A stretch of 64,000 nt of DNA, taken from positions 82,976 through 146,975 of the forward strand of contig CAWIBP010000005.1 of the NCBI GenBank assembly GCA_963834415.1. Direction: 5' to 3'. Below, one piece after another: positions 1 through 64,000 of this stretch. Origin of the DNA: an uncultured Actinomycetes bacterium. Lineage in GTDB: Bacteria; Actinomycetota; Thermoleophilia; Gaiellales; JALYLC01. The translations under genes were made by a program, and so were the position numbers. Every line of letters begins with the position of its first letter. Position 1 is the stretch's first letter. The notes under the pieces were generated by a model that saw only the letters and a program-made list of their open reading frames with translations, made no database searches and was not told where the DNA came from.

Positions 1-758
1 TCGATGTCGACGCCGGGTCGCTTCGGATCGTGATGGCCGACCATGAGCACTCCGCCGAGCGCGTAGGCGAGGTGCCGGTTGCGGATCACGAGATGGCGGC
101 AGACGCGGTAGCGCTGCTCGTCCGAGAGCCGCCGGAGACCCATGCGCAGCAGGTCGGTGCCGGGCCCTTGCAGGAGCGGGGCGGGCTTGTAGACCATCAC
201 GTACAGGGTGCCGCCCGGCTTGACGAGCCGGGCGACTCGCGCGAAGCCCTCGCGGGTGCTCCGCGTGTGGTGCAGGACGCCCCATGACATCACGAAGTCG
301 AATGCGTGCGGCGGAAAGGGCGCCCGGTAGAGGTCGGCCTGGCAGATGCGCGCGTCGGCGTCGCCGCCGAGCTCGGCTGCCAGGGCTTCCGGCCCCGCAG
401 CCGTGAGGTCGATCGCGTGCACACGCGCGCCGAGCTTGGACAGGGCGAAGCTCCAGCGCCCGGAGCCGCAGCCCGCGTCGAGCACGTCCAGGCCCGCGAA
501 CCACTCGCGCGGCAGCTCGCAGTCGGCGAGGAACTCGTCGACCAGCTCGGGACGGAACTGCACGAAGTGCGAGCGCTCGTGGCGTGCGTGCTCGTAGTCG
601 AAGACGCGCTGCACCTGGCGCACGTCCGGATCGAGATCGGGCACGAACCGCGCCACGCCGTCGACGATCGGAAACGCCGGCGATCCGGCCGGGGCGACCC
701 AGCGCTCGCCGTCCCGGTGCAGCTCGGCTCCGGTCGAGGGGTCGTGGAAGGGGATCAT
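1..758 (-). CDS. class I SAM-dependent methyltransferase (3' end cut by window edge)
   Basis: Own minus-strand translation from the ATG at 758: MIPFHDPSTGAELHRDGERW...VLDAGCGSGRWSFALSKLGARVHAIDL...FDFVMSWGVLHHT. It has the GxGxG SAM motif. It is absent from the ORF track because there is no stop inside the window. Paralog of 7832..8653. Confidence 0.8.
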   Translation of the reverse strand, partial: MIPFHDPSTGAELHRDGERWVAPAGSPAFPIVDGVARFVPDLDPDVRQVQRVFDYEHARHERSHFVQFRPELVDEFLADCELPREWFAGLDVLDAGCGSGRWSFALSKLGARVHAIDLTAAGPEALAAELGGDADARICQADLYRAPFPPHAFDFVMSWGVLHHTRSTREGFARVARLVKPGGTLYVMVYKPAPLLQGPGTDLLRMGLRRLSDEQRYRVCRHLVIRNRHLAYALGGVLMVGHHDPKRPGVDI

Positions 759-811
759 CGGGCACGCATGGTAGCCGCCGGTGCGCACGGGGCTCCTGCG
801 CGGCTGCCCGC

Positions 812-1990
812 TCAGCGCTCCCAGAGAGCGCGGTGGACGCGGTCGAGCGAGGCCCCGACCGCCGTCAGCGAGTGGTGGCGCTCGACGTAGCCGGGGCCGA
901 GCGCGCCGAGCTCGCGGCGCCGCTCGGGGTCGAGCGCGAGCGCGCGCAGCTCGGCCGGCAGCGTGTCGGGGTCGGCGCTCACGATCGGACACTCGTCCCA
1001 CTCCGGGTGGAACGGCCGGAAGCGGTCGTTGAGGAAGCACATGACGGGCTTGCCGAGCGCCATCGCCTCGATCGCGAAGAGCGCGTAGGCGCCCAGCAGG
1101 AACTGGTCGGCGACGATGTCGGCGCGCTCGAAGACCTTCCGGGCCTCGTCGTTGGCGAGGCCCTCGACGACGACGAGCTCGATCGCCACGCCCTCGGCCT
1201 GGAGCTCGGCGATCGCGGCCTCGAGGAAGCGCGTGCCCTTGTAATGCCGGTGGTTCGGCGCGTGCACCACGGTGACGACGCCGTCGTCCACCTCGGGCAC
1301 GGGCTGCCAGCTCGTGCTGTCGAACGGGTAGAGCAGTACGCCGTCGAGGCGCGGCAGATCCTCGACGAGGTCGGCGCAGCCGAGCACGACGTCGGCCCAG
1401 CGGCCGAACAGCGCGAGCCGGCGGCGCACGTCGGCCTCCTCGCGATCCTCGGTCCCGGGCGGGATGTCGCTGTAGGCGTGCCAGGGCCCGCGAGCGCGCG
1501 TCGCCGAGACGACGCGCGCGTCGCCGCCGTAGGGATAGACGACGACGCCCTTGCCGGCCAGCCGCAGCAGCGGCAGCTCGATCGCGAGCCCGGGGCCGCC
1601 GAGCAGGCCGCCGTCGAAGAAGAAGCCGAAGTGGTCGTAGCGCAGCCCCGCCCACAGGAACGCGCCGTAGGGGACGAGCCAGCCGATCAGCGGCCGCGAG
1701 CGAGCGCGGTCCAGCGCGATGTCGAAGTCGCCGCGCTGATTGATCCGGTAGACGGTGTAGACGAGGCTGTCGGAGCGGTAGCCGTAGAGCCGCTCGGCCC
1801 GCGTCGCATAGCGGTTGTTGAGAATCGCGCCGGGTCCCCAGAGGACGTCCGGCAGCTGCCCGGCGCGCCGCCTGCGGAAGCGCCGGACGCGCGCGACGGG
1901 GACGACCGCGAGCGCGTAGAGAGTCGCCGTGACCGCCCCTGCGGCAGCGTTCGCGGTGAGCCACCCGAGTGTGTGGAGCCGCTTGGCCAT
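812..1990 (-). CDS. glycosyltransferase (GT1/GT4-like)
   Basis: C-terminal 392 aa of track ORF 812..2572, starting at MAKRLHTLG (ATG 1990). The upstream Arg/Pro-rich part is GC artefact. Motifs VVHAPNHRHYKGTRF and FAIEAMALGKPV are typical of the GT-B fold. Paralog of 2020..3237. Confidence 0.8.
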   Translation of the reverse strand: MAKRLHTLGWLTANAAAGAVTATLYALAVVPVARVRRFRRRRAGQLPDVLWGPGAILNNRYATRAERLYGYRSDSLVYTVYRINQRGDFDIALDRARSRPLIGWLVPYGAFLWAGLRYDHFGFFFDGGLLGGPGLAIELPLLRLAGKGVVVYPYGGDARVVSATRARGPWHAYSDIPPGTEDREEADVRRRLALFGRWADVVLGCADLVEDLPRLDGVLLYPFDSTSWQPVPEVDDGVVTVVHAPNHRHYKGTRFLEAAIAELQAEGVAIELVVVEGLANDEARKVFERADIVADQFLLGAYALFAIEAMALGKPVMCFLNDRFRPFHPEWDECPIVSADPDTLPAELRALALDPERRRELGALGPGYVERHHSLTAVGASLDRVHRALWER

Positions 1991-2003
1991 CTGGCGGAGC
2001 GTG

Positions 2004-2013
2004 ACGCTAGCAT
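2004..2013. promoter_or_regulatory. face-to-face overlapping -10 boxes (ACGCTAGCAT) serving divergent GT genes
   Basis: TAGCAT (2008-2013) lies 6 nt before ATG 2020. On the other strand TAGCGT (2009-2004) lies 13 nt before ATG 1990. The whole intergenic region is 29 bp. Confidence 0.4.
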
Positions 2014-2019
2014 GGCCCC

Positions 2020-3237
2020 ATGCGGCCCAGTGCAAGTGCGCGGCCGCTACGCGTCCTCCACGTCCCGGGTGCCGTCGGCGGCCATCCGCAGGGGCTGGCG
2101 CGCGCCGAGCGCGAGCTCGGCATCGAGAGCCACTCGCTCGTCTACGAGGCCTCGCCGTTCGGCTACGAGGCCGACGAGGTCGTGCTCGGCGTGACTGCCA
2201 CGGCGGCCGAGCGCGCGCGCCTCGAGGCCTTCCGCTTCCGGCTGCTCGCGCGCGTGCTCTCGGGCGCCTACGACGTCGTCCACTACAACTTCGGCCAGTC
2301 GCTCTTCCCGCGCCCGATCGTCCCGGGCTCGCCGGCCGTGGCGGCCTTCCCCGGCCCCCTCCAGCAGCTCTACCGCGGCTGGTCGTCGCTGCTCGGCATG
2401 CGCGATCTCGCGCTCGTGCGCCGGCGCGGCATCGCGCAGTTCGTGACGTTCCAGGGCGACGACGTGCGCCAGGCCGACGTCTGCCGGGCCCGTGACGAGT
2501 GGTCGCCGGCGCGCGAGCTCGAGCCCGACGACGTGGAGCGCGGCATGGATCGCGCGCGGCGCACCGTGGCACGGCGCTTCGACCGCTCGAGCGACGGCGT
2601 CTACTACCTCAATCCCGATCTCGCGCGCGTGCTCCCGCCGCGTGCGCGCTTCATGGCCTACGCGCACGTCGACCCGCGTGCGTGGGTGCCCGTGCCGCAC
2701 CCGCCGAATCCGCGCCCGCTCGTCGTGCACGCGCCCACGGCGCGCGCCATCAAGGGCACCCATCACGTGCTCGCGGCGCTCGACGCGCTGCGCGCCGAGG
2801 GCGTCGAGTTCGACCTCGAGCTGGTCGAGGGGCGCACGCAGGAGCAGGCGCGCCTCGTCTACGCGCGCGCCGACCTCGTGATCGACCAGCTGATGCTCGG
2901 CTGGTACGGCGGCCTGGCCGTCGAGTGCATGGCGCTCGGCGTCCCCGTGCTCGCGCACGTGCGCGAGGAGGACCTGGCGCGCGTGCCGCCCGGCTTCGCG
3001 CGCGAGCTCCCGATCATCGCCGCGACGCCCGGCTCGATCCGCGACGTCCTGCGCTCCTGGCTCGTCGAGCGACGGGCGGAGCTGCCCGAGGCGGGCCGGC
3101 GCGGACGCGCCTTCGTCGAGCGCTGGCACGACCCGCTGCGGATCGCCGCAGAGGTCGTCGAGGACTACCGCGCAGTGGTGGAGACCCGCTCCGGTAGGGG
3201 CTTTGCTAGCGTGGTCGGTGGCGCGCGGCGGGGCTGA
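2020..3237 (+). CDS. glycosyltransferase (GT1/GT4-like)
   Basis: Track ORF of 405 aa with VVHAPTARAIKGTHH...GGLAVECMALGVPVLA. The last ~18 codons read into the conserved leader element, so the true C-terminus may be fortuitous. Confidence 0.8.
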   Translation: MRPSASARPLRVLHVPGAVGGHPQGLARAERELGIESHSLVYEASPFGYEADEVVLGVTATAAERARLEAFRFRLLARVLSGAYDVVHYNFGQSLFPRPIVPGSPAVAAFPGPLQQLYRGWSSLLGMRDLALVRRRGIAQFVTFQGDDVRQADVCRARDEWSPARELEPDDVERGMDRARRTVARRFDRSSDGVYYLNPDLARVLPPRARFMAYAHVDPRAWVPVPHPPNPRPLVVHAPTARAIKGTHHVLAALDALRAEGVEFDLELVEGRTQEQARLVYARADLVIDQLMLGWYGGLAVECMALGVPVLAHVREEDLARVPPGFARELPIIAATPGSIRDVLRSWLVERRAELPEAGRRGRAFVERWHDPLRIAAEVVEDYRAVVETRSGRGFASVVGGARRG

Positions 3238-3319
3238 CGGCGTGGGTCGCGCCCGCGCGTCCGTCCACGTTCCCGCCAGGAAGCGCCCGCATGCAGATCC
3301 AAGGTAAGAGGTTCCTCGT
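3184..3319 (+). promoter_or_regulatory. conserved junction/leader element, copy A (extended -10 TGcTAGCGT, ~72-nt leader, AGGAAG SD, start codon of epimerase)
   Basis: Hand alignment to 24917..25049 gives about 20 differences in ~137 columns. Invariant cores are GGCGGGGCTGACGGCGTG, GTCGCGCCCGCG and TCCCGCCAGGAAGCGC. Confidence 0.55.
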
Positions 3320-4217
3320 CACCGGCGGCGCCGGCTTCGTCGGCTCGCACATCGTCGACCGCCTGCTCGCGGCCGGGGCCGGTGAGGTCGTGGTGCTCGA
3401 CCTCACGCCGCGCGAGACGCATCTCGGCGACGCGCTCGCCACCGGCAAGGTGCGCCTCGAGGCCGGCGACGTGGGCGATCGCAAGCGCCTGGCCGAGGTC
3501 TTCGAGGGCGTCGACGGCCTCTTCCACGCCGCCGTGCTGCCACTCAACAACTGCACCGAGGATCCGCGCACGTGCCTCGAGGTCAACGTCGACGGCACGT
3601 TCAACGTGTATGACGCAGCGCGCGAGGCGGGCGTGGAGAAGATCGTCTTCTCGTCGGCCTCGAGCGTCTATGGCGACACGAACTCGACGATGGACGAGTC
3701 GCATCCGCTGGGCGCCCGCAGCTGGTACGGCGCGAGCAAGATCTGCGGCGAGGCCTTCCTGCACGCGCTCGGCACCCAGACGGGCATCGAGTACGTGATC
3801 CTGCGCTACATGAACGTCTACGGCCCGCGCCAGGACGCCGGCCTCGTGCGCCTAGTGCTCAACCGCATCAACTCCGGGCAGCCCCCGATCATCACGGGCG
3901 ACGGCAGCGCCTCGTTCGACTTCGTGCACGTGGGCGACGTCGCGGAGGCCAACGTCCGCTCCATGGCCTCGGATCTGAATGCGATCGAGATCAACGTCGG
4001 CAGCGGCGGCGAGGCCTCGGTCAAGGAGATCGTCGGTCACCTGCTGCGGCTCACGGGCTCCGAGCTCGAGCCGGAGTACCGCCCCGCGCCGAACGCCGCC
4101 ATGTTCCGCCGCGTGGGCTCCAACGAGCGGCTCGTCGAGCTGCTCGGGTGGCAGCCCGAGCTCGATCTCGACGCCGGCCTCAAGTCGGTCATCGACCACG
4201 TGAAGGCGACCGCGTGA
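3291..4217 (+). CDS. NAD-dependent epimerase/dehydratase (extended SDR, UDP-sugar 4-epimerase-like)
   Basis: MQIQGKRFLVTGGAGFVGSH Rossmann motif and the YGASK catalytic motif. Intact 308-aa track ORF. Confidence 0.9.
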   Translation: MQIQGKRFLVTGGAGFVGSHIVDRLLAAGAGEVVVLDLTPRETHLGDALATGKVRLEAGDVGDRKRLAEVFEGVDGLFHAAVLPLNNCTEDPRTCLEVNVDGTFNVYDAAREAGVEKIVFSSASSVYGDTNSTMDESHPLGARSWYGASKICGEAFLHALGTQTGIEYVILRYMNVYGPRQDAGLVRLVLNRINSGQPPIITGDGSASFDFVHVGDVAEANVRSMASDLNAIEINVGSGGEASVKEIVGHLLRLTGSELEPEYRPAPNAAMFRRVGSNERLVELLGWQPELDLDAGLKSVIDHVKATA

Positions 4218-5083
4218 GGGTGCTCGTGACCGGCGCGTCGGGCTTCGTCGCGCCGCACCTGATCGCGGCGCTGACGGCCCGCGGCGACGAGGTCGTCGCC
4301 AGCGCACGCGACGCCGAGCGCATCCCGGGCGGGCCCGCGGTCGAGCCGCTTCCGCTCGACCTGGGCGCGCCGCTCGACGGCGTCGCGCTGCCCGAGGTCG
4401 ACGCGATCGTGCACCTCGCGCAGGCCAACGTGCCCTACCCCGAGCGCGCGCTCGAGCTGTACAACGTCAACACGCTCTCGACGCTCGGCCTGCTCGACGC
4501 CTGTGCGCGCACGGGTGCCCGCCACTTCGTGCACGCGTCCTCGGGCACGGTCTACGGCCTCGGCGACGAGCCCTTCCGCGAGAGCGATCCGGTGCGCCAC
4601 CACCAGCTCTACGCGACGACGAAGATCCACGCCGAGGATCTCGTCGCGCGCTACGCCGACCAGCTCGACGGCGCCGTCTCGCTGCGGCTCTTCGCGCCCT
4701 ACGGGCCCGGCCAGGTCAACCGCATGATCCCCGGCATCGTCGGGCGCGTGCGCAGCGGCACTCCGGTGTCGCTGAACGCGGGCGGCCGCCCGCGCATGAA
4801 CCCGATCTACATCGACGACGCGGTCGCCGCGATCATCCACGCGCTCGCGAGCGACGGGCACAGGATCGTCAACGTCGCCGGCGACGAGGTCGTCACGATC
4901 CGCCAGATCGCCGAGGCCGCCGGGCGCGCGGTGGGAGTCGAGCCCGTCTTCGAGGACGGCGGCGGCACGGCTGCCGGCGACGTGATCGGCGATACGACGG
5001 AGTTCCGGGCGTGGCTCGGCGACCGCCAGTTCACGATGCTCGACGACGGCGTGGCGCGCACGGCCGCGGCAGCGGAGGGCTAG
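4214..5083 (+). CDS. NAD-dependent epimerase/dehydratase family protein
   Basis: GTG at 4214 overlaps the upstream stop (GTGA). VRVLVTGASGFVAPHL, YATTK. In frame within track ORF 4148..5083. Confidence 0.85.
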   Translation: MRVLVTGASGFVAPHLIAALTARGDEVVASARDAERIPGGPAVEPLPLDLGAPLDGVALPEVDAIVHLAQANVPYPERALELYNVNTLSTLGLLDACARTGARHFVHASSGTVYGLGDEPFRESDPVRHHQLYATTKIHAEDLVARYADQLDGAVSLRLFAPYGPGQVNRMIPGIVGRVRSGTPVSLNAGGRPRMNPIYIDDAVAAIIHALASDGHRIVNVAGDEVVTIRQIAEAAGRAVGVEPVFEDGGGTAAGDVIGDTTEFRAWLGDRQFTMLDDGVARTAAAAEG

Positions 5084-5088
5084 GCCCC

Positions 5089-6927
5089 GTGTGCGGGATC
5101 GCCGCCGTGCTCGATCGCTCGGGGCGCTGGATCGAGCAGCCCGAGCTGCTGCGCATGACCGACGCCATGCGGCACCGCGGACCCGACGACGAAGGCTGGT
5201 ACGCCGGCCACGGCATCGGCCTCGGCAACCGGCGGCTCTCGATCATCGATCTCTCGTCGGCCGGGCATCAGCCCATGTCCAACGAGGACGGCACGATCTG
5301 GATCACCTTCAACGGGATGATCTACAACTACCGCGAGCTGCGGCGCGAGCTGCACGCCCTCGGCCACCGCTTCCGCTCCGCCAGCGACACCGAGGTGATC
5401 GTCCACGCCTACGAGGAGTGGGGCGAGGACTGCCTGCGGCGCTTCGACGGCATGTTCGCGTTCGCGATCTGGGACGCCAACGCGCGCAGCCTGCTCGCCG
5501 CGCGCGACCGCTTCGGCGTCAAGCCGGTCTACTGGGCCGAGCACGACGGGCGCTTCATCCTCGGCTCCGAGCTCAAGGTCGTGCTCGCGGCGGGCGTTCC
5601 GCGGCGCGCCGACGCGAACGCCGTGGTCGAGTACTTCACGTTCCAGAACGTCTTCAGCGACCGCACGCTGATGGCCGGCGTGCACGCGCTGCCGGCCGGC
5701 AGCCTGATCCGGGCCGATGCGGACGGCGTCGCGATCAGGCGCTGGTGGGACTACGAGTTCGATCCCGACGGCTCGCGCTCGCTCGAGCAGTGGGGCGGCG
5801 ATGTGCGCGAGGCGCTCGAGGCCGCGGTCGACCGGCAGCTGGTCTCGGACGTCCCGGTCGGCAGCTATCTCTCCGGCGGCCTCGACTCGGGCTCGCTGGT
5901 CGCGCTCGCATCGCAGAGGGTGCCGCGCCTGATGACGTTCACGGGCGGCTTCGACCTGAGCTCGGTCGAGGGTCTCGAGCTGGTCTTCGACGAGCGTGCC
6001 TCGGCCGAGTCGCTCTCGAGCCGCTTCCGCACCGAGCACTACGAGATGGTCATGCACGAGGGCGACATGGCCTACGCGCTGCCCGACCTGATCTGGCATC
6101 TCGAGGATCTGCGCGTCGGCATGTGCTACCAGAACTACTACATCGCCCGCCTGGCCTCGAAGTTCGTCAAGGTCAGCCTCTCCGGCGCCGGCGGCGACGA
6201 GCTCTTCGGCGGCTATCCGTGGCGCTACGAGCGCGTCGCCGACCTGCACCGCGCCGACGACTTCGACCGCACCTACTTCGACTACTGGTGCCGGCTCGTG
6301 CCGCCCGCCCAGCACGCCTCCTTCTTCACGGCCGCGACCCGCGCCGCCGCGGGCGTCGACACGTTCGACACCTTCCGCGACGTGCTCGCGCCCGTCCAGG
6401 GCCTCGATCCGTACTCCAAGGCGCTCTACTTCGAGCGCAAGACGTTCCTCGACGGGCTGCTCGTCGTCGAGGACCGCGTCTCGATGGCGCACTCGCTCGA
6501 GGCGCGCGTGCCGTTCCTCGACAACGGCCTTGCCGAGCTCGCGGGGCGCATCCCCTCGCAGCTCCTGTGCAGTGGCAGCGAGGGCAAGCCCGTGCTGAGG
6601 GCGGCAGCCGCGAAGCTCTTGCCCGACGAGATCGTGCGCGCCAAGAAGCAGGGCTTCAGCCCGCCCGACCAGTCCTGGTACCGCGGCCCGACGATGGACT
6701 ACATCCGCGCGATCCTGCTCGACGAGCGCAGCCTCTCGCGCGGGTGGTTCGAGCCCGATGCCGTGCGCCGGACGATCGCCGAGCACATCGAGGGCCGCAT
6801 CAACCACCGCCTGCTGCTCTGGTCGCTGCTCTCGTTCGAGTGGTGGAACCGGCTCTTCCTCGACGGCGAGATGCCGCCGCAGGTGACCGTGCGGCGCCCG
6901 TCGGTCGCCGAGCGCTCCGGCGGCTGA
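5089..6927 (+). CDS. asnB: asparagine synthase (glutamine-hydrolysing)-like amidotransferase
   Basis: GTG-Cys start (V)CGIAAVLDR is typical of an Ntn amidotransferase. Also has the RGPDDEG, SDTEV and SGGLDS PP-loop motifs. In frame within track ORF 5011..6927. Confidence 0.9.
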   Translation: MCGIAAVLDRSGRWIEQPELLRMTDAMRHRGPDDEGWYAGHGIGLGNRRLSIIDLSSAGHQPMSNEDGTIWITFNGMIYNYRELRRELHALGHRFRSASDTEVIVHAYEEWGEDCLRRFDGMFAFAIWDANARSLLAARDRFGVKPVYWAEHDGRFILGSELKVVLAAGVPRRADANAVVEYFTFQNVFSDRTLMAGVHALPAGSLIRADADGVAIRRWWDYEFDPDGSRSLEQWGGDVREALEAAVDRQLVSDVPVGSYLSGGLDSGSLVALASQRVPRLMTFTGGFDLSSVEGLELVFDERASAESLSSRFRTEHYEMVMHEGDMAYALPDLIWHLEDLRVGMCYQNYYIARLASKFVKVSLSGAGGDELFGGYPWRYERVADLHRADDFDRTYFDYWCRLVPPAQHASFFTAATRAAAGVDTFDTFRDVLAPVQGLDPYSKALYFERKTFLDGLLVVEDRVSMAHSLEARVPFLDNGLAELAGRIPSQLLCSGSEGKPVLRAAAAKLLPDEIVRAKKQGFSPPDQSWYRGPTMDYIRAILLDERSLSRGWFEPDAVRRTIAEHIEGRINHRLLLWSLLSFEWWNRLFLDGEMPPQVTVRRPSVAERSGG

Positions 6928-6936
6928 GGCGCCGTC

Positions 6937-7794
6937 TCAGCGCCGCGCGGCGTCCACCCACGCGACCAGCGGGCGCAGGCGGTACTTGACGCTCAGCAGC
7001 GGCCGGACGAGCGCCGGAGGCAGCCGCAGCGCGAGGCCGAGCTGCGCGCGGTAGAGGAAGCGCGCCCAGGCCTGCAGCGGATACTGGCGCCGGAACTCGC
7101 GCTCGCGGGCGAACAGACCGGGATGGTTCCTGCGCAACGTGCCGTAGTGCGCGCGGAAGCGCTGCTTGATCGCCGGGTTGATGCGGCCGCCGCCGTGGAT
7201 GCGGTAGTGGAACACGAGCCGGTCGACGAGCAGGCCCGCGGAGTCGTTCTCGGCCAGCGACATGAACAGGTCCCAGTCCTCGTAGCCGCTGCCGTCGGGG
7301 AAGCCGCCGACGGCGGTCACGGCCTCGCGGCGGAACAGGCAGGCCGCCTCCCAGAGGTTCGAGTAGAGCAGGATCCAGGGATTCCAGGGCGCCGCGCGGC
7401 GCACGAAGTCGACGTCGCCGAAGTGGTGGCTGTGGCCGTAGGCGAACGCGTGGCCGGGCGAGGCGTCGAGCGCGTCGGCCATGTCCGTCAGCGCACCGGC
7501 GTCGGCGAGGTCGTCGGCGGCGAGGACGAAGACGTACGGCGTGGTGGCCGCGTCGAAGCCGGCGCGCAGGGCCGACGCCACGCCGCCGTTGGCCTTGCGG
7601 ACGAGCCGGATGCGGCCCTCCTCGGCGAGGCGGTCGAGCAGCGCGACGGTGCGCCGGTCGCGCGAGCCGTCGTCGACGACGACGATCTCGACCGGCTCGT
7701 CCTCGCGGACCGAGTCGACGGTCTCGCCGACCGTCGCGCCGTCCTCGTAGCACGGCACAACGACGGTGATGCGTGCGACTGCCATCTGCTCCAT
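6937..7794 (-). CDS. glycosyltransferase family 2
   Basis: ITVVVPCYEDG...VVDDGS...LAADD motifs. Intact 285-aa track ORF. Confidence 0.9.
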   Translation of the reverse strand: MEQMAVARITVVVPCYEDGATVGETVDSVREDEPVEIVVVDDGSRDRRTVALLDRLAEEGRIRLVRKANGGVASALRAGFDAATTPYVFVLAADDLADAGALTDMADALDASPGHAFAYGHSHHFGDVDFVRRAAPWNPWILLYSNLWEAACLFRREAVTAVGGFPDGSGYEDWDLFMSLAENDSAGLLVDRLVFHYRIHGGGRINPAIKQRFRAHYGTLRRNHPGLFAREREFRRQYPLQAWARFLYRAQLGLALRLPPALVRPLLSVKYRLRPLVAWVDAARR

Positions 7795-7831
7795 GCTCTT
7801 CCGCGCGACCAGCCCGCCAACGTGCGAGCGG

Positions 7832-8653
7832 TCAGGCCGGTGCGTCGCCCTCGGGCTGCTCGAACCAGTACGGCGGCGAGGCTAGCACGCGCAGGTGCCC
7901 GTCGGCGCTCGATGCGCCGTGGTCTGCGCGCAGGAACACCTCGCCGTGCTCGATCGTCTGCACGACGCGCGTGAGCCCCGCGTCGCGCAGCAGTCCACTC
8001 GCCTCGTCCACCGTCGTGCGGCGGTTGAGCGGCGTGCTGAGCAGATCGAACGCCTCGTGTGCCCGGCGCTCGCCGTACATGCGCACGAGCAGGGCCTTGC
8101 GGGCGCGCAGCGGCATCACGTTCAGCACGGCGCGGCCGATGTTCAGCCGCCAGCTCGAGCTGCGCGTCGTCAGCGTCTCGCGCCCGTAGAGGTAGACGTA
8201 GAGCAACCCGTCATCGGCCACGAGCCGCTCGAGCACGCGAATGCCCCTGCCCGTGTCCTCGGTGTGATGCAGCACGCCCCACGACCACACGAGGTCGAAG
8301 CGCTCGCCGGCGAGCAGGCGGTCGGCCTGCAGCACGTCGCCCTCGATCACGCGCACCGTGCCCCCGAAGCGCGCGCGCACCTGGGCCAGCGCGTTGGCGC
8401 TCGCGTCCATCGCCGTCACCTCGCAGCCGAGCCGCACGAAGCCCTCGGTCCAGCGGCCGTTGCCGCAGCCGGCGTCGAGCACCCGGCGCCCGCGGAACCA
8501 CTCGGCGTCGATCGCGAGCTCCTGCTCGCTGATGATGCGCTCGACCTGGGCGCCGAAGCGTGGGTCGTCGGACAGCCAGGCCCCGGTCGGGAGCGAGCCC
8601 CACTGGTAGTCGAAGCTGCGCCGTGCGAGGCGGGCGCGCAGGCTGGCGAGCAT
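7832..8653 (-). CDS. class I SAM-dependent methyltransferase
   Basis: VLDAGCGNGRWTEGFVRLGCEVTAMD...FDLVWSWGVLHHT. Paralog of 1..758. Confidence 0.85.
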   Translation of the reverse strand: MLASLRARLARRSFDYQWGSLPTGAWLSDDPRFGAQVERIISEQELAIDAEWFRGRRVLDAGCGNGRWTEGFVRLGCEVTAMDASANALAQVRARFGGTVRVIEGDVLQADRLLAGERFDLVWSWGVLHHTEDTGRGIRVLERLVADDGLLYVYLYGRETLTTRSSSWRLNIGRAVLNVMPLRARKALLVRMYGERRAHEAFDLLSTPLNRRTTVDEASGLLRDAGLTRVVQTIEHGEVFLRADHGASSADGHLRVLASPPYWFEQPEGDAPA

Positions 8654-8739
8654 TCCCGGGACTCTAGCTGCGGCTGCGACCGCGCTCGTCGGCAGCTCCG
8701 CGCTGCCGCAGCGCCACAGGGCGTCGCCATACTACGTGT

Positions 8740-10518
8740 GTGACCGTTCCGGTCGAAATGATCGTTCCGCGAGACGCCGGCCCGGGCGTGCGTTCCTGCT
8801 CGGGGGCATGGGCGCGAGTGCCTGCGCGCCGGCGGCGTCGACGTGCGCGAGGTCGACGTCGGCGACGCATCGCCGAGCGCCACCTCGGTGATCGTCTCAC
8901 CGCACGCGGCGCTCCGGCCGCTCGCAGACGATCCCGTGCGCGTCGCCGGCCTGCTGAGACGCGCCGTCTGCATCTCGCTGAGCCGCCTCGGCTCGGGCGC
9001 GCTCGGCGCGGACCGGCCGTTCCACCATGCGGCGACCGCCTCGGTCGCGCTCTCGCGCGACGCCGCCCGCTACCTCTCCGCCCACGGCGTGCCCGACCGC
9101 GCATCTCGAAGCCGGGCGCGCATGCGCTCCTCCAGGCGGCGAACGCCGGCGAGCGCGTCGTCACCGTCGGCGTGCACGCCCGCCACTCGAGCTTCAGCGA
9201 GGACGTGCTCGCGCGCTCGCGGTCCGTGCTCGACCGCCACGCCTGCGACCTGCGCATCTCGCACAGCCCGCGCGACCATGCCGCCCGGGACACCTCGCGC
9301 CCGACGAGTGGCTGGCGTGGCTGGCGAGCGTCGACGTGCTGCTCTCGCTGCCGCCCGAGCCAGGCCCCGGCATCGACTGGTGCGAGCTCGCGCCGGCGGT
9401 CATGAACGGCGCGGTGGTGCTGACGACGGCGGAATCCGACTTCGGCCCGCTCGAGCCCGGCGAGGACGTCGCAGTCACGACCGGCCCGGCGTTCGCCGAT
9501 GCGCTCCGACGGCTGCTCGCCGACGACGATCGGCGCGAGCGCATGCGTTCCTCGGCTCGCGGGCGCCTGTCGGCGGCGCCGCTCGACGTGACGCCGCTGG
9601 CCGAGGCGATCGACTCGGTCACCGCGGGCTCGCGCCGCGCACGGCCGCTCGTGCTGCCTCCGGCCGCGCGCGCAGCCGCCGGTCCCGATGCGGCGGCCGA
9701 CATGGCCGGCGCGCTCGCCGCTGCGGATGCAGGGCGCGCACGCCGCGCCCAGGCGCGCACGGGCGCTGCCGATCGCGTCACGGTCACGGCCGGCTGGGAG
9801 GCGGCGGCCGCAGCGCTGAGCATCGTCGATCCCGAGCTACCGGCAGGCCGCCTTCCTCACCGAGGCGGTCGAGAGCGCGCTCGCCGCGGTCGGGCCCGAG
9901 CTCGAGGTGGTGATCGTCGACGACGGCTCCGACGACGGCTCCCCGGCGCTCGCCCGCGCGCTCATGGCGCGCCACGACGACCGGGCGCTCAAGCTGGTCG
10001 AGCAGGCCGACAACGGAGGCGTCGCCGAGGCGCGCAACCACGGCCTGCGCGAAGGCAGGGCCGCGCTCGCGCTGCTGCTGGACGCCGACGACACGCTGCT
10101 TCCCCACGGCCCGGCGGCGCTCCACGACGCGCTGCTGGCCGACCCGGACGCCGCCTTCGCGTACGGCTTCGTCGCGCGCTCCGGCCACGAGCTCGAGTCC
10201 CTGCTCGGCACGTCGCCGTGGGACCCGGGGCTGTTCCGGCAGGGCAACTACATCCCGGTGAGCTGCTCGCTCGTCCGGCGCTCCGCCTGGGAGGGCGTCG
10301 GGGGCTTCTCCGCCGAAGGCCTGCTCGAGCTCGGCTGGGAGGACATGGATTTCTGGCTCCGGCTCGCCGCGGCCGGCGGGCACGCCGTGCACGTGCGGCG
10401 GATCGTCGGGACATACCGGGCGCACGGCACCTCCCAGAGCACCGTCGCCAACCGCCACGCGGCTGCGCTGGAGACGTTCATGTCGCGAGCGACATCCGAT
10501 CCTGAGTGGCGGGCATGA
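8740..10518 (+). pseudogene. two-domain glycosyltransferase (GT-B-like N-part plus GT2 C-part), frame-disrupted
   Basis: The protein-like frame jumps between track ORFs in the order 8843.. > 8740.. > 9027.. > 9907.. . Junctions are near 9100, 9290 and 9822, the last reading LSIV-g-IPSYRQAAFLTEAVE...VVIVDDGSDDGS. The 5' boundary is uncertain. Confidence 0.6.
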
Positions 10519-10877
10519 CGCCTGACGAGGTCCTCGATCACCTCGAGGCCGAGCTGGCACGCTGCCGCGACGAGCGCGATCGGCTGCGCGCCGAGCTCGA
10601 GGTGGCGATGGCGGATCGCGACCGTGCGGTGCTCGAGGGCCTGCGCTGGGATCGCATGCTGCTCGAGCTCCAGGCCGACCTCGCTGCCGCCGAGACCAAG
10701 CGCGACTGGCTCTACGGCGAGCTGGACTCGGTGCTGGCATCGCGCAGCTGGCTCGTGACGAAGCCGCTGCGCCGCCTGCTCGGCTCGGACCGGCCGGAGG
10801 AGCCCGAGGCGCCCGTCGCGCCGAAGCCCCGCAGCGCGCCGTCCGAGCCCGCGGAGAGCGCGGGACAGCAGCCGTGA
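10506..10877 (+). CDS. coiled-coil protein, unknown function
   Basis: Heptad-like text LEAELARCRDERDRLRAELEVAMADRDRAVLEGL...LELQADLAAAETKRDWLYGELD. An alternative ATG at 10515 overlaps the upstream stop (ATGA), and its own stop overlaps the next GTG (GTGA). Confidence 0.6.
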   Translation: MAGMTPDEVLDHLEAELARCRDERDRLRAELEVAMADRDRAVLEGLRWDRMLLELQADLAAAETKRDWLYGELDSVLASRSWLVTKPLRRLLGSDRPEEPEAPVAPKPRSAPSEPAESAGQQP

Positions 10878-13151
10878 GCGCCACCGAGAGATCCACGCTC
10901 GTCCTGATCTCGCGCACGGGGGAGGGCATCCCCGGCGACCCGAGCTGGAGCGCATCTGCGCGGGACGCGAGATCGAGGTGCTGCTCGCGATCGCGCCGTG
11001 GCGGCCGAGCGCCCATGCGCGCGCACGGCGGCGGCACGCTCGTCTTCCCGCCCGGCGCCGCGTGGGGCGATGTCGTGCTCGCCTGCGCCGAGGCCGCGAC
11101 GGGCGATCGCATGGTCTTCGTCGAGCTGCCGGCGGTGCGGTCGCTCGCCCGCGTGCTCGAGCTGCTCGACGAGCTCGACCACGCAGATGTTGCCGGCGCG
11201 CGGCTGCTGCGCCACGACGGGGTCACGCTCGAGGCCGCCGGCGGTGGGTTCAGCAGCGCGCGCTATGCCGTCGCCCTCGAGAGCGGCACGATTGCGAGCA
11301 CGCTCCCGGACGAGCGCCGGCCGGTGCTCTGGGTCGATCGGCGGGCCTTCGCCGCGCGCCGTCACGTCCTCATCGTCACGGGTCCGCCGCACGTCAGCGT
11401 GGGTGACGTGCTCGCCGAGGCCGACTGGGGCTGGCGCATCTCGATGACCGACCACCGCGTGATCTGCTCCCCGGTGCTCGTGCCCATCGACGAGGGCGTC
11501 GGGCCTCCGCGCGCGACCACCCCACTCAGCGAGGAGGGCAGGCGGGTGCGGGCCGCGATCGCCTTGCTCGCGTGCATGCTCGAGACCCCGTCGCTCAACC
11601 GCGTGCTCGCGGAGAACCCCGCGGCCGCCGCCGCGCTCGGCGTCGGCGCCCCGGCCGGCCTCCTCCACCTCTCCGAGCGGGATCTGCGGGAGCGGCGCAG
11701 CGCGGCGCAGACCGCTCGCACGCGCGACGACGCGGCGCTCGTGGAGCGCCTCGGCGACGCGTTCGACATCGAGCGCGCGGCACCCGTCGCCCGCATCACC
11801 GGCCCGCTGCGCGTCGCCGAGCGCCCGCGCGTCGCCATTCTCTGCTCGGACGTGGTCGGCGGCGGCCTCGCCGGGCCTGCGATCCGCGCGCTCGAGAGCG
11901 CGCGCGTGCTCGCCGCGCGCTTCGACGTCCAGATCGGGGTGCGCGACGCGTCGGCCGCGATCGCCGCGCCGTGCCCCGTGCGCCGCCTCTCGCGGGCGGT
12001 CGTCCGCGACCTGCTGGCCGGCTCGGACGCGATCGTCCTGCAGGGGCCGGTCAGCGAGTGGTATCCGGAGATCCTCGCTGCCGACGTGCCGATCGCGGTG
12101 GACCTCTACGACCCGATGAACCTCGAAGCGCTCGAGAGCGCCAACGCCGACCAACTCGTGCCGTACACGACGAAGCTCCTGCGCGAGCAGGTCGAGCGCG
12201 GCGACTTCTTCTTCTGCGCGAGCGAGCGGCAGCGCGACTACTGGATCGGCATGCTCGCGGGCGTCGGCCGGGTCACGAGCGCCGCGTATCGCGCCGATCC
12301 CGATCTGCGCCAGCTGATCGACGTCGTGCCGTTCGGCATCCCGTCGGAGCCGCCGCAGCGCACGGCCCCGGGCGTGCGCGGCGTGGTCGCCCGGGATCGG
12401 CGACGACGATCCCCTGCTGATCTGGAACGGCGGGCTGTGGGGCTGGTTCGAGCCCGAGCTCTTCATCCGCGCGATCGACCTCGCGCGCCACGAGGTACCG
12501 AACGTGCGCGCGTACTTCATGGGCGTGCGCGACCCGCGCGCCGATGAGCTCTCGCGCGAGGCGCGGAGCGCGATCGCGCTGGCCGAGCGACTCGGGCTGC
12601 GCGACCGCCACGTCTTCTTCAACGACTGGACGCCGTACGACACGCGCCAGAACGTCTACCTCGACGCCACGGCGGCGATCAGCTTCCATCGCGCCCATCT
12701 CGAGACGCGCTTCTCGTTCCGCACGCGCATCCTCGACTGCATCTGGGCCTCGCTGCCGATCGTCTCGAGCCAGGGCGACGTGCTCGCCGACCTCGTGCGC
12801 AACGAGCGGCTCGGCATCACCGTCACCCCGGGGGACGTCGACGCGGCCGCAGCGGCAATCGTGCGCATCGCGAGCGACGCCGAGCTGCAGCGGGCGTGCC
12901 GCGACAACCTCACCGCGCTCGCCCATCGGCACACCTGGAGCACTGCGCTCGCGCCGCTCGTCGACTGGCTCGCGCGGCCGCGGCGGAGCGTGCCGGCCAT
13001 GAACCTCGCCGAGTTCGAGCTCGACGAGCGCACCGACCCGGCGCCCGGCACGTTCAAGGCGAGCGTTCCCCTGCCGCTCCGCATGTTCGTGCTCGGCCCC
13101 GCGAAGCGCAGGCTCCAGCGCGCGGCCATGCGCCTCGGCGACGACGGTTGA
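10874..13151 (+). pseudogene. large multidomain glycosyltransferase (C-terminal GT1/GT4 domain), frame-disrupted
   Basis: Joins track ORFs 10874..12547 and 12504..13151 at about 12385 (GVRGVV / PGIGDDDPLLIWNGGLWGWFEPELF). A possible compensating pair lies at about 10935 and 11010. The C-domain is paralogous to 16605..17750. Confidence 0.7.
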
Positions 13152-13158
13152 GCCGCAC

Positions 13159-13947
13159 GTGATCCGCCACCTCGCCGATCTCCGCGGCTTCGGCTACCTG
13201 TTCCGGAACTTCCTCTCGCGCGACCTCAGCTCGCGCTACAAGGGCTCGCTGCTGGGCGTCGCGTGGTCGCTCATGAACCCGCTCGTGATGATGGGCATCT
13301 ACACGGTCGTGTTCTCGGTGATCTTCCCGCAGTCGGAGCCGGACTACGCGATCCTGCTGCTCGCGGCCTACCTGCCGTTCTTCTTCTTCCAGTCCGCCGT
13401 CTCGCTGGGCGTGCCGACGCTCGTCGCGAACGCCGGCCTGATCAAGAAGGTCTACTTCCCTCGCGAGCTGCTGCCGCTCTCGATGACGGCCGCGAGCTTC
13501 ATCAACTTCCTCTTCACCATGGCGCTGCTGCTGCCCGCGGCGGCGTACGCGCGCGAGGGCGTCAACGGCTGGGCACTGCTCGCGCTCGTGCCGGTCGCGA
13601 TCAGCTTCTTCCTCGCCACGGCCGGCCTCGTGATGCTGCTCGCGGCCCTCAACGTGTACTTCCGCGACGTCGAGTTCCTGAGCGGCGTCGTGCTCACGGT
13701 GCTCTTCTACCTGACGCCGGTCGTGTACACGCTCGGGCTCGTGGCGGAGCGGAGCCGCACGGTCGAGCTGTGGATCGGGCGCAACCCGCTCACGCCGTTC
13801 ACGGAGGCATTCCGCACGGCGATCTACTACAAGGACGTCCCCGTGCCGCTGCGCCTCGGCGAGTGCGCGTTCATCGGCGTCGGCGGGTTCGTGATCGGCT
13901 ACGCGGTCTTCAACGCCATCAAGGGCCGGCTGGCGGAGGAGCTGTGA
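13159..13947 (+). CDS. wzm: ABC-2 type polysaccharide export permease
   Basis: YRFRNFLSRDLSSRYKGSLLGVAWSLMNPL signature and six predicted TM stretches. Intact. Confidence 0.9.
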   Translation: MIRHLADLRGFGYLFRNFLSRDLSSRYKGSLLGVAWSLMNPLVMMGIYTVVFSVIFPQSEPDYAILLLAAYLPFFFFQSAVSLGVPTLVANAGLIKKVYFPRELLPLSMTAASFINFLFTMALLLPAAAYAREGVNGWALLALVPVAISFFLATAGLVMLLAALNVYFRDVEFLSGVVLTVLFYLTPVVYTLGLVAERSRTVELWIGRNPLTPFTEAFRTAIYYKDVPVPLRLGECAFIGVGGFVIGYAVFNAIKGRLAEEL

Positions 13948-15179
13948 CCGAGAACGCGATCACGGTCGATCACGTCACGAAGAGCTTCCGCATCTACCGG
14001 CGGCGGGAGACGACGCTCAAGGCCACGATCCTGCGTGCCCGGCGCGGCGAGTGGGAGGAGCTGCGAGCGGCCGACGATCTCTCCTTCACCGTCCCGCGCG
14101 GCCAGGCGCTCGGCGTGATCGGCCCGAACGGCGCCGGCAAGTCGACGCTGCTCAAGATGCTCGCGCGCATCCTCACCCCCGACAAGGGCAAGGTCGCGAT
14201 CGACGGGCGCGTCTCGGCGCTGCTCGAGCTCGGTGCGGGCTTCCACCCGGAGTACTCGGCGGTCGACAACATCTTCCTCTCGGGCGCCTTCTACGGCATG
14301 TCGCGCTCGCAGCTCAAGCCGCGCGTCGACTCGATCATCGAGTTCGCCGAGCTCGGGCGCTTCGCCGACAACCCGGTCAAGACCTACTCGAGTGGCATGT
14401 ACGCGCGGCTCGGCTTCGCGATCGCCGTCAGCGTCGAGCCCGACGTCCTGCTCGCCGACGAGGTGCTGGCGGTCGGCGACGAGAGCTTCCGCCAGCGCTG
14501 CTACGACCGCATGCTCGAGTTCCGCGACGCCGGGCGCACGCTCGTGCTCGTCACGCACGACCTCGGTGCCGTGCACCAGTTCTGCGACCGCGCGATCTGG
14601 CTCGCGCACGGCAAGATCGAGCGCGACGGCGATCCGCGCGACGTCGTGCGCGCGTACATCCGCGAGGTCAACGCGGGCGACGAGGCGGCCTCGGAGCTCT
14701 CCAGCGCCGCGCGCCCCGGCGCCGCCGGCACGCACACGCCGATCAACGCCGGCGTGCCCATCACGCTGCGCTCGCTGCGCGTGACCGCCGGCGACGGCGC
14801 CGAGCGCTCGATCTACCAGAACGGCGAGGCGCTGCGCGTGGAGGTCGGCTACCACGCGCGCAATCCCGTGCGCTCGCCGATCTGCGAGGTCGAGGTGCAC
14901 CGCCACGACGGCACGCACGTCGCGACGGGGTCGACCTACGCCGCGGGCTTCGAGACCGGCGACGTGCTCGAGGGCGAGGGCAGCTTCGTGTGGCGGCTCG
15001 AGGATCTGCGCCTCACGCCCGGCAGCTACTACCTCTCGCCGCTGCTGCGCGACCACTCCGGCGTGCACGTGCTCGATCGCCACGAGCGCTGGGTCCGCCT
15101 GCAGATCCGTGAGGGCGTCTACCAGGAGCGCGAGGGCTGCGTGGTGCTGCCCGGCACCTGGGACGTCGACCGCGCCTGA
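13944..15179 (+). CDS. wzt: polysaccharide ABC exporter ATP-binding protein with C-terminal glycan-binding-type domain
   Basis: GTGA-coupled GTG at 13944. Walker A GPNGAGKST, signature YSSGMYARL, Walker B LLADE. A ~150-aa beta-rich C-terminal extension covers about 14709-15179. Confidence 0.9.
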   Translation: MTENAITVDHVTKSFRIYRRRETTLKATILRARRGEWEELRAADDLSFTVPRGQALGVIGPNGAGKSTLLKMLARILTPDKGKVAIDGRVSALLELGAGFHPEYSAVDNIFLSGAFYGMSRSQLKPRVDSIIEFAELGRFADNPVKTYSSGMYARLGFAIAVSVEPDVLLADEVLAVGDESFRQRCYDRMLEFRDAGRTLVLVTHDLGAVHQFCDRAIWLAHGKIERDGDPRDVVRAYIREVNAGDEAASELSSAARPGAAGTHTPINAGVPITLRSLRVTAGDGAERSIYQNGEALRVEVGYHARNPVRSPICEVEVHRHDGTHVATGSTYAAGFETGDVLEGEGSFVWRLEDLRLTPGSYYLSPLLRDHSGVHVLDRHERWVRLQIREGVYQEREGCVVLPGTWDVDRA

Positions 15180-15182
15180 GGA

Positions 15183-16517
15183 CTACAGCGGCGAGGCGGT
15201 GTACGTGAAATACGTGAGCGCCGCGCCGAGCACGAGCGCCGCGCTGCGCGCCAGCACGGGGTTGCGGAAGAGCGCCGCGAAGATCGTGCCCGCCAGGCAG
15301 GCCGCAGCCGCCTGCTCGGCGGTGAAGTAGCGGTAGACGAAGTCGCCGCCGCCGGTCACGACGACCGCGAGGTAGAGCATCAGGAACACGCTCAGGTGCG
15401 CGACCACGACCGCGAGCAGCCAGAACCCGACTGCCGTGCGCTCGCGCTCGGAGCCGCGCATCAGCACGTAGGCGAGGCCGCCGAGCGTGAGCGGGATCAG
15501 CAGCAGCAGCGGCCGGTAGTCCCAGATGTACGGGCTCGTCTGCCACCAGTGGAACGGCTCCTGGATGCTGTCCACGAACGACTGGCGATAGTTGGTCGCG
15601 AACTGCTGGAGGTCGAGCGCCTTGGTCGAGGGCGCGTAGCCGGGCCCCGAGGCAGCTGCGCGCGGCGTGACCCAGTGATAGCGGTAGAGGTTCGAGAGCA
15701 CCCAGAGCGCGAGCGGGATGCCTGCGATCACGACGCGCGTCGCGGGGCCGCGCCAGGCCGCGCGGCCCTCGGCGCGCAGCTGCGCGATCGCCGCCGCGAA
15801 GAGGCAGATCGCGGCCAGGGGGACGACGATCGTATGGCTGATCGAGAACGCCCCTGCGACGCACACGAGCGGCCACGACAGACGCCGCGCCCGCACCCCG
15901 CGTGCGGCGAGCCAGAGTATGGCGCCCCCCAGCGGCAGCATGATCGCGCCGTTCGTGACGAAGCTCTGGATGTCGACGATGCCGCCCGCGCTCGCGAGCG
16001 TGAGCGCCGCGATGCCGCCGCCGAGCGGCGATGCGCTGAGATCGCGCACGGCCAGGAAGGCGATCAGGATCGCGCACAGGCACAGGAACACGTCGAACAG
16101 GCGGATCGCGATCACCTTGTCGCGGCCATCGACGAACCAGGTCACCGGCGCGGCCGCGTAGTAGTAGACCGGGGGCTGGATCGCCTCGGACTGCAGCACG
16201 TCGTTGAACGCCCCGATCGGGACCGGCGCGCTGCCGACCTTGTCGGGCGCGGGGATGCGCACGTCGCGCGCGGCCATCGGCCCCGGGCCCGCGAACGCGC
16301 GGTCGCGGCCGAGGAAGGGCGGGATTCCGTCCTTGGCGACCGCGAGCACGTAGGCGGTGTGGGTGATCTCGTCGATCGGCCCGTAGATCGGGCGCTCGGA
16401 ATCCTTCACGCCGATCAGCGCCGTGAGCACGAGCGCCACGACGGTCAGGCCGATGCCGATGGCATCGTCGAGGCCCAGGCGCGGACGCAGGCGGGCAGCC
16501 GTCAGCGCGAGATCCAC
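15183..16517 (-). CDS. polytopic membrane protein, GT-C-like glycosyltransferase candidate
   Basis: GTG at 16517 lies 6 nt after TACGCT (leaderless). About 10 or more hydrophobic segments. A GPIDEITHTAY acidic loop follows TM1. The upstream part of track ORF 15183..17588 is GC artefact. Confidence 0.7.
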   Translation of the reverse strand: MDLALTAARLRPRLGLDDAIGIGLTVVALVLTALIGVKDSERPIYGPIDEITHTAYVLAVAKDGIPPFLGRDRAFAGPGPMAARDVRIPAPDKVGSAPVPIGAFNDVLQSEAIQPPVYYYAAAPVTWFVDGRDKVIAIRLFDVFLCLCAILIAFLAVRDLSASPLGGGIAALTLASAGGIVDIQSFVTNGAIMLPLGGAILWLAARGVRARRLSWPLVCVAGAFSISHTIVVPLAAICLFAAAIAQLRAEGRAAWRGPATRVVIAGIPLALWVLSNLYRYHWVTPRAAASGPGYAPSTKALDLQQFATNYRQSFVDSIQEPFHWWQTSPYIWDYRPLLLLIPLTLGGLAYVLMRGSERERTAVGFWLLAVVVAHLSVFLMLYLAVVVTGGGDFVYRYFTAEQAAAACLAGTIFAALFRNPVLARSAALVLGAALTYFTYTASPL

Positions 16518-16604
16518 CGGGCGAGCGTAGCAGCGGGCATGAGGGCCGGATTCAGGCCGGACGGCGCGTAGAGGACTCCTCGGGCCCGGCAGGAACACCG
16601 CACG

Positions 16605-17750
16605 GTGACGAAGGTGCTGGTCATCTCGCCGGCGGCCGGTGACGCCTCGCTCGAGATCGCCGGCCCCGCGCTGCGCTATCGCCAGCTCGCCGGCGAGCTG
16701 CGGCGCGCCGGCATCGAGGTGACGCTCGCGACGCGCGGGCCCGGGGGCGACGCCGACTGGCTGCGCACCAGCGTGCTCCAGCTCGCACGCGGCCAGGCCG
16801 CGGTCGTGTGCCCGCAGGGCCTCGCCGACGAGGCTGCCTCGCTCGCGCGGCGCATGCCGCCCGAGTGCGCGCTCGTCGTCGACTGCTACGCCCCGGCGCT
16901 CGTCGAGCGCGCGCTGCTCGCGCCCGGCGACGTCCGCTTCGCCGGCTTCCGCCGCGCCGTGCTGGCCGCGCTGGCGCGCGCCGACCTGCTGCTCGTGGCC
17001 AACGAGCCGCAGCGGGCCTACGCGATCGGCATGCTCTCCGCGCTCGGGCGCGTCGCGCCGGAGGGGACGCCGCCTGCCGTCCTGCTGGCGCCGATGGGCG
17101 CCCCGCCTGCCCACGGGCCGGGCGAGCAGCCCGCGACTCCGCAGGTGCTCTGGTACGGCGGTCTGTGGCCATGGTTCGACGGCGCGACGGCCGTGCGCGC
17201 CTTCGCGCTCGCCGCCGGCGCCCATCCCGAGGTGCGCCTGCGCATCCTCGGCGGGCGCCACCCCCGCGGCGAGGCACCGGACACGCTCGACGCGGTGCTC
17301 GCGCTGGCGGGCGCCCTGGACGTGGCCGGGCGCGTGGACAGCCTGCCCTGGGCCTCGCCCGAAGCGCTCCCGGAGCTGATCGCCCAGGCCTCGTGCGCGC
17401 TCTGCCTCGCGCACGCCGGCATCGAGCACGAGCTCGCGCAGCGCACGCGGATGCTCGATCTGCTGAGCGCCGGCGTGCCGATCGTCTGTACCCGAGGCGA
17501 CGCGCTGGGGCAGCTCGCCGTCGCGGCGGGCGCGGCCACGGCCGTTCCCCCGGACGACGCCGACGCGGCCGCCGCGGCGCTCGCGCACGTGCTCGGCGAC
17601 GAGGCCGTGCGGCGCTCGCAGGGCGAGGCCGGCCGGCGCCTGGCGGCCGAGCTCGCGCCGGAGCAGACGCTCGCGGCGGCGGTGGCGTGGCTGGCATCGC
17701 CGAATGGCGCGAGAGGGGCGCGCGCGCGGCGCTGGGGGCGCGGGGGGTAG
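16605..17750 (+). CDS. glycosyltransferase (GT1-like)
   Basis: VLWYGGLWPWFDGATAVRAF resembles LIWNGGLWGWFEPELFIRAI in the 10874..13151 protein. AGGAA SD lies 9 nt upstream. Confidence 0.75.
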   Translation: MTKVLVISPAAGDASLEIAGPALRYRQLAGELRRAGIEVTLATRGPGGDADWLRTSVLQLARGQAAVVCPQGLADEAASLARRMPPECALVVDCYAPALVERALLAPGDVRFAGFRRAVLAALARADLLLVANEPQRAYAIGMLSALGRVAPEGTPPAVLLAPMGAPPAHGPGEQPATPQVLWYGGLWPWFDGATAVRAFALAAGAHPEVRLRILGGRHPRGEAPDTLDAVLALAGALDVAGRVDSLPWASPEALPELIAQASCALCLAHAGIEHELAQRTRMLDLLSAGVPIVCTRGDALGQLAVAAGAATAVPPDDADAAAAALAHVLGDEAVRRSQGEAGRRLAAELAPEQTLAAAVAWLASPNGARGARARRWGRGG

Positions 17751-17769
17751 CTGCCGTCGCCGCGCGGCG

Positions 17770-18777
17770 TCAGCCCAGCCGTGCGAGCCGCGCGTACGCG
17801 TCCAAGAGCGGTGCGCTGAGACGCGCGACGCCCTCGCCGAACTCGGGCCCGAGCCGGCGCTCGAGGTGCCGCGCGAGCGCGCGGTCGGGAATCCGGCGCA
17901 GGCGCGCGACGGCCCGGCGCTGCTCGCGCACGGCGGGCACGGCCTGGGCCGCGGACGCCAGCGCCCGCAGCTTCTGCGGCAGCCAGCCGCCGCGCGCCGC
18001 GACCGCGAGCAGCGCGAGCTCGGTGCCGAGCAGCGCGGGCGCGAGCCGTGCGAGCGTGGCGGGCTCGTAGTTGGCCGCGATCATCAGCAGGCGGTTGCGC
18101 TCGAGGTGGAACATCTTCGCCCGGTTGCGGTCGAAGTCGTAGTCATGCCGCACGCGCGCATCCGGGCACACGACGATGCGCAGGCCGGCCAGCCGCAGCC
18201 GCCAGCAGAGGTCGGTGTCCTCGCAGTAGAGGAACATCGCCTCCCAGAAGCCGCCCAGCGCGCGGAAGCGCTGCGCGGGCACGAGCAGGCAGGCACCCGA
18301 GCCGACTGCGACCTCGCAGGGCCGGCCGGCCGGTGGCCGGCCGCCGTTCGGCGCCCACGAGAAGCCGAGGTAGTGCAGGCGGTTGCCGGCCGTGTTGACC
18401 GTCCCGTCCGGGTGCAGCACGACGGCCTGCGCCGCGCCCACGCCGGGGTCGTCGTCGGCGCAGCGCACGAGGGCGTCCAGCCAGCCGGGCTCGGGCGCGC
18501 AGTCGAAGTTGAGGAAGACGAGGTGGCGGCCGCCGGCGAGCGCGGCGCCCTGGTTGCAGGCGCGCCCGAAGCCGACGTTCGCGGCGTTGCGGACGAGGCG
18601 CACGCCGGGGCGCCCATCGGCCTCGTCCCAGGAGCCGTCGTCCGAGTCGTTGTCGATCACGATGATCTCGCTGCGGCAGGCCGGCGGCGCGGCGGCGAGC
18701 GCGTCGAGACAGGCTCCGAGGCGTCCGCGGCCGCGGTAGTTGACGATGACGACACTGGCCGCGAGCGCTTCGTCCAC
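17770..18777 (-). CDS. glycosyltransferase family 2 (rhamnosyltransferase-like)
   Basis: GTG at 18777. ASVVIVNYRG...IVIDNDSDDGS...NVGFGRACN...CEDTDLCWR. The rest of track ORF 17770..19386 is artefact. Confidence 0.85.
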   Translation of the reverse strand: MDEALAASVVIVNYRGRGRLGACLDALAAAPPACRSEIIVIDNDSDDGSWDEADGRPGVRLVRNAANVGFGRACNQGAALAGGRHLVFLNFDCAPEPGWLDALVRCADDDPGVGAAQAVVLHPDGTVNTAGNRLHYLGFSWAPNGGRPPAGRPCEVAVGSGACLLVPAQRFRALGGFWEAMFLYCEDTDLCWRLRLAGLRIVVCPDARVRHDYDFDRNRAKMFHLERNRLLMIAANYEPATLARLAPALLGTELALLAVAARGGWLPQKLRALASAAQAVPAVREQRRAVARLRRIPDRALARHLERRLGPEFGEGVARLSAPLLDAYARLARLG

Positions 18778-18785
18778 GGCCTCTG

Positions 18786-18795
18786 ATGGTAGTCT
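18786..18795. promoter_or_regulatory. face-to-face overlapping -10 boxes (ATGGTAGTCT) for divergent leaderless genes
   Basis: TAGTCT (18790-18795) lies 9 nt before GTG 18805. TACCAT on the minus strand (18791-18786) lies 8 nt before GTG 18777. Confidence 0.4.
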
Positions 18796-18804
18796 CGCTG
18801 CGGC

Positions 18805-19551
18805 GTGGAGGCCCCTGCCATCAGCGAAGGCGCGCCGTTCCCCCGCTGCCTCGCGATCGTCCCGGCCTTCCAGGAGCGTGACGCGATCGGCCGGGTGATC
18901 GCCGACATCCGCGCCCAGGCGCCGGTCGAGATCGTCGTGATCGACGACGGCTCGGGCGACGGCACCGCCGCCGAGGCCGTGCGCGCCGGCGCGCGCGTGA
19001 TCACGCTGCCGTTCAACCTCGGCATCGGCAGCGCCGTCCAGACCGGCTACATGGCTGCACAGGCGGGCAACTTCGATGTCGCGATCCAGGTCGACGGCGA
19101 CGGCCAGCACCCCGCGGCCGAGATCACGCGGCTCGTCAACGCGCTGACCGAGACGGGCGCCGACCTCGCGATCGGCTCGCGCTTCCTCGAGCGGCGCACC
19201 TACCGCGCGACGTTCGGGCGGCGCGTCGGCATCGCCGTCTTCGCGAAGGTCGTCTCGGCGATCTGCCGCACGCGCGTCACCGACACCACGTCCGGCTTCC
19301 GCGCCGGCAACCGCCGCGCGATCGCGCTGTTCGCCGCGGCCTATCCGCACGACTACCCCGAGGTCGAGGCGGTGATCATCGCCCACCGCGCCGGGCTGCG
19401 CATCGTCGAGGTGCCGGTCGAGATGCGCGAGCGGCAGGGCGGCCGCTCGTCGATCACGCCGGTGCGCTCGGCGTACTACATGCTCAAGGTGCTGATGGCC
19501 GTCGCGATGCTGATGCTGCGGCGGCCGGTCAAGCTGCCGGAGGGCCTGTGA
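18805..19551 (+). CDS. GT2 polyprenol-phosphate glycosyltransferase (GtrB/DPM1-like)
   Basis: LAIVPAFQE...VVIDDGSGDGT...QVDGDGQH...GSRF. It has a C-terminal TM helix. Confidence 0.85.
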   Translation: MEAPAISEGAPFPRCLAIVPAFQERDAIGRVIADIRAQAPVEIVVIDDGSGDGTAAEAVRAGARVITLPFNLGIGSAVQTGYMAAQAGNFDVAIQVDGDGQHPAAEITRLVNALTETGADLAIGSRFLERRTYRATFGRRVGIAVFAKVVSAICRTRVTDTTSGFRAGNRRAIALFAAAYPHDYPEVEAVIIAHRAGLRIVEVPVEMRERQGGRSSITPVRSAYYMLKVLMAVAMLMLRRPVKLPEGL

Positions 19552-19910
19552 CCCGCCTCACCCTCGTCGCGCTGATCGTCGCGCTGGCGCTGCTCCTGTT
19601 CGTGCTCGAGCTCGTGCGCCGGCGGCGGCTGCAGGAGCGCTACTCGGTGCTCTGGCTGGCGACCGGGCTGACCGTGCTCGTGCTCGCCGCCTGGCCCGCC
19701 CTGCTCGCCCGCATCGCCCACGCGCTCGGGATCCTGACTCCCGCCAACGCCCTCTTCGTCGTGGCGCTCGGGTTCTTCCTGATCGTGATGCTGCACTTCT
19801 CGCTCGTGATCTCGCGGCTCAGCGAGCAGACCAGCCGGCTCGCCCAGCGCCTCGCGCTGCTCGAGGAACGGGTCGGGCCGCTCACGCGCGACGCCGAGCG
19901 CGAGGAGTAG
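19548..19910 (+). CDS. DUF2304 family small membrane protein
   Basis: GTGA-coupled start. LELVRRRRLQERYSVLWLATG plus four hydrophobic segments and a C-terminal amphipathic helix. This family typically partners a GT2. Confidence 0.8.
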   Translation: MTRLTLVALIVALALLLFVLELVRRRRLQERYSVLWLATGLTVLVLAAWPALLARIAHALGILTPANALFVVALGFFLIVMLHFSLVISRLSEQTSRLAQRLALLEERVGPLTRDAEREE

Positions 19911-19917
19911 GACGCGC

Positions 19918-20900
<983 letters not shown>

Positions 20901-20904
<4 letters not shown>

Positions 20905-21791
20905 GTCGTCCGCACTTCCTCTCGCGCCGCGCTCAGCACGTCCGCCAGTGTTTCGCCGAGCGTGCGGGTCGGCCTCCACCCGGTCGCCTCGGCCAGCCGT
21001 TCGCCGGAGCCTACGAGCAGCGGGATGTCGGCGGGGCGCATGCGCCCCGGATCGCTCTCGACCGCGATCGCGGTCGTCGAGAGCGCGAGCAGGCGGTCGA
21101 GGATCGAGGCCATGCCGTGGGCCTCGCCGGTCGCCACGTTGACCACCCGCGGGCCGCCGCGCAGCGCGAGCAGCCGCGCATAGGCGTCGGCCACGTCGCG
21201 CACGTCCACGTAGTCGCGCCGCGCCGCGAGGTTCCCGACGCGGATCGCCGCGGGCTCGGCGCCGGCCTCGATGCGCGCGATCTGCCCCGCGAACGAGGGG
21301 ATCGCGAACGTCTCGGTCTGGCCCGGGCCGGTGTGCGGGAACGGGCGCACCACGACGATGTCGAGGTCGTCGCGCGCACAGGCCAGCTCGGCGGCGGCCT
21401 TCGAGCGGCCGTAGGGCGAGGCGGGGGCGAGCGTGTGATCCTCGCGCAGCGGCGGCTCGTCCTCGCCGCACCCGCCGTAGACCTCGGCCGACGAGACGGC
21501 GAGCAGCCGGGCGCCCGGCGCGTGCGTGGCGGCGGCGAGCACCACGTTGAGCGTGCCGAGGACGTTGACCTCCCAGACCTCGCGCTCGCGATCCCAGGCG
21601 TCGGCGACCGAGGCGACGGCGGCGAGATGCGCGATCGCGTCGGGCGCGGCGGCAGCCACCTCGTGCGCAACCGCCCGCGCGTCCCGCACGTCCGCCGTCG
21701 CCGCCAGCACCTCGCTCCCGCGGCTCTCGAGCGCGGCCCGGAGGTGCCTGCCGGCGAAGCCATCGGCACCCGTCATCAGGACCCGCTGCAC
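20901..21791 (-). CDS. rmd: GDP-4-keto-6-deoxy-D-mannose reductase-like SDR (Rmd-like)
   Basis: VLMTGADGFAGRHL, YGRSK, and GTGA coupling to gmd downstream. The Rmd-versus-Fcl assignment is an inference from the lack of an epimerase-type sequence and from the gmd linkage. Confidence 0.7.
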
Positions 21792-21860
21792 GGCGCTTGA
21801 CCGTAGCAGGCGCCCCGTGCGGGGTGCCTGCCCGCAGGGAGTGGCGTAACCTTCGCCGGC

Positions 21861-21893
21861 ATGGCGCTGCGACCGTCGGCGGGCCCACCGTGA
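21861..21893 (+). CDS. candidate leaderless 10-codon uORF (MALRPSAGPP) coupled by GTGA to the GT4 start
   Basis: TAACCT (21847-21852) lies 8 nt before ATG 21861. The uORF stop TGA at 21891 overlaps GTG 21890. Confidence 0.3.
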   Translation: MALRPSAGPP

Positions 21894-23071
21894 TCACCGC
21901 TCCCGTGTCCCCGGCGACGACGTCTCGGACGATCGGCTTGAACCTGCTCTACCTTGTTCCCAGCAAGGTCGGCGGGACGGAGGTGTACGCCCGGCTGCTC
22001 GTGCATGCGCTCGCGGCGGCGCAGCCGGACTGGCGCTGGGTCGTCTACTGCGGCCGCGATGCGCGCGAGGCGCTCGCGGCCGAGCACTGGCCCGCGTCGG
22101 TGCGCATCGTCGCCTCGCCCCGCCCATCGGCCGACAAGGCCTCGCGAGCGGCGCTCGAGCAGAGCTGGCTCGCCTGGCGCGCGGGGCGCGACGCCCTCGA
22201 CCTCCTGCACTCCCTGGGCACCACGACCCCTCTGCGCACCCGCTGCCCGCGCGTCGTGACGGTGCACGACCTGATCTACATGCACTACCCGGAGACGTTC
22301 CCGCGCGCCGCGCGCGTCGCGCTGAAGGTGCTCGTCGGCCCCGGCGCGCGCGGCGCGAGCCGCGTGATCGCCGATTCGCAGGCCGGCAAGGACGACATCG
22401 CCAGGCACCTGCGCGTCCCCGCACACCGCATCGACGTCGCCCACCTCGGCGCCAACATCACGCGCGTCGAGGCGACGCCCGAGAGCGAGGTGCGCGCGCG
22501 CTTCGGGCTGGAGGGCCGGCAGGTCTGCCTGTGCGTCTCGGCCGCGCTCGTGCACAAGAACCTCGACGCGCTGATCGAGGCGTTCGGCCGTCTCGCCGCC
22601 AACCGCCCCGACCTCGCGCTCGTGATCGCCGGCCATGCCGGGCGGGAAGGGGAGCGGCTACGGGCCGCGGCCGCCCGCACGGGCCATGCCTCGCGCGTCG
22701 TGCTCACGGGCTGGATCTCGAGCGCCGACCTGGAGGCGCTCTACGACCTCGCCGCCTGCTGCGTCTACCCCTCGCTGCTCGAGGGCTTCGGGCTGCCGCT
22801 GCTCGAGGCGATGGCGCGCGGCGTGCCGATCGCCTCGGCCGACGCCTCGTCGCTGCCGGAGGTGGCGGGCGACGCCGCGGAGCTCTTCGACGGCCGCGAC
22901 GTGCCCTCGATCGGCCGCGCCATCGAGCGCCTGCTGGACGACCGCGCGCACGTCGAGGGCCTGATCGAGCGCGGCCTCGCGCGGGTCGGCCTGTTCACCT
23001 GGGAACGCTGCGCCGCCGCGACGCTCGCCTCCTACGAGCGCGCGCTCGGCGCCTCTGCGGCGCGCTCGTGA
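21890..23071 (+). CDS. glycosyltransferase family 4 (mannosyl/rhamnosyltransferase-like)
   Basis: GGTEVY...VVTVHDLIY...ADSQAGKDDI...YPSLLEGFGLPLLEAMARGVPI. GTG 21890 was chosen within track ORF 21797..23071. Confidence 0.8.
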   Translation: MITAPVSPATTSRTIGLNLLYLVPSKVGGTEVYARLLVHALAAAQPDWRWVVYCGRDAREALAAEHWPASVRIVASPRPSADKASRAALEQSWLAWRAGRDALDLLHSLGTTTPLRTRCPRVVTVHDLIYMHYPETFPRAARVALKVLVGPGARGASRVIADSQAGKDDIARHLRVPAHRIDVAHLGANITRVEATPESEVRARFGLEGRQVCLCVSAALVHKNLDALIEAFGRLAANRPDLALVIAGHAGREGERLRAAAARTGHASRVVLTGWISSADLEALYDLAACCVYPSLLEGFGLPLLEAMARGVPIASADASSLPEVAGDAAELFDGRDVPSIGRAIERLLDDRAHVEGLIERGLARVGLFTWERCAAATLASYERALGASAARS

Positions 23072-23895
23072 GCGCAGCCGCCGTCGTCGTCGCCTGGCGC
23101 GCCGGCGAGCGCGCGGGGGAGTGTCTGGGGCGGATCGCGGAGGTCGCACCCGAGCTGCGGCTCGTGCTCGTCGACAACGAGGCGGGCAGCGGTGCGGGCG
23201 TGGCGGCTCCCGATGGGGCCGAGATCGTGCGCCTGAGCGACAACCGCGGCTTCGCCGGCGGCGCGAACGCGGGCCTCGAGCGCGCCTTCGGCGCGGGCGC
23301 GTCGCACGTGGTGCTGCTGAACGACGACGTGCTCGTCGCGCCCGGCTGCATCGCGGCGCTGATCACGGCCGCCGGCGACGGCGGCGCCGCGTCGCCGCGC
23401 ATCGACGGCCCTCCGGGCGTTGCCTTCGCCGGCGGCGAGCTCGAGCTCGTGCGCGGCTTCGGGCGCCACGTCGAGGGCGCGCTCGACTACCTCAGCGGCG
23501 CCTGCATCTGCTTCTCCCGCGGCGCGTGGGAGGCCGTCGGGCCGTTCAACGAGGAGCTCTTCCTCTACTACGAGGACGTCGAGTGGTCGCTGCGCGCACG
23601 CGCGCTGGGCGTGCCGCTGCGCGTCGCTCAGGACGCCCGCGCGGCCCACAGCGGCGGCGCCTCGAGCGGCGGCGGCGAGGGGGAGACCTGGGCCTACTAC
23701 GCCACGCGCAACCGGCTCTGGCTGCTCGAGGTCGAGCGCGGCGCGCGCGTCGCGCGCCGCGAGGCGGCCCGGACGAGCTTCCGCGCACGGGTGCGAGCGG
23801 TGCAACCGGCGCGCCGCGCCGTCTCCCAGGCAAAGCTTGCGGGTGTGAAGGACTGGTCCGCACGGCGCATGGGGCGGGGGCCGTGGCCCCGCTGA
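23068..23895 (+). CDS. glycosyltransferase family 2
   Basis: GTGA-coupled GTG at 23068. LVLVDNEAGSG...NRGFAGGAN...YYEDVEWSLR. In frame within track ORF 22531..23895. Confidence 0.8.
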   Translation: MSAAAVVVAWRAGERAGECLGRIAEVAPELRLVLVDNEAGSGAGVAAPDGAEIVRLSDNRGFAGGANAGLERAFGAGASHVVLLNDDVLVAPGCIAALITAAGDGGAASPRIDGPPGVAFAGGELELVRGFGRHVEGALDYLSGACICFSRGAWEAVGPFNEELFLYYEDVEWSLRARALGVPLRVAQDARAAHSGGASSGGGEGETWAYYATRNRLWLLEVERGARVARREAARTSFRARVRAVQPARRAVSQAKLAGVKDWSARRMGRGPWPR

Positions 23896-24911
23896 CGGTC
23901 GCCTTCGACGTCGCCTGCCTGACGCAGACGCGTGCGGGCACCGCGCGCCTGGCCGTCGGCCTGCGCGATGCGCTGCAGGCGAGGTCCGACGTGGAGCTGA
24001 TCGAGCTCGGCGATCGCGAGTGGCAGGAGCGCGGCTCGTTCGGCCAGAAGCGCGATGCGCTGCAGCAGGATCTCGCCTGGTACGGCCTGCGGCTCGCGAG
24101 GGAGGCGCGCACGAGCGGCGCGCAGCTGCTCCACTGCCCGACGTTCCGCGGCCCGCTGCGACACGCCGGCCTGCCCACGGTGGTGACGGTGCACGACCTC
24201 GCCGTCCTGCGCGAGCCGGCCTGGTTCCCGGTTTGGAGCCGCAACTACGGGCGCACGCTGATGCCGCGCGCCGTGCGCAACGCCGACCGCGTGATCTGCG
24301 TCTCGCGCGCCACGGCCCGCGATGCCGTGGGCCTGCTCGACGTGCCGTTCCGCAACCTGCGCGTGATCCCGAACGCGATCGAGCCGGTGTTCTCGACGCC
24401 CCCGGGGCCGGCGCCGCTCGAGACGCCCTACCTGCTCTGCGTGGGCACACCCGAGCCGCGCAAGAACCTGCCGGCGCTGCTCGAGGCGTTCACGCTCGTG
24501 CGCCGCGCCGGGCGCCGCGTGCGCCTCGCGCTGGTCGGCGCCGACGGCTGGGGCGACGTGCGCGTCGGCTCGACCGAGGGCGTCGTGGCCTTCGGGCGCG
24601 TCGACGACAGCGAGCTGCGCGACCTCTACGCGCACGCCGAGGCGCTCGTGCTGCCGAGCCTCTGGGAGGGCTTCGGGCTGCCGGTCGCCGAGGCGCTCGC
24701 GACCGGCTGCCGCGTGGCCTGCTCCGACATCCCCGCGCTGCGCGAGCTGGCGGGCGAGGATGCGACCTACTTCGACCCCTCGACGCCCGAGGCGATCGCC
24801 GAGGGCATCCTGCGCTCGCTCACGCGGCCGCGGCCGCAGCCCCGCCGCGGCTCGAGCTGGGACGACGCCGCCGCGTCGGTCGTCTCGCTCTGGCGCGAGC
24901 TCGTGCGGTGA
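23883..24911 (+). CDS. glycosyltransferase family 4
   Basis: GTG at 23883 within track ORF 23121..24911. VVTVHDLAVL...LLCVGTPEPRKN...LPSLWEGFGLPVAEALATG. Confidence 0.85.
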   Translation: MAPLTVAFDVACLTQTRAGTARLAVGLRDALQARSDVELIELGDREWQERGSFGQKRDALQQDLAWYGLRLAREARTSGAQLLHCPTFRGPLRHAGLPTVVTVHDLAVLREPAWFPVWSRNYGRTLMPRAVRNADRVICVSRATARDAVGLLDVPFRNLRVIPNAIEPVFSTPPGPAPLETPYLLCVGTPEPRKNLPALLEAFTLVRRAGRRVRLALVGADGWGDVRVGSTEGVVAFGRVDDSELRDLYAHAEALVLPSLWEGFGLPVAEALATGCRVACSDIPALRELAGEDATYFDPSTPEAIAEGILRSLTRPRPQPRRGSSWDDAAASVVSLWRELVR

Positions 24912-24916
24912 GCTCC

Positions 24917-25049
24917 ACCCGCTCCCGGAAGGGCTTTGGTAGCGTGCTCGGAGGCGCGTGGCGGGGCTGACGGCGTGCGTCGCGCCCGCGTGTCCGTCCG
25001 ATCCCGCCAGGAAGCGCTCCATGCAGACCCAGGGTGAGAAGGTCCCTCG
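24917..25049 (+). promoter_or_regulatory. conserved junction/leader element, copy B (extended -10 TGgTAGCGT at 24940-24945)
   Basis: See copy A. It starts 6 nt after the stop of the upstream GT4 gene and ends inside a 19-codon uORF. Confidence 0.55.
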
Positions 25050-25080
25050 CCGCACGATGCGGCCCGCGCCGAGCTCCTAG
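25021..25080 (+). CDS. candidate uORF MQTQGEKVPRRTMRPAPSS (homologous to the first 8 codons of the 3291 epimerase)
   Basis: Same AGGAAG SD and ATG context as copy A. The stop lies 8 nt before ATG 25089. Confidence 0.3.
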   Translation: MQTQGEKVPRRTMRPAPSS

Positions 25081-25088
25081 CGGCCCCG

Positions 25089-26228
25089 ATGCGATCGCTC
25101 ACGGCAGCCAAGGCGCGCGCGGGGGGCCTGCCGATGCTCGGCGACCTCACGGGCTCGCGCGCCCGCGGCATGGATGTCCTGCGCCTCGCGGCCGCGACGC
25201 TCGTGATCGTCGCCCACTCCTACAACCTCACGCTGCGCGAGGAGCCGTTCCGGCGCTTCGGCGGCCCCGAGCTCGGCGACATCGCCGTCGCGGTCTTCTT
25301 CGCGATCAGCGGCTTCCTCGTGACCGCGAGCTGGATCTCCGACCCGCGCCTACGCTCGTTCGTCGCGCGGCGCGCGCTGCGCATCCTGCCGGGCCTCTGG
25401 GTCGTGCTGCTCGTGAGCGTGCTCGGCTTCGGCCTGGTCGTCACCGCGCAGCCGGTCGTCACCTACCTGACCTCGCTCGAGACCTGGCGCTATCCGCTCG
25501 AGCGCGCGGTCGTGTTCTCGACGCGCCCGAGCCTGCCGGGCGTCTTCACGACGAACCCCTACGGCAGCGCCGTCAACGGCTCGCTCTGGACGCTGCCGGT
25601 CGAGGTGACGGCCTATCTCGCCACGCTCGTGGTCGGCGTCGCCGGCCTGTTGACCCGCCGGCGCGGGCTCGTCGTCGTGGCGATCGCGCTGCTGATGGTG
25701 ATCCAGGAGACGATCCTGCCGACCGCCAGCGGCCTCGTCGAGAGCGACTCGCCGGGCGCGGTGCTGCACTGGCTCGTGTACTTCGGCCTGTTCTACGCCG
25801 TGGGCGCGCTGCTCTTCCTCTACCGCGAGTACGTGCCGGTCTCGCTCGGCGCGGCCGCGGCGGCGCTGATCGTGCTCGGCCTGAGCTTCGACACCCCGGC
25901 GATGGCGATCGTGAGCCAGCTCACGCTGCCCTACGTCGTGCTCGTGCTCGGCTACCGCGCCCCGGAGCTCGTCGACCGCTGCTTCCGGCGGCTCGGCGAC
26001 ATCTCGTACGGCACCTACATCTACGCGTTCCCGGTGCAGCAGACGCTGATCCACTTCGACACGGGCATCGGCCCCGTGCGCCTGATCCTCTACAGCATCC
26101 CGGTCACCTACGCCTTCGCGTATCTCTCCTGGCACCTCGTCGAGCGGCCGGCGTTGCGCCTCCGCCGCCGGCTCACCGGTGAGCCGGATCACGCGCCGCG
26201 CGCTGCGATCGTGCCCGCCGCGCGCTGA
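25089..26228 (+). CDS. acyltransferase family 3 (O-acyltransferase) membrane protein
   Basis: VLRLAAATLVIVAHS...AVFFAISGFLV motifs and about 10 TM segments. Later in-frame Met starts are possible. Confidence 0.85.
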   Translation: MRSLTAAKARAGGLPMLGDLTGSRARGMDVLRLAAATLVIVAHSYNLTLREEPFRRFGGPELGDIAVAVFFAISGFLVTASWISDPRLRSFVARRALRILPGLWVVLLVSVLGFGLVVTAQPVVTYLTSLETWRYPLERAVVFSTRPSLPGVFTTNPYGSAVNGSLWTLPVEVTAYLATLVVGVAGLLTRRRGLVVVAIALLMVIQETILPTASGLVESDSPGAVLHWLVYFGLFYAVGALLFLYREYVPVSLGAAAAALIVLGLSFDTPAMAIVSQLTLPYVVLVLGYRAPELVDRCFRRLGDISYGTYIYAFPVQQTLIHFDTGIGPVRLILYSIPVTYAFAYLSWHLVERPALRLRRRLTGEPDHAPRAAIVPAAR

Positions 26229-26252
26229 AGCGCCCGGCGGCCGCGAAGCGGC

Positions 26253-27014
26253 TCACGTGGTGCGCGGAGGGACGTCCACTCCCTTGCCGGGCTCGCCTTC
26301 GTCCTCGCCGCCTGCTCGCTCGTCAGCGCGCTGCACGGGCAGTGGCTCCGTGCGCTCCCGCGCGATGCCGACCGCGAGCAGCAGCGCCAGCACCACGGCC
26401 GAGATCGAGGTCCACAGGCCCGCGATCAGCACCACGGGGCCGACGCCTGGTGGCAGGGAGACGCCGACGCGATCGACCGCGGTGCGCATGCGCCCGATCA
26501 GATCGCGGGCGTTGCGGAACGCGAGCACCCCGACCACGGCGGGCTTCCCCGGCCTGGCCTCGTTCCCGAAGATGGCAAGCTGCGCGGGGCCTGCGTGCGT
26601 GACGACGATGCGTCGCGCATCGGCCAGGCTCGGGACCGCGCAGCGAATCCGCGCGTTGTCGTAGTAGGTCTCCGGCGGGAAAGCACAGGCCGACTGCGCA
26701 CGGCCCCGCCCGTCCACGACCTCGAGGCGGACGGTCGCGGTCGGCCGCTGGAAGTAGGTCGCGATGTGGAGGATGACCTCGCCGCGCTCCGCTCGCGGCA
26801 GGCGGGGGAGCGCGAACGAGCGCCGCGGGACTCCGGTCAGCTCGATCGCGGTCTGCAGCGTCTCGGCCGGGGTCGCCCCGATCGTGAAGGTGATGTCCTC
26901 GCGGCGTGCGTCGCGCCAGATCACGAAGAACGTGACCACGAGCCCGACCGCGAGCGCGATCGCGAGCTCCCGCGTGGGCCACGCGCTGCGCCGGCTGGGG
27001 GCCTGGTCAGCCAA
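26253..27014 (-). CDS. hypothetical membrane-anchored protein
   Basis: Intact 253-aa ORF with N- and C-terminal TM helices. It overlaps the upstream gene by 8 nt. No family recognised. Confidence 0.55.
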   Translation of the reverse strand: MADQAPSRRSAWPTRELAIALAVGLVVTFFVIWRDARREDITFTIGATPAETLQTAIELTGVPRRSFALPRLPRAERGEVILHIATYFQRPTATVRLEVVDGRGRAQSACAFPPETYYDNARIRCAVPSLADARRIVVTHAGPAQLAIFGNEARPGKPAVVGVLAFRNARDLIGRMRTAVDRVGVSLPPGVGPVVLIAGLWTSISAVVLALLLAVGIARERTEPLPVQRADERAGGEDEGEPGKGVDVPPRTT

Positions 27015-28422
27015 AGAACACCAGCACCGTGTTCATCGCCTCGAGCGAGAGCACGGCGGTCACGAGCAGCACCGCGCCGCCGGCGATCTGCCCGATCCGT
27101 CCGATGCGGGCGTACGAGAGGAACAGCGCAGCGATGAAGAGCGGGATCACGGAGATCAGGTAGCGGCCCTGCAGGATCAGCTCCGGCGAGCCCTGGATCA
27201 GGGCCAGCACCTCGGCCAGGTGCAGCAGGAGGACATTCGAGAGGCCCGCGATCAGCAGCGCGAGCGCGGCACCCGTGCGGCGATCGGGATTCCGGATCGC
27301 CGCGTAGATCGCCACGGCGGTCGCCGCGACGAGCGCCCAGAAGGCGAGGTCGTAGGCCCAGGACTGCATCGGCGACGTGAGCCAGCCGAAGTAGCCGGCG
27401 CCGGTCTCGATCCAGACCCGCCAGGAGGGCAGGGTGGGCAGCCCGCGGTAGGCCGAGTGCTCGCTGTCCATGAAGGGCAGCGGCGGCAGGTAGAACTGCC
27501 ACAGGTAGGCGATCCCGTAGCGCGCCGAGGCCACGGGCCCGTCGACGCCGAAGAGCTTCCACGTCGCCGCGACCGCCATCGCGACGTAGCAGAGGGCGAA
27601 GGCGGCGCCGAGCGCGCCCACCGCGGCGAGGCGCCCGCGCAACGCGCGCGCTCGCGGCACGAAGACGAGCAGCGGGACGATGATCAGGAGCGCTGCGGGG
27701 CCGCCGATCGGCTTCGCGAGCAGGGCGAGCAGCGCCCACAGCGCGGCATGGATCGCGGCCTTCCAGCGCCAGCGCTCGCGCAGCCGGAGCAGGGCCCACG
27801 TCAGGCCGGCGAGCGAGGCCATCAGGAGCACGTCGGGATTGCCGATCGCGCTCGCCTGGCTGACCATCGGCAGCAGTGAGTACGCGAGGGCTCCCAGGAC
27901 GGCGATCAGGAACGTCGCGCCGGCCTCGATCAGGAGCAGGTAGACGAGCCAGACCGCGAGCGCGCCGAGCACGACCGAGACGAAGCGCACGGCGTACATC
28001 CGCTCGGTATCCGTGTGCAGGCCCGGGAAGAGGTAGGCGGGCGTGGCGATCAGGGCGAACGCGGGCGGGTACTTCCAGACGCCGACCATCGCGCCGTGGT
28101 TGCGCTCGGCGAAGCCGTCCTTCTCGGCCGGGAACGCCGGGATGTCGCGACGCAGCTTCCGCAGCGGCTCGCGCGTCCGCGCCGGGAGGTAGCCGGTCGT
28201 GTAGACCGAGGCGTTCGTCGCGACCGAGAAGTAGTCGGGCGGCCCGTGGTCGAAGAGCAGCAGCTGGTGATCGATCGCGATGTGCTGGATGTACGAGAAG
28301 TGCGCCGGCTCGTCGGGCCCCTGCCACGGCGGCAGCGCGACCGCCCAGACGAGGCCGCGTACCAGTGCCGCGAAGACGATGAGGCCGACGACCAGGCGCA
28401 TCCTCTGAGTGCGCGTCGCCAC
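27007..28422 (-). CDS. DUF2142-like polytopic membrane protein (GT-C-like)
   Basis: PPWQGPDEPAHFSYIQH loop after TM1 and about 12 TM segments. Intact 471 aa. Confidence 0.8.
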   Translation of the reverse strand: MATRTQRMRLVVGLIVFAALVRGLVWAVALPPWQGPDEPAHFSYIQHIAIDHQLLLFDHGPPDYFSVATNASVYTTGYLPARTREPLRKLRRDIPAFPAEKDGFAERNHGAMVGVWKYPPAFALIATPAYLFPGLHTDTERMYAVRFVSVVLGALAVWLVYLLLIEAGATFLIAVLGALAYSLLPMVSQASAIGNPDVLLMASLAGLTWALLRLRERWRWKAAIHAALWALLALLAKPIGGPAALLIIVPLLVFVPRARALRGRLAAVGALGAAFALCYVAMAVAATWKLFGVDGPVASARYGIAYLWQFYLPPLPFMDSEHSAYRGLPTLPSWRVWIETGAGYFGWLTSPMQSWAYDLAFWALVAATAVAIYAAIRNPDRRTGAALALLIAGLSNVLLLHLAEVLALIQGSPELILQGRYLISVIPLFIAALFLSYARIGRIGQIAGGAVLLVTAVLSLEAMNTVLVFFG

Positions 28423-28471
28423 CGCTTCGAGTGTAGACGGCGCTGCCCGGCTGCCCGTCTATCCTGCGGCG

Positions 28472-29580
28472 ATGCCCGCCGCCCCGCTCGTGCTGATCGA
28501 CGGGGACACGGTCGGGCGCGGGCGCACCGGCGACGAGAGCTACACGATCAACCTGCTGCGCGAGCTGCCCGGCGCGGCGCCGGAGCTGGCGTTCGCCGCG
28601 TCGCTGCGCGATCCGGCCGACCTGCCGGGCGACGTGCCGGCGGCGGTGCGCCGGATCCGGCTCGACGTCGCGAGCCCGTACCGCCGCATCCCGCTCGCGT
28701 TTCCCGCGCTCGCCCGCACCGAGCGGGCGGCGCTCGTCCACGTGCACTACTTCGTCGCCCCCGGGCTGCGGCAGCCCGCGGTCGTGACGGTGCACGACAT
28801 CTCGTACGCCCGCCAGCCCGAGCTGTTCTCGCGGCGCGACCGCTCGCTGCTGCGCCTCGTGCGCGGCTCCGTGCGCCGCGCCGCGCGCGTGATCGCCGTC
28901 TCGGAGTTCACGCGCGGCGACCTCTGCGACCACTACGGGCTCGATCCGGCCAAGGTCGTCGCGATCCCGAACGGCGTCGGCGACGCGTTCCGGCCGCTGC
29001 CGGACGCCGGCGCGCGCGTGCGCGAGCGCTTCGGCATCGACCGGCCCTACGTGCTCTGCGTCGGCGCGCTGCAGCCGCGCAAGAACGTGCCGCTCGCGAT
29101 CGAGGCGTACGCTCGCCTGATGGGGCGCGGCAGCGAGTGCGAGCTCGTCGTCGCCGGCGGCGACCGGGGCGGCCGCATCGACGTGCTCGATGCGATCCTG
29201 CGCACGCGCATGACCGGACGCGTCCACCTGCTCGGCCACGTCGAGGAGGAGCGAGCTGCCCGCGCTCTACAGCGCCGCGCGGGCGCTCGTCTTCCCCTCG
29301 CTCTACGAGGGCTTCGGGCTCCCGGCGCTCGAGGCGATGGCGCGCGGGCACGCCCGTCGTCGCGAGCAACACGACCGGCCTCGCGGAGGCGGTCGGCGAC
29401 GCCGGCCTGACCGTCGACCCGAGCAGCGCCGACGAGCTCGCCGAGGCGCTCGGCCGCGTGCTCGGCGACGACGCCCTGCGCACGCGGCTGATCGCCGCCG
29501 GGCACGAGCGCGCGGCGCGCTTCACGTGGGCGCGCACGGCCGCGGCGACCGCCGCCGTGTATCGCGAGGCGCTGGCATGA
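28472..29580 (+). pseudogene. glycosyltransferase family 4, frame-disrupted (two apparent +1 insertions)
   Basis: TATCCT-N6-ATG 28472. VVTVHDISY...VLCVGALQPRKN...HVEEE is followed, after a frame change, by [32 protein letters not shown], and after a second by [13 protein letters not shown]. Junctions are near 29251 and 29348. Confidence 0.8.
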
Positions 29581-30345
29581 GCCGCGTCGTCGCGGGCATC
29601 GTCTCGCACGGGCAGCGCGAGCTCCTGCGGCGAGTGCCTCGCGGCGCTGGCGCGCGAGGGCGTGCCGGGCCTCGTGTGCGAGAACGTCCCCGACGGCAGC
29701 GCCGAGCTCGCGCGCTCGCTCGGCTTCCGCGCCTACGTCAACGAGCGGCCGCGCAGCTTCGCCGAGAACCAGAACGCGCTGATCGCGGCGACGGACGAGC
29801 CCTACGTGCTGATCCTCAACCCCGACGTGCGGCTCGGCGAGGGCTGCGCCGAGCGGCTCGTCGCCCACGCCGAGGCGCACGACCGCTGCGGCGTCGCGGG
29901 CCCGCGGCTGCTCGAGACCGACGGCGGCACGCAGCGCTCGCGCCGCCGCTTCCCGACGATCGGCGGCACGCTCGTGCGCCGCACGCCGCTGCGCGCGCTC
30001 GTGCGCGACGTCGAGGCCGCGCAGCCCGGGCACTACCTCGCCGATCTGCCGGGCGGGCCCGTCGAGTGTGACTGGATGCTCGGCGCGTGCCTGCTCCTGC
30101 GCCGGACGATGATCACGGGCATCGGCGGCTTCGACGAGGGCTTCCCGATGTACGGCGAGGACATCGAGCTGCAGTACCGCGCGAGCCTGACCGGCTGGCA
30201 GCGCTGGTACGTGCCGCACGCGGTGGCGACCCACGACTACCAGCGCGTGGTCGACCGCACGTTCTGGTCGCGCCGCACCTGGTGGCACCTGCGCGGCATG
30301 GCGCGCTACCTGCGCCGCCACCCGGAGACGCTGCTCAAGCGCTAG
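29577..30345 (+). pseudogene. glycosyltransferase family 2, frame-disrupted
   Basis: ATGA-coupled ATG at 29577 reads [17 protein letters not shown]. After a frame change it continues [23 protein letters not shown] (track ORF 29662..30345). The junction is near 29629. Confidence 0.75.
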
Positions 30346-30353
30346 ATAGACGG

Positions 30354-30377
30354 TCGATTCCGCGGGTGCGGAATCGA
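30354..30377. terminator. perfect 10-bp stem / 4-nt loop hairpin between convergent genes
   Basis: TCGATTCCGC-GGGT-GCGGAATCGA. It directly abuts the LysR stop (30378-30380) and lies 9 nt after the GT2 stop. There is no U-tract. Confidence 0.5.
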
Positions 30378-31284
30378 TCAGCGAGCCGCAGGCGGCTGCG
30401 ACTCGCGGCAGAACGCGACGAACGCGGCGGCCAGGCGCGACGGCTCGCGGGCGGCCTGTCGCACCACCACGTAGTCGCGCCGCAGGCTCAGGCCGGTCAC
30501 GCGCGCCATCGCGAGGCGGCCGAGCTCGGAGCTCGCGCTCGATCGCCGCGAGCGAGGTGAACGTGGCGCCGAGGCCTTCCTCGACGGCGGTCTGCGACGA
30601 CTCCTGCAGGCCGAGCTCGGCGACGACGTTGAGGTCGCGCGGCCGCAGCCCGAGGCGGCGCAGCTCGGCCTCGACGATCGCGCGCACGCCGGAGCCCTCC
30701 TGCTGCACGACCAGCGGCTCGCGGGCCAGCTCCTCGAGCGAGAGCTCGCCGCCGGCGCGCGCGTGGCCGGCGGGCAGGGCGAGCACGATCTCGTCGGCCC
30801 GGAACGGCTCGTAGACGAGGCTGCGGTGCGGCTTCTCGGCGCCGACGACGCCGAGCTCGAGCTCGTGCGCGGCGACGCGGTGGGCGATGTCCTGCGTGGC
30901 GCCGACCGTCAGCGCGACCTCGACCTCGGCGTTGCGGCGCAGGAATCCGATCAGCAGCCGCGGCACGAGGCGCGCGCCGGGGCCCGTCGAGGCGCCGATC
31001 GCGAGCCGGCCGCGCAGCACGTCGGCCTCTTCCTGCGCGGCGCGGATCATGTCGCGCTCGAGCGCGAGGATGCGCTGGCGCGCGCGCGATCACGGCGCGG
31101 CCCTCGGGCGTCGGCTCGGCCTTGCGCGCCGCTGCGGTCGATCAGCGCGACGCCGAGCGCGCTGCTCGAGCGCGCGCACGGCCTGCGAGACGGCCGACTG
31201 CGTGACGCCGAGCGACTCGGCGGCCTGGGAGAACGACCCGCGCTCCACGACGGCGCAGAGCGCTGCGAGCTGCCGCGTGTCCAC
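30378..31284 (-). pseudogene. LysR family transcriptional regulator, frame-disrupted (three junctions)
   Basis: HTH MDTRQLAALCAVVERGSFSQAAESLGVTQSAVSQAVRALEQR, then LGVALIDRSGARKAEPTPEGRAVIARA, then QRILALERDMIRAAQEE...TFTSLAAIERE, then LGRLAMARVTGLSLRRDYVVV. Junctions are near 31160, 31080 and 30528. Confidence 0.8.
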
Positions 31285-31293
31285 GTCTGCTGC

Positions 31294-33315
31294 CTACGCC
31301 GGAGCCGCGACGGTCGGCTGCTCGCTGTCGGCGCGCCGCGGGTTGGCGATCATGGCGCGCACGCGTGCCAGCGCGCCCGGCTCGTCGCCCTCGGCGATCA
31401 GCCGCTCGAGCGCGTCGAGCTCGGCCTCGAGCCACTCCGGCGAGATCGGCGAGCGGCGGGCGCGCATGAGCTTGTCGTGGTGGGTGCGCTCGACCTCCTC
31501 GCTGTCCTCGAAGAGGCCCTCGTGCAGCTTCTCGCCCGGCCGGATGCCGGTGATCACGACCTGGATGTCCTTCTCGGGCTCGAGCCCGGAGAGGCGGATC
31601 ATGTCGTTCGCGAGGTCGACGATGCGCACCGGGTCGCCCATGTCGAGCACGAAGACGTCGCCGCCCTGGCCGACGCCGCCGGCCTGCACGATCAGCTGCG
31701 CGGCCTCGTGGATCGTCATGAAGTAGCGCGTCATCTGCGGATCGGTGACCGTGACCGGCCCGCCGCGCGCGATCTGCTCGCGGAAGATCGGCACGACCGA
31801 GCCGGACGAGCCGAGCACGTTGCCGAAGCGCACGGCGACGAACGTCGTCTCGCTCTCGACCTGCCCGAGCGCCTCGACGACCCACTCGGCGAGCGCCTTG
31901 CTCGCGCCCATCACGGTCTTCGGGTAGACGGCCTTGTCGGTCGAGACGAGCACGAAGCGGTCGGCGCCGTGGCGCGCGGCGAGGCGGGCGACCGTGCGCG
32001 TGGCGAGCGCGTTGTTGCGCAGCGCCTGCACCGGATGCTGCTCCATCAGCGGCACGTGCTTGTAGGCCGCGGCGTGGAACACGACGGCCGGGCGGTGCAC
32101 CTCGAAGACCGTCTCCATGCGGGCCGCGTCGCGCACGTCGGCGATCTCCGGGACGATCTCGATGCGGCCCGACTCGCGCAGCTCGCGGTCGATCTGGAAG
32201 AGGTTGTTCTCGGCGTGGTCGGCGAGCACGAGCCGGCCGACCTCCATGCGCACGAGCTGGCGGCAGAGCTCGGAGCCGATCGAGCCGCCGGCGCCGGTCA
32301 CGAGCACGGTGCGGCCGCGCACGTAGGCGCCGACCGCGGCGGGGTCGAGCGCCACGGGCTCGCGGCCGAGGATGTCCTCCACCTGCACGTCGCGCAGCTG
32401 GGGCACGAGGTCGTTGTCGCCGTTGACGAGGTCGCTGACGTTCGGCAGCGTCTTGACCGGCACGCCCGCCTCGCGGCAGGTCGCGACCACGGCCGCGCGA
32501 CGACGGCCGCCGGCCGAGGGCAGCGCGATGTGCACCTCGTCGGGCTGGCGCGCCTTGCAGGATCTCGGGCAGGTCGGCGGTCGTGCCGAGCACCTTGATG
32601 CCCTGGAAGCGGTAGCGCAGCTTGTTGCGGTCGTCGTCGATCAGCCCGATCGGCGTGTAGCCGGTCAGCCGGTTCGAGAGCATCTCGCGCAGGATCAGGT
32701 TGCCGGCGTCGCCGGCGCCGACGATCAGCACCTTCTTGCCCTGCGCCACGAACGAGCCGCGGCGCGGGCGCTCCATCAGCGAGCGGGCGAGCACGCGCGC
32801 GCCGCCGAGCAGGATCAGCGTGAAGACGAGATCGAGCAGCAGCGCGCGCTTGGCCGGCGCGCGCTCGCGCGCGGTTCGCGGCGCGAGGCTCTCGGTGATG
32901 CCGTTCTTCTTCACCTGGTACACGCAGCCGTCGATCTTCGCGGTCTCGCACGTCGGCGCAGCGAGCTGGGCCTTCTGGCCGGCCGAGGCCTCGGGGCGGA
33001 TCGTCACGTCGCGCGGGAACTTGACGATCGAGAACGCCAGCAGCAGCACGATGCTGGCGATGCCGACCGCGCGCAGCAGGGCGTTGACGTCGCGCAGCGA
33101 GAGGTAGCGCCACCACTTGTTGTACGCCCCGAAGCGCGCCCAGGCAGATCGAGCTTGATGACGATGACGATCGCGATCGTCTGCTTCCAGTACGCGTCCC
33201 ACCCGGGATTGCGCTGGATCTGGAACCCGACCACGTAGGTGGCGTACCAGGCGACGCCGATGAGGACGGCGTCGACGGCGACCTGCCACAGACGGTGGCG
33301 GTTCAACAGCCCCAT
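31294..33315 (-). pseudogene. membrane-bound polysaccharide biosynthesis protein CapD/WbpM-like (UDP-HexNAc 4,6-dehydratase), frame-disrupted
   Basis: Joins track ORFs 33004..33315 (TM N-terminus), a segment of 31142..34183 (VLIVGAGDAGNLILREM...) and 31294..32535 (VLVTGAGGSIGSEL...YKHVPLME). Junctions are near 33142 and 32555. The net length is a multiple of 3. Confidence 0.85.
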
Positions 33316-33327
33316 AGGGCTCGCAGT

Positions 33328-34443
33328 CTACGTTCTGGCTGGAGCCAGGGCCGCGACGGCGCTCACGACCTCGCGCTGCTGGGCCTCGCTGAGCGTCGCC
33401 GACATCGGCAGCGCGACGCACTCGCGCGCGCAGCGCTCGGTCACGGGCAGCTGCCCGTCGCGGTAGCCGAGGTGCGCGAAGACCGGCTGGCAGGTGCAGC
33501 GGCGTCGAGTAGTACGACGCCGCTCGCGACGCCGGCCTCGCCGCAGCCCGGCGACGAGGCGCTCGCGCTCCTGGCTGCGCACGACGTAGAGGTGGTAGAT
33601 GTGGCGCGCGCCCTCGGCGACCGCCGGCAGCACGACGTGCTCGCCGAGCCCGAGCTCCTCGTAGCGCGGCGGCGACGGCGATGCGGCCGTCGTTCCAGCC
33701 GTCGACAGCGGCACGCAGCTCGAGCAGGATCGCCGCCTGGAGCTCGTCGAGGCGCGAGTTGTAGCCGACGTGCGTGAACGTCTTCTTGTCCTCGGAGCCG
33801 TGGAAGCGCAGCACGCGGCACATGCGGTCGACCTCGGCGCTCGGCGTGCGTGATGAGGCCGCCGTCGCCGAAGCAGGGCAGATTCTTGGTCGGGAAGAAC
33901 GAGAAGGTCGCGGCGTCGCCGAGCGCGCCGCAGCGCACGCCGCCGAGCGCGGCGCCGTAGGCCTGCGCGGCGTCCTCGATGACCGGGATCCCGTGCTTCT
34001 GCCCGAGCGCCGTGAGCGCGCCCATGTCGGCCGGATGGCCGAACAGGTGGACGGGCATGATCGCCCGCGTGCGCGGCGTGATCGCGGCCTCGACGGCGGC
34101 CGGATCGAGGTTGTAGGTCTCGTCCTCGATGTCGGCGAAGACCGGCACGGCGCCGATCGCGGCGATCGACTCGGCCGTCGCATAGAACGTGAAGGACGGG
34201 CAGATGACCTCGTCGCCCGGCTCGACGCCGAGCGCGCGCAGCGCGATCAGCAGCGCGTCGGTGCCGTTGGCGACGCCGATGCCGTGGGCGACGCCGATGT
34301 GCTCGGCGAACGCCTGTCTCCGCCTCGGCGACCTTGGGCCCGAGGATGAAGCGCCCCGAGTCGATGACGTCGCCGATCGCGCGCGCGACCTGCTCGCGCA
34401 CCTCGGCGTACTGCGAATGAGGATCCATCAGGGGCACGGCCAT
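33328..34443 (-). pseudogene. DegT/DnrJ/EryC1/StrS family aminotransferase, heavily frame-disrupted
   Basis: Protein-like text alternates among three frames: MAVPLMDPHSQYAEVREQVARAIGDVIDSGRFILGPKV, PVFADIEDETYNLD...AQAYGA...FSFFPTKNL, RVLRFHGSEDKKTFTHVGYNSRLDELQAAILL, and YHLYVVRSQERERL...QPVFAHLGY...ALPMSATL. There are at least six junctions. Confidence 0.85.
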
Positions 34444-34491
34444 GCCCCGACGGTAGCAATGCGCGCTGCCGGCAGCGTCGCCGGCGATCGC

Positions 34492-35700
34492 TCAGGCGGT
34501 CGGCCGGTACAGCTCGACCACGTAGCCGCGGCGCAGCCAGTACGGGAAGCGCTGCTCGCGCGTGAAGCCCCCCGTCTCGGCCGTGACCTCCTGGACGTTG
34601 ACCTGCGGGTGCCCGTCGACGCCGGGCGGGCTGCTCTCGTGGTTGATGGTCAGCAGGCGGCCGGCGCAGCACGTGCGGATCCACTGCAGGTAGCCGGCCA
34701 CGGTGCCGGCGCTCATCTCGGGGAACGAGTCCTGGTTGAGCACCAGATCGAAGGTCGGCTGCGTGATCGCGGCGATCGCTTGCGGGGGCAGGATCTGGAG
34801 GCACCCGGGGACGCTGCCGGGCTCCGCCTCGCCGTAGAGCGAGACCTTCTCCGCCGGGATGCTCTTGAGCGCGTAGTACCCCTGGACGACGTTCACCATG
34901 GGAAGATCGACGATCGTGTAGGACGTGAGCCCGAGCCGGTGGCTCCAGTACGCGACCCGGCCCGATCCGCCGCCGATCTCGCAGATCCGCGTGCCCTCGT
35001 GGCCGGCCGTCGTCTGCTGCATCAGCCAGGCCGTGTAGATCGCGTTCGCGTCGCGCTCGCCGAAGCGGCCGCGCCCGGTGTCGAGCTTGAGCAGGCCGCC
35101 GTCGACGTCCGGCGGCTCGATCGAGATGCCGATCCGCTCGCTGATCAGCTCCACGAGCTCGGCCGGGGCGCGTCTCGAGTTCCCGCCGAACGCGCCCTGC
35201 TCGGGATTCTCGACGGCGATCGCCCCGACGCCCTCGGCGAGCGAGACCAGCTTGTCGGCGGCCATGCCCAGCAGGAAGCGGCGATACGCCCCGTCGGCCA
35301 GGATGCGGCGATACTCGCCCTCGCCTTGCGTGATGCCGTGCGAGGCGTCATGGCGCGAGACGTTGCAGAGATAGCCCGGCGAGCTCCTCGGCGTCGCCGC
35401 GCTCGAGGATGCCGTGCGAAGCGACGCTGGCGCTCGGCGATGCGCGTCCAGACGTCGCCCTGCTCGCCCGCGGCCGTCCGCTCGCCGTCGCGAGCTCGGC
35501 GCGGCGATGCGCGGCGAGCAGACGCGAGGCGATCGCGACGTCGTCGGCGGCCGGCAGCTTGTCGGGCACGATCCCGCCCGCAGCGGCACGGCGCGGTGCT
35601 CGCGGGTGTTGCAGCACCTCGCGCTGCCGGCGGCGTTGCTCGCGACTGAGCGCGCGCGCAGCGCATTCGCGCGAGCTCCGAGCTGCTGGACCCGCGCGTT
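34492..35700 (-). pseudogene. class I SAM-dependent methyltransferase (sugar O-methyltransferase-like), N-terminal part frame-disrupted
   Basis: ICEIGGGSGRVAYWSHRLGL motif in track ORF 34492..35589. N-terminal text (GIVPDKLPAADDVAIASRLL, GDVWTRIAERQRRFA, HGILERGDAEELAG) is scattered over other frames. The 5' end is approximate. Confidence 0.6.
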
Positions 35701-35795
35701 CAGGCGGGCGTTCGCCGCTCAGTCGACGGGCGCGCCGCTTCCCGACTTCGAGCCCGTTGGTAGGCACCCCATGACGTGAAGCTACCAGCCGCGCT

Positions 35796-36200
35796 TCAGG
35801 CAGCGTCGGCGGTGATCTCGCTCACCGAGATGCCCCACGCCTTGCCCGTCGCGAACAGCTCGTCCGGATCGACCTCGCCGACCCAGCCGATGAAGTGCCG
35901 CTCGTGCTTGCGCGGCGTCGATCCGAAGACCGCCTTGCGCAGCTTCGGCGCGGGCCCTTCCTTCTGCGCGCTCGAGATTGGCGAGTGCTTCCTCGACCGC
36001 TGGTCCCTCGGCATAGCCTTTACCCATGCGCGCACCGTAGCGCGCGTCCGCCGGTCGCGGGCATCAGGCCGACGCGCGCGGCTCGACGACCGCGGGCGTC
36101 CCGCCGCGTCCGCGGTGGCGAGCGTCAGGTAGCGGTTGCCGGCGACGATCCGCCGCGCGAGGCGCTCCAGCTCGCGCCGGTCGGCGTCGCTCGGAGTCAC
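35796..36200 (-). pseudogene. pyridoxamine 5'-phosphate oxidase-like small protein, frame-disrupted
   Basis: GTGA-coupled GTG at 36200 reads VTPSDADRRELERLARRIVAGNRYLTLATADAAGRP, after which the frame is lost. The assignment rests on the N-terminal motif only. Confidence 0.35.
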
Positions 36201-37685
36201 GCCGCGAGCGCTGCGGCGCGCTCGAGCAGCCGCGCCTCGGCGGCGGCCGCGGCGGCCAGCGCTCCGGCCGCCCAGTCCCGGCTCTCCGCGGCGAGCGCGT
36301 CGACCTCGGCGAGCATGACGTCCATCGCCGCGGGCGACGACGAGCCGGCCTGCAGCCGCTCGCGCGCGCACGCGGCCGGGTCGAGCTGGGCGGGATCGAC
36401 GGCGACCGCGGTGCCCGTGAGCTCGAGCGCCGCGGCGCTCACGGCCTCCGCGGTCAGCGCGCCGGCTCCCTGCTCGCTCAGGCGGCGCACCGCCAGGCCG
36501 ACCACCTTGTGGGCCGTGCGGTAGTCGAGGCCCGAGCCCGAGGCCAGCACGTCGGCCACGTCGGCGGCGTTCGTGAAGCCCTCGCGCGCGACGCGCGCCA
36601 TGCGCTCGGCGTTCGACGCTCATGCCCGCGAGCACCGCGGCCGCCAGGCGCGCGATCGCCCCGGCCTCCTCGAGCGCGCGCGGCACGAGGCCGTTGAGCA
36701 GGTGGAAGTGGTCGGTGCGGGCCGAGCCCGTGTGGGCGACGGTCAGCGCCGCGCTCACGTCGCCCGCGGCCTGGCCGGCCTGGGTGCGGATCGCGGCGAG
36801 CGCGTAGGGGTTGCGCTTCTGCGGCATCAGCGCGCTCGCGCGCGAGTGGCGGTCGGCGAGCTCGATCAGCCCGAACTCGTGGCTGGCGTAGATCTCGAAG
36901 TCCTGGGAGAGCTGCGAGAGGTGCGTCGCGGCGATCGCGAGCGCCGACAGCAGCTCGGCGTAGACGTCCCACTGCCAGGCGGCGTCCTTGGCGTGCTGGA
37001 CGAGCCCGTCGCAGCCGAGCAGGTCGGCCAAGCAGCGCGCGGTCGAGCGGCCAGCGCGAGCCGGCGCTGCCGCCGACCCCGGCGACGCTGCGCGAGAGCT
37101 CGCGGTGCACGCGGCGCAGCCGCTCGGCGTCGCGCAGCGCCGGGTAGGCGTAGGTCAGCAGCAGGTGGCCGGCGGTCGTCGGCTGGGCGGCCTGCAGGTA
37201 GGTGTAGTCGGCCGCGAGCGCGTCGCGCAGCAGCGCGCGCATGCACGCCCGAGCGCGCCGGCGCCGTCGGCGAGCGCGGCGACGAGCTCGGCGGCGCCGC
37301 GCCGCGAGCACGCCCGCAGCGCGACGCGGAAGGCCTCGCGGCGCGGGCGCCCGGCGCTCAGCCAGCCGGCCGCCTCGGGCCCGATGCGGCGCACGAGCTC
37401 GGCCTCGCGCGAGTTGAACGCATCGCCGAGCGCGGCCTCCCACGGGAACTCTGCGAGCGGGATCGCATGCAGCTCGAGCAGACCCCCGGCGAGCTTCCGC
37501 GCGGTCCCGGGCGGCAGCGCGCCGCCCTCGGCCAGCGCGACGGCGTGGGCGATGTCGGAGAGCGAGAGGTCGTAGGCCAGACGCGGCGCCGCGCGCAGCT
37601 CGTGCGCATAGGCGGCCTCGACGAGCTCGTCGGCGGGACCGCCGGCGAGCCGTCCGCCCGCGCCCAGATAGCCGCCGTCAGCCAT
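36197..37685 (-). pseudogene. argininosuccinate lyase-like (fumarate lyase superfamily), frame-disrupted
   Basis: Joins track ORFs 37155..37685, 36478..37443, 35796..37031 and 36197..36601. Contains YTYLQAAQPTTAGHLLL and GSSALMPQKRNPY-like SRASALMPQKRNPYALAAIR. TAGACT-N8-ATG start at 37685. Confidence 0.75.
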
Positions 37686-37744
37686 GCGGGGCCAGTCTAC
37701 GCTGGCCCCCGCCTCGCATCGGCGAAGGTGGGATACTGCCCCTC

Positions 37745-39759
37745 ATGCACTCCTCCTATGCGCTCAACTCCGATGACTTCGCGGTCGAGCGCGATGGTGA
37801 GGCGGGCCCGCTCAGCGAGCTCTGGCCGGGTGGCTATCAGCCCGGCGACCGCCTCGGCGTCGTGCTCAACCAGCCGATGGATCCGTGCGGCTGCTCGAAC
37901 CTGATCGCCGCGACGAACACGCTCTTCTACGACGTGCTCCGCGACACGAAGGGGCAGGGCGGCTTCTTCCGCTACGCCGACACGTACCTGATCGGCGTCG
38001 GCTGCGAGCCCGGCGACTTCAACCAGCTCGACGTGTGGCCGATGCACAAGTTCGTCGGCGTCCTGCAGCCCACCGCCGAGGCGGTGCTCGAGACGATCAA
38101 CGACCGCCGCATCACGCTGCTCGTGGTGCCCGAGGTCGGCCTGCGCTGCCGCGGCGAGGTCGTGCTCTCGACCTGGAACGCGCTGCTCGCGCAGGTGCGC
38201 ACGGTGCTCACCTACTCGCCGCGCAGCGGCCGCGCGCGGGGCGGCGAGATCGGCCTGCTCGGCAACAAGATCGTCGAGAGCTACGTCGAGCAGGCGATCT
38301 TCTCGACGCCCGGCATCGGCGCCGGCGAGCAGGCGCGTCTGCGCCGCCTGCGCCGCGCGATCGACCGCGAGCCGCTGCGCAGCTTCGAGACCTACAAGGC
38401 GCTCCCGAACGTCGCCTCGGCGCGCGCCCTGCTGGGCGTGACCGAGGTGCTGCCGCCCGGCCACCAGGAGGTCTCGCGCCGCTCGGCGCCGACGATCATC
38501 CTGCCGCTCGAGGTGCCGATGGGCGCGCTCGACGTGCCGTCGGCGCCGCTCGACGCCGCGATGGCGCTCTCGGCCCGCCGCCGGCGCCTCCGGTCGAGCT
38601 GGAGGCGGGCGACTACGAGCTGCCGACGGCGACGCTGCGCCACACCGCCTTCGACGGGATCATGCGCCGCATGGGCGGGCAGTTCGCCGAGTGGGAGGGC
38701 TGGGACTGGATCTCCGACTTCGGCGACCCGGTCGGCGAGCACCACGCGGTGCGCGAGACGGTCGGCCTGTGGGACGAGTCGACGCTGCAGAAGTGGGCCT
38801 TCCGCGGCCCCGACGCGCTCGCGGCCGCCGACTACTGCTTCACGAGCGACATGGCAGGCCTCGCCACCGGCCAGGCGCGCTACGGACCGTTCTGCGACGA
38901 GCGCGGGCACATGCTCGGCGACGGCGTGGTCTACAACACGGCCGATCCCGAGCTCGGGGTGCTCGCGGTCACGGCGCTCGCGACCGACGGCGACCACTTC
39001 CGCAAGGTCGCGGCCGCGAAGGGCTTCGACGTCGAGATCGTCGAGCGCACCGACGAGATGCCGCACCTGCAGCTGCAGGGCCCGAAGTCGCGCGAGCTGC
39101 TGACGTCGCTGACGGACGCCGACATCGCCGGGCTGCGCTACTTCCGCTTCCTCGAGGGCGTGACGATCGGTGGCGTCGAGGGCTGCATCGTCTCGCGCAC
39201 CGGCTACTCGGGCGAGATCGGGTACGAGATCTTCACCACGCCGGCGAACGCCGAGCGGCTCTGGACGGCGCTGCTCGATGCCGGCCAGTCGCTCGGCCTG
39301 CGCCCCTACGGCCTCGCCGCCGTCGAGTCGCTGCGCATCGAGTCGGGCCTGATCTTCCTCGGCTACGACTACTTCCCGGCCCACACGTCGCCGTTCCACA
39401 TGAACCTCGAGCGCATGATCAAGCTCGACAAGCCGGACTTCGTGGGCAAGGACGCGCTCGTCGCCGAGCACCAGTCCGGCATCACGCACTGCATGGTCAC
39501 GCTCGTGATCGGCGGTGAGGATGCGCCCGAGTACAACTCGCCGGTCTATCGCCACGGCCGCGAGATCGGGCGCCTGCTCTCGCCGAGCGCCGGCCGCTCG
39601 CCGACGGTCGACCGCCTGATCGGCATGGCCTGCATCGAGATCGAGCTGAGCGAGATCGGCACGCCGGTCGACGTCGCGCTCGCCGATGGCCGCACGGTGC
39701 CCGCGCTCGTCGACCAGTTCCCGATCTACGACCCGGAGAAGAAGCGCCCCCGGGCCTGA
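37745..39759 (+). pseudogene. unknown ~280-aa N-terminal domain followed by (or fused to) a GcvT-like aminomethyltransferase domain; frame change near 38585
   Basis: Track ORF 37745.. is protein-like up to about 38580. The frame of ORF 37885..39759 then gives LRHTAFDGIMRRMGGQFAEWEGW...EHHAVRETVGLWDES...SRTGYSGEIGYEIF. There is no start codon for a separate second gene. Confidence 0.7.
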
Positions 39760-39761
39760 GT

Positions 39762-40500
39762 CCGGACCGCCCGATCGGCATCCTCGCCGAGGATGCCGAC
39801 GGGGTCGCGGTCGCGCGTGCCCTGCAGCGCCTGCTGCCGAGGGAGGATCTCCTGCTGCTGTGCGACGACGCCTACGCGCCCTATGCGCGCAGGCGTCCCG
39901 CCGTGGTCGTGCGGCGCGTCGGCGAGCTGCTCGCCGAGCTGCGTGCGCGGCGGTGCCAAGCTGATCGTGCTCGCCTCGGCGCAGGGGGCGCTCGACGCGC
40001 TCGCACTGCAGCCGCAGGGCCGCGTGTCGGTGATCGGCCTCGAGGCGCCGATCCTGCAGGCGGGCACGGCCTGCGGCGGGGGCTCGGTCGCGGCGGTCGT
40101 CGCGGCCGGCACGATCCGCGGGCGCGCCTTCGGGCAGGCGCTGCGGCAGCAGCGCGGCGCCTCGGCGATCCACGTGGAGGAGTGGCAGCTCGACGCGGCG
40201 GCGATCGTCGCGCGCGTGCCCGAGCTGCTCGCGGCCGGCGTGGGTGCGCTGGCCCTGACGTCACCCGCCCTCTCGCGGCTGCGCCCGGCGATCGACGAGG
40301 CGGCCGGTGGTGCGCTCGCGATCGTCGAGGCCGGCGATGTGGCGGCCGCCCGCGCGCAGCGCACGCTGCACCACGCCGGCCTGCTCGCACGGCGCAAGCG
40401 CCCCGGGCGCCTGATCGTGACCTCGAGCAACCCGGCCGGCGCGGCCGGGCGGATCAGCGCGAGCGCCGCGGCGGCTCGTACGGCAGGGAGTCCCGCGTGA
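39762..40500 (+). pseudogene. Asp/Glu racemase superfamily-like protein lacking both catalytic Cys, frame-disrupted
   Basis: SPDRPIGILAEDADGVAVARAL...VGELLAELRAR in one frame, then GAKLIVLASAQGALDAL...GALALTSPAL in track ORF 39793..40500. The start is not identifiable. The 3' end overlaps a convergent GT2 gene by 47 nt. Confidence 0.5.
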
Positions 40501-41404
40501 GCAGCGGCCACAGCTCGCGCACGCCGGTGCGCCTGCGCACCTCGCGCCGGCGGCGCAGGGCGCGCGGTGCCTCGCGCGCATACGGCGTCAGCCGCCGCAC
40601 GTAGCCGCGCACGCCCTCGCGTGCGGCGCGCGTCTCGTAGGCCTCGCGCGCCGGCAGCAGGGCGAGATACAGGGCGAGCAGCGGCAGTGGCAGGCCCTTG
40701 AGCGCGAGGATCGCCTTGTTGCGGCGCTCCAGCGCGGCGCGCCAGTCACCCGACGATGCGCCCTGCGCGTGGTGCACGACCGCGTCCGGCACGTACAGGC
40801 AGTGATGGCCGGCGAGCGCTGCGCGCAGGTCGAGGTCGACGTCCTCCCACGAGAGGAAGAGCTGCTCGTCGAAGAGGCCGATGTCGTGAAACAGGCTGCG
40901 GCGGTAGAGCGCTGCGCCCGCGCACGCGCCGAAGACGATGCGCGGCTCGTCGAAGCGCGGACCGTCGGGCTCGCGGATGCCGCGGTTGTAGCCGCCGCGG
41001 CCGCGCACGTCGAAGCCGTCACCGGCCGCGTTGACGCCGCGCTCGCCGGTGAAGAGCATGCGCGAGGCCGCGAACGACAGTCCCGGATCGCGCTCGAGCG
41101 CCGCGACCAGGGCCGCGAGCCAGCCCGGCTCGGGCACGGCGTCGTTGTTGAGCAGGGCCACGTAGGGGCTGTCCGAGATCGCGATGCCGTGATTGACGGC
41201 GGCGGCGAAGCCCTTGTTGGCGGCGAGCATGTGCCATTCGGCGCCGTGCGCCTCGCTGATCGCCTGCGAGCCGTCGACCGAGCCGCTGTCGATCACGAGC
41301 ACGCGCGCGGGGGCGCGCGTCTGCGCGGCGACGCCGTCGAGGCACGCTTCGAGCAGCGCCTCGCCGTCGAGATTCGGGATCACGAGATCGACCGCTGCGC
41401 TCAC
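40454..41404 (-). CDS. glycosyltransferase family 2
   Basis: VDLVIPNLDG...VLVIDSGSVDGS...NKGFAAAVN...SWEDVDLDLR. Intact 316 aa. Confidence 0.85.
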   Translation of the reverse strand: MSAAVDLVIPNLDGEALLEACLDGVAAQTRAPARVLVIDSGSVDGSQAISEAHGAEWHMLAANKGFAAAVNHGIAISDSPYVALLNNDAVPEPGWLAALVAALERDPGLSFAASRMLFTGERGVNAAGDGFDVRGRGGYNRGIREPDGPRFDEPRIVFGACAGAALYRRSLFHDIGLFDEQLFLSWEDVDLDLRAALAGHHCLYVPDAVVHHAQGASSGDWRAALERRNKAILALKGLPLPLLALYLALLPAREAYETRAAREGVRGYVRRLTPYAREAPRALRRRREVRRRTGVRELWPLLTRDSLPYEPPRRSR

Positions 41405-41449
41405 GGCCGCATCATGCCCGCCCGCGTCGCGCGGGCGCTGAGGCGCCCC

Positions 41450-41677
41450 TCAGGCGGCGTCGCGCGCCGCGCTGCCGACGGCCTCGAGCGCGTGCTCGAA
41501 GCCGATGTACAGCGAGGGGCAGAGGAAGGCGTCGCGCGCCTCGGCGGCGGGCACGCCGATGACGTGCTCCGAGCCGGCGTCCTCCTGCACGTGCAGCCAG
41601 ATGATCTGCGTGCGATCGTCCCAGAGCAGCCGCACGGTGGCGGCGTTCTCGCGGCGGCTGTCGAGTTCCTGAAGCAT
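41450..41677 (-). CDS. small hypothetical protein (75 aa)
   Basis: ATG at 41677 reads MLQELDSRRENAATVRLLWDDRTQIIWLHVQEDAGSEHVIGVPAAEARDAFLCPSLYIGF. High GC3. No family recognised. Confidence 0.45.
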   Translation of the reverse strand: MLQELDSRRENAATVRLLWDDRTQIIWLHVQEDAGSEHVIGVPAAEARDAFLCPSLYIGFEHALEAVGSAARDAA

Positions 41678-41856
41678 GGTTGCGGGCGAGCAGGCACGCG
41701 ACGGCATGCTTGCGCACGCACGTCCGGCCCCTCGGGAGCAGTCTTGCACATCGCTCCACCGGCTGCCCGGCTACCCGCTCGCGCCGTTCAACGGTCGCGA
41801 TCGACCGCTCGTCGAGCAGCGCCGGTGCCGGCGCGTGGCAGCCGCATCCTGGAGCC

Positions 41857-42614
41857 GTGACCAGCTTTCCCCACACCCTCGCAGTCGTCCCGACCTACAA
41901 CGAGGCGCCGACGCTGCATCAGCTCGTCGAGGCCTTCGAGCGCGCCGCCCCGGGCATCGACCTGCTCGTCGTCGGACGACGCCTCGCCCGACGGCACCGG
42001 CGCGCTCGCCGAGCGCATGGCCGCAACCCGCTCGTGGATGCACGTCCTGCACCGGCCCGGCAAGGACGGGCTCGGCAACGCCTACCGCGCCGGCTTCGCC
42101 TGGGCGCTCGAGCGCGACTACGACGCCATTGCCCAGCTCGACGCCGGATCTCTCCCACCCGCCCGCGCTCCTGCCGCAGATGCTCGACGCGCTCGAGCGC
42201 GGCGCCGACCTCGTGCTCGGCTCGCGCTACGCGCCCGGCGGCGGCAGCGACGGCTGGCCGCTGCACCGGCGGCTCGCGAGCCGCGCCGGCTGTGCGCTCT
42301 CGGCACGGGCGCTCGGCCTCCCCTACTCGGATCTCTCGGGCGGGCTCAAGCTCTGGCGCGCGTCCGCGCTGGAGGCGATCGACGTCGCCTCGACGCGCTC
42401 GCAGGGCTACGTCTTCCAGGTCGAGACGACGCAGCGCGCTCATCGTGCCGGCCTGCGCGTCGTCGAGCTGCCGTTCACGTTCCGCGACCGCACCGCCGGC
42501 CAGTCGAAGATGCGGCCGTCGATCGCGCTCGAGGGCGTCCGGATGGTCGCCCGCCTGCGGCGCGACGGCTGGAAGCCTCAGCGCGCGGCGTCGGCCGTCC
42601 GCACCGCGGCGTAG
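41857..42614 (+). pseudogene. polyprenol-monophosphomannose synthase-like GT2 (Ppm1/DPM1-like), frame-disrupted (two apparent +1 insertions)
   Basis: LAVVPTYNEAPTL...DLLVV, then DDASPDGTGALAERMA...GKDGLGNAYRAGF...AQLDA, then DLSHPPALLPQML...GSRY...QGYVFQVE. Junctions are near 41978 and 42146. Confidence 0.85.
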
Positions 42615-43336
42615 CCGGAGTCCGCGACCGCGTCGAAGCGCTGCACGGCGCCCAGCGCGAGCGCGCTGCGGCCCGTCGCGGTACCGGCGAGCCCGGTCAG
42701 CGCGTCGCGCAGCGCCGTCGCGAGCCCGTCGTCGCCCGCCACGAGCGCGACCGGCGGGCTCGGCATCCTGCCCAGGCGCGCGATGCGCGTGAGCGCTGCG
42801 AGCGAGGGATCGGCGCGCAGCTCGAGCGCGAGCACGGTCGAGTCGATCGGCGCGGCCTCGACCTCCCCGCGCGCGAGCGCCCGCAGCGAGTTGCGGTGGC
42901 TGCCGGTGCGCACCCAGTCATAGTCGTCGGGATCGATGCCGAGCTCGCGCAGCGCGTGGCGCGGCAGGACCCAGCCCGAGAGCGAGTCGTCGCCGTTGAA
43001 CCCCACGCGGGCGCCGCGCAGATCCTCGGGCGCCGTCGCGCTCACCCCGGCGGCGACGAGCAGGTCGGCGCGGTACCAGGAGCCGTCCTCGTCGTCCGGC
43101 ACGGGCGCGGCCAGCGGCTCGATCGGCGCCCCGGCGTCGCGCATGCGCGTGTAGGGCAGCCCGCACACGAAGAGCAGCGCGGGTGGGCCGGCGACGACGG
43201 CGGGGAGCTCGGCGAGGGGCGTCTCGCGCAGCGGCTCGATCGTCGTGCCGGCGGCCTCGGCGATGGCCTGCGCCACGGCCTCGTAGTGCGGGCGGGCGGC
43301 CTGGCCGAGAAAGCTGTGGACGGCGAGCGCGGGCAT
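42578..43336 (-). CDS. PhnD-like phosphate/phosphonate-type substrate-binding domain protein
   Basis: ATG at 43336. LLFVCGLPY...RVGFNGDDSLSGW...IDSTVLALE. No signal peptide and no adjacent ABC genes. Confidence 0.6.
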   Translation of the reverse strand: MPALAVHSFLGQAARPHYEAVAQAIAEAAGTTIEPLRETPLAELPAVVAGPPALLFVCGLPYTRMRDAGAPIEPLAAPVPDDEDGSWYRADLLVAAGVSATAPEDLRGARVGFNGDDSLSGWVLPRHALRELGIDPDDYDWVRTGSHRNSLRALARGEVEAAPIDSTVLALELRADPSLAALTRIARLGRMPSPPVALVAGDDGLATALRDALTGLAGTATGRSALALGAVQRFDAVADSGYAAVRTADAAR

Positions 43337-43359
43337 GCGCCGCAGCGTACCCAGGTGCG

Positions 43360-44307
43360 TCAGACCGGCGGGAAGATGCGCACGTGCATGTGGTTGTCGT
43401 GGCCGGCGAGCGGCTCGACGACGCCCGCAGGGCCGTACAGCGGGAGGTGCGGACCGACGAAGACGAACTCGGCCTTCGCGGCGATGAAGCGCCGCAGGAG
43501 ATCGCGCGAGAGCTCGATGTCCACCTGCTCGAGGGTCGTCGGCGCCGCCTCGACGCGGTCGACGCGCGGGTAGTACACGTCGACGTCGAGGCCGTTCTGG
43601 TGCGAGACGTGCTCGTCGAGCGGGCCTCCGCCGTGCCGGCTGAGGTCGCCGACCACGACCCGCGGGGCGCCGGGGTTGTCGGCGTGATACGCGGCGATCA
43701 CCGAGACGAGGAGCCGCACGAGCTTCTCGCTGCCGTAGCGGCGATAGCCGCGATCCGGCACGCGATCGAGCGCCGGATCCCAGGTGATCCACTGCGGGCT
43801 CTGGGCCGGGAGCTGCACGCCGTCGATCAGGCGCCCGTGGTACGGCACGCCGAGCGAGATCGAGTCGCGCCAGAGCAGCTCGGGCATGACCGCGGAGCTG
43901 CCGCCGCGCGAGGGCGCGTCGGGCGCCAGCGGTGCAAGCCGCGGCAGCGCCGGCGGGGCGAAGCTGACCGGCGGCAGCGGCAGCGGCGCGGGCGAGGCGC
44001 CGCCAAGCAGCACGCGAGCGATCGGGATGGGCGAGAGCGCGAGCGCCGTCACGGTGGGCAGGAAGCGGCGCCGGAAACGGCGTTTGCGCTCGGCCGACCA
44101 GGGCCGGCGGTGCGGCCGCACGCGCGTGGGTGCCGGCCGCGTGACGACGACGGCGACGGGCTGCGGCGCGGGCGGCGGGATGCGCAGGACGCGGGGCGGC
44201 GCGATCTCGGCGCCGCCGCGCGGGGCTATACGAACCCGCTCGCGCGCCACCACCGCGAGCTGCTTGGGTCCGGGATCACGCGAGCGACGTGCCTCGACAG
44301 CGGCCAC
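43360..44307 (-). CDS. penicillin-insensitive murein endopeptidase-like LAS metallopeptidase (MepA/M74-like)
   Basis: HVSHQNGLDVDV and GHDNHMHV zinc motifs, plus an RKRRFRRRFLPTVTALALS Tat-like signal. The N-terminal start is uncertain. Confidence 0.7.
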   Translation of the reverse strand: MAAVEARRSRDPGPKQLAVVARERVRIAPRGGAEIAPPRVLRIPPPAPQPVAVVVTRPAPTRVRPHRRPWSAERKRRFRRRFLPTVTALALSPIPIARVLLGGASPAPLPLPPVSFAPPALPRLAPLAPDAPSRGGSSAVMPELLWRDSISLGVPYHGRLIDGVQLPAQSPQWITWDPALDRVPDRGYRRYGSEKLVRLLVSVIAAYHADNPGAPRVVVGDLSRHGGGPLDEHVSHQNGLDVDVYYPRVDRVEAAPTTLEQVDIELSRDLLRRFIAAKAEFVFVGPHLPLYGPAGVVEPLAGHDNHMHVRIFPPV

Positions 44308-44350
44308 GCCTTCATCCTAGTCCGATCCCCAGAGAACGACTCCGGTCGGG

Positions 44351-45118
44351 TCAGCCTGCGGGGATCGAGGTCAGCCCGCCGTCGATCGTGAAGCAGCCAC
44401 CCGTGATGTAGGCGGCGTCGTCCGAGCTCAGGAAGACCGCGAGCTTGCCGACCTCGCGCGGGTCGCCCATGCGGCCCATCGGCACGGTGCGCAGGTAGAA
44501 GGGCTCGTCGATCACGCCGAGCGCGACGTCGGCGTCCCACATCGGCGTGCGCTGGATCCCGGGCGCGATCGCGTTGACGCGCACGCCGCTCGGCGCCCAC
44601 TCGCCGGCGGCGACCTGCGTCATCATCAGCACGGCCGCCTTGACGGCGCAGTAGGCGACGCGCCCGGGGTTCGGCGAGAAGCCGCGGATCGACGAGATGT
44701 TGACGACGCTCCCCGAGCCCTGCGGGAGCAGGTGCCGCGCGGCCGCGCGCATGCAGTAGAAGACGCCGGTCTGCATCACGCCGACGGTCTCGGCCCAGGC
44801 CTCGTCGGTGGTGTCGATGATCGACGGCCCGACGTGGCTCACGCCCGCGTTGTTGACGACGATGTCGAGCCGGCCGAGATCCTTCGGCACCGCGGCGAAC
44901 GCGGCGTCGACCTGATCCACCTGGCTGACGTCGACCGCGTAGGCGCGAGCCTGCACGCCGAGCGCCCGCAGCTGCTCGGCCGCGACCTCCCCGGCGGTCG
45001 CGTCGCGGTCGGCGATGGCGACGTCGCAGCCGGCGGCTGCGAGCTCCTGAGCGATCGCGAGGCCGATGCCGGCCCCACCTCCCGTGACGATGGCGACTCG
45101 GCCTTGAAGCGTTCCCAT
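44351..45118 (-). CDS. short-chain dehydrogenase/reductase
   Basis: AIVTGGGAGIGLAIA, NNAG and YCAVK motifs. Intact. Confidence 0.9.
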   Translation of the reverse strand: MGTLQGRVAIVTGGGAGIGLAIAQELAAAGCDVAIADRDATAGEVAAEQLRALGVQARAYAVDVSQVDQVDAAFAAVPKDLGRLDIVVNNAGVSHVGPSIIDTTDEAWAETVGVMQTGVFYCMRAAARHLLPQGSGSVVNISSIRGFSPNPGRVAYCAVKAAVLMMTQVAAGEWAPSGVRVNAIAPGIQRTPMWDADVALGVIDEPFYLRTVPMGRMGDPREVGKLAVFLSSDDAAYITGGCFTIDGGLTSIPAG

Positions 45119-45136
45119 GCGCGGGAACGCTACGGG

Positions 45137-46495
45137 TTACGGACCGCCGACGTAGCGCGTGACGACGACGTCGAGGTAGGCGCCGCCCATCGCGGCATCC
45201 GCGCGGCGGCCGGCGACGGCGAAGCCGAGCGCGGAGGGTGCGATCGCCGTCGCGTAGCCCGTTGCCCCGAGCGTCGTCGTCGCGATCCCGTTGGGCGCCC
45301 AGGTCGTGTCGGGTAGGCCGGCCGGCGTCAGGCGCGCGACCGCGAACGACGAGACGTTGCCGCTCAGGATCGCGCCGCCCGCGATCAGGATCCGGCCGTC
45401 GGACTGCAGCGTCAGCGCGTGTCCCTGGTTGCCGCCGGTGCCGGCCAGCAGGCGCACGACGCCGGCCGTGCCGAAGCCCGGTGCGGGCGCGCCCGTGGGC
45501 GAGAGCTTGGCGACCAGCAGCCGGCGGGCGCTGGCCGCGCCGGTTCCCTCGCCACCGGCGAGCACGCTGTTGTCGGGCAGCACGCGCACCGCATGCAGGG
45601 CGGAGGTCGGGATCGTCACGGTGCCGCCGCTGCCGAACGCGGCGTCGGGCGCCCCGCTCGCGCTGAAGCTCGAGATCGCGCCGTTGATCGCGGCGGTGAC
45701 GTAGGCGCCGTCGGGCCGCACGGCCACGCCGTGGTACTGGCGCCCTGCGAGCGCGGTGTCGACCTGCAGGCCGTCGGTCGAGAGCCCGTCGATCACGACG
45801 CCGGAGGAGCCGGTCGTCGCACGCGTGACGGGCGAGCTGCCCCAGGTGCCGCAGCCGTTGACGCGCGCCGAGGCACCCGTCACCTGCACGACGGCGCGCG
45901 CGCCGTAGAAGCGATACGGCGTGCCGTGCCAGCGATCGCGGGCCTGCCCGGCGATCACGACGCTGCCGTCGGGTCGCGCGGCGATCGCGTGGGCGGTGTA
46001 GTCGATCAGGTGCGGCGCGAAGCAGACGACGCTCGAGGTCATGGCGCCCGTGGGCGAGAAGCGCGCGACGAACATCGACTGCGAGCCGCCGAAGCCGGTG
46101 GCGAGCACGTTGCCGGCGGCGTCGAGCGCCAGCGCGGTGGCCGCGGAGGCACCGGGCGAGGTCGTCGGCGTGCCGGCGAAGCGCGCCGTCACGAAGCCGC
46201 CGGAGCCGTAGGTCGTGTCGAGCGTGCCGTCGGCGTTGAAGCGCGCGAGCGTCATCGCGCCGCCGCGGGCGCCGCCGACGACGATGCGCCCGTCGGCCTG
46301 CGCGACGGCCGGGATGCGGACGCTCCCGGTCGACCACGCGAGCCCCTGCGCGTTCGTGCCGACTCGCACCGCGCCGCCGTTGAAGGTCGGGTCGAGCGTG
46401 CCGTCGGCCTGTGCGACGGCGCTGCCCGCGAGGGTGATCGCGAGGGCACTTGCTGCTGTCGCGGCACGCAGCCGCCTGCTCGTGAAGATAGCCAC
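45137..46495 (-). CDS. secreted delta-60 repeat (beta-propeller-like) protein
   Basis: Signal peptide ...LAGSAVAQADG. Repeated DGTLDxTFGxGG / ARxxxDGxLD units. Confidence 0.8.
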   Translation of the reverse strand: MAIFTSRRLRAATAASALAITLAGSAVAQADGTLDPTFNGGAVRVGTNAQGLAWSTGSVRIPAVAQADGRIVVGGARGGAMTLARFNADGTLDTTYGSGGFVTARFAGTPTTSPGASAATALALDAAGNVLATGFGGSQSMFVARFSPTGAMTSSVVCFAPHLIDYTAHAIAARPDGSVVIAGQARDRWHGTPYRFYGARAVVQVTGASARVNGCGTWGSSPVTRATTGSSGVVIDGLSTDGLQVDTALAGRQYHGVAVRPDGAYVTAAINGAISSFSASGAPDAAFGSGGTVTIPTSALHAVRVLPDNSVLAGGEGTGAASARRLLVAKLSPTGAPAPGFGTAGVVRLLAGTGGNQGHALTLQSDGRILIAGGAILSGNVSSFAVARLTPAGLPDTTWAPNGIATTTLGATGYATAIAPSALGFAVAGRRADAAMGGAYLDVVVTRYVGGP

Positions 46496-46631
46496 ACCGC
46501 TATGAAAGCGGGCGCACCCGCGTTGTGCGCAGGGCGGACGGCCGGTCCGGCCTACCCCGTTCGGGGGGGCATAGGCGAGGCGGCGTCGCCGTCCTCATTC
46601 GCTATATTTCATTTTATAACGATCTGGAGGA

Positions 46632-46964
46632 ATGTTCATGACCGCCTTGCCCGACGCCATCACCCGCTACCTCGCGGCCGCGGACGCCCAGGATTCCGAT
46701 GCGGTGGCCGCTGCCTTCAACGAGGACGGCAGCGTCCGCGACGAGGGCGCAACGCATGCGGGACGCGCTGCGATCCGGGCCTGGCGCGAGGCCGTCGGGC
46801 AGAAGTACACGTACACGACGGAGGTGACCGGCAGCGAGCACACCGGCGAGGGCGAGTACCGCGTCCTCACGCACGTCGTGGGCGACTTCCCGGGCGGCGA
46901 GGTCGATCTCGCGTTCGACTTCGTGATCCGCGGCGACCACATCGCGTCGCTCACGATCGGCTGA
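46632..46964 (+). CDS. SnoaL-like / NTF2-fold protein
   Basis: GGAGG SD precedes the start. The 110-aa ORF has YLAAADAQDSDAVAAAFNEDGSV. Confidence 0.8.
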   Translation: MFMTALPDAITRYLAAADAQDSDAVAAAFNEDGSVRDEGATHAGRAAIRAWREAVGQKYTYTTEVTGSEHTGEGEYRVLTHVVGDFPGGEVDLAFDFVIRGDHIASLTIG

Positions 46965-46985
46965 CCGAGGCGCTACGGTCGCCGC

Positions 46986-47702
46986 ATGCCGCCCGGACGT
47001 CCCAAGGCCGACGACAACGCCGCCACGGCGCGCGACCGCCTGCTGCGGGCGGCCGCCGAGCTGCTCGAGGAGGCCGGCGGCGCCGAGGTCTCGACGCGCG
47101 CGATCTGCGAGCGCGCAGGCGCCCAGGCGCCGACGCTCTACCACCACTTCGGCAGCAAGCAGGGCCTCTTCGACGCCGTCATGACCCATGGCTTCAAGCA
47201 GTTCCTGGCGGAGCGCGCCGAGGCGGGCGGTCACCGCGACGCGCTCGGCGACATCCGCGAGGGCTGGGACACGCACGTGCGCTTCGGCCTCGCCAATCCG
47301 GCGTTCGCGGCGCTCGTCTACGGCCGGGCGCTGCCGGGCGAGCCCTGCGGGGTCGTTGCCGAGGTCGAGGCGATGATCCTGCGAGCGCTCGCTCCGGCCG
47401 CGCGCGAGCGCCGGCTGCGCGTGCCGCCGGAGCACGCCGCGCGGCAGATCGTCGCAGCGAGCACGGGCGTCGTCCTGACCCTGATCGCCCAGCCCGGCGA
47501 GCCCGATCTGACACTCTCGGACCAGGTGCGTGACGCGATCCTCGACCACGTCACGGTGCCGGATGGCGCGGAGCCGGCCGGCGATGCCTCGCTCGCATCG
47601 GCCGCGATCGCGCTGGTCGCCGCGCTCGAGGGCGAGCCCGGCGCGCTGAGCTCCGGCGAGTCGGCGCTGCTGCGCGAGTGGCTCGGCCGCCTCAGCGACT
47701 GA
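46986..47702 (+). CDS. TetR family transcriptional regulator
   Basis: RDRLLRAAAELLEEAGGAEVSTRAICERAGAQAPTLYHHFGSKQGLF HTH. Confidence 0.9.
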   Translation: MPPGRPKADDNAATARDRLLRAAAELLEEAGGAEVSTRAICERAGAQAPTLYHHFGSKQGLFDAVMTHGFKQFLAERAEAGGHRDALGDIREGWDTHVRFGLANPAFAALVYGRALPGEPCGVVAEVEAMILRALAPAARERRLRVPPEHAARQIVAASTGVVLTLIAQPGEPDLTLSDQVRDAILDHVTVPDGAEPAGDASLASAAIALVAALEGEPGALSSGESALLREWLGRLSD

Positions 47703-47706
47703 GTCG

Positions 47707-48301
47707 TCAGCGCGGGGCGAAGCCGAGCGCCCGGCGCATGCGCGTCTTGAGGTGCACCGCGTCGATCGGCGGCAGCACGCGCGGGCAGGTCGGTCGCAGC
47801 CCGACCTTGAAGGCCGCGAGCCCGGGCCCGCTGAACGCGGTCAGCCGGTCGCGCACCGCGCCGATGCCGGCCGGCTGGTCGACCGCGGCCGTCCAGGCGA
47901 AGGCGCACGCGGCTGCGACCTCGTCGAGACGCACGCCCGACGCCGTGTGGCTGTGCTGCATGCCCGTCTCGCCGTAGCGCTCGTTGTCGAGCACGGCGAT
48001 CGTCGAGGTTGGCCGGCCGCTGCACGCCGATCGTCGCGAGCGCGCCGAGGCCCATCAGCAGCTCGCCGTCGCCCGTGATCACGAGCACCGGCCGCTCCGG
48101 CTGCGCGAGCGCGAGCCCGAGCCCGACCGTCGCCGCGCTGCCCATGGCGCCCCACAGGTAGAAGTTCAGATCGTGGTCGCCGGCGGCCATCACGTCGTAC
48201 GACGGCGAGCCGAGGCCGCTGACGACGAGCAGCCCGTCGCGCCCCGCGAGCAGCTCGCGCACGACGGCGCGGCGCTCGAGCCCTGGAGCGGGTGCGCTCA
48301 C
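47707..48301 (-). pseudogene. ThDP-dependent sulfopyruvate/phosphonopyruvate decarboxylase beta-subunit-like, frame-disrupted
   Basis: GTGA-coupled GTG at 48301. GAMGSAATVGLGLALA...VITGDGELLMGLGAL, then after a frame change IAVLDNERYGETG (track ORF 47707..47994). The junction is near 48010 and the length is 1 mod 3. Confidence 0.75.
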
Positions 48302-48817
48302 CAGACCTTGCTCCCGATCAGGCGCTGGCCGAGCAGCACGGCGCCGCTGAGGTCGCCGGCGAACGTCATCGCCAGCGCGCCGCGCACGAGCGGCTCGACG
48401 TCCTCGGGGCGATCGGCGCGCCACGTGCGCACGCCCATCAGCTCGAGGCTGCCCTGCGCGGCGCCGCCGGCCGGGTTCTGCCAGGGGTTGAGCTCGGCCC
48501 ACTCGCCGCGCATCGTCACGAGCAGCAGCAGCGGGAAGCGCGCCTGCGCCGCGAGCGCGAGCGTGTTGATGCAGTTGCCGACGCCGCTCGACTGCATCAG
48601 CAACGCGCCGCGCACGCCGCCGAGCCAGGCTCCGGCGAGGTAGCCGATCCCTTCCTCCTCGGTCGTCAGCGGCACGGCCGTGATGCGCTCGTCGGCCTGG
48701 CTCAGCTCGATCACGCGCTTGTGGCCCGCGTCGGGGACGTACGCGACGGTGCGCACATCGGCGTCGAGCAGCGCTGCGAACGAGCAGGTCGGGCCAGTCG
48801 TCGGCGAGCGCGTTCAT
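48298..48817 (-). pseudogene. ThDP-dependent sulfopyruvate/phosphonopyruvate decarboxylase alpha-subunit-like, frame-disrupted
   Basis: MNALADDWPDLL, then after a frame change FAALLDADVRTVAYVPDAGHKRVIE...TTEEEGIGYLAGAWLGG (track ORF 48298..48756). The junction is near 48775. Confidence 0.75.
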
Positions 48818-48863
48818 CGCCGTAACTATGGCTCGCCCTTGCCAAGCAGGCACACTGCCGGCG

Positions 48864-49842
48864 ATGACCGCCCTCGCCGACGCGCACAGCGACCTGCTGA
48901 TGGAGCTCGTGCACTTCCGCGCCGAGCAGGGGCCGTTCGCGAGCCGCTGGCTGCCGAAGCTCGAGGCGGGCGGCGTGCAGCTGCAGGTCTGCGCGCTCTA
49001 CTCCGACGATCCCGACCTGCCGGAGCTGGCGCTGCGCAAGGCGCTGCTCGGCGTCGGCGAGTTCGACCGCGCCGTCGCCGAGAGCTCCGGCCTCGTGGCG
49101 GTGCGCTCGCTCGCCGACCTCGAGACGGCGCTCGGCGCCGGGCCGCCGCGGTCTGATGCTGTCGCTCGAGGGCATGGAGCCGCTCGGCTACGACCCCGGC
49201 CTGATCGACGTCTTCTACGCGCTCGGCGTGCGCATGGCCTCGCTCACCTGGAACCGCCGCAACCCGTTCGCCGACGGCGCGGCCGAGGCCCCCGCGGGCG
49301 GGCTCAGCGCGATCGGGCGCTCGCTCGTCGAGCGCATGGCCGCGCTGCCGATCGCGTTCGATCTCGCGCACGCCAACGAGGGCACGTTCTGGGAGGTGCT
49401 CGAGCGCACGGGCGACCGGCCGGTGCTCGTCAGCCACGCGCTCTGCCGCACGCTCCAGGACATCCCGCGCAACCTCGGCGACCGGCAGCTCCAGGCGCTC
49501 GCCGAGCGCGACGGCGTGGTGGGTCTGATGGCGCTGCCGTTCGTCGTCCACGACAGCGAGTGGACGATCCCGCGTCTGATCGACCACGTCGACCATCTCG
49601 TGCAGACGATCGGCGTGCGCCACGTCTGCCTGGGCGGCGACTTCGCGCGCCAGCTCGAGCGCTCGGGGGCCTTCGGTACCGCTGCCGTCGGCCTGGCGAC
49701 CGAGATCGAGGGCCTCGCCGGCCCCGAGGACTACCCGCGCCTGCTCGAGGCGCTCGGCGCCCGGGGCTACGGCGACGACGACCTGCGCGCGATCGGCAGC
49801 GGGAACCTGCTGCGCGTGCTGCGCCGCACGTTGCCCGCGTAG
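48864..49842 (+). pseudogene. membrane dipeptidase family M19, frame-disrupted
   Basis: MTALADAHSDLLMEL..., then after a frame change near 49145, LMLSLEGMEPLG...ASLTWNRRNPFADG...VSHA (track ORF 49156..49842). Confidence 0.8.
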
Positions 49843-49963
49843 CCGGGCTTCCAGCCCTCGGGAGGAGCTCGGCTGGGAACCCTCTCGAGTTCCCGGCGAC
49901 GGGTGAGTACGCTCGGCCGCGAACGTCACCGCACCCCCCCAGCGCGCACGAAGGAGAACGGCG

Positions 49964-50917
49964 ATGAAGGTTGCGATCTACGGCGCGGGCCGGCTTGGCA
50001 CCGGCGTTGCGCGAGTCCTCGAGCGCCGCGGCGGCTACGACGTGCTCGGGCCCGCCGGCCGCGATCGCCGCGACGAGGCGCTGCGCTCGGGCGCCGACGT
50101 GGTCGTGATTGCCACGACGTCGTTCCTGGCGGATGTCGCCGGCGACATCCGCCTCGCGCTCGAGTCGGGATCCCCAACGTGATCGTCTCGGCCGAGGAGG
50201 CCGCCTACCCGTGGACGGCGGACGGCGCGCTCGCCGACGAGCTCGCTGCCCGTGCGCGCGCACGCGGAGTGACGGTCATCGGGTGCGGGCTGAATCCCGG
50301 CTTCGCCTTCGACGCGCTCGTGTCGCCGCGACCGGGCCGAGCGCAGAGGTCAGCTCGATTCGCGTGCAGCGCATCGTCGACCTCTCCGGCTTCGGGACGA
50401 CCGTGCTGCGGCGCATCGGCATCGGCCACACGCCCGAGCAGTTCGCAGACGGCACCGCGTCCGGGACCATCACGGGCCACATCGGCTTCCCGCAGTCGAT
50501 GCACGTGGTCGCCGACGCGCCCGGAGTCGAGCTCGAGCGTCGACCGCGAGATCTCGCCGCTTTTCGCCGAGCGCGAGGAGCGCGGGCGGCACGTCGTCGT
50601 GCCGGCCGGGAGCACCGCGGGATTCGAGCAGCACTACACCGGGATCGTCGCCGGCGAGCCGTGGTTCGAGACGCTCTACCTCGGCCACCTCGACCCGGCC
50701 TCGATCGGCAAGCCGCCGCGCGACGAGATCTGGATCGAACTACGCCGTCGTCCCCGGGTTCAACGCCCAGAGCGGCTCCTCGGCGCTGATCGCGAACTCG
50801 CTGGAGCGGCTGGCTGCCGCAGCGCCCGGGTGGCTGACCGTCGCCGATCTGCCCCCGGCCGCGTCGCGGAGCGCCCGGTCCGCGGCGCCGCGTTCGTCGA
50901 AGGAGAGCGGCCGTTGA
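49964..50917 (+). pseudogene. DapB-N-like NAD(P)-dependent amine dehydrogenase family protein, frame-disrupted (at least four junctions)
   Basis: MKVAIYGAGRLGTGVARVL, NVIVSAEEAAYPW...VIGCGLNPGFAFD, VQRIVDLSGFG...GHIGFPQSMH, FEQHYTGIVAGEPWFET and PGFNAQSGSSALIANSL lie in alternating frames. The 3' end is approximate. Confidence 0.6.
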
Positions 50918-51130
50918 CCAGGTTCGCCCGCGTCGAGGCCTTCCCGCGTCGGGAGATCTCCATCGTGCGCCGCTGATCGCGTTGCCCGCGTAGCCCGCTC
51001 TTCGGCTTGTCTGAGCCGTTCGCGGCGCGTGTGCTGGTGACGACCGCGTAGCTGCATCCTCGAAAACGAGGAGTCAGGTACCCGCCTTCCTCGGATCGTT
51101 CCGCTGCCCGCGGATCTCGATCTAGAAGGT

Positions 51131-51617
51131 ATGCGGAAGATCATTCTCACCCTCGCCACCAGCATCGCCCTGCTCGTCGTCCCGGCCCTCGGCCAGGCCG
51201 CGACGAAGCGTCACCTACAAGTCGACGAGCGAGCAGCAGGTGCTCGTGCTGCTCAACCAGATCCGCGCCCAGCACGGCCTCCCCGCGCTGACCGCGAACA
51301 GCGCAGCTGCGCAACGCCGCCCGCGCCCACTCGACCGACATGCTGCGCCGCGGCTTCTTCGACCACAACAGCCCCACCGAGACCTGGGACGCCCGCGTCG
51401 CGCGCTCCATCAAGGCCCCGCTGACCGGCGAGAACATCGCCTGGGGCTCCGGCTCGCTCGGCTCCCCCGCCGGCATCGTCAAGCAGTGGATGAACTCCCG
51501 CCGCACCGCGCGATCATCCTCACCGCCGAGCTCAAGCGCGTCGGCCTCGGCCTCGCCAGCGGCACCTTCCAGGGCACCGCCGGCGCGATCGTCGCCACCG
51601 CCGACTTCGCCTCCTGA
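51131..51617 (+). pseudogene. secreted CAP/SCP (YkwD-like) domain protein, frame-disrupted
   Basis: Signal peptide MRKIILTLATSIALLVVPALGQAA. LVLLNQIRAQHGLPAL, MLRRGFFDHNSP...ENIAWG, and HRAIILTAELKRVGLG lie in three frames. Confidence 0.7.
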
Positions 51618-51708
51618 CACCCCACCCCCCAACGATCGACCGCATCGGTGTGGCCCGCGACAAGCGGGCCACACGCGTTTTCCGGGGCCGCTCCGCTAGC
51701 GTGCGCCG

Positions 51709-53107
51709 ATGGCAGGCGGGGGCAGGCGCACGGTGATCGCCGGCGGCACGGTCGCGACCGACTCGGCCGTGCTCGCGCCGACGTGGTGATCGTCGGCGGG
51801 CGCATCGCCGGCGCTCGACCGAGCCGGGTGCCGCGGCGACGGCGGACGAGCTGATCGACGCCTCCGGGCTCGTCGTCCTGCCCGGCGCGATCGACATGCA
51901 CGCGCACTTCGAGGATCCCGGGCACACCGAGCGCGAGGACTTCACGACCGGCACGATGTCGGCCGCGGCCGGCGGCGTCACGACCGTGATCGAGCACCCG
52001 CTCACCTATCCGCCGGTGACGACGGTCGAGCTGTACCGCGAGAAGCGGGAGCATGGCGAGCCGCAAGGTCGTCGTCGACTTCGGCGCTCTGGGGCGCGCT
52101 GACCGCGCCCTCGCTGACCGAGATCGCGGGCCAGCGGGCCGAGGGGGCGATGGGCTTCAAGGCCTTCATGCCGACTCCGACCCGTCCTACCCGCACGTCG
52201 AGCGACGCCGAGTTGCTCGACGGGCATGCGCCGGGCGGCCGCGCTCGACGGGCTCGTGCTGGTGCACGCGAGAGCGACTCGCTGCTGCAGGCGGGCATCG
52301 CGCGCCTGCGCGCCGCCGGGCGCCGCGACCCGCTCGCCCATCACGAGTCGCGTCCGCCGTTCGTCGAGGAGGAGGCGGTGCACCGGGCGCTCTACCTCGC
52401 CGCCCACGCCGGCGTGCGCATCCAGATCGTGCACGTCTCGAGCCCGGTCAGCGCCGAGCTCGTGCGCGCCGAGAAGCGCGGCGGGCCGGCCGGCGACGAT
52501 GGAGATCTGCCCGCACCACCTGCTGCTCGACCTCGACGATCTCGTGCGGCTCGGGCCCTACGGCGTGTGCGCGCCGGCGCTGCGCGACCGCGTGCTCGTC
52601 GAGCGCCTGTGGGACTCCGTGCTCGACGGCACGGCCGACTGCCTCGTCTCCGACCACTCGGCCTACACGCGCGCCGAGAAGGACGCCGGTCGCGACGACA
52701 TCTTCGACTCACCGCTCGGCTGCCAGGTGATGCAGGAGACGGTCCCGCTCGTGCTCGACGAGGCCGACCACCGGCGCGGCCTGCCGCTCGACGCGTTCGT
52801 GCGCTTCTCGTCGACGAACGCCGCGCGCATCAGCGGCACCTACCCGCGCAAGGGCACGCTCCTGCCGGGCGCCGATGCCGACGTCGTGCTCTACGACCTC
52901 GAGCGCGAGTGGCAGGTCGACGCCGCCGCGCAGCAGTTCTCCAAGAACCCGTGGTCGCCGTTCGACGGCCGCCGCGTGCGCGCCCGCGTGGTGCGCACGC
53001 TCGTGCGCGGCGAGACGGTCTACCTCGACGGCGAGATCCTCGCCGAGCCCGGCTCCGGCCGCTTCCTCTCGTGCCACGGCGACTACGCGCTCGCGCCGCC
53101 GGGTTGA
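51709..53107 (+). pseudogene. cyclic amidohydrolase (allantoinase/dihydropyrimidinase-like), 5' half heavily frame-disrupted
   Basis: TAGCGT-N6-ATG 51709. VLPGAIDMHAHFEDPG, GVTTVIEHP, GFKAFM, and then an intact ICPHHLLLD...VSDHSAY...ADADVVLYD (track ORF 52226..53107). Confidence 0.8.
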
Positions 53108-53307
53108 TCGCTCAGGCGCGTGACGCGGATGGCCAGCTCCGGGCACGAGTCGGCCGCCTCCTGGGCGTCCTCCTCGTGCCCGGCCGGCACCGTTCCGTCG
53201 CCGATCACGACCGCGTAGCCGAGCTCGTCGCTCGCGAACACGGCCGGGCAGATCGCCAGGCACTGGGCATGGCCGACGCACGCCCCGCGGTCGACCTCGA
53301 CCCTCAC
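53083..53307 (-). CDS. ferredoxin (single-cluster, P450 partner type)
   Basis: GTGA-coupled GTG at 53307 reads VRVEVDRGACVGHAQCLAICPAVF...AADSCPELAI. Confidence 0.8.
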   Translation of the reverse strand: MRVEVDRGACVGHAQCLAICPAVFASDELGYAVVIGDGTVPAGHEEDAQEAADSCPELAIRVTRLSDQPGGASA

Positions 53308-54479
53308 GCGGCGTTCCAGACGACGCGCAGGGGCCCCGCGGCGTACCACCCGGGATCCGGGCCGGGCGCGAGCTCGAAGTCCGGGATCAGGCGCAGCACC
53401 TCCTCGACGGCGACGCGCAGCTCGAGCCGGGCGAGGTTCGAGCCCACGCAGCGGTGCGGGCCGATGCCGAAGGCGACGTGGCGGCCGTCCCGGCGGTCGA
53501 GGTGCAGCTCGTCGGCGTCGGAGAAGACCGCGGGGTCGCGGTTCGCCGCGCCGAACAGCAGCAGCACCCGGTCGCCCGCGGCGATCGAGCGGCCCGGCGA
53601 CCTCGCTGTCGCAGCGTCGCGGTGCGGGCGAGCGCGGTGACCGGAGAGAAGAGCCGCAGCGACTGCTCGACGAGGTTGTGCACGAGCGCCGGCTCGGCCA
53701 GCACGCGGGCGCGCACGGCGGGCTCGACCGCGAGCAGCCGCAGCGTCGCGCGGATCCCGAACGCGGTGTTCTCGAGCCCGGCGATCAGCAGGAAGAAGCA
53801 GAGGTCGAGGATCTCGTCCTCGCCGTACGGCCGCCCCTCGACGTCGCCCTGCAGCAGCAGCGAGATGAGGTCGTCGCGGCCCGGGTGCGCACGCCGGTCG
53901 GCGACCTGGAGCGCGAGGAACTCGTAGAGCGCGTCGGCCGCCGCGCGGACCTCCTCGGGCGAGGTGCCGTCGACGCGGCCGTACATCAGGGTGTCGGTCC
54001 AGGCCCAGAACGCCTCGTCGCGCTCGACCCCGAGCAGGCGCGTGATCAGGAGCATCGGCAGGGGCTTGCAGAGCGTCTCGTAGAGGTCGGCCTCGCCGCG
54101 CCCGGCGATGCCCTCGACGAGGCCGCGGGCGAGCTCGCGCACGTCCTGCTCCATCCCCGCGACGGCGGCCGGGGCGAAGCGCGGGAGCAGCAGGCGGCGG
54201 TACTCGGGGTGCTCGGGCGGATCGGCCTCCATCGGCAGCAGCGGCCGGCCGTGTCCGACCGGCGGCAGCATCACGCCCGGGCGCGGAGGCGAAGCGCTCG
54301 ACGTCGCGGCCGATCTCGCAGACGTCCTCGTGCCGGCTCGCGATCCAGAATCCGCCCCACGCGTCCGAGTGCGCGAGCGGGCATTCGCCGCGCAGCTCGG
54401 CATAGGCCTCCGCGCAGCGGGCGCGCATCGCGTGGTCGTTGTGGTCGAACGAGGATGCGCGCGGATCGACAGCGGCCAT
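53304..54479 (-). pseudogene. cytochrome P450, frame-disrupted (about three junctions, net 0)
   Basis: The N- and C-termini lie in the frame of track ORF 53304..54479, with FGIGPHRCVGSNLA heme loop. The middle lies in ORF 53387..54403, with LLIAGLENTAF I-helix. Junctions are near 54285 and 53600-53630. Confidence 0.85.
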
Positions 54480-54616
54480 CAGGATCGCAGCGCTCTCGTC
54501 GTGTCGGATCCGATCCGCGTCGTGCGCGACATCCTGCGGCTCCTCGCATCGCCCCGTGCCCGGTCGCCGACGAATCTAGCCGACGGACGCAGCCCCTGCC
54601 AGGGAGCGGCCGGCGG

Positions 54617-55246
54617 TCACCACGTCTGCCAGTGCAGCACCGTCTCGAGCGGATTGCGCTTGGCCGGCTTGAAGTCGGTGCCGACGGTGTAGGCGACCGG
54701 GATCAGCGCGACCTGCGTGACCTCGTCGAACGGGATGCCGAGCAGCTCTGCCGCCTCGCGCTCGTAGTCGAGGTGATGCGTCGTCCAGACGCTGCCGAGG
54801 CCGCGTTCGCGGGCGGCGAGCTGGAAGCTCCAGCCGGCCTGGATGATCGAGCCGTAGAGCCAGGCCAGATCGGCCGGCGACCTGCCCTCGGGCCGCCCCT
54901 CGATGCAGGCGATCACGTGCACCGGGACCTCGTGCAGGTGCGCCGCGAGGTGCCGCGAGCCGGCTTCCGGGCCGGTCTCGCTCGGCGGCACCTCGCTCGG
55001 CAGGCGGCCGCCGTTGTACGGCACCCACGAGCGCAGGTAGAGCTCGGCGAGCGCCGCCCGCGTCGCCTCGTCGGTGACGATCAGGAAGTGCCAGTTCTGG
55101 GTGTTCGTCGAGGTCGGCGCCTGCACCGCGAGCCGTACGCACTCCTCGAGCAGCTCGTGCTCGACCGGCCGCGTCAGGTCGAGGCGGCGCCGGACTGCGC
55201 GGGTGGTGGAGAGCAGCTGGTCGGGCGTCAGGTCGAGGTGTGGCAC
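54617..55246 (-). CDS. nitroreductase family protein
   Basis: TRAVRRRLDLTRPVE...APTSTNTQNWHFLIV. Intact 209 aa. Confidence 0.85.
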   Translation of the reverse strand: MPHLDLTPDQLLSTTRAVRRRLDLTRPVEHELLEECVRLAVQAPTSTNTQNWHFLIVTDEATRAALAELYLRSWVPYNGGRLPSEVPPSETGPEAGSRHLAAHLHEVPVHVIACIEGRPEGRSPADLAWLYGSIIQAGWSFQLAARERGLGSVWTTHHLDYEREAAELLGIPFDEVTQVALIPVAYTVGTDFKPAKRNPLETVLHWQTW

Positions 55247-55356
55247 GAGGGCTCCTGCGGTTGTCGGGCGAGGCGGTGCTGGACGTGATGGTATGCATGC
55301 CGCGAGCCCGTCTTCCGGGCCCGCTCGCGACCACCGCGCACGAGGAGGGGTAGCCG

Positions 55357-55774
55357 ATGACCGCAGACTTCACCGGATCCGGCGAGCCGGACGATCCCTG
55401 GCAGCTGACGACGCCGCCCGGCTCGTCGGCCTACACGGCCTGGCGCGACGCCGTCGCTCGATCCCCCGGCGCTCGTCGTCCAGGTCGGCAAGACCCGCCT
55501 GCAGTACCGCCTGAGCTGCATCGAGGATCTGCACGCGATGCTGCGCGAGCGCGGCGACTGGGTGCCGCTCGGCGGCGCCGACGAGGGAAAGCCCGCGACG
55601 GAGGGCAGCGTCGAGGCCTGGGGCCGCGCGGAGGACAATCCCGTCGGCGGCTTCTACGGCCTCAAGAAGGGCCTGCGCGGGCGCTTCGGCGTGTACGTGC
55701 CTCCGGTGCTCGAGGCGCTCGGCCTGGCCGAGCTCGAGCACCAGCCGCGCAACAACCGCATGCGGGCGATCTAG
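55357..55774 (+). pseudogene. conserved hypothetical protein, frame-disrupted
   Basis: MTADFTGSGEPDDPWQLTTPPGSSAYTAWRDAV, then after a frame change near 55460, ...LQYRLSCIEDLHAMLRERGDWVPLGGADEGKPATEGSVEAWGR...GLKKGLRGRFGVYVPPVLEALGLAE. Confidence 0.55.
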
Positions 55775-56242
55775 TGGCGCCCGCGCCGGCCCCGCGCCCG
55801 CCGCTTCCGCCCTTCGACGAGGAGAGCGCGCGCACCAAGGTGCAGGCGGCCGAGGACGCCTGGAACAGCCGCGATCCCGACCGCGTCGTGGCTCGCCTAC
55901 ACGCCCGACTCGGAGTGGCGCAACCGCAGCGAGTTCCTGAGCGGGCGCGACGAGATCCACGCGTTCCTCGTGCGCAAGTGGGAGCGCGAGCTCGACTACG
56001 TGCTGCGCAAGCAGCTCTGGGCGTTCACGGACGACCGCATCGCCGTGCGCTTCCAGTACGAGTGGCACGACGCGGCCGGCCAGTGGTGGCGCTCGTACGG
56101 CAACGAGAACTGGGAGTTCGACGAGCACGGGCTGATGCGCCGGCGCGAGGCGTCGATCAACGACGTCGCGATCGCCGAGGCCGAGCGGCGGATCGACGGC
56201 CCCCGGCCGTCCGGCGACGCGCAGGAGGTTCCGCTCCGCTGA
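55774..56242 (+). pseudogene. DUF1348 (NTF2-like) family protein, frame-disrupted
   Basis: [28 protein letters not shown], then after a frame change near 55895, ...[34 protein letters not shown]...[17 protein letters not shown]. Confidence 0.75.
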
Positions 56243-56287
56243 AGAGGCGTGCCGTGCCGGTTATTCGACAGTTGTAGTGTTGAATAT

Positions 56288-56632
56288 GTGAGCGACGGCA
56301 TCATCGATCTGGCGGGCCTGCGCGACGGCTCCGGGCCGCTCTGGGGCATGCAGTCGGACGAGCTCAACGCCACGCTGCTGGCCTGGCCGCCCGGCGGGGG
56401 TGTCGGCGAGCACGTCAACGACGAGCTCGAGGTCGTGATGGTCGTGCTCTCGGGCTCCGCGAGCGTCACGCTCGACGGTCGCGAGCGCCGCCTCGCCGCC
56501 GAGCAGCTGCTCGTGCTCCCGCGCGGCGCCCGGCGTGCCGTGAAGGCCGGCCCCGGCGGGGTGCGTTACCTCTCGATCCATCGCCGGCGGGCGCCGCTCC
56601 TGCCCTCGAGCGCAAGGGGGCCGAGGGCGTGA
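56288..56632 (+). CDS. cupin domain protein
   Basis: TAGTGT-N7-GTG 56288. GEHVNDELEVVMVVLSGSASVTLDG...LVLPRGARRAV. Confidence 0.7.
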   Translation: MSDGIIDLAGLRDGSGPLWGMQSDELNATLLAWPPGGGVGEHVNDELEVVMVVLSGSASVTLDGRERRLAAEQLLVLPRGARRAVKAGPGGVRYLSIHRRRAPLLPSSARGPRA

Positions 56633-57063
56633 CGGAGACCGAGAAGCTCCTCGCGCTCGCGTTGCCGTTCGTCTGGCTCGGTTTGATTCTCGGCATCTCA
56701 GCGATCGAGACGCCGCTCAAGTTCCGGGCGCCGGGCATCACGCGGGAGCTCGGACTCGGCATCGGCCGTCTGGTGTTCAAAGCGCTCAACCGCGTCGAGC
56801 TCGCCCTGGCCGCCGTGCTCGCGATCGTCGTCGTCCACCGCGTGCGCGACTGGCCGCTGGCGCTGCTGTGCGCGATCGTCGCGCTGCTCGCCGTGCAGGT
56901 CGTCGCACTCCGGCCCCGGCTCGACGCCAGCGTCGTCCGCATCCTCGCGGGCGAGCAGGTGCCCCCGTCGAAGCTGCACGTGGCCTACATCGCGCTCGAG
57001 ACCGCCAAGCTGGTGCTGCTGCCGGTGCTCGGCGCCGTGCTCGCCGCGCGCTGGATCGCATGA
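56629..57063 (+). CDS. small integral membrane protein (four TM)
   Basis: GTGA-coupled start. Intact 144 aa and hydrophobic throughout. Confidence 0.7.
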   Translation: MTETEKLLALALPFVWLGLILGISAIETPLKFRAPGITRELGLGIGRLVFKALNRVELALAAVLAIVVVHRVRDWPLALLCAIVALLAVQVVALRPRLDASVVRILAGEQVPPSKLHVAYIALETAKLVLLPVLGAVLAARWIA

Positions 57064-57690
57064 CCCGGCGCGACGGGCCGCAGCGGATCCAGGCCGCGCT
57101 CGCGGGCGCGGCCGACGGCCTCTCGGTGCGCGAGCTGGCCGGCGCCGCGGGACTGCACGAGAACGCCGTGCGGCGGACGCTCGCGCTGCTCGCGGCCGAG
57201 GGTGCCGTGGTCGTCGAGCGCCGGGCGTCCGGTGCGCGCGGGCGACCGCTGCAGCGCTACCGCCTCGTCGCTCCCGCCGACGAGCCGTTCAGGGCGCTCG
57301 TGCCGCTCCTGCTCGCCCTGCTCGCCGCCGGCGACAGCTCCGCGGAGGCCGCGTACGCCGCCGGGCGGGCGTACGGCGAGTCGTCCGGCGCCGGTTCCCT
57401 GGGCGTGCGCGGCGCCATGGTCGCCTCGCTCGCCGCGTCCGGCTTCGCACCGCTCGAGCGGCCGTCCGCCGCGGGTGGGAGCGTGACGCTCGAGCTCACC
57501 CGTTGCCCGTTCACCGACGCCGTGCTGCACACGCCGAACGGTCGCACGATCTGCCATCTCCACCACGGACTGCTCGCGGGCGTCGCACGCGTCAACGCGG
57601 GTGAGCTCGACGAGTTCGCGATCAACGACCCGCGTGTGACGCCGCTGCCGCGTCGCGTTTCACGCCGTCGAGCCGCAGGCCGCGGCATGA
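57060..57690 (+). pseudogene. winged-helix (ArsR/MarR-like) transcriptional regulator with Cys/His-rich C-terminal domain; probable frame change near its 3' end
   Basis: ATGA-coupled ATG at 57060. LSVRELAGAAGLHENAVRRTLALLAAEGAVVVER. TRCPF...CHLHHG. After about 57650 the alternative frame gives CRVAFHAVEPQAAA-stop. Confidence 0.6.
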
Positions 57691-57874
57691 CCGGCGGCGA
57701 CTCGCCCGTCGCAACGCTCGAGCGCTGGGAGGCGCACGGCGCGACCTGGCGCGTCGTCATCCTGACCGAGCGCCTCGCAGTCGTGGAGCTGTGCACGTGC
57801 CACGGCGAGGTCGTCGACACGCTGCGCTCGAGCGATCCGGCGTTCGCTGCGCTACTCTCACCGAGCGCGCCTGA
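57687..57874 (+). CDS. small hypothetical protein (MTGGDSPVATLERWEAHGATWRVVILTERLAVVELCTCHGEVVDTLRSSDP...), 3' end uncertain
   Basis: ATGA overlap with the regulator stop in the shifted frame. The listed frame has no stop until 58448, so the end needs a frame change. Confidence 0.3.
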
Positions 57875-60630
57875 TCGCGCTAGTGCGACCCGGCGTGGTC
57901 GTGCTCGTGCGAGGTGCTGCAGCGGCGGGGCGTGCTGCGGTGCCGATCAGCTGCAGATCGACCGCGATCACCTTGTACTCCGGGCACGAGGTGTTGACGT
58001 CGGAGGACTGGCCGACGAGCAGGTTCGTGCGCTGCTCGGGGAAGTGGAAGGTCGTGAACACGTGGCCCGGGACGATCCGCTCGGTGATGCGCGCCTCCTG
58101 CTCGATCTGGCCGACGCGGCTCTTGATCGAGACCGTGTCGCCCGTCGCGATGCCGAGGCGTGCGGCGTCCTCGGGGTGGATCTCGAGCCAGTCGGAGTCG
58201 AGCAGCTCGACGTTGGCGGTGCGGCGCGTCATCGTGCCGGCGTTGTAGTGCTCGAGCCGGCGGCCGGTGACGAGGATCAGCGGGAACTCGGCGTCGGCGT
58301 GGTCGCCCGGCTCCTTGTAGGGCAGCGCCGCGAAGCGCGCCGAGGCCGCTGGGCGTGTCGAACGTCGTCTCGTAGAGGATCGGCGCGTCGGTGCCGTCGG
58401 GCTCCACGGGCCACTGCAGGCCGTTGCGGCCGAGCCGCTCGTAGGTGATGCCGGCGAAGTCGGGCGTCAGCGCGGCGATCTCGGCCATCACGTCGGCGGG
58501 CGTCTCGTAGCCCATCTCGTGGCCGAGCGCCGACGGAGACGCGCGTGAGGATGTCGAAGTCGGGCGCGCGCTGCCGGGCGGGTCGATCGCCGGCATCGAC
58601 GAGCTGGAGACGGCGCTCGGCGTTCGTGAAGGTGCCCGATCTTCTCGAGGAACGACGCGGCGGGCAGGATCACGTCGGCGTACTTCGTCGTCGCGTTCTC
58701 GAAGATCTCCTGGCAGACCAGGAAGTCGAGGCTCTCGAGCGCGTGCTGGACGTGCGCGGTGTCCGGATCGGTCTGCGCGACGTCCTCGCCGAAGATGTAC
58801 ATCGCCTTGAGCTTGCCCTCGACCGCGGCATCGAACATCTGCGGGATCGTGTAGCCCTTCTCGCGCGGCATCGAGACGCCCCAGCCTGGCCTCGAAGGAC
58901 GCGCGACCTCCTCGTCGCCGACGGAGCGGTAGGCGGTGTAGCAGTCGGGCAGCGCGCCCATGTCGGACGAGCCCTGGACGTTGTTCTGGCCGCGCAGCGG
59001 CAGCAGGGCGGCGCCGGGCTTGCCGACGTTGCCGGTCATCATCGCGAGGTTGCAGATCAGCTGCACGACCTCGGAGCCGTAGAGGTGCTCGGTCACGCCG
59101 AGCCCCCAGCTGAACGAGCTCGCCTCGCCCGCGGCGTAGATGTGCGCCGCGCGCTCGATGTCGGCCGCGGGACGCCGGTGATCTCCTCGACGTCGGCCGG
59201 CGTGTACGCCGCGAGCAGCTCGGCGAAGAGCTCGTAGCCCTCGGTGCGCTCGGCGACGAAGCCCGTGTCCATGAGCCCGTCGCGGTGACCACGTGCGCCA
59301 TGCCGAGGATCACCGCGGCGTTGGTGCCGGGCCGCGGCGAGAGGTGCAGGACGCCGTAGTCGGCGAGCTCGATGCGGCGCGGGTCGATCGTGATCAGCTT
59401 CGTGCCGTCGAGCGCCGCCTGCTTCATGCGCGCGCCGACCACGGGATGGCGCCTGCGTCGGGTTGGCGCCGATCACGACGAGCACGTCGGAGGCCTCGAT
59501 GTCGTCGAACGAGCCGGTCGCGCCCGAGAGCCCGAACGACTTGCGCAGCGCGAACGAGGTCGGCGAGTGGCACACGCGCGAGCAGTTGTCGATGTTGTTG
59601 GTGCCGATCGCGGCGCGCATCATGCGCTGCATCGCGTAGCAGTCCTCGTTGGTCGCGCGCGAGGAGGCGAGGCCGGCGATCGCGTTCGGGCCGTGCTCCG
59701 ACTTGATGCGGTTGAACTCGCGCGCGATGCGCGCGATCGCCTCTTCCCAGGAGGCGATGCGGAAGGTCTCGCCCTCGCGGATCAGCGGCGTCGTGAGGCG
59801 GTCGCGCGAGCGCGTGTACTGATGCGCGAAGCGGCCCTTGACGCACGTGTGGCCCTTGTTGGCGGGGCCGTCGAGGGCCGGCGAGATGGAGGCGATCTTG
59901 CCGTCGCGGGCGTGCGTCTCGAGGCGGCAACCCACGCCGCAGTAGCCGCACGTCGTCGTCGTCTCGTGCTCGAATCTCTGCATCGGGCTCACCTCGTGGG
60001 AAGCGCGTCGTTCAGTGGGAGGAGCGTGATCTCGGTGATCGCATCCGTGGGACAGCTATCCGCACAGGCACCGCAGGAAACACACGTGGAGTTCAGGAAG
60101 CCGGCGTCGAGGCCGGCGGTGACGTTGCTCGCGAAGCCGCGGCCGGTGGCCGTCAGCGCGAACGCGCCCTGCACCTCGTCGCAGGCCCGCACGCAGCGCC
60201 CGCACGAGATGCACAGCTCGTGCTGGAAGGCGAGGTACGGGTGGCGCGCGTCGTGGTCGACCGCGTGCGTGACGCCCGGCCAGCGCGGCTCGCCGACCTC
60301 GAGCTGCCGTGCGACCAGGGCGAGCTCGGTGTGCGCCGCGGGCGCGCGCGGCAGCTCCGAGAGCACCAGCTCGACGACGCCGCGGGCGATGCGCCGCGCG
60401 GTCTCGTCGCGCGTGCTCACGACCATGCCGTCACGGCACGGCGTCGTGCAGGAGGGCAACGGGCCCGGCGCGCCCTCGACGCCGACGAGGCACACGCGGC
60501 AGGCGCCGAACGGGTCCTGGCGCTCGTCGAAGCAGAGCACGGGGATGCTCGAGCCGACCATGCGCGCGGCCTCGAGAATCGTGGTGCCGTTCTCCACGGC
60601 GACCGGGGTTCCGTCGATCGTGACCTGCAT
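57858..60630 (-). pseudogene. NAD-dependent formate dehydrogenase alpha subunit (FdsA-type: 2Fe-2S/4Fe-4S N-domain plus molybdopterin domain), heavily frame-disrupted
   Basis: MQVTIDGTPV...CISCGRCVRAC...CVSCGACADSCP. TTTTCGYCGVGC...NKGHTCVKGRF...CSRVCHSPT. C-terminal CPEYKVIAVDL. Joins track ORFs 59989..60708, 59093..59992, 57880..59442, 58488..59096 and 57858..58232. Confidence 0.85.
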
Positions 60631-62284
60631 CAGCTGAGCCGGAGCTCCTCGGGATAGTGGGCGATCAGGCTGCGGATCGGTGCCGGCATTCCGCTGCCGT
60701 GTGCACAAAGGCTACCGCGCTCCAGCACTTCGAGCAGATCTTCCAGCGAGCTCAGGTCGACGGCGGCGTCCGCGCGGAACATGTCGTAGGCGCGCTTGAG
60801 GCCGATCCGGCACGGAAAGCACTTGCCGCACGACTCGTGCGCGCCGAAGCGCAGGAGGTGCTCGGCGACGGCTCGCATGTCGGTCGAGTCGTCGAACGCG
60901 ACGATGCCGCCATGGCCGACCATGCAGCCCTCGGCGGCGAGCTCGTCGAAGTCGAACGGCGTGTCGAGCCTGGAGGCGGGGAGGATGCCGGCGAGCGGGC
61001 CGCCGATCTGCAGCGCCTTGATCGTCGTGCCGTCGACGCGGGCCGCCGGCGACCTCGTCGCAGAGCTCGCGGATCGACGTCCCGAAGCGCACCTCGTAGA
61101 CGCCGGGGCGCTTGAAGCGGTCGTTGAAGCACACGAGCTTCGAGCCGGGCGTCGCGCCCGGCGAGAGGTCGCGATAGGCCTGGGCGCCGGCGCGTGCGAT
61201 GAACGGCATGTTGCAGAGCGTCTCGACGTTGTTGACGACCGTCGGCAGGCCGAGCAGGCCGCGCTGCGCCGGGAACGGCGGACGCGCCGAGACCTGCCCG
61301 CGCAGGCCCTGCAGGCACGCGAGCAGCGCGGTCTCCTCGCCGACGACGTACGAGCCGGCGCCTTCGATGATCGTGATGTCGAACGCGAACCCGGAGCCGA
61401 GGATGTCGTCGCCGAGCGCGCCCTCGGCATGCGCCTCGGCGATCGCCGCGTCGAGCGCGGGCTTCGAGAGCGGGTACTCCGAGCGCGTCAGCACGAAGCC
61501 GTGCGCCGCGCCGACGGCGTAGCCCGCGAGCGCCATGCCCTCGAGCAGCAGCGCCGGGTTCTGCTCCATCAGGTACTTGTCGATGTACGAGCCCGGGTCG
61601 CCCTCGTCGCCGTTCGCGACGATGACCTTCTCGTCGCCCGGGGAGGCGCGCGTGAACTCCCACTTCACGCCGGCCGGGAAGCCGGCGCCGCCGCGGCCGC
61701 GCACCTCGGCCTCCTTGACCTGCGCGAGCAGCTCGACGGGCGTCCAGTCGGCGAGCGCGCGGCGCAGGCCCGACCAGTCTGCCGGGCCGGATCAGCACCG
61801 GCTCGTCGAGCACCGACTGCCAGACCGGCTCGGCGGCGGCCGTGCCGGTGCCGGCGATCACGCGCTCGACGGCGTCGGGCCCGGCGACGATCGTCTCGTC
61901 GTCGCGCAGCGCCGGAGACGAGTGGCAGAAGCCCAGGCAGACGGTCTCGGCGAGCGAGACGGAGCGATCCTCGGAGCGCTCGCCCATCTTCAGCCCGAGC
62001 GCCTGCTCGGTCTGCTCGACGTGCCCGCCGCCGGTGGCCGCGAAGCAGGCGGTTCCCGTACACACGCGCACGTGGCGCTCGCCGCGCGGGGCGAGCAGGT
62101 CGTCGTAGAACGTCGAGACGCCGTAGACGGCGGCCTCCGGGAGGCCCGAGACGACGGACGCGCGCCTGCGATCGTCGTCGGTCAGCTCGCCGCGCTCGTC
62201 CATCGCCTGCTTGAGCACCTCCAGCGCGGTGGGCGCCTGGAGGCCATGATGACGGCGGATCAGCTCGATGAGGTTCTTCGACAC
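60630..62284 (-). pseudogene. fused NuoE-like/NuoF-like diaphorase subunit of formate dehydrogenase (FdsG-FdsB), frame-disrupted (two junctions)
   Basis: TACGCT-N6-GTG 62284. VCTGTACFAATG...CLGFC. GRGGAGFPAGVKWEF...GDEGDPGSY...ESCGKCFPCR. Junctions are near 61785 and 61045. Confidence 0.85.
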
Positions 62285-62380
62285 ACCCCCAGCGTAACCG
62301 CCTGGGGGCCGCGCGCCTGTGGGCAGAGCGCACACACTTCATTGCGCACGGCGATGCCGGGACGACGCACAGCGGAGGCG

Positions 62381-62611
62381 ATGATGGACGACGAAGCGAT
62401 CGACGAGCAGGTGGAGGAGGCCGCGGAGCATGCAGAGCGCTCCGTCGAGCACCGCGAGGAGGAGCGCCGGCTCGAGGGCAAGGCGCAGGCGGGCGACGGC
62501 GAGAGCGAGGAGGCGCTGTCCGGCAAGGCGCGCGACCATCACGCCGCGGCCGAGCAGGAGGAGGACGACGCGGAGCAGGCGGCCGGAGCAGCCTCTGAGG
62601 ATCAGGAGTAG
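62381..62611 (+). CDS. small highly acidic protein (76 aa), unknown function
   Basis: GGAGG lies 2 nt before ATG 62381. MMDDEAIDEQVEEAAEHAERSVEHREEERRLEG...EQEEDDAEQ. High GC3. It forms the tail of track ORF 61535..62611. Confidence 0.45.
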   Translation: MMDDEAIDEQVEEAAEHAERSVEHREEERRLEGKAQAGDGESEEALSGKARDHHAAAEQEEDDAEQAAGAASEDQE

Positions 62612-62669
62612 GGGGCAGCCGGTCGCCCGGACGGCCCCGGGAGCCCGACCGCGCGGTGCGCGAGCCGGG

Positions 62670-63065
62670 CTAGCCTCTCGGCTCGAGCACGAAGATCTCG
62701 GAGGCGAGGTCCGTGTCGACGTCGACGGCGCTCATGAACGACACGACGCGCCGCTCGGTGGCCTGCTCCACGGCCGCCCGGAACTTGTCCTCGGCGGCGT
62801 ACTGGAACATCATCCGGATGTCGCGCAGGCGCTGTTGCTCGCCCATCTCGCGCATGCGCCGCTCGACCGGCGTGAGCGTGTCCGCGAGGATGCAGATCAG
62901 CACGTCGGGCCCCGCGAAGTACGTGCGCGCGTTCTCGGGGCCGCGGCCGAACTGCTCCTTGTAGATGCGCACCATCGCGCTCGTCACGCGCGGGAGCACC
63001 CGCGCGTCGGTATGACCGTCCTGAGCGCCGGCGCCCTCGGCAGGCGCCATCTCGTCGCTGTCCAC
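62670..63065 (-). CDS. DUF2294 family protein
   Basis: VTSAMVRIYKEQFGRGPENARTYFAGPDVLICILADTLTPVERRM...VVSFMSAVDVDTDLASEIFVL. Confidence 0.8.
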   Translation of the reverse strand: MDSDEMAPAEGAGAQDGHTDARVLPRVTSAMVRIYKEQFGRGPENARTYFAGPDVLICILADTLTPVERRMREMGEQQRLRDIRMMFQYAAEDKFRAAVEQATERRVVSFMSAVDVDTDLASEIFVLEPRG

Positions 63066-63244
63066 GTCGTCCCCTCGATCGCTCGCCGGCGGGTCCTAGC
63101 CGCGGAGCGAGTGCGCGCCGGCCGCGGGAACCATGGCCCACGGGAGCTCGGCGACTGTCGAGATCGTCGCGCCCTTAAGGGAAGTGCACAGCGTCGGCCG
63201 CACAGGCAGCCTCTGCCGCCACCCACCTTATCCCCTCGGCGGGT

Positions 63245-63273
63245 TTGACTCGGCCGTCCCGATCGGTTATACC
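63245..63273 (+). promoter_or_regulatory. candidate promoter TTGACT-N17-TATACC (also readable as GGTTT-N18-GGTTAT)
   Basis: Seen directly in a lower-GC intergenic region. It would give a ~185-nt leader before the STAS gene. Confidence 0.45.
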
Positions 63274-63461
63274 GTGCGGAGAGGCCGACGCTGCTTGGCG
63301 GCAGACGCTCCCGATGGTTCCCAGCGGGGTTGCACGCCTCATTCCGGGACGTGCTGCTCCGACCTGCCCTCGCAGATCCCCCTGAGCCCCGTGGACTGCG
63401 ACCCACCGTCACGCGGTGCGGATCCGACGGACAGCAAGGGTGCGCGCCACAGAGGGGTCTG

Positions 63462-63893
63462 ATGAACGACGAGCAGCACGACCCGACATCGCAGGGGCTG
63501 CAGCGACCTGAGCCGGGAACGATCGAGCTGACCCACCACGTGCCGGGGCTCGCCGTCGTCGACGTGCGCGGTGAGCACGATCTGAGCACCGTGCCTGCGC
63601 TCTCGGCGGTGCTCGAGCAGGCCGCCGCGCATTCCCACGTGATCGTCGACCTCTCGGAGTGCACGTTCATCGACTCCACCGTGATCGCCGCGCTGCTGGC
63701 GACGGCGCACGCCGTGAAGGCGCGGGACGAGCGCTTCGTGCTCGTGATCCCCAGCGAGCAGCGCCGCATCGCGCGCGTGGCCGAGATGACCGGCCTCCCC
63801 GCACTCGTCGACGTCCGCACGACGCGCGAGGCGGCGCTGGCGAGCGTCGAGCGCTCGCAGGGCGACGGCTCGCAGGGCTCCGACGATGGATGA
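63462..63893 (+). CDS. STAS domain anti-sigma factor antagonist (SpoIIAA/RsbV-like)
   Basis: ATG at 63462 within track ORF 63330..63893. VVDVRGEHDLSTVPAL...VIVDLSECTFIDSTVIAALL. Confidence 0.85.
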   Translation: MNDEQHDPTSQGLQRPEPGTIELTHHVPGLAVVDVRGEHDLSTVPALSAVLEQAAAHSHVIVDLSECTFIDSTVIAALLATAHAVKARDERFVLVIPSEQRRIARVAEMTGLPALVDVRTTREAALASVERSQGDGSQGSDDG

Positions 63894-64000
63894 CGCCGAC
63901 CGAGCCCACTGGCTCGAGCCGTCCCCGCCGCTCGCCGTCGACGGCTACGCGCGCGGCGAGCGCACGCGTCCGGCCGTGAACGTGAACGACCCCGAGCCGC
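63886..64000 (+). CDS. partial ORF of unknown function (runs off window)
   Basis: ATG at 63886 overlaps the STAS stop region. It reads MDDADRAHWLEPSPPLAVDGYARGERTRPAVNVNDPEP. Too short to assign. Confidence 0.25.
   Translation, partial: MDDADRAHWLEPSPPLAVDGYARGERTRPAVNVNDPEP

Follow-up and report, generated by a model that had tools for sequence, protein, structure and literature searches.

The junction sequence that occurs twice in this glycan locus is a lineage-specific promoter-leader module duplicated by a rearrangement of the locus, and a regulatory role of its leader RNA is only a candidate. The event is of an ordinary kind, and it establishes neither a new RNA class nor an antitermination system. 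The origin and anatomy of both copies have been established by comparing the window, that is, the whole 64,000-nucleotide stretch analysed, with related loci (numbered here with the prefix L). Copy A, the native junction (hereafter J), is probably the internal promoter, leader and start of a sugar-modification operon, and copy B (J') is probably the scar of a rearrangement.

Two copies of one element

The sequence-only reading of the window had described an element of ~135 nt occurring twice, and the repeat is real. Copies A and B align from 3184-3266 to 24917-24999 with 89% identity over 83 nt ungapped (family D11 of the repeat search), and the MAFFT alignment, which contains three small indels, carries the match on past the ATG as far as about 3319/25049. 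The similarity has E = 5.8e-25 in blastn-short, and E = 8e-45 and 2e-42 in nhmmer. The homology of copy B begins slightly further left than first described, at about 24897-24905. The extended -10 (TGnTAGCGT), the AGGAAG Shine-Dalgarno sequence (SD), the ATG and three invariant cores were all found in both copies. The element had been called non-coding, which does not hold throughout its length: the upstream ORF (2020-3237) enters copy A by 54 nt, and the first ~9 codons after the ATG are also similar.

Only two copies exist in the window (3184-3319 and about 24897-25049). Searches of the window and 13 related loci with nhmmer and with a covariance model turned up no third one; with the covariance model, the next best match in the window scored 19.8 bits, against 83-105 bits for the true copies. 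A weak nhmmer match at 33053-33157 lies in a gene-dense stretch, contains no conserved core on inspection, and was rejected as a copy.

Copy A and its operon

The features of the native junction and of the operon following it are listed below.

2020..3237, + strand: upstream 405-aa ORF, with its last 18 codons inside J and its own leaderless-type promoter (TAGCAT-N6-ATG)
3184..3319, + strand: copy A (J), native junction, comprising the 3' tail of the upstream ORF, promoter, leader and first ~9 epimerase codons
3204..3212, + strand: extended -10 TGCTAGCGT, with a predicted transcription start site (TSS) at about 3219-3220 after a variable 7-nt spacer (3213-3219)
3220..3290, + strand: GC-rich 5' leader of ~70 nt, predicted to form a long imperfect hairpin
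3278-3283, + strand: SD AGGAAG (sequence motif)
3291..4217, + strand: NAD-dependent epimerase/dehydratase gene, ATG at 3291, first in the putative J-driven operon
4214-5083, + strand: second epimerase gene, 3' of the first in the same operon
5089-6927, + strand: AsnB-like amidotransferase gene (asnB), third in the same operon
6892..6927, + strand: C-terminal tail of asnB, replaced here; scar where the acyltransferase gene lay ancestrally

Copy A had been placed between a glycosyltransferase and an epimerase gene; the epimerase stands, and the assignment of the upstream gene as a glycosyltransferase finds no support, the 405-aa product having no family match in Pfam, NCBIfam or PDB sequence searches. 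The stop codon of this ORF (TGA, 3235-3237) lies within the conserved GGGGCTGACGG / GCTGACGG. Comparison of orthologs revealed that codon positions 1 and 2 vary in the ORF tail within J and position 3 is invariant, so the constraint acts on the nucleotides; conservation at the protein level was rejected on the same substitutions. The end of asnB differs from that of the relatives: their products end in PPQVTLPRAMRPxPSS and the stop, and in the window PPQVT is followed by VRRPSVAERSGG and the stop. A search for the source of this new tail (6892-6927) found none, and exact-sequence look-ups of the epimerase and the acyltransferase of the window returned no record.

Copy B as a chimeric junction

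Three pieces meet in copy B: the 3' end of a GT4 gene that has been cut short, a J with the first ~9 codons of the epimerase, and the final 10 codons of asnB with the acyltransferase gene after them.

23883..24911, + strand: GT4 glycosyltransferase gene, its native C-terminus cut at the left breakpoint of copy B (LWREL, then VR and the stop)
24897..25049, + strand: copy B (J'), chimeric, with the same promoter, leader, SD and ATG as J
24937-24945, + strand: extended -10 TGGTAGCGT (sequence motif)
24953-25020, + strand: predicted leader
25009-25014, + strand: SD AGGAAG (sequence motif)
25021..25080, + strand: 19-codon chimeric ORF encoding MQTQGEKVPRRTMRPAPSS, in which epimerase codons 1 to ~9 are in frame with the last 10 asnB codons
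25089..26228, + strand: Acyl_transf_3 O-acyltransferase gene, relocated; its ancestral place is downstream of asnB

In the sequence-only reading, copy B carried an ATG and lay between a GT4 and an acyltransferase gene. This ATG is present (25021) and opens the 19-codon ORF, not the acyltransferase, whose ATG is at 25089; the stop of the short ORF lies 8 nt 5' of this ATG, the same as at the ancestral asnB-acyltransferase junction. An alternative acyltransferase ATG exists at 25134, which makes the start ambiguous, and translational coupling would be looser if it were used. An in-frame fusion such as that in copy B is expected by chance in 1 of 3 cases.

Synteny was assessed by comparing the relative L083 with the window in blastn. 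Positions 3799-9924 of L083 correspond to 820-6900 of the window, 9919-11095 (last 10 asnB codons and acyltransferase) to 25051-26228, 11101-12820 to 6936-8672, 12864-14727 (GT4) to 23065-24901, and the J of L083 (6193-6336) to 24905-25049. The gene order of L083 is common to L001, L002 and L084, and in the relatives the acyltransferase gene lies 3' of asnB, in the operon of the epimerase. The synteny breaks against these four loci, together with the breakpoint alignments, map the flanks of copy B to non-adjacent segments of the ancestral order. Copy B is thus a chimeric rearrangement junction, and for this reason the genes flanking the two copies are unrelated. At the breakpoints the joined sequences have short similar stretches, the asnB tail is replaced and the C-terminus of GT4 is truncated.

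Based on these comparisons, a multi-step rearrangement is proposed. The ancestral operon would have consisted, as in the relatives, of the epimerase, epimerase 2, the AsnB-like amidotransferase and the O-acyltransferase. The acyltransferase gene and the last 10 asnB codons would have been removed from the end of this operon and placed about 18 kb away, 3' of the GT4 gene, the join being a second J with the first ~9 epimerase codons in frame with the asnB tail. Copy B would supply the relocated acyltransferase with its earlier promoter and leader as well as its ribosome entry site, and translation of a short ORF would still end at the native stop just 5' of the acyltransferase start. As copy B carries the signals of J, common expression signals would continue to govern all four genes of the former operon. 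Duplicating the segment from J to GT4 in a single tandem event accounts for the joint between GT4 and J, leaves the present position of the block unexplained, and was rejected as a complete account. The similarity of copy B to the J of L083 is 0.92, compared with 0.87 to copy A, and its source may therefore be recombination with a related strain and not duplication within the genome.

In polysaccharide gene clusters, operons are remodelled by segmental duplication and deletion, with capture of promoters. The present locus resembles such cases in that a promoter-leader-start module was duplicated and fused to a moved gene, that the breaks fall within genes where the joined sequences are briefly similar, and that reciprocal scars remain at the old site. 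It differs from the usual remodelling in two respects: the fusion in copy B keeps an in-frame mini-ORF ending at the native upstream stop, and copy B is no recent duplicate of the resident copy and groups with the J of another lineage.

The probable promoter

From 5' to 3', J would comprise the extended -10 (TGnTAGCGT) in the 3' tail of the upstream gene, a leader of ~70 nt, the AGGAAG SD and the start codon of the operon, an arrangement already proposed in the sequence-only reading and supported by the motifs in both copies (TGnTAGCGT at 3204-3212 and 24937-24945). In the alignment of 10 J sequences, TAGCGT and the T and G of the extension never change, and G or C occupies the 'n'; the spacer has a constant length of 7 nt and a varying sequence, and the leader after it is invariant. 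TANNNT is some six times rarer in the window than base composition predicts (49 sites on both strands vs roughly 300 expected), and it occurs 6-9 nt before the start codon in 12 of the 66 predicted genes, so that the long leader of J does stand out among leaderless genes, as had been suggested. TGNTANNNT occurs at 9 sites in the window, and 5 of the 7 outside the J copies are followed, 6-13 nt on, by a long high-GC3 ORF; about 15 are expected from base composition alone, so one such site does not amount to proof. Scans for E. coli-type promoters and terminators found nothing, as expected at 73% GC.

From this pattern, we infer that J acts as an internal sigma-A-type promoter with transcription starting near 3219, and near 24952 in copy B. 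In Mycobacterium tuberculosis, TANNNT and TGNTANNNT promoters as well as internal transcription starts have been documented (PMC3898074). J shares with these actinobacterial sigma-A promoters the TANNNT or extended TGNTANNNT -10 with no recognisable -35, a -10 about 7 nt 5' of the start (inferred in J), a position inside the 3' end of the upstream gene, and a leaderless-rich genome (PMC3898074). It differs from the M. tuberculosis type in that its TSS is predicted and its GC-rich leader is unusually long and invariant, most promoters of the window being leaderless.

Conservation among relatives

J was found between the gene for the 405-aa protein and the epimerase gene in at least nine related contigs, from metagenomes or MAGs, of uncultured Actinomycetota, including the orthologous junctions of L001-L005, L076, L081 and L083. 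The occurrence of copies beyond this genome indicates that the element is not merely a recent local duplication. Its range is one narrow clade and, besides copy B, one orthologous context; J is absent from L085 and L086 among the related loci searched. In the genome collection, the pattern GGGGCTGACGGCGTGNGTCGCGCC had one match, an orthologous MAG, and in metagenome contigs the pattern GGGCTGACGGN{20,45}CCGCCAGGAAG had 75, of which one was true and 74 were chance matches.

Copy A is identical to the junction of L001 at 82 of 91 positions, vs 0.69 at epimerase third positions (P = 1.5e-6), and copy B is identical to the J of L083 at 83 of 90, vs 0.77 at acyltransferase third positions (P = 1.5e-4). 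As measured against these third positions, both J copies are under purifying selection. Across lineages in which synonymous sites are 65-77% identical, the leader hardly varies even in its loops, in a sample of about 10 sequences, mostly 85-97% related. Two relatives depart from this pattern: in L081 three adjacent bases of the leader are changed and 2 nt are gained, and in L082, whose epimerase is 81% identical, the hairpin is naturally absent and TCTGGTAGCGT is kept.

The leader RNA

The hairpin predicted for copy A consists of the pairings 3220-3224/3283-3287, 3227-3233/3271-3277 and 3236-3247/3251-3265, and in its outer stem the first transcribed bases are predicted to pair with bases between the SD and the AUG. 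Because of this pairing, the hairpin would most likely stabilise the mRNA at its 5' end and/or damp the initiation of translation. The E. coli ompA 5' UTR is an example of the 5'-terminal stem-loops that stabilise mRNA and of leaders that damp translation. Like stabiliser leaders of the ompA type, J has a predicted hairpin that starts at or no more than 1 nt from the inferred +1, and a predicted outer stem that pairs bases between the SD and the AUG. Unlike generic stabilisers, its sequence invariance exceeds the need and one relative has no hairpin; its role is, moreover, a prediction from folding. A simple stabiliser hairpin would not require invariance over ~70 nt in both loops and stems, which leaves room for a sequence-specific regulator. 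A conserved upstream ORF in the leader was considered and rejected, since its frame is disrupted by indels and its stop codons are not shared among the sequences.

The ~70-nt leader could also be a structured cis-regulatory RNA (a riboswitch, a protein-binding leader or an attenuator) that senses a signal and co-regulates the sugar-modification genes; its duplication would then preserve the regulon, and J could be a promoter as well. This reading, which we consider rather unlikely, draws on the near invariance of the leader at a synonymous divergence of the kind given above, on the constraint on both window copies, on the exceptional length of the leader in a largely leaderless genome, and on L081, which keeps the three-stem architecture despite its three base changes and 2 additional nt. 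The changes in L081, however, break about as many pairs as they keep, and in L082 the hairpin is missing entirely. The covariation term of alifold is +0.66 with one compensatory pair, and 55 of 500 shuffles do as well, at low power, most pairs never varying. The fold z-scores range from -1.0 to +1.0, those of the leaders being 0.0, 0.0, -1.0 and -0.8, no more stable than shuffled sequence. The narrow clade and the absence from L085 and L086 also count against it. Apart from a chance miRNA match, the Rfam search had no match in the whole window at the gathering threshold or around either copy at E<=10.

The earlier claim of a conserved structured leader is not borne out by the covariation and z-score values. 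Of the two pairings proposed within it, the 8-bp helix GCGCGCGG/CCGCGCGU falls outside the consensus fold, and the alternative GGCGGGG/CCCGCC lies within it. In a more specific form, which we regard as unlikely, uncultured Thermoleophilia-like Actinomycetota would have in the invariant leader a regulatory RNA specific to their lineage. A metabolite or a protein would bind this RNA, possibly together with an ops-like TGGTAGCGTG on the non-template strand, and it would co-ordinate the synthesis of an amidated, O-acylated sugar.

Other explanations

It is quite improbable that copy B is a non-functional scar and J a slowly diverged intercistronic region with no promoter, the downstream genes being expressed by read-through from promoters further 5'. 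The shallow dataset of about 10 mostly 85-97% related sequences lends itself to such a view, and GC-rich sequence folds well anyway; against it, both copies are significantly more conserved than the flanking synonymous sites, L082 retains the -10 motif amid differing sequence, and TANNNT is not only about 6-fold depleted in the window but strongly tied to gene starts.

An analogy with leader-encoded antitermination had also been drawn, in which J would be an ops-like site that recruits a NusG paralog for processive antitermination, as in JUMPstart/ops-RfaH or LoaP leaders. J sits in a glycan locus at the head of biosynthesis genes and would be crossed by read-through transcription from the upstream gene, and TTTGGTAGCGTG (copy B and most orthologs) agrees with ops12 of E. 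coli, GGCGGTAGCGTG, at 9 of 12 positions (positions 4-12; GGTAGCGTG). The ops signal is itself promoter-like and pause-inducing on the non-template strand, a further likeness. In ops, however, G5 and T6 are invariant and the C3:G8 pair is needed, G5A abolishing RfaH recruitment and C3G reducing it (PMC5995543), and the 12-mer of J fails at these RfaH-critical positions: position 3 reads T throughout the J copies, and in copy A and L004 position 5 reads C. The site of variation corresponds precisely to the free 'n' of TGnTAnnnT, and the motif of J coincides with a promoter -10, whereas ops lies within the transcribed leader. The same motif class is found directly 5' of leaderless genes in the window. 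The operon is short (3-4 genes), the phylum is another one, and no NusG/KOW protein and no RfaH- or LoaP-like gene was found among the 53 window ORFs scanned against Pfam. The Rfam negative covers JUMPstart and EAR if both are Rfam families; no match of J to JUMPstart or to EAR/LoaP-type leader families was obtained (window at the gathering threshold, both copies at E<=10). The antitermination reading is very improbable.

A small mobile or recombination element (MITE, REP-like or attC-like site) would suit the position at gene boundaries and at a rearrangement junction and the imperfect palindrome inside, but it is effectively refuted and hardly credible, with a single copy in each related locus and only two in the 64 kb of the window, each of the two on the + strand directly 5' of a + strand ORF, one true match of 75 in metagenome contigs and one in the genome collection, no terminal inverted repeats or target-site duplications seen on reading the copy boundaries, and the edges of copy B being gene fragments, namely the 5' end of the epimerase and the 3' end of asnB.

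Implications

Read as a promoter-leader-start module duplicated by rearrangement, the repeat provides a base-resolved example of a glycan locus that was reshuffled with its expression apparently preserved, the module and a mini-ORF having moved together with the gene. The promoter signature TANNNT / TGnTAnnnT, mostly leaderless, is usable for an uncultured actinomycete lineage. If the leader were indeed a regulatory RNA, its retention at the relocated acyltransferase would mean selection to hold this gene in the regulon. The one exceptional long leader, under purifying selection in a largely leaderless setting, is a candidate for experiments.

The Repeat and Its Neighboring Genes

The junction upstream of the epimerase gene (J; copy A, 3184-3319) and its second copy before an acyltransferase gene (J'; copy B, about 24897-25049) share 83 ungapped nucleotides at 89% identity in a repeat search of the window (3184-3266 vs. 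24917-24999), and in a MAFFT alignment with three small indels the similarity runs on past a common ATG, to about 3319/25049. The repeat reported in the sequence-only reading is thus real (copy A vs. copy B: blastn-short, E = 5.8e-25; nhmmer, E = 8e-45 and 2e-42). No third copy was found in the window (73.4% G+C): the next nhmmer matches were noise, and a covariance model gave 77-105 bits to true copies and at most 20 bits to the rest. Copy number and the character of the copy edges rule out a mobile element. Frame-specific GC3 and Pfam were used to place the genes, and the following features surround the two copies.

Features at the two copies of the junction
2020-3237, plus strand, upstream 405-aa ORF, 54 nt of which lie inside the repeat
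3235-3237, plus strand, stop TGA of the upstream ORF, within the conserved GGGGCTGACGG
3291, plus strand, start ATG of the epimerase gene, downstream of copy A
24909-24911, plus strand, stop of the GT4 gene, left neighbor of copy B
25021 (ATG), ending 25080, plus strand, 19-codon ORF, the only ORF opened by the shared ATG in copy B
25089, plus strand, start of the Acyl_transf_3 gene, 8 nt after the end of the 19-codon ORF

Because the 405-aa ORF enters the repeat and the shared ATG opens an ORF, the repeat is not simply non-coding, as had been proposed; within it lie the 3' tail of one gene, intergenic sequence and the opening ~9 codons of the next. The epimerase was correctly placed beside copy A, but the supposed glycosyltransferase is the 405-aa ORF, which has no match in Pfam, NCBIfam or PDB. 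The neighbors assigned to copy B, GT4 and acyltransferase, were also correct, but its shared ATG opens the 19-codon ORF and not the acyltransferase. The genes at 812-2035 (minus) and 2020-3237 (plus) are divergent ~400-aa genes and apparent paralogs, with reciprocal 68-70% nucleotide cross-matches via L083, a 720-kb MAG contig; only the minus-strand gene of the pair has faint GT-B-like matches. Their starts overlap a common 30-nt divergent promoter region with TGCTAGCGT and TAGCAT.

Conservation of the Junction in Relatives

Eighteen close epimerase relatives, all metagenomic, show 79-97% amino acid identity; the next identity level is 65%. Contigs of several of them (L-numbers denote related metagenome or MAG contigs) were compared together with a GTDB MAG of an uncultured Actinomycetes bacterium (CAVQLU010000005.1), L076 (a metagenome pattern-search match) and L083, and every contig of this set carries the same junction between a 394-412-aa gene and the epimerase. 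The copies sought outside this genome are therefore present, and this conservation beyond a single genome makes the observation stronger than it was at first. The upstream stop lies ~54 nt before the epimerase ATG where the gene was called (L001-L004), and the gap amounts to 43 nt in L082 and, between 6227 and 6309 of the L083 gene call, to 81 nt.

Conservation peaks at the J core, with a mean pairwise identity of 0.88-0.97 over 3203-3291 vs. roughly 0.83 in flanking coding sequence. Copy A and L001 are identical at 82 of 91 positions, compared with 0.69 at epimerase third positions (P = 1.5e-6). Among the last 18 codons of the upstream ORF, third positions are fixed and all changes are at first and second positions, which indicates constraint on the nucleotides and not on the protein. 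J decays with greater distance between relatives: its identity in L081 (79% epimerase) is 0.73-0.80, which does not exceed that of synonymous sites significantly (P = 0.09), and in L082 (81% epimerase) TCTGGTAGCGT and the start region are preserved but the ~36-nt central hairpin is gone. In the natural junction variant at L082 600-680, the TAG of the -10 hexamer is the stop codon of the upstream gene. Searches of L085 and L086, the covariance model among them, found no J.

Putative Promoter and Leader

A putative promoter and leader is the best-supported function of J, in agreement with the extended -10 and leader claimed earlier. In the J alignment, T, G and TAGCGT never change; the "n" and the next 7 nt differ in sequence but are constant in length; and the ~70 nt after this 7-nt spacer are almost invariant. 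Such a pattern would be expected of a -10 element followed by a discriminator that includes the start site and then by a transcribed leader. TGNTANNNT occurs nine times, twice in J and J', and a long high-GC3 ORF begins 6-13 nt after five of the seven other sites. TANNNT is ~6-fold rarer in the window than base composition predicts (49 sites, both strands counted, vs. roughly 300) and stands 6-9 nt upstream of the start codon in 12 of 66 predicted genes, including the gene upstream of J; this suggests a largely leaderless transcriptome, as the sequence-only reading had it. In Mycobacterium tuberculosis, TANNNT and TGNTANNNT promoters that have no -35 were described, together with internal starts and a wealth of leaderless mRNAs (PMC3898074). 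The putative -10 of J is of the same type.

Promoter turnover was observed at the GT2 gene (6937-7794, minus; region 7780-7905, minus). Its L083, L084 and L002 counterparts have a leaderless-type TACGAT-N6-ATG, which is absent in the window, where an SD-like GGAAGAG precedes the ATG instead; a window-specific TGCTAGCCT (7887-7879) lies 84 nt ahead of the GT2 ATG, within the 3'-terminal part of the methyltransferase gene upstream.

The first base of the putative transcript would also be the first of a long, imperfect predicted hairpin, whose outer stem (3220-3224/3283-3287) is predicted to pair the 5' end with bases between the SD and the AUG. A 5'-end hairpin of this kind could make the mRNA more stable at its 5' end and reduce translation initiation, and the J leader may act in this way. 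The almost invariant leader may also have a specific regulatory function. Rfam gave no match at the gathering threshold and no relevant one even at E ≤ 10, in line with the sequence-only reading, which had matched it to no riboswitch class. The proposed conserved RNA structure was not supported by the available sequences, whose diversity is low. The alifold covariation term was +0.66, with one pair showing a double change and most pairs never varying; the observed covariation score was reached by 55 of 500 column shuffles, and fold energies were no better than those of shuffled sequences (z -1.0 to +1.0). The same predicted architecture in L081, despite a 2-nt insertion and three adjacent substitutions, is suggestive of a conserved structure, although at 77% G+C such refolding is not decisive.

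The proposed analogy to antitermination leaders fared no better. A 12-mer, TTTG(G/C)TAGCGTG, occurs at 3201-3212 and 24934-24945 and matches the Escherichia coli ops12 GGCGGTAGCGTG at 9 of 12 positions in copy B (TTTGGTAGCGTG) and at 8 of 12 in copy A. The ops element requires G5, T6 and a C3:G8 pair (PMC5995543), whereas all J have T3, and copy A and L004 have C5, at what is the free position of the extended -10; these differences speak against an ops/RfaH site. In our judgment, the resemblance arises because both motifs are like a -10 element. No NusG/KOW protein was found by Pfam among the 53 window ORFs scanned.

Origin of Copy B

The closest acyltransferase orthologs (86%; L083, L084) lie immediately downstream of asnB, with a convergent GT2 gene on their other side, and more distant ones in L001 and L002 (71-75% identical) hold the same position. 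The window gene order is rearranged relative to L083 (blastn): L083 9919-11095, the last 10 asnB codons and the acyltransferase gene, corresponds to 25051-26228; L083 12864-14727 (GT4) to 23065-24901; and L083 J (6193-6336) to 24905-25049, so that copy B bridges the GT4 and asnB-tail/acyltransferase segments. The 19-codon ORF (MQTQGEKVP/RRTMRPAPSS, stop) is an in-frame fusion of epimerase codons 1 to ~9 to the asnB tail, which reads ...LPRAMRPAPSS (stop) in relatives. At the old site, the window asnB is without that tail and ends ...PPQVT/VRRPSVAERSGG (stop); its final 12 codons (6892-6927) are unrelated to the tail conserved in all relatives, and a search gave no source for them. At the left breakpoint, ~9 codons are gone from the end of the GT4 gene, and short similar stretches (GCGGT; TCC(C)TCG) occur at both breakpoints. 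The rearrangement behind copy B would have taken several events.

Copy B is closer to L083 J (0.92) than to copy A (0.87) and is therefore not a recent copy of the latter; CAGACC, a 1-nt deletion before CATG, GCGCT and TCCCGG are derived states common to copy B and L083 J. It may have been imported by recombination from a related strain. Identity to L083 J at 83 of 90 positions, vs. 0.77 at acyltransferase third positions (P = 1.5e-4), exceeds that of synonymous sites in the flank, which rules out a decaying relic. In the more distant relatives L085 (8497-11128) and L086 (119-1841), the gene preceding a homologous acyltransferase (71-73% identity) is not asnB but one for a Bac_transf priming transferase; with the positions after asnB and behind copy B, the acyltransferase has at least three positions across related glycan loci.

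Several window genes look frameshifted or truncated (28472-29480; 19918-20492, minus; 36197-36601, minus; 49156-49842; 58488-59096, minus) and may be pseudogenes or the product of an indel-rich (long-read) assembly. GT4 homology extends beyond the stop near 29410 (repeat families D1 and D2), the GDP-mannose 4,6-dehydratase gene is split, and argininosuccinate lyase, peptidase M19 and molybdopterin oxidoreductase are present only as fragments.

The best-supported explanation is a conventional one, in which J is the internal promoter-leader-start module of the sugar-modification operon. J would have been duplicated at a rearrangement joint, and through the duplicated J the relocated acyltransferase would keep the same expression signals.
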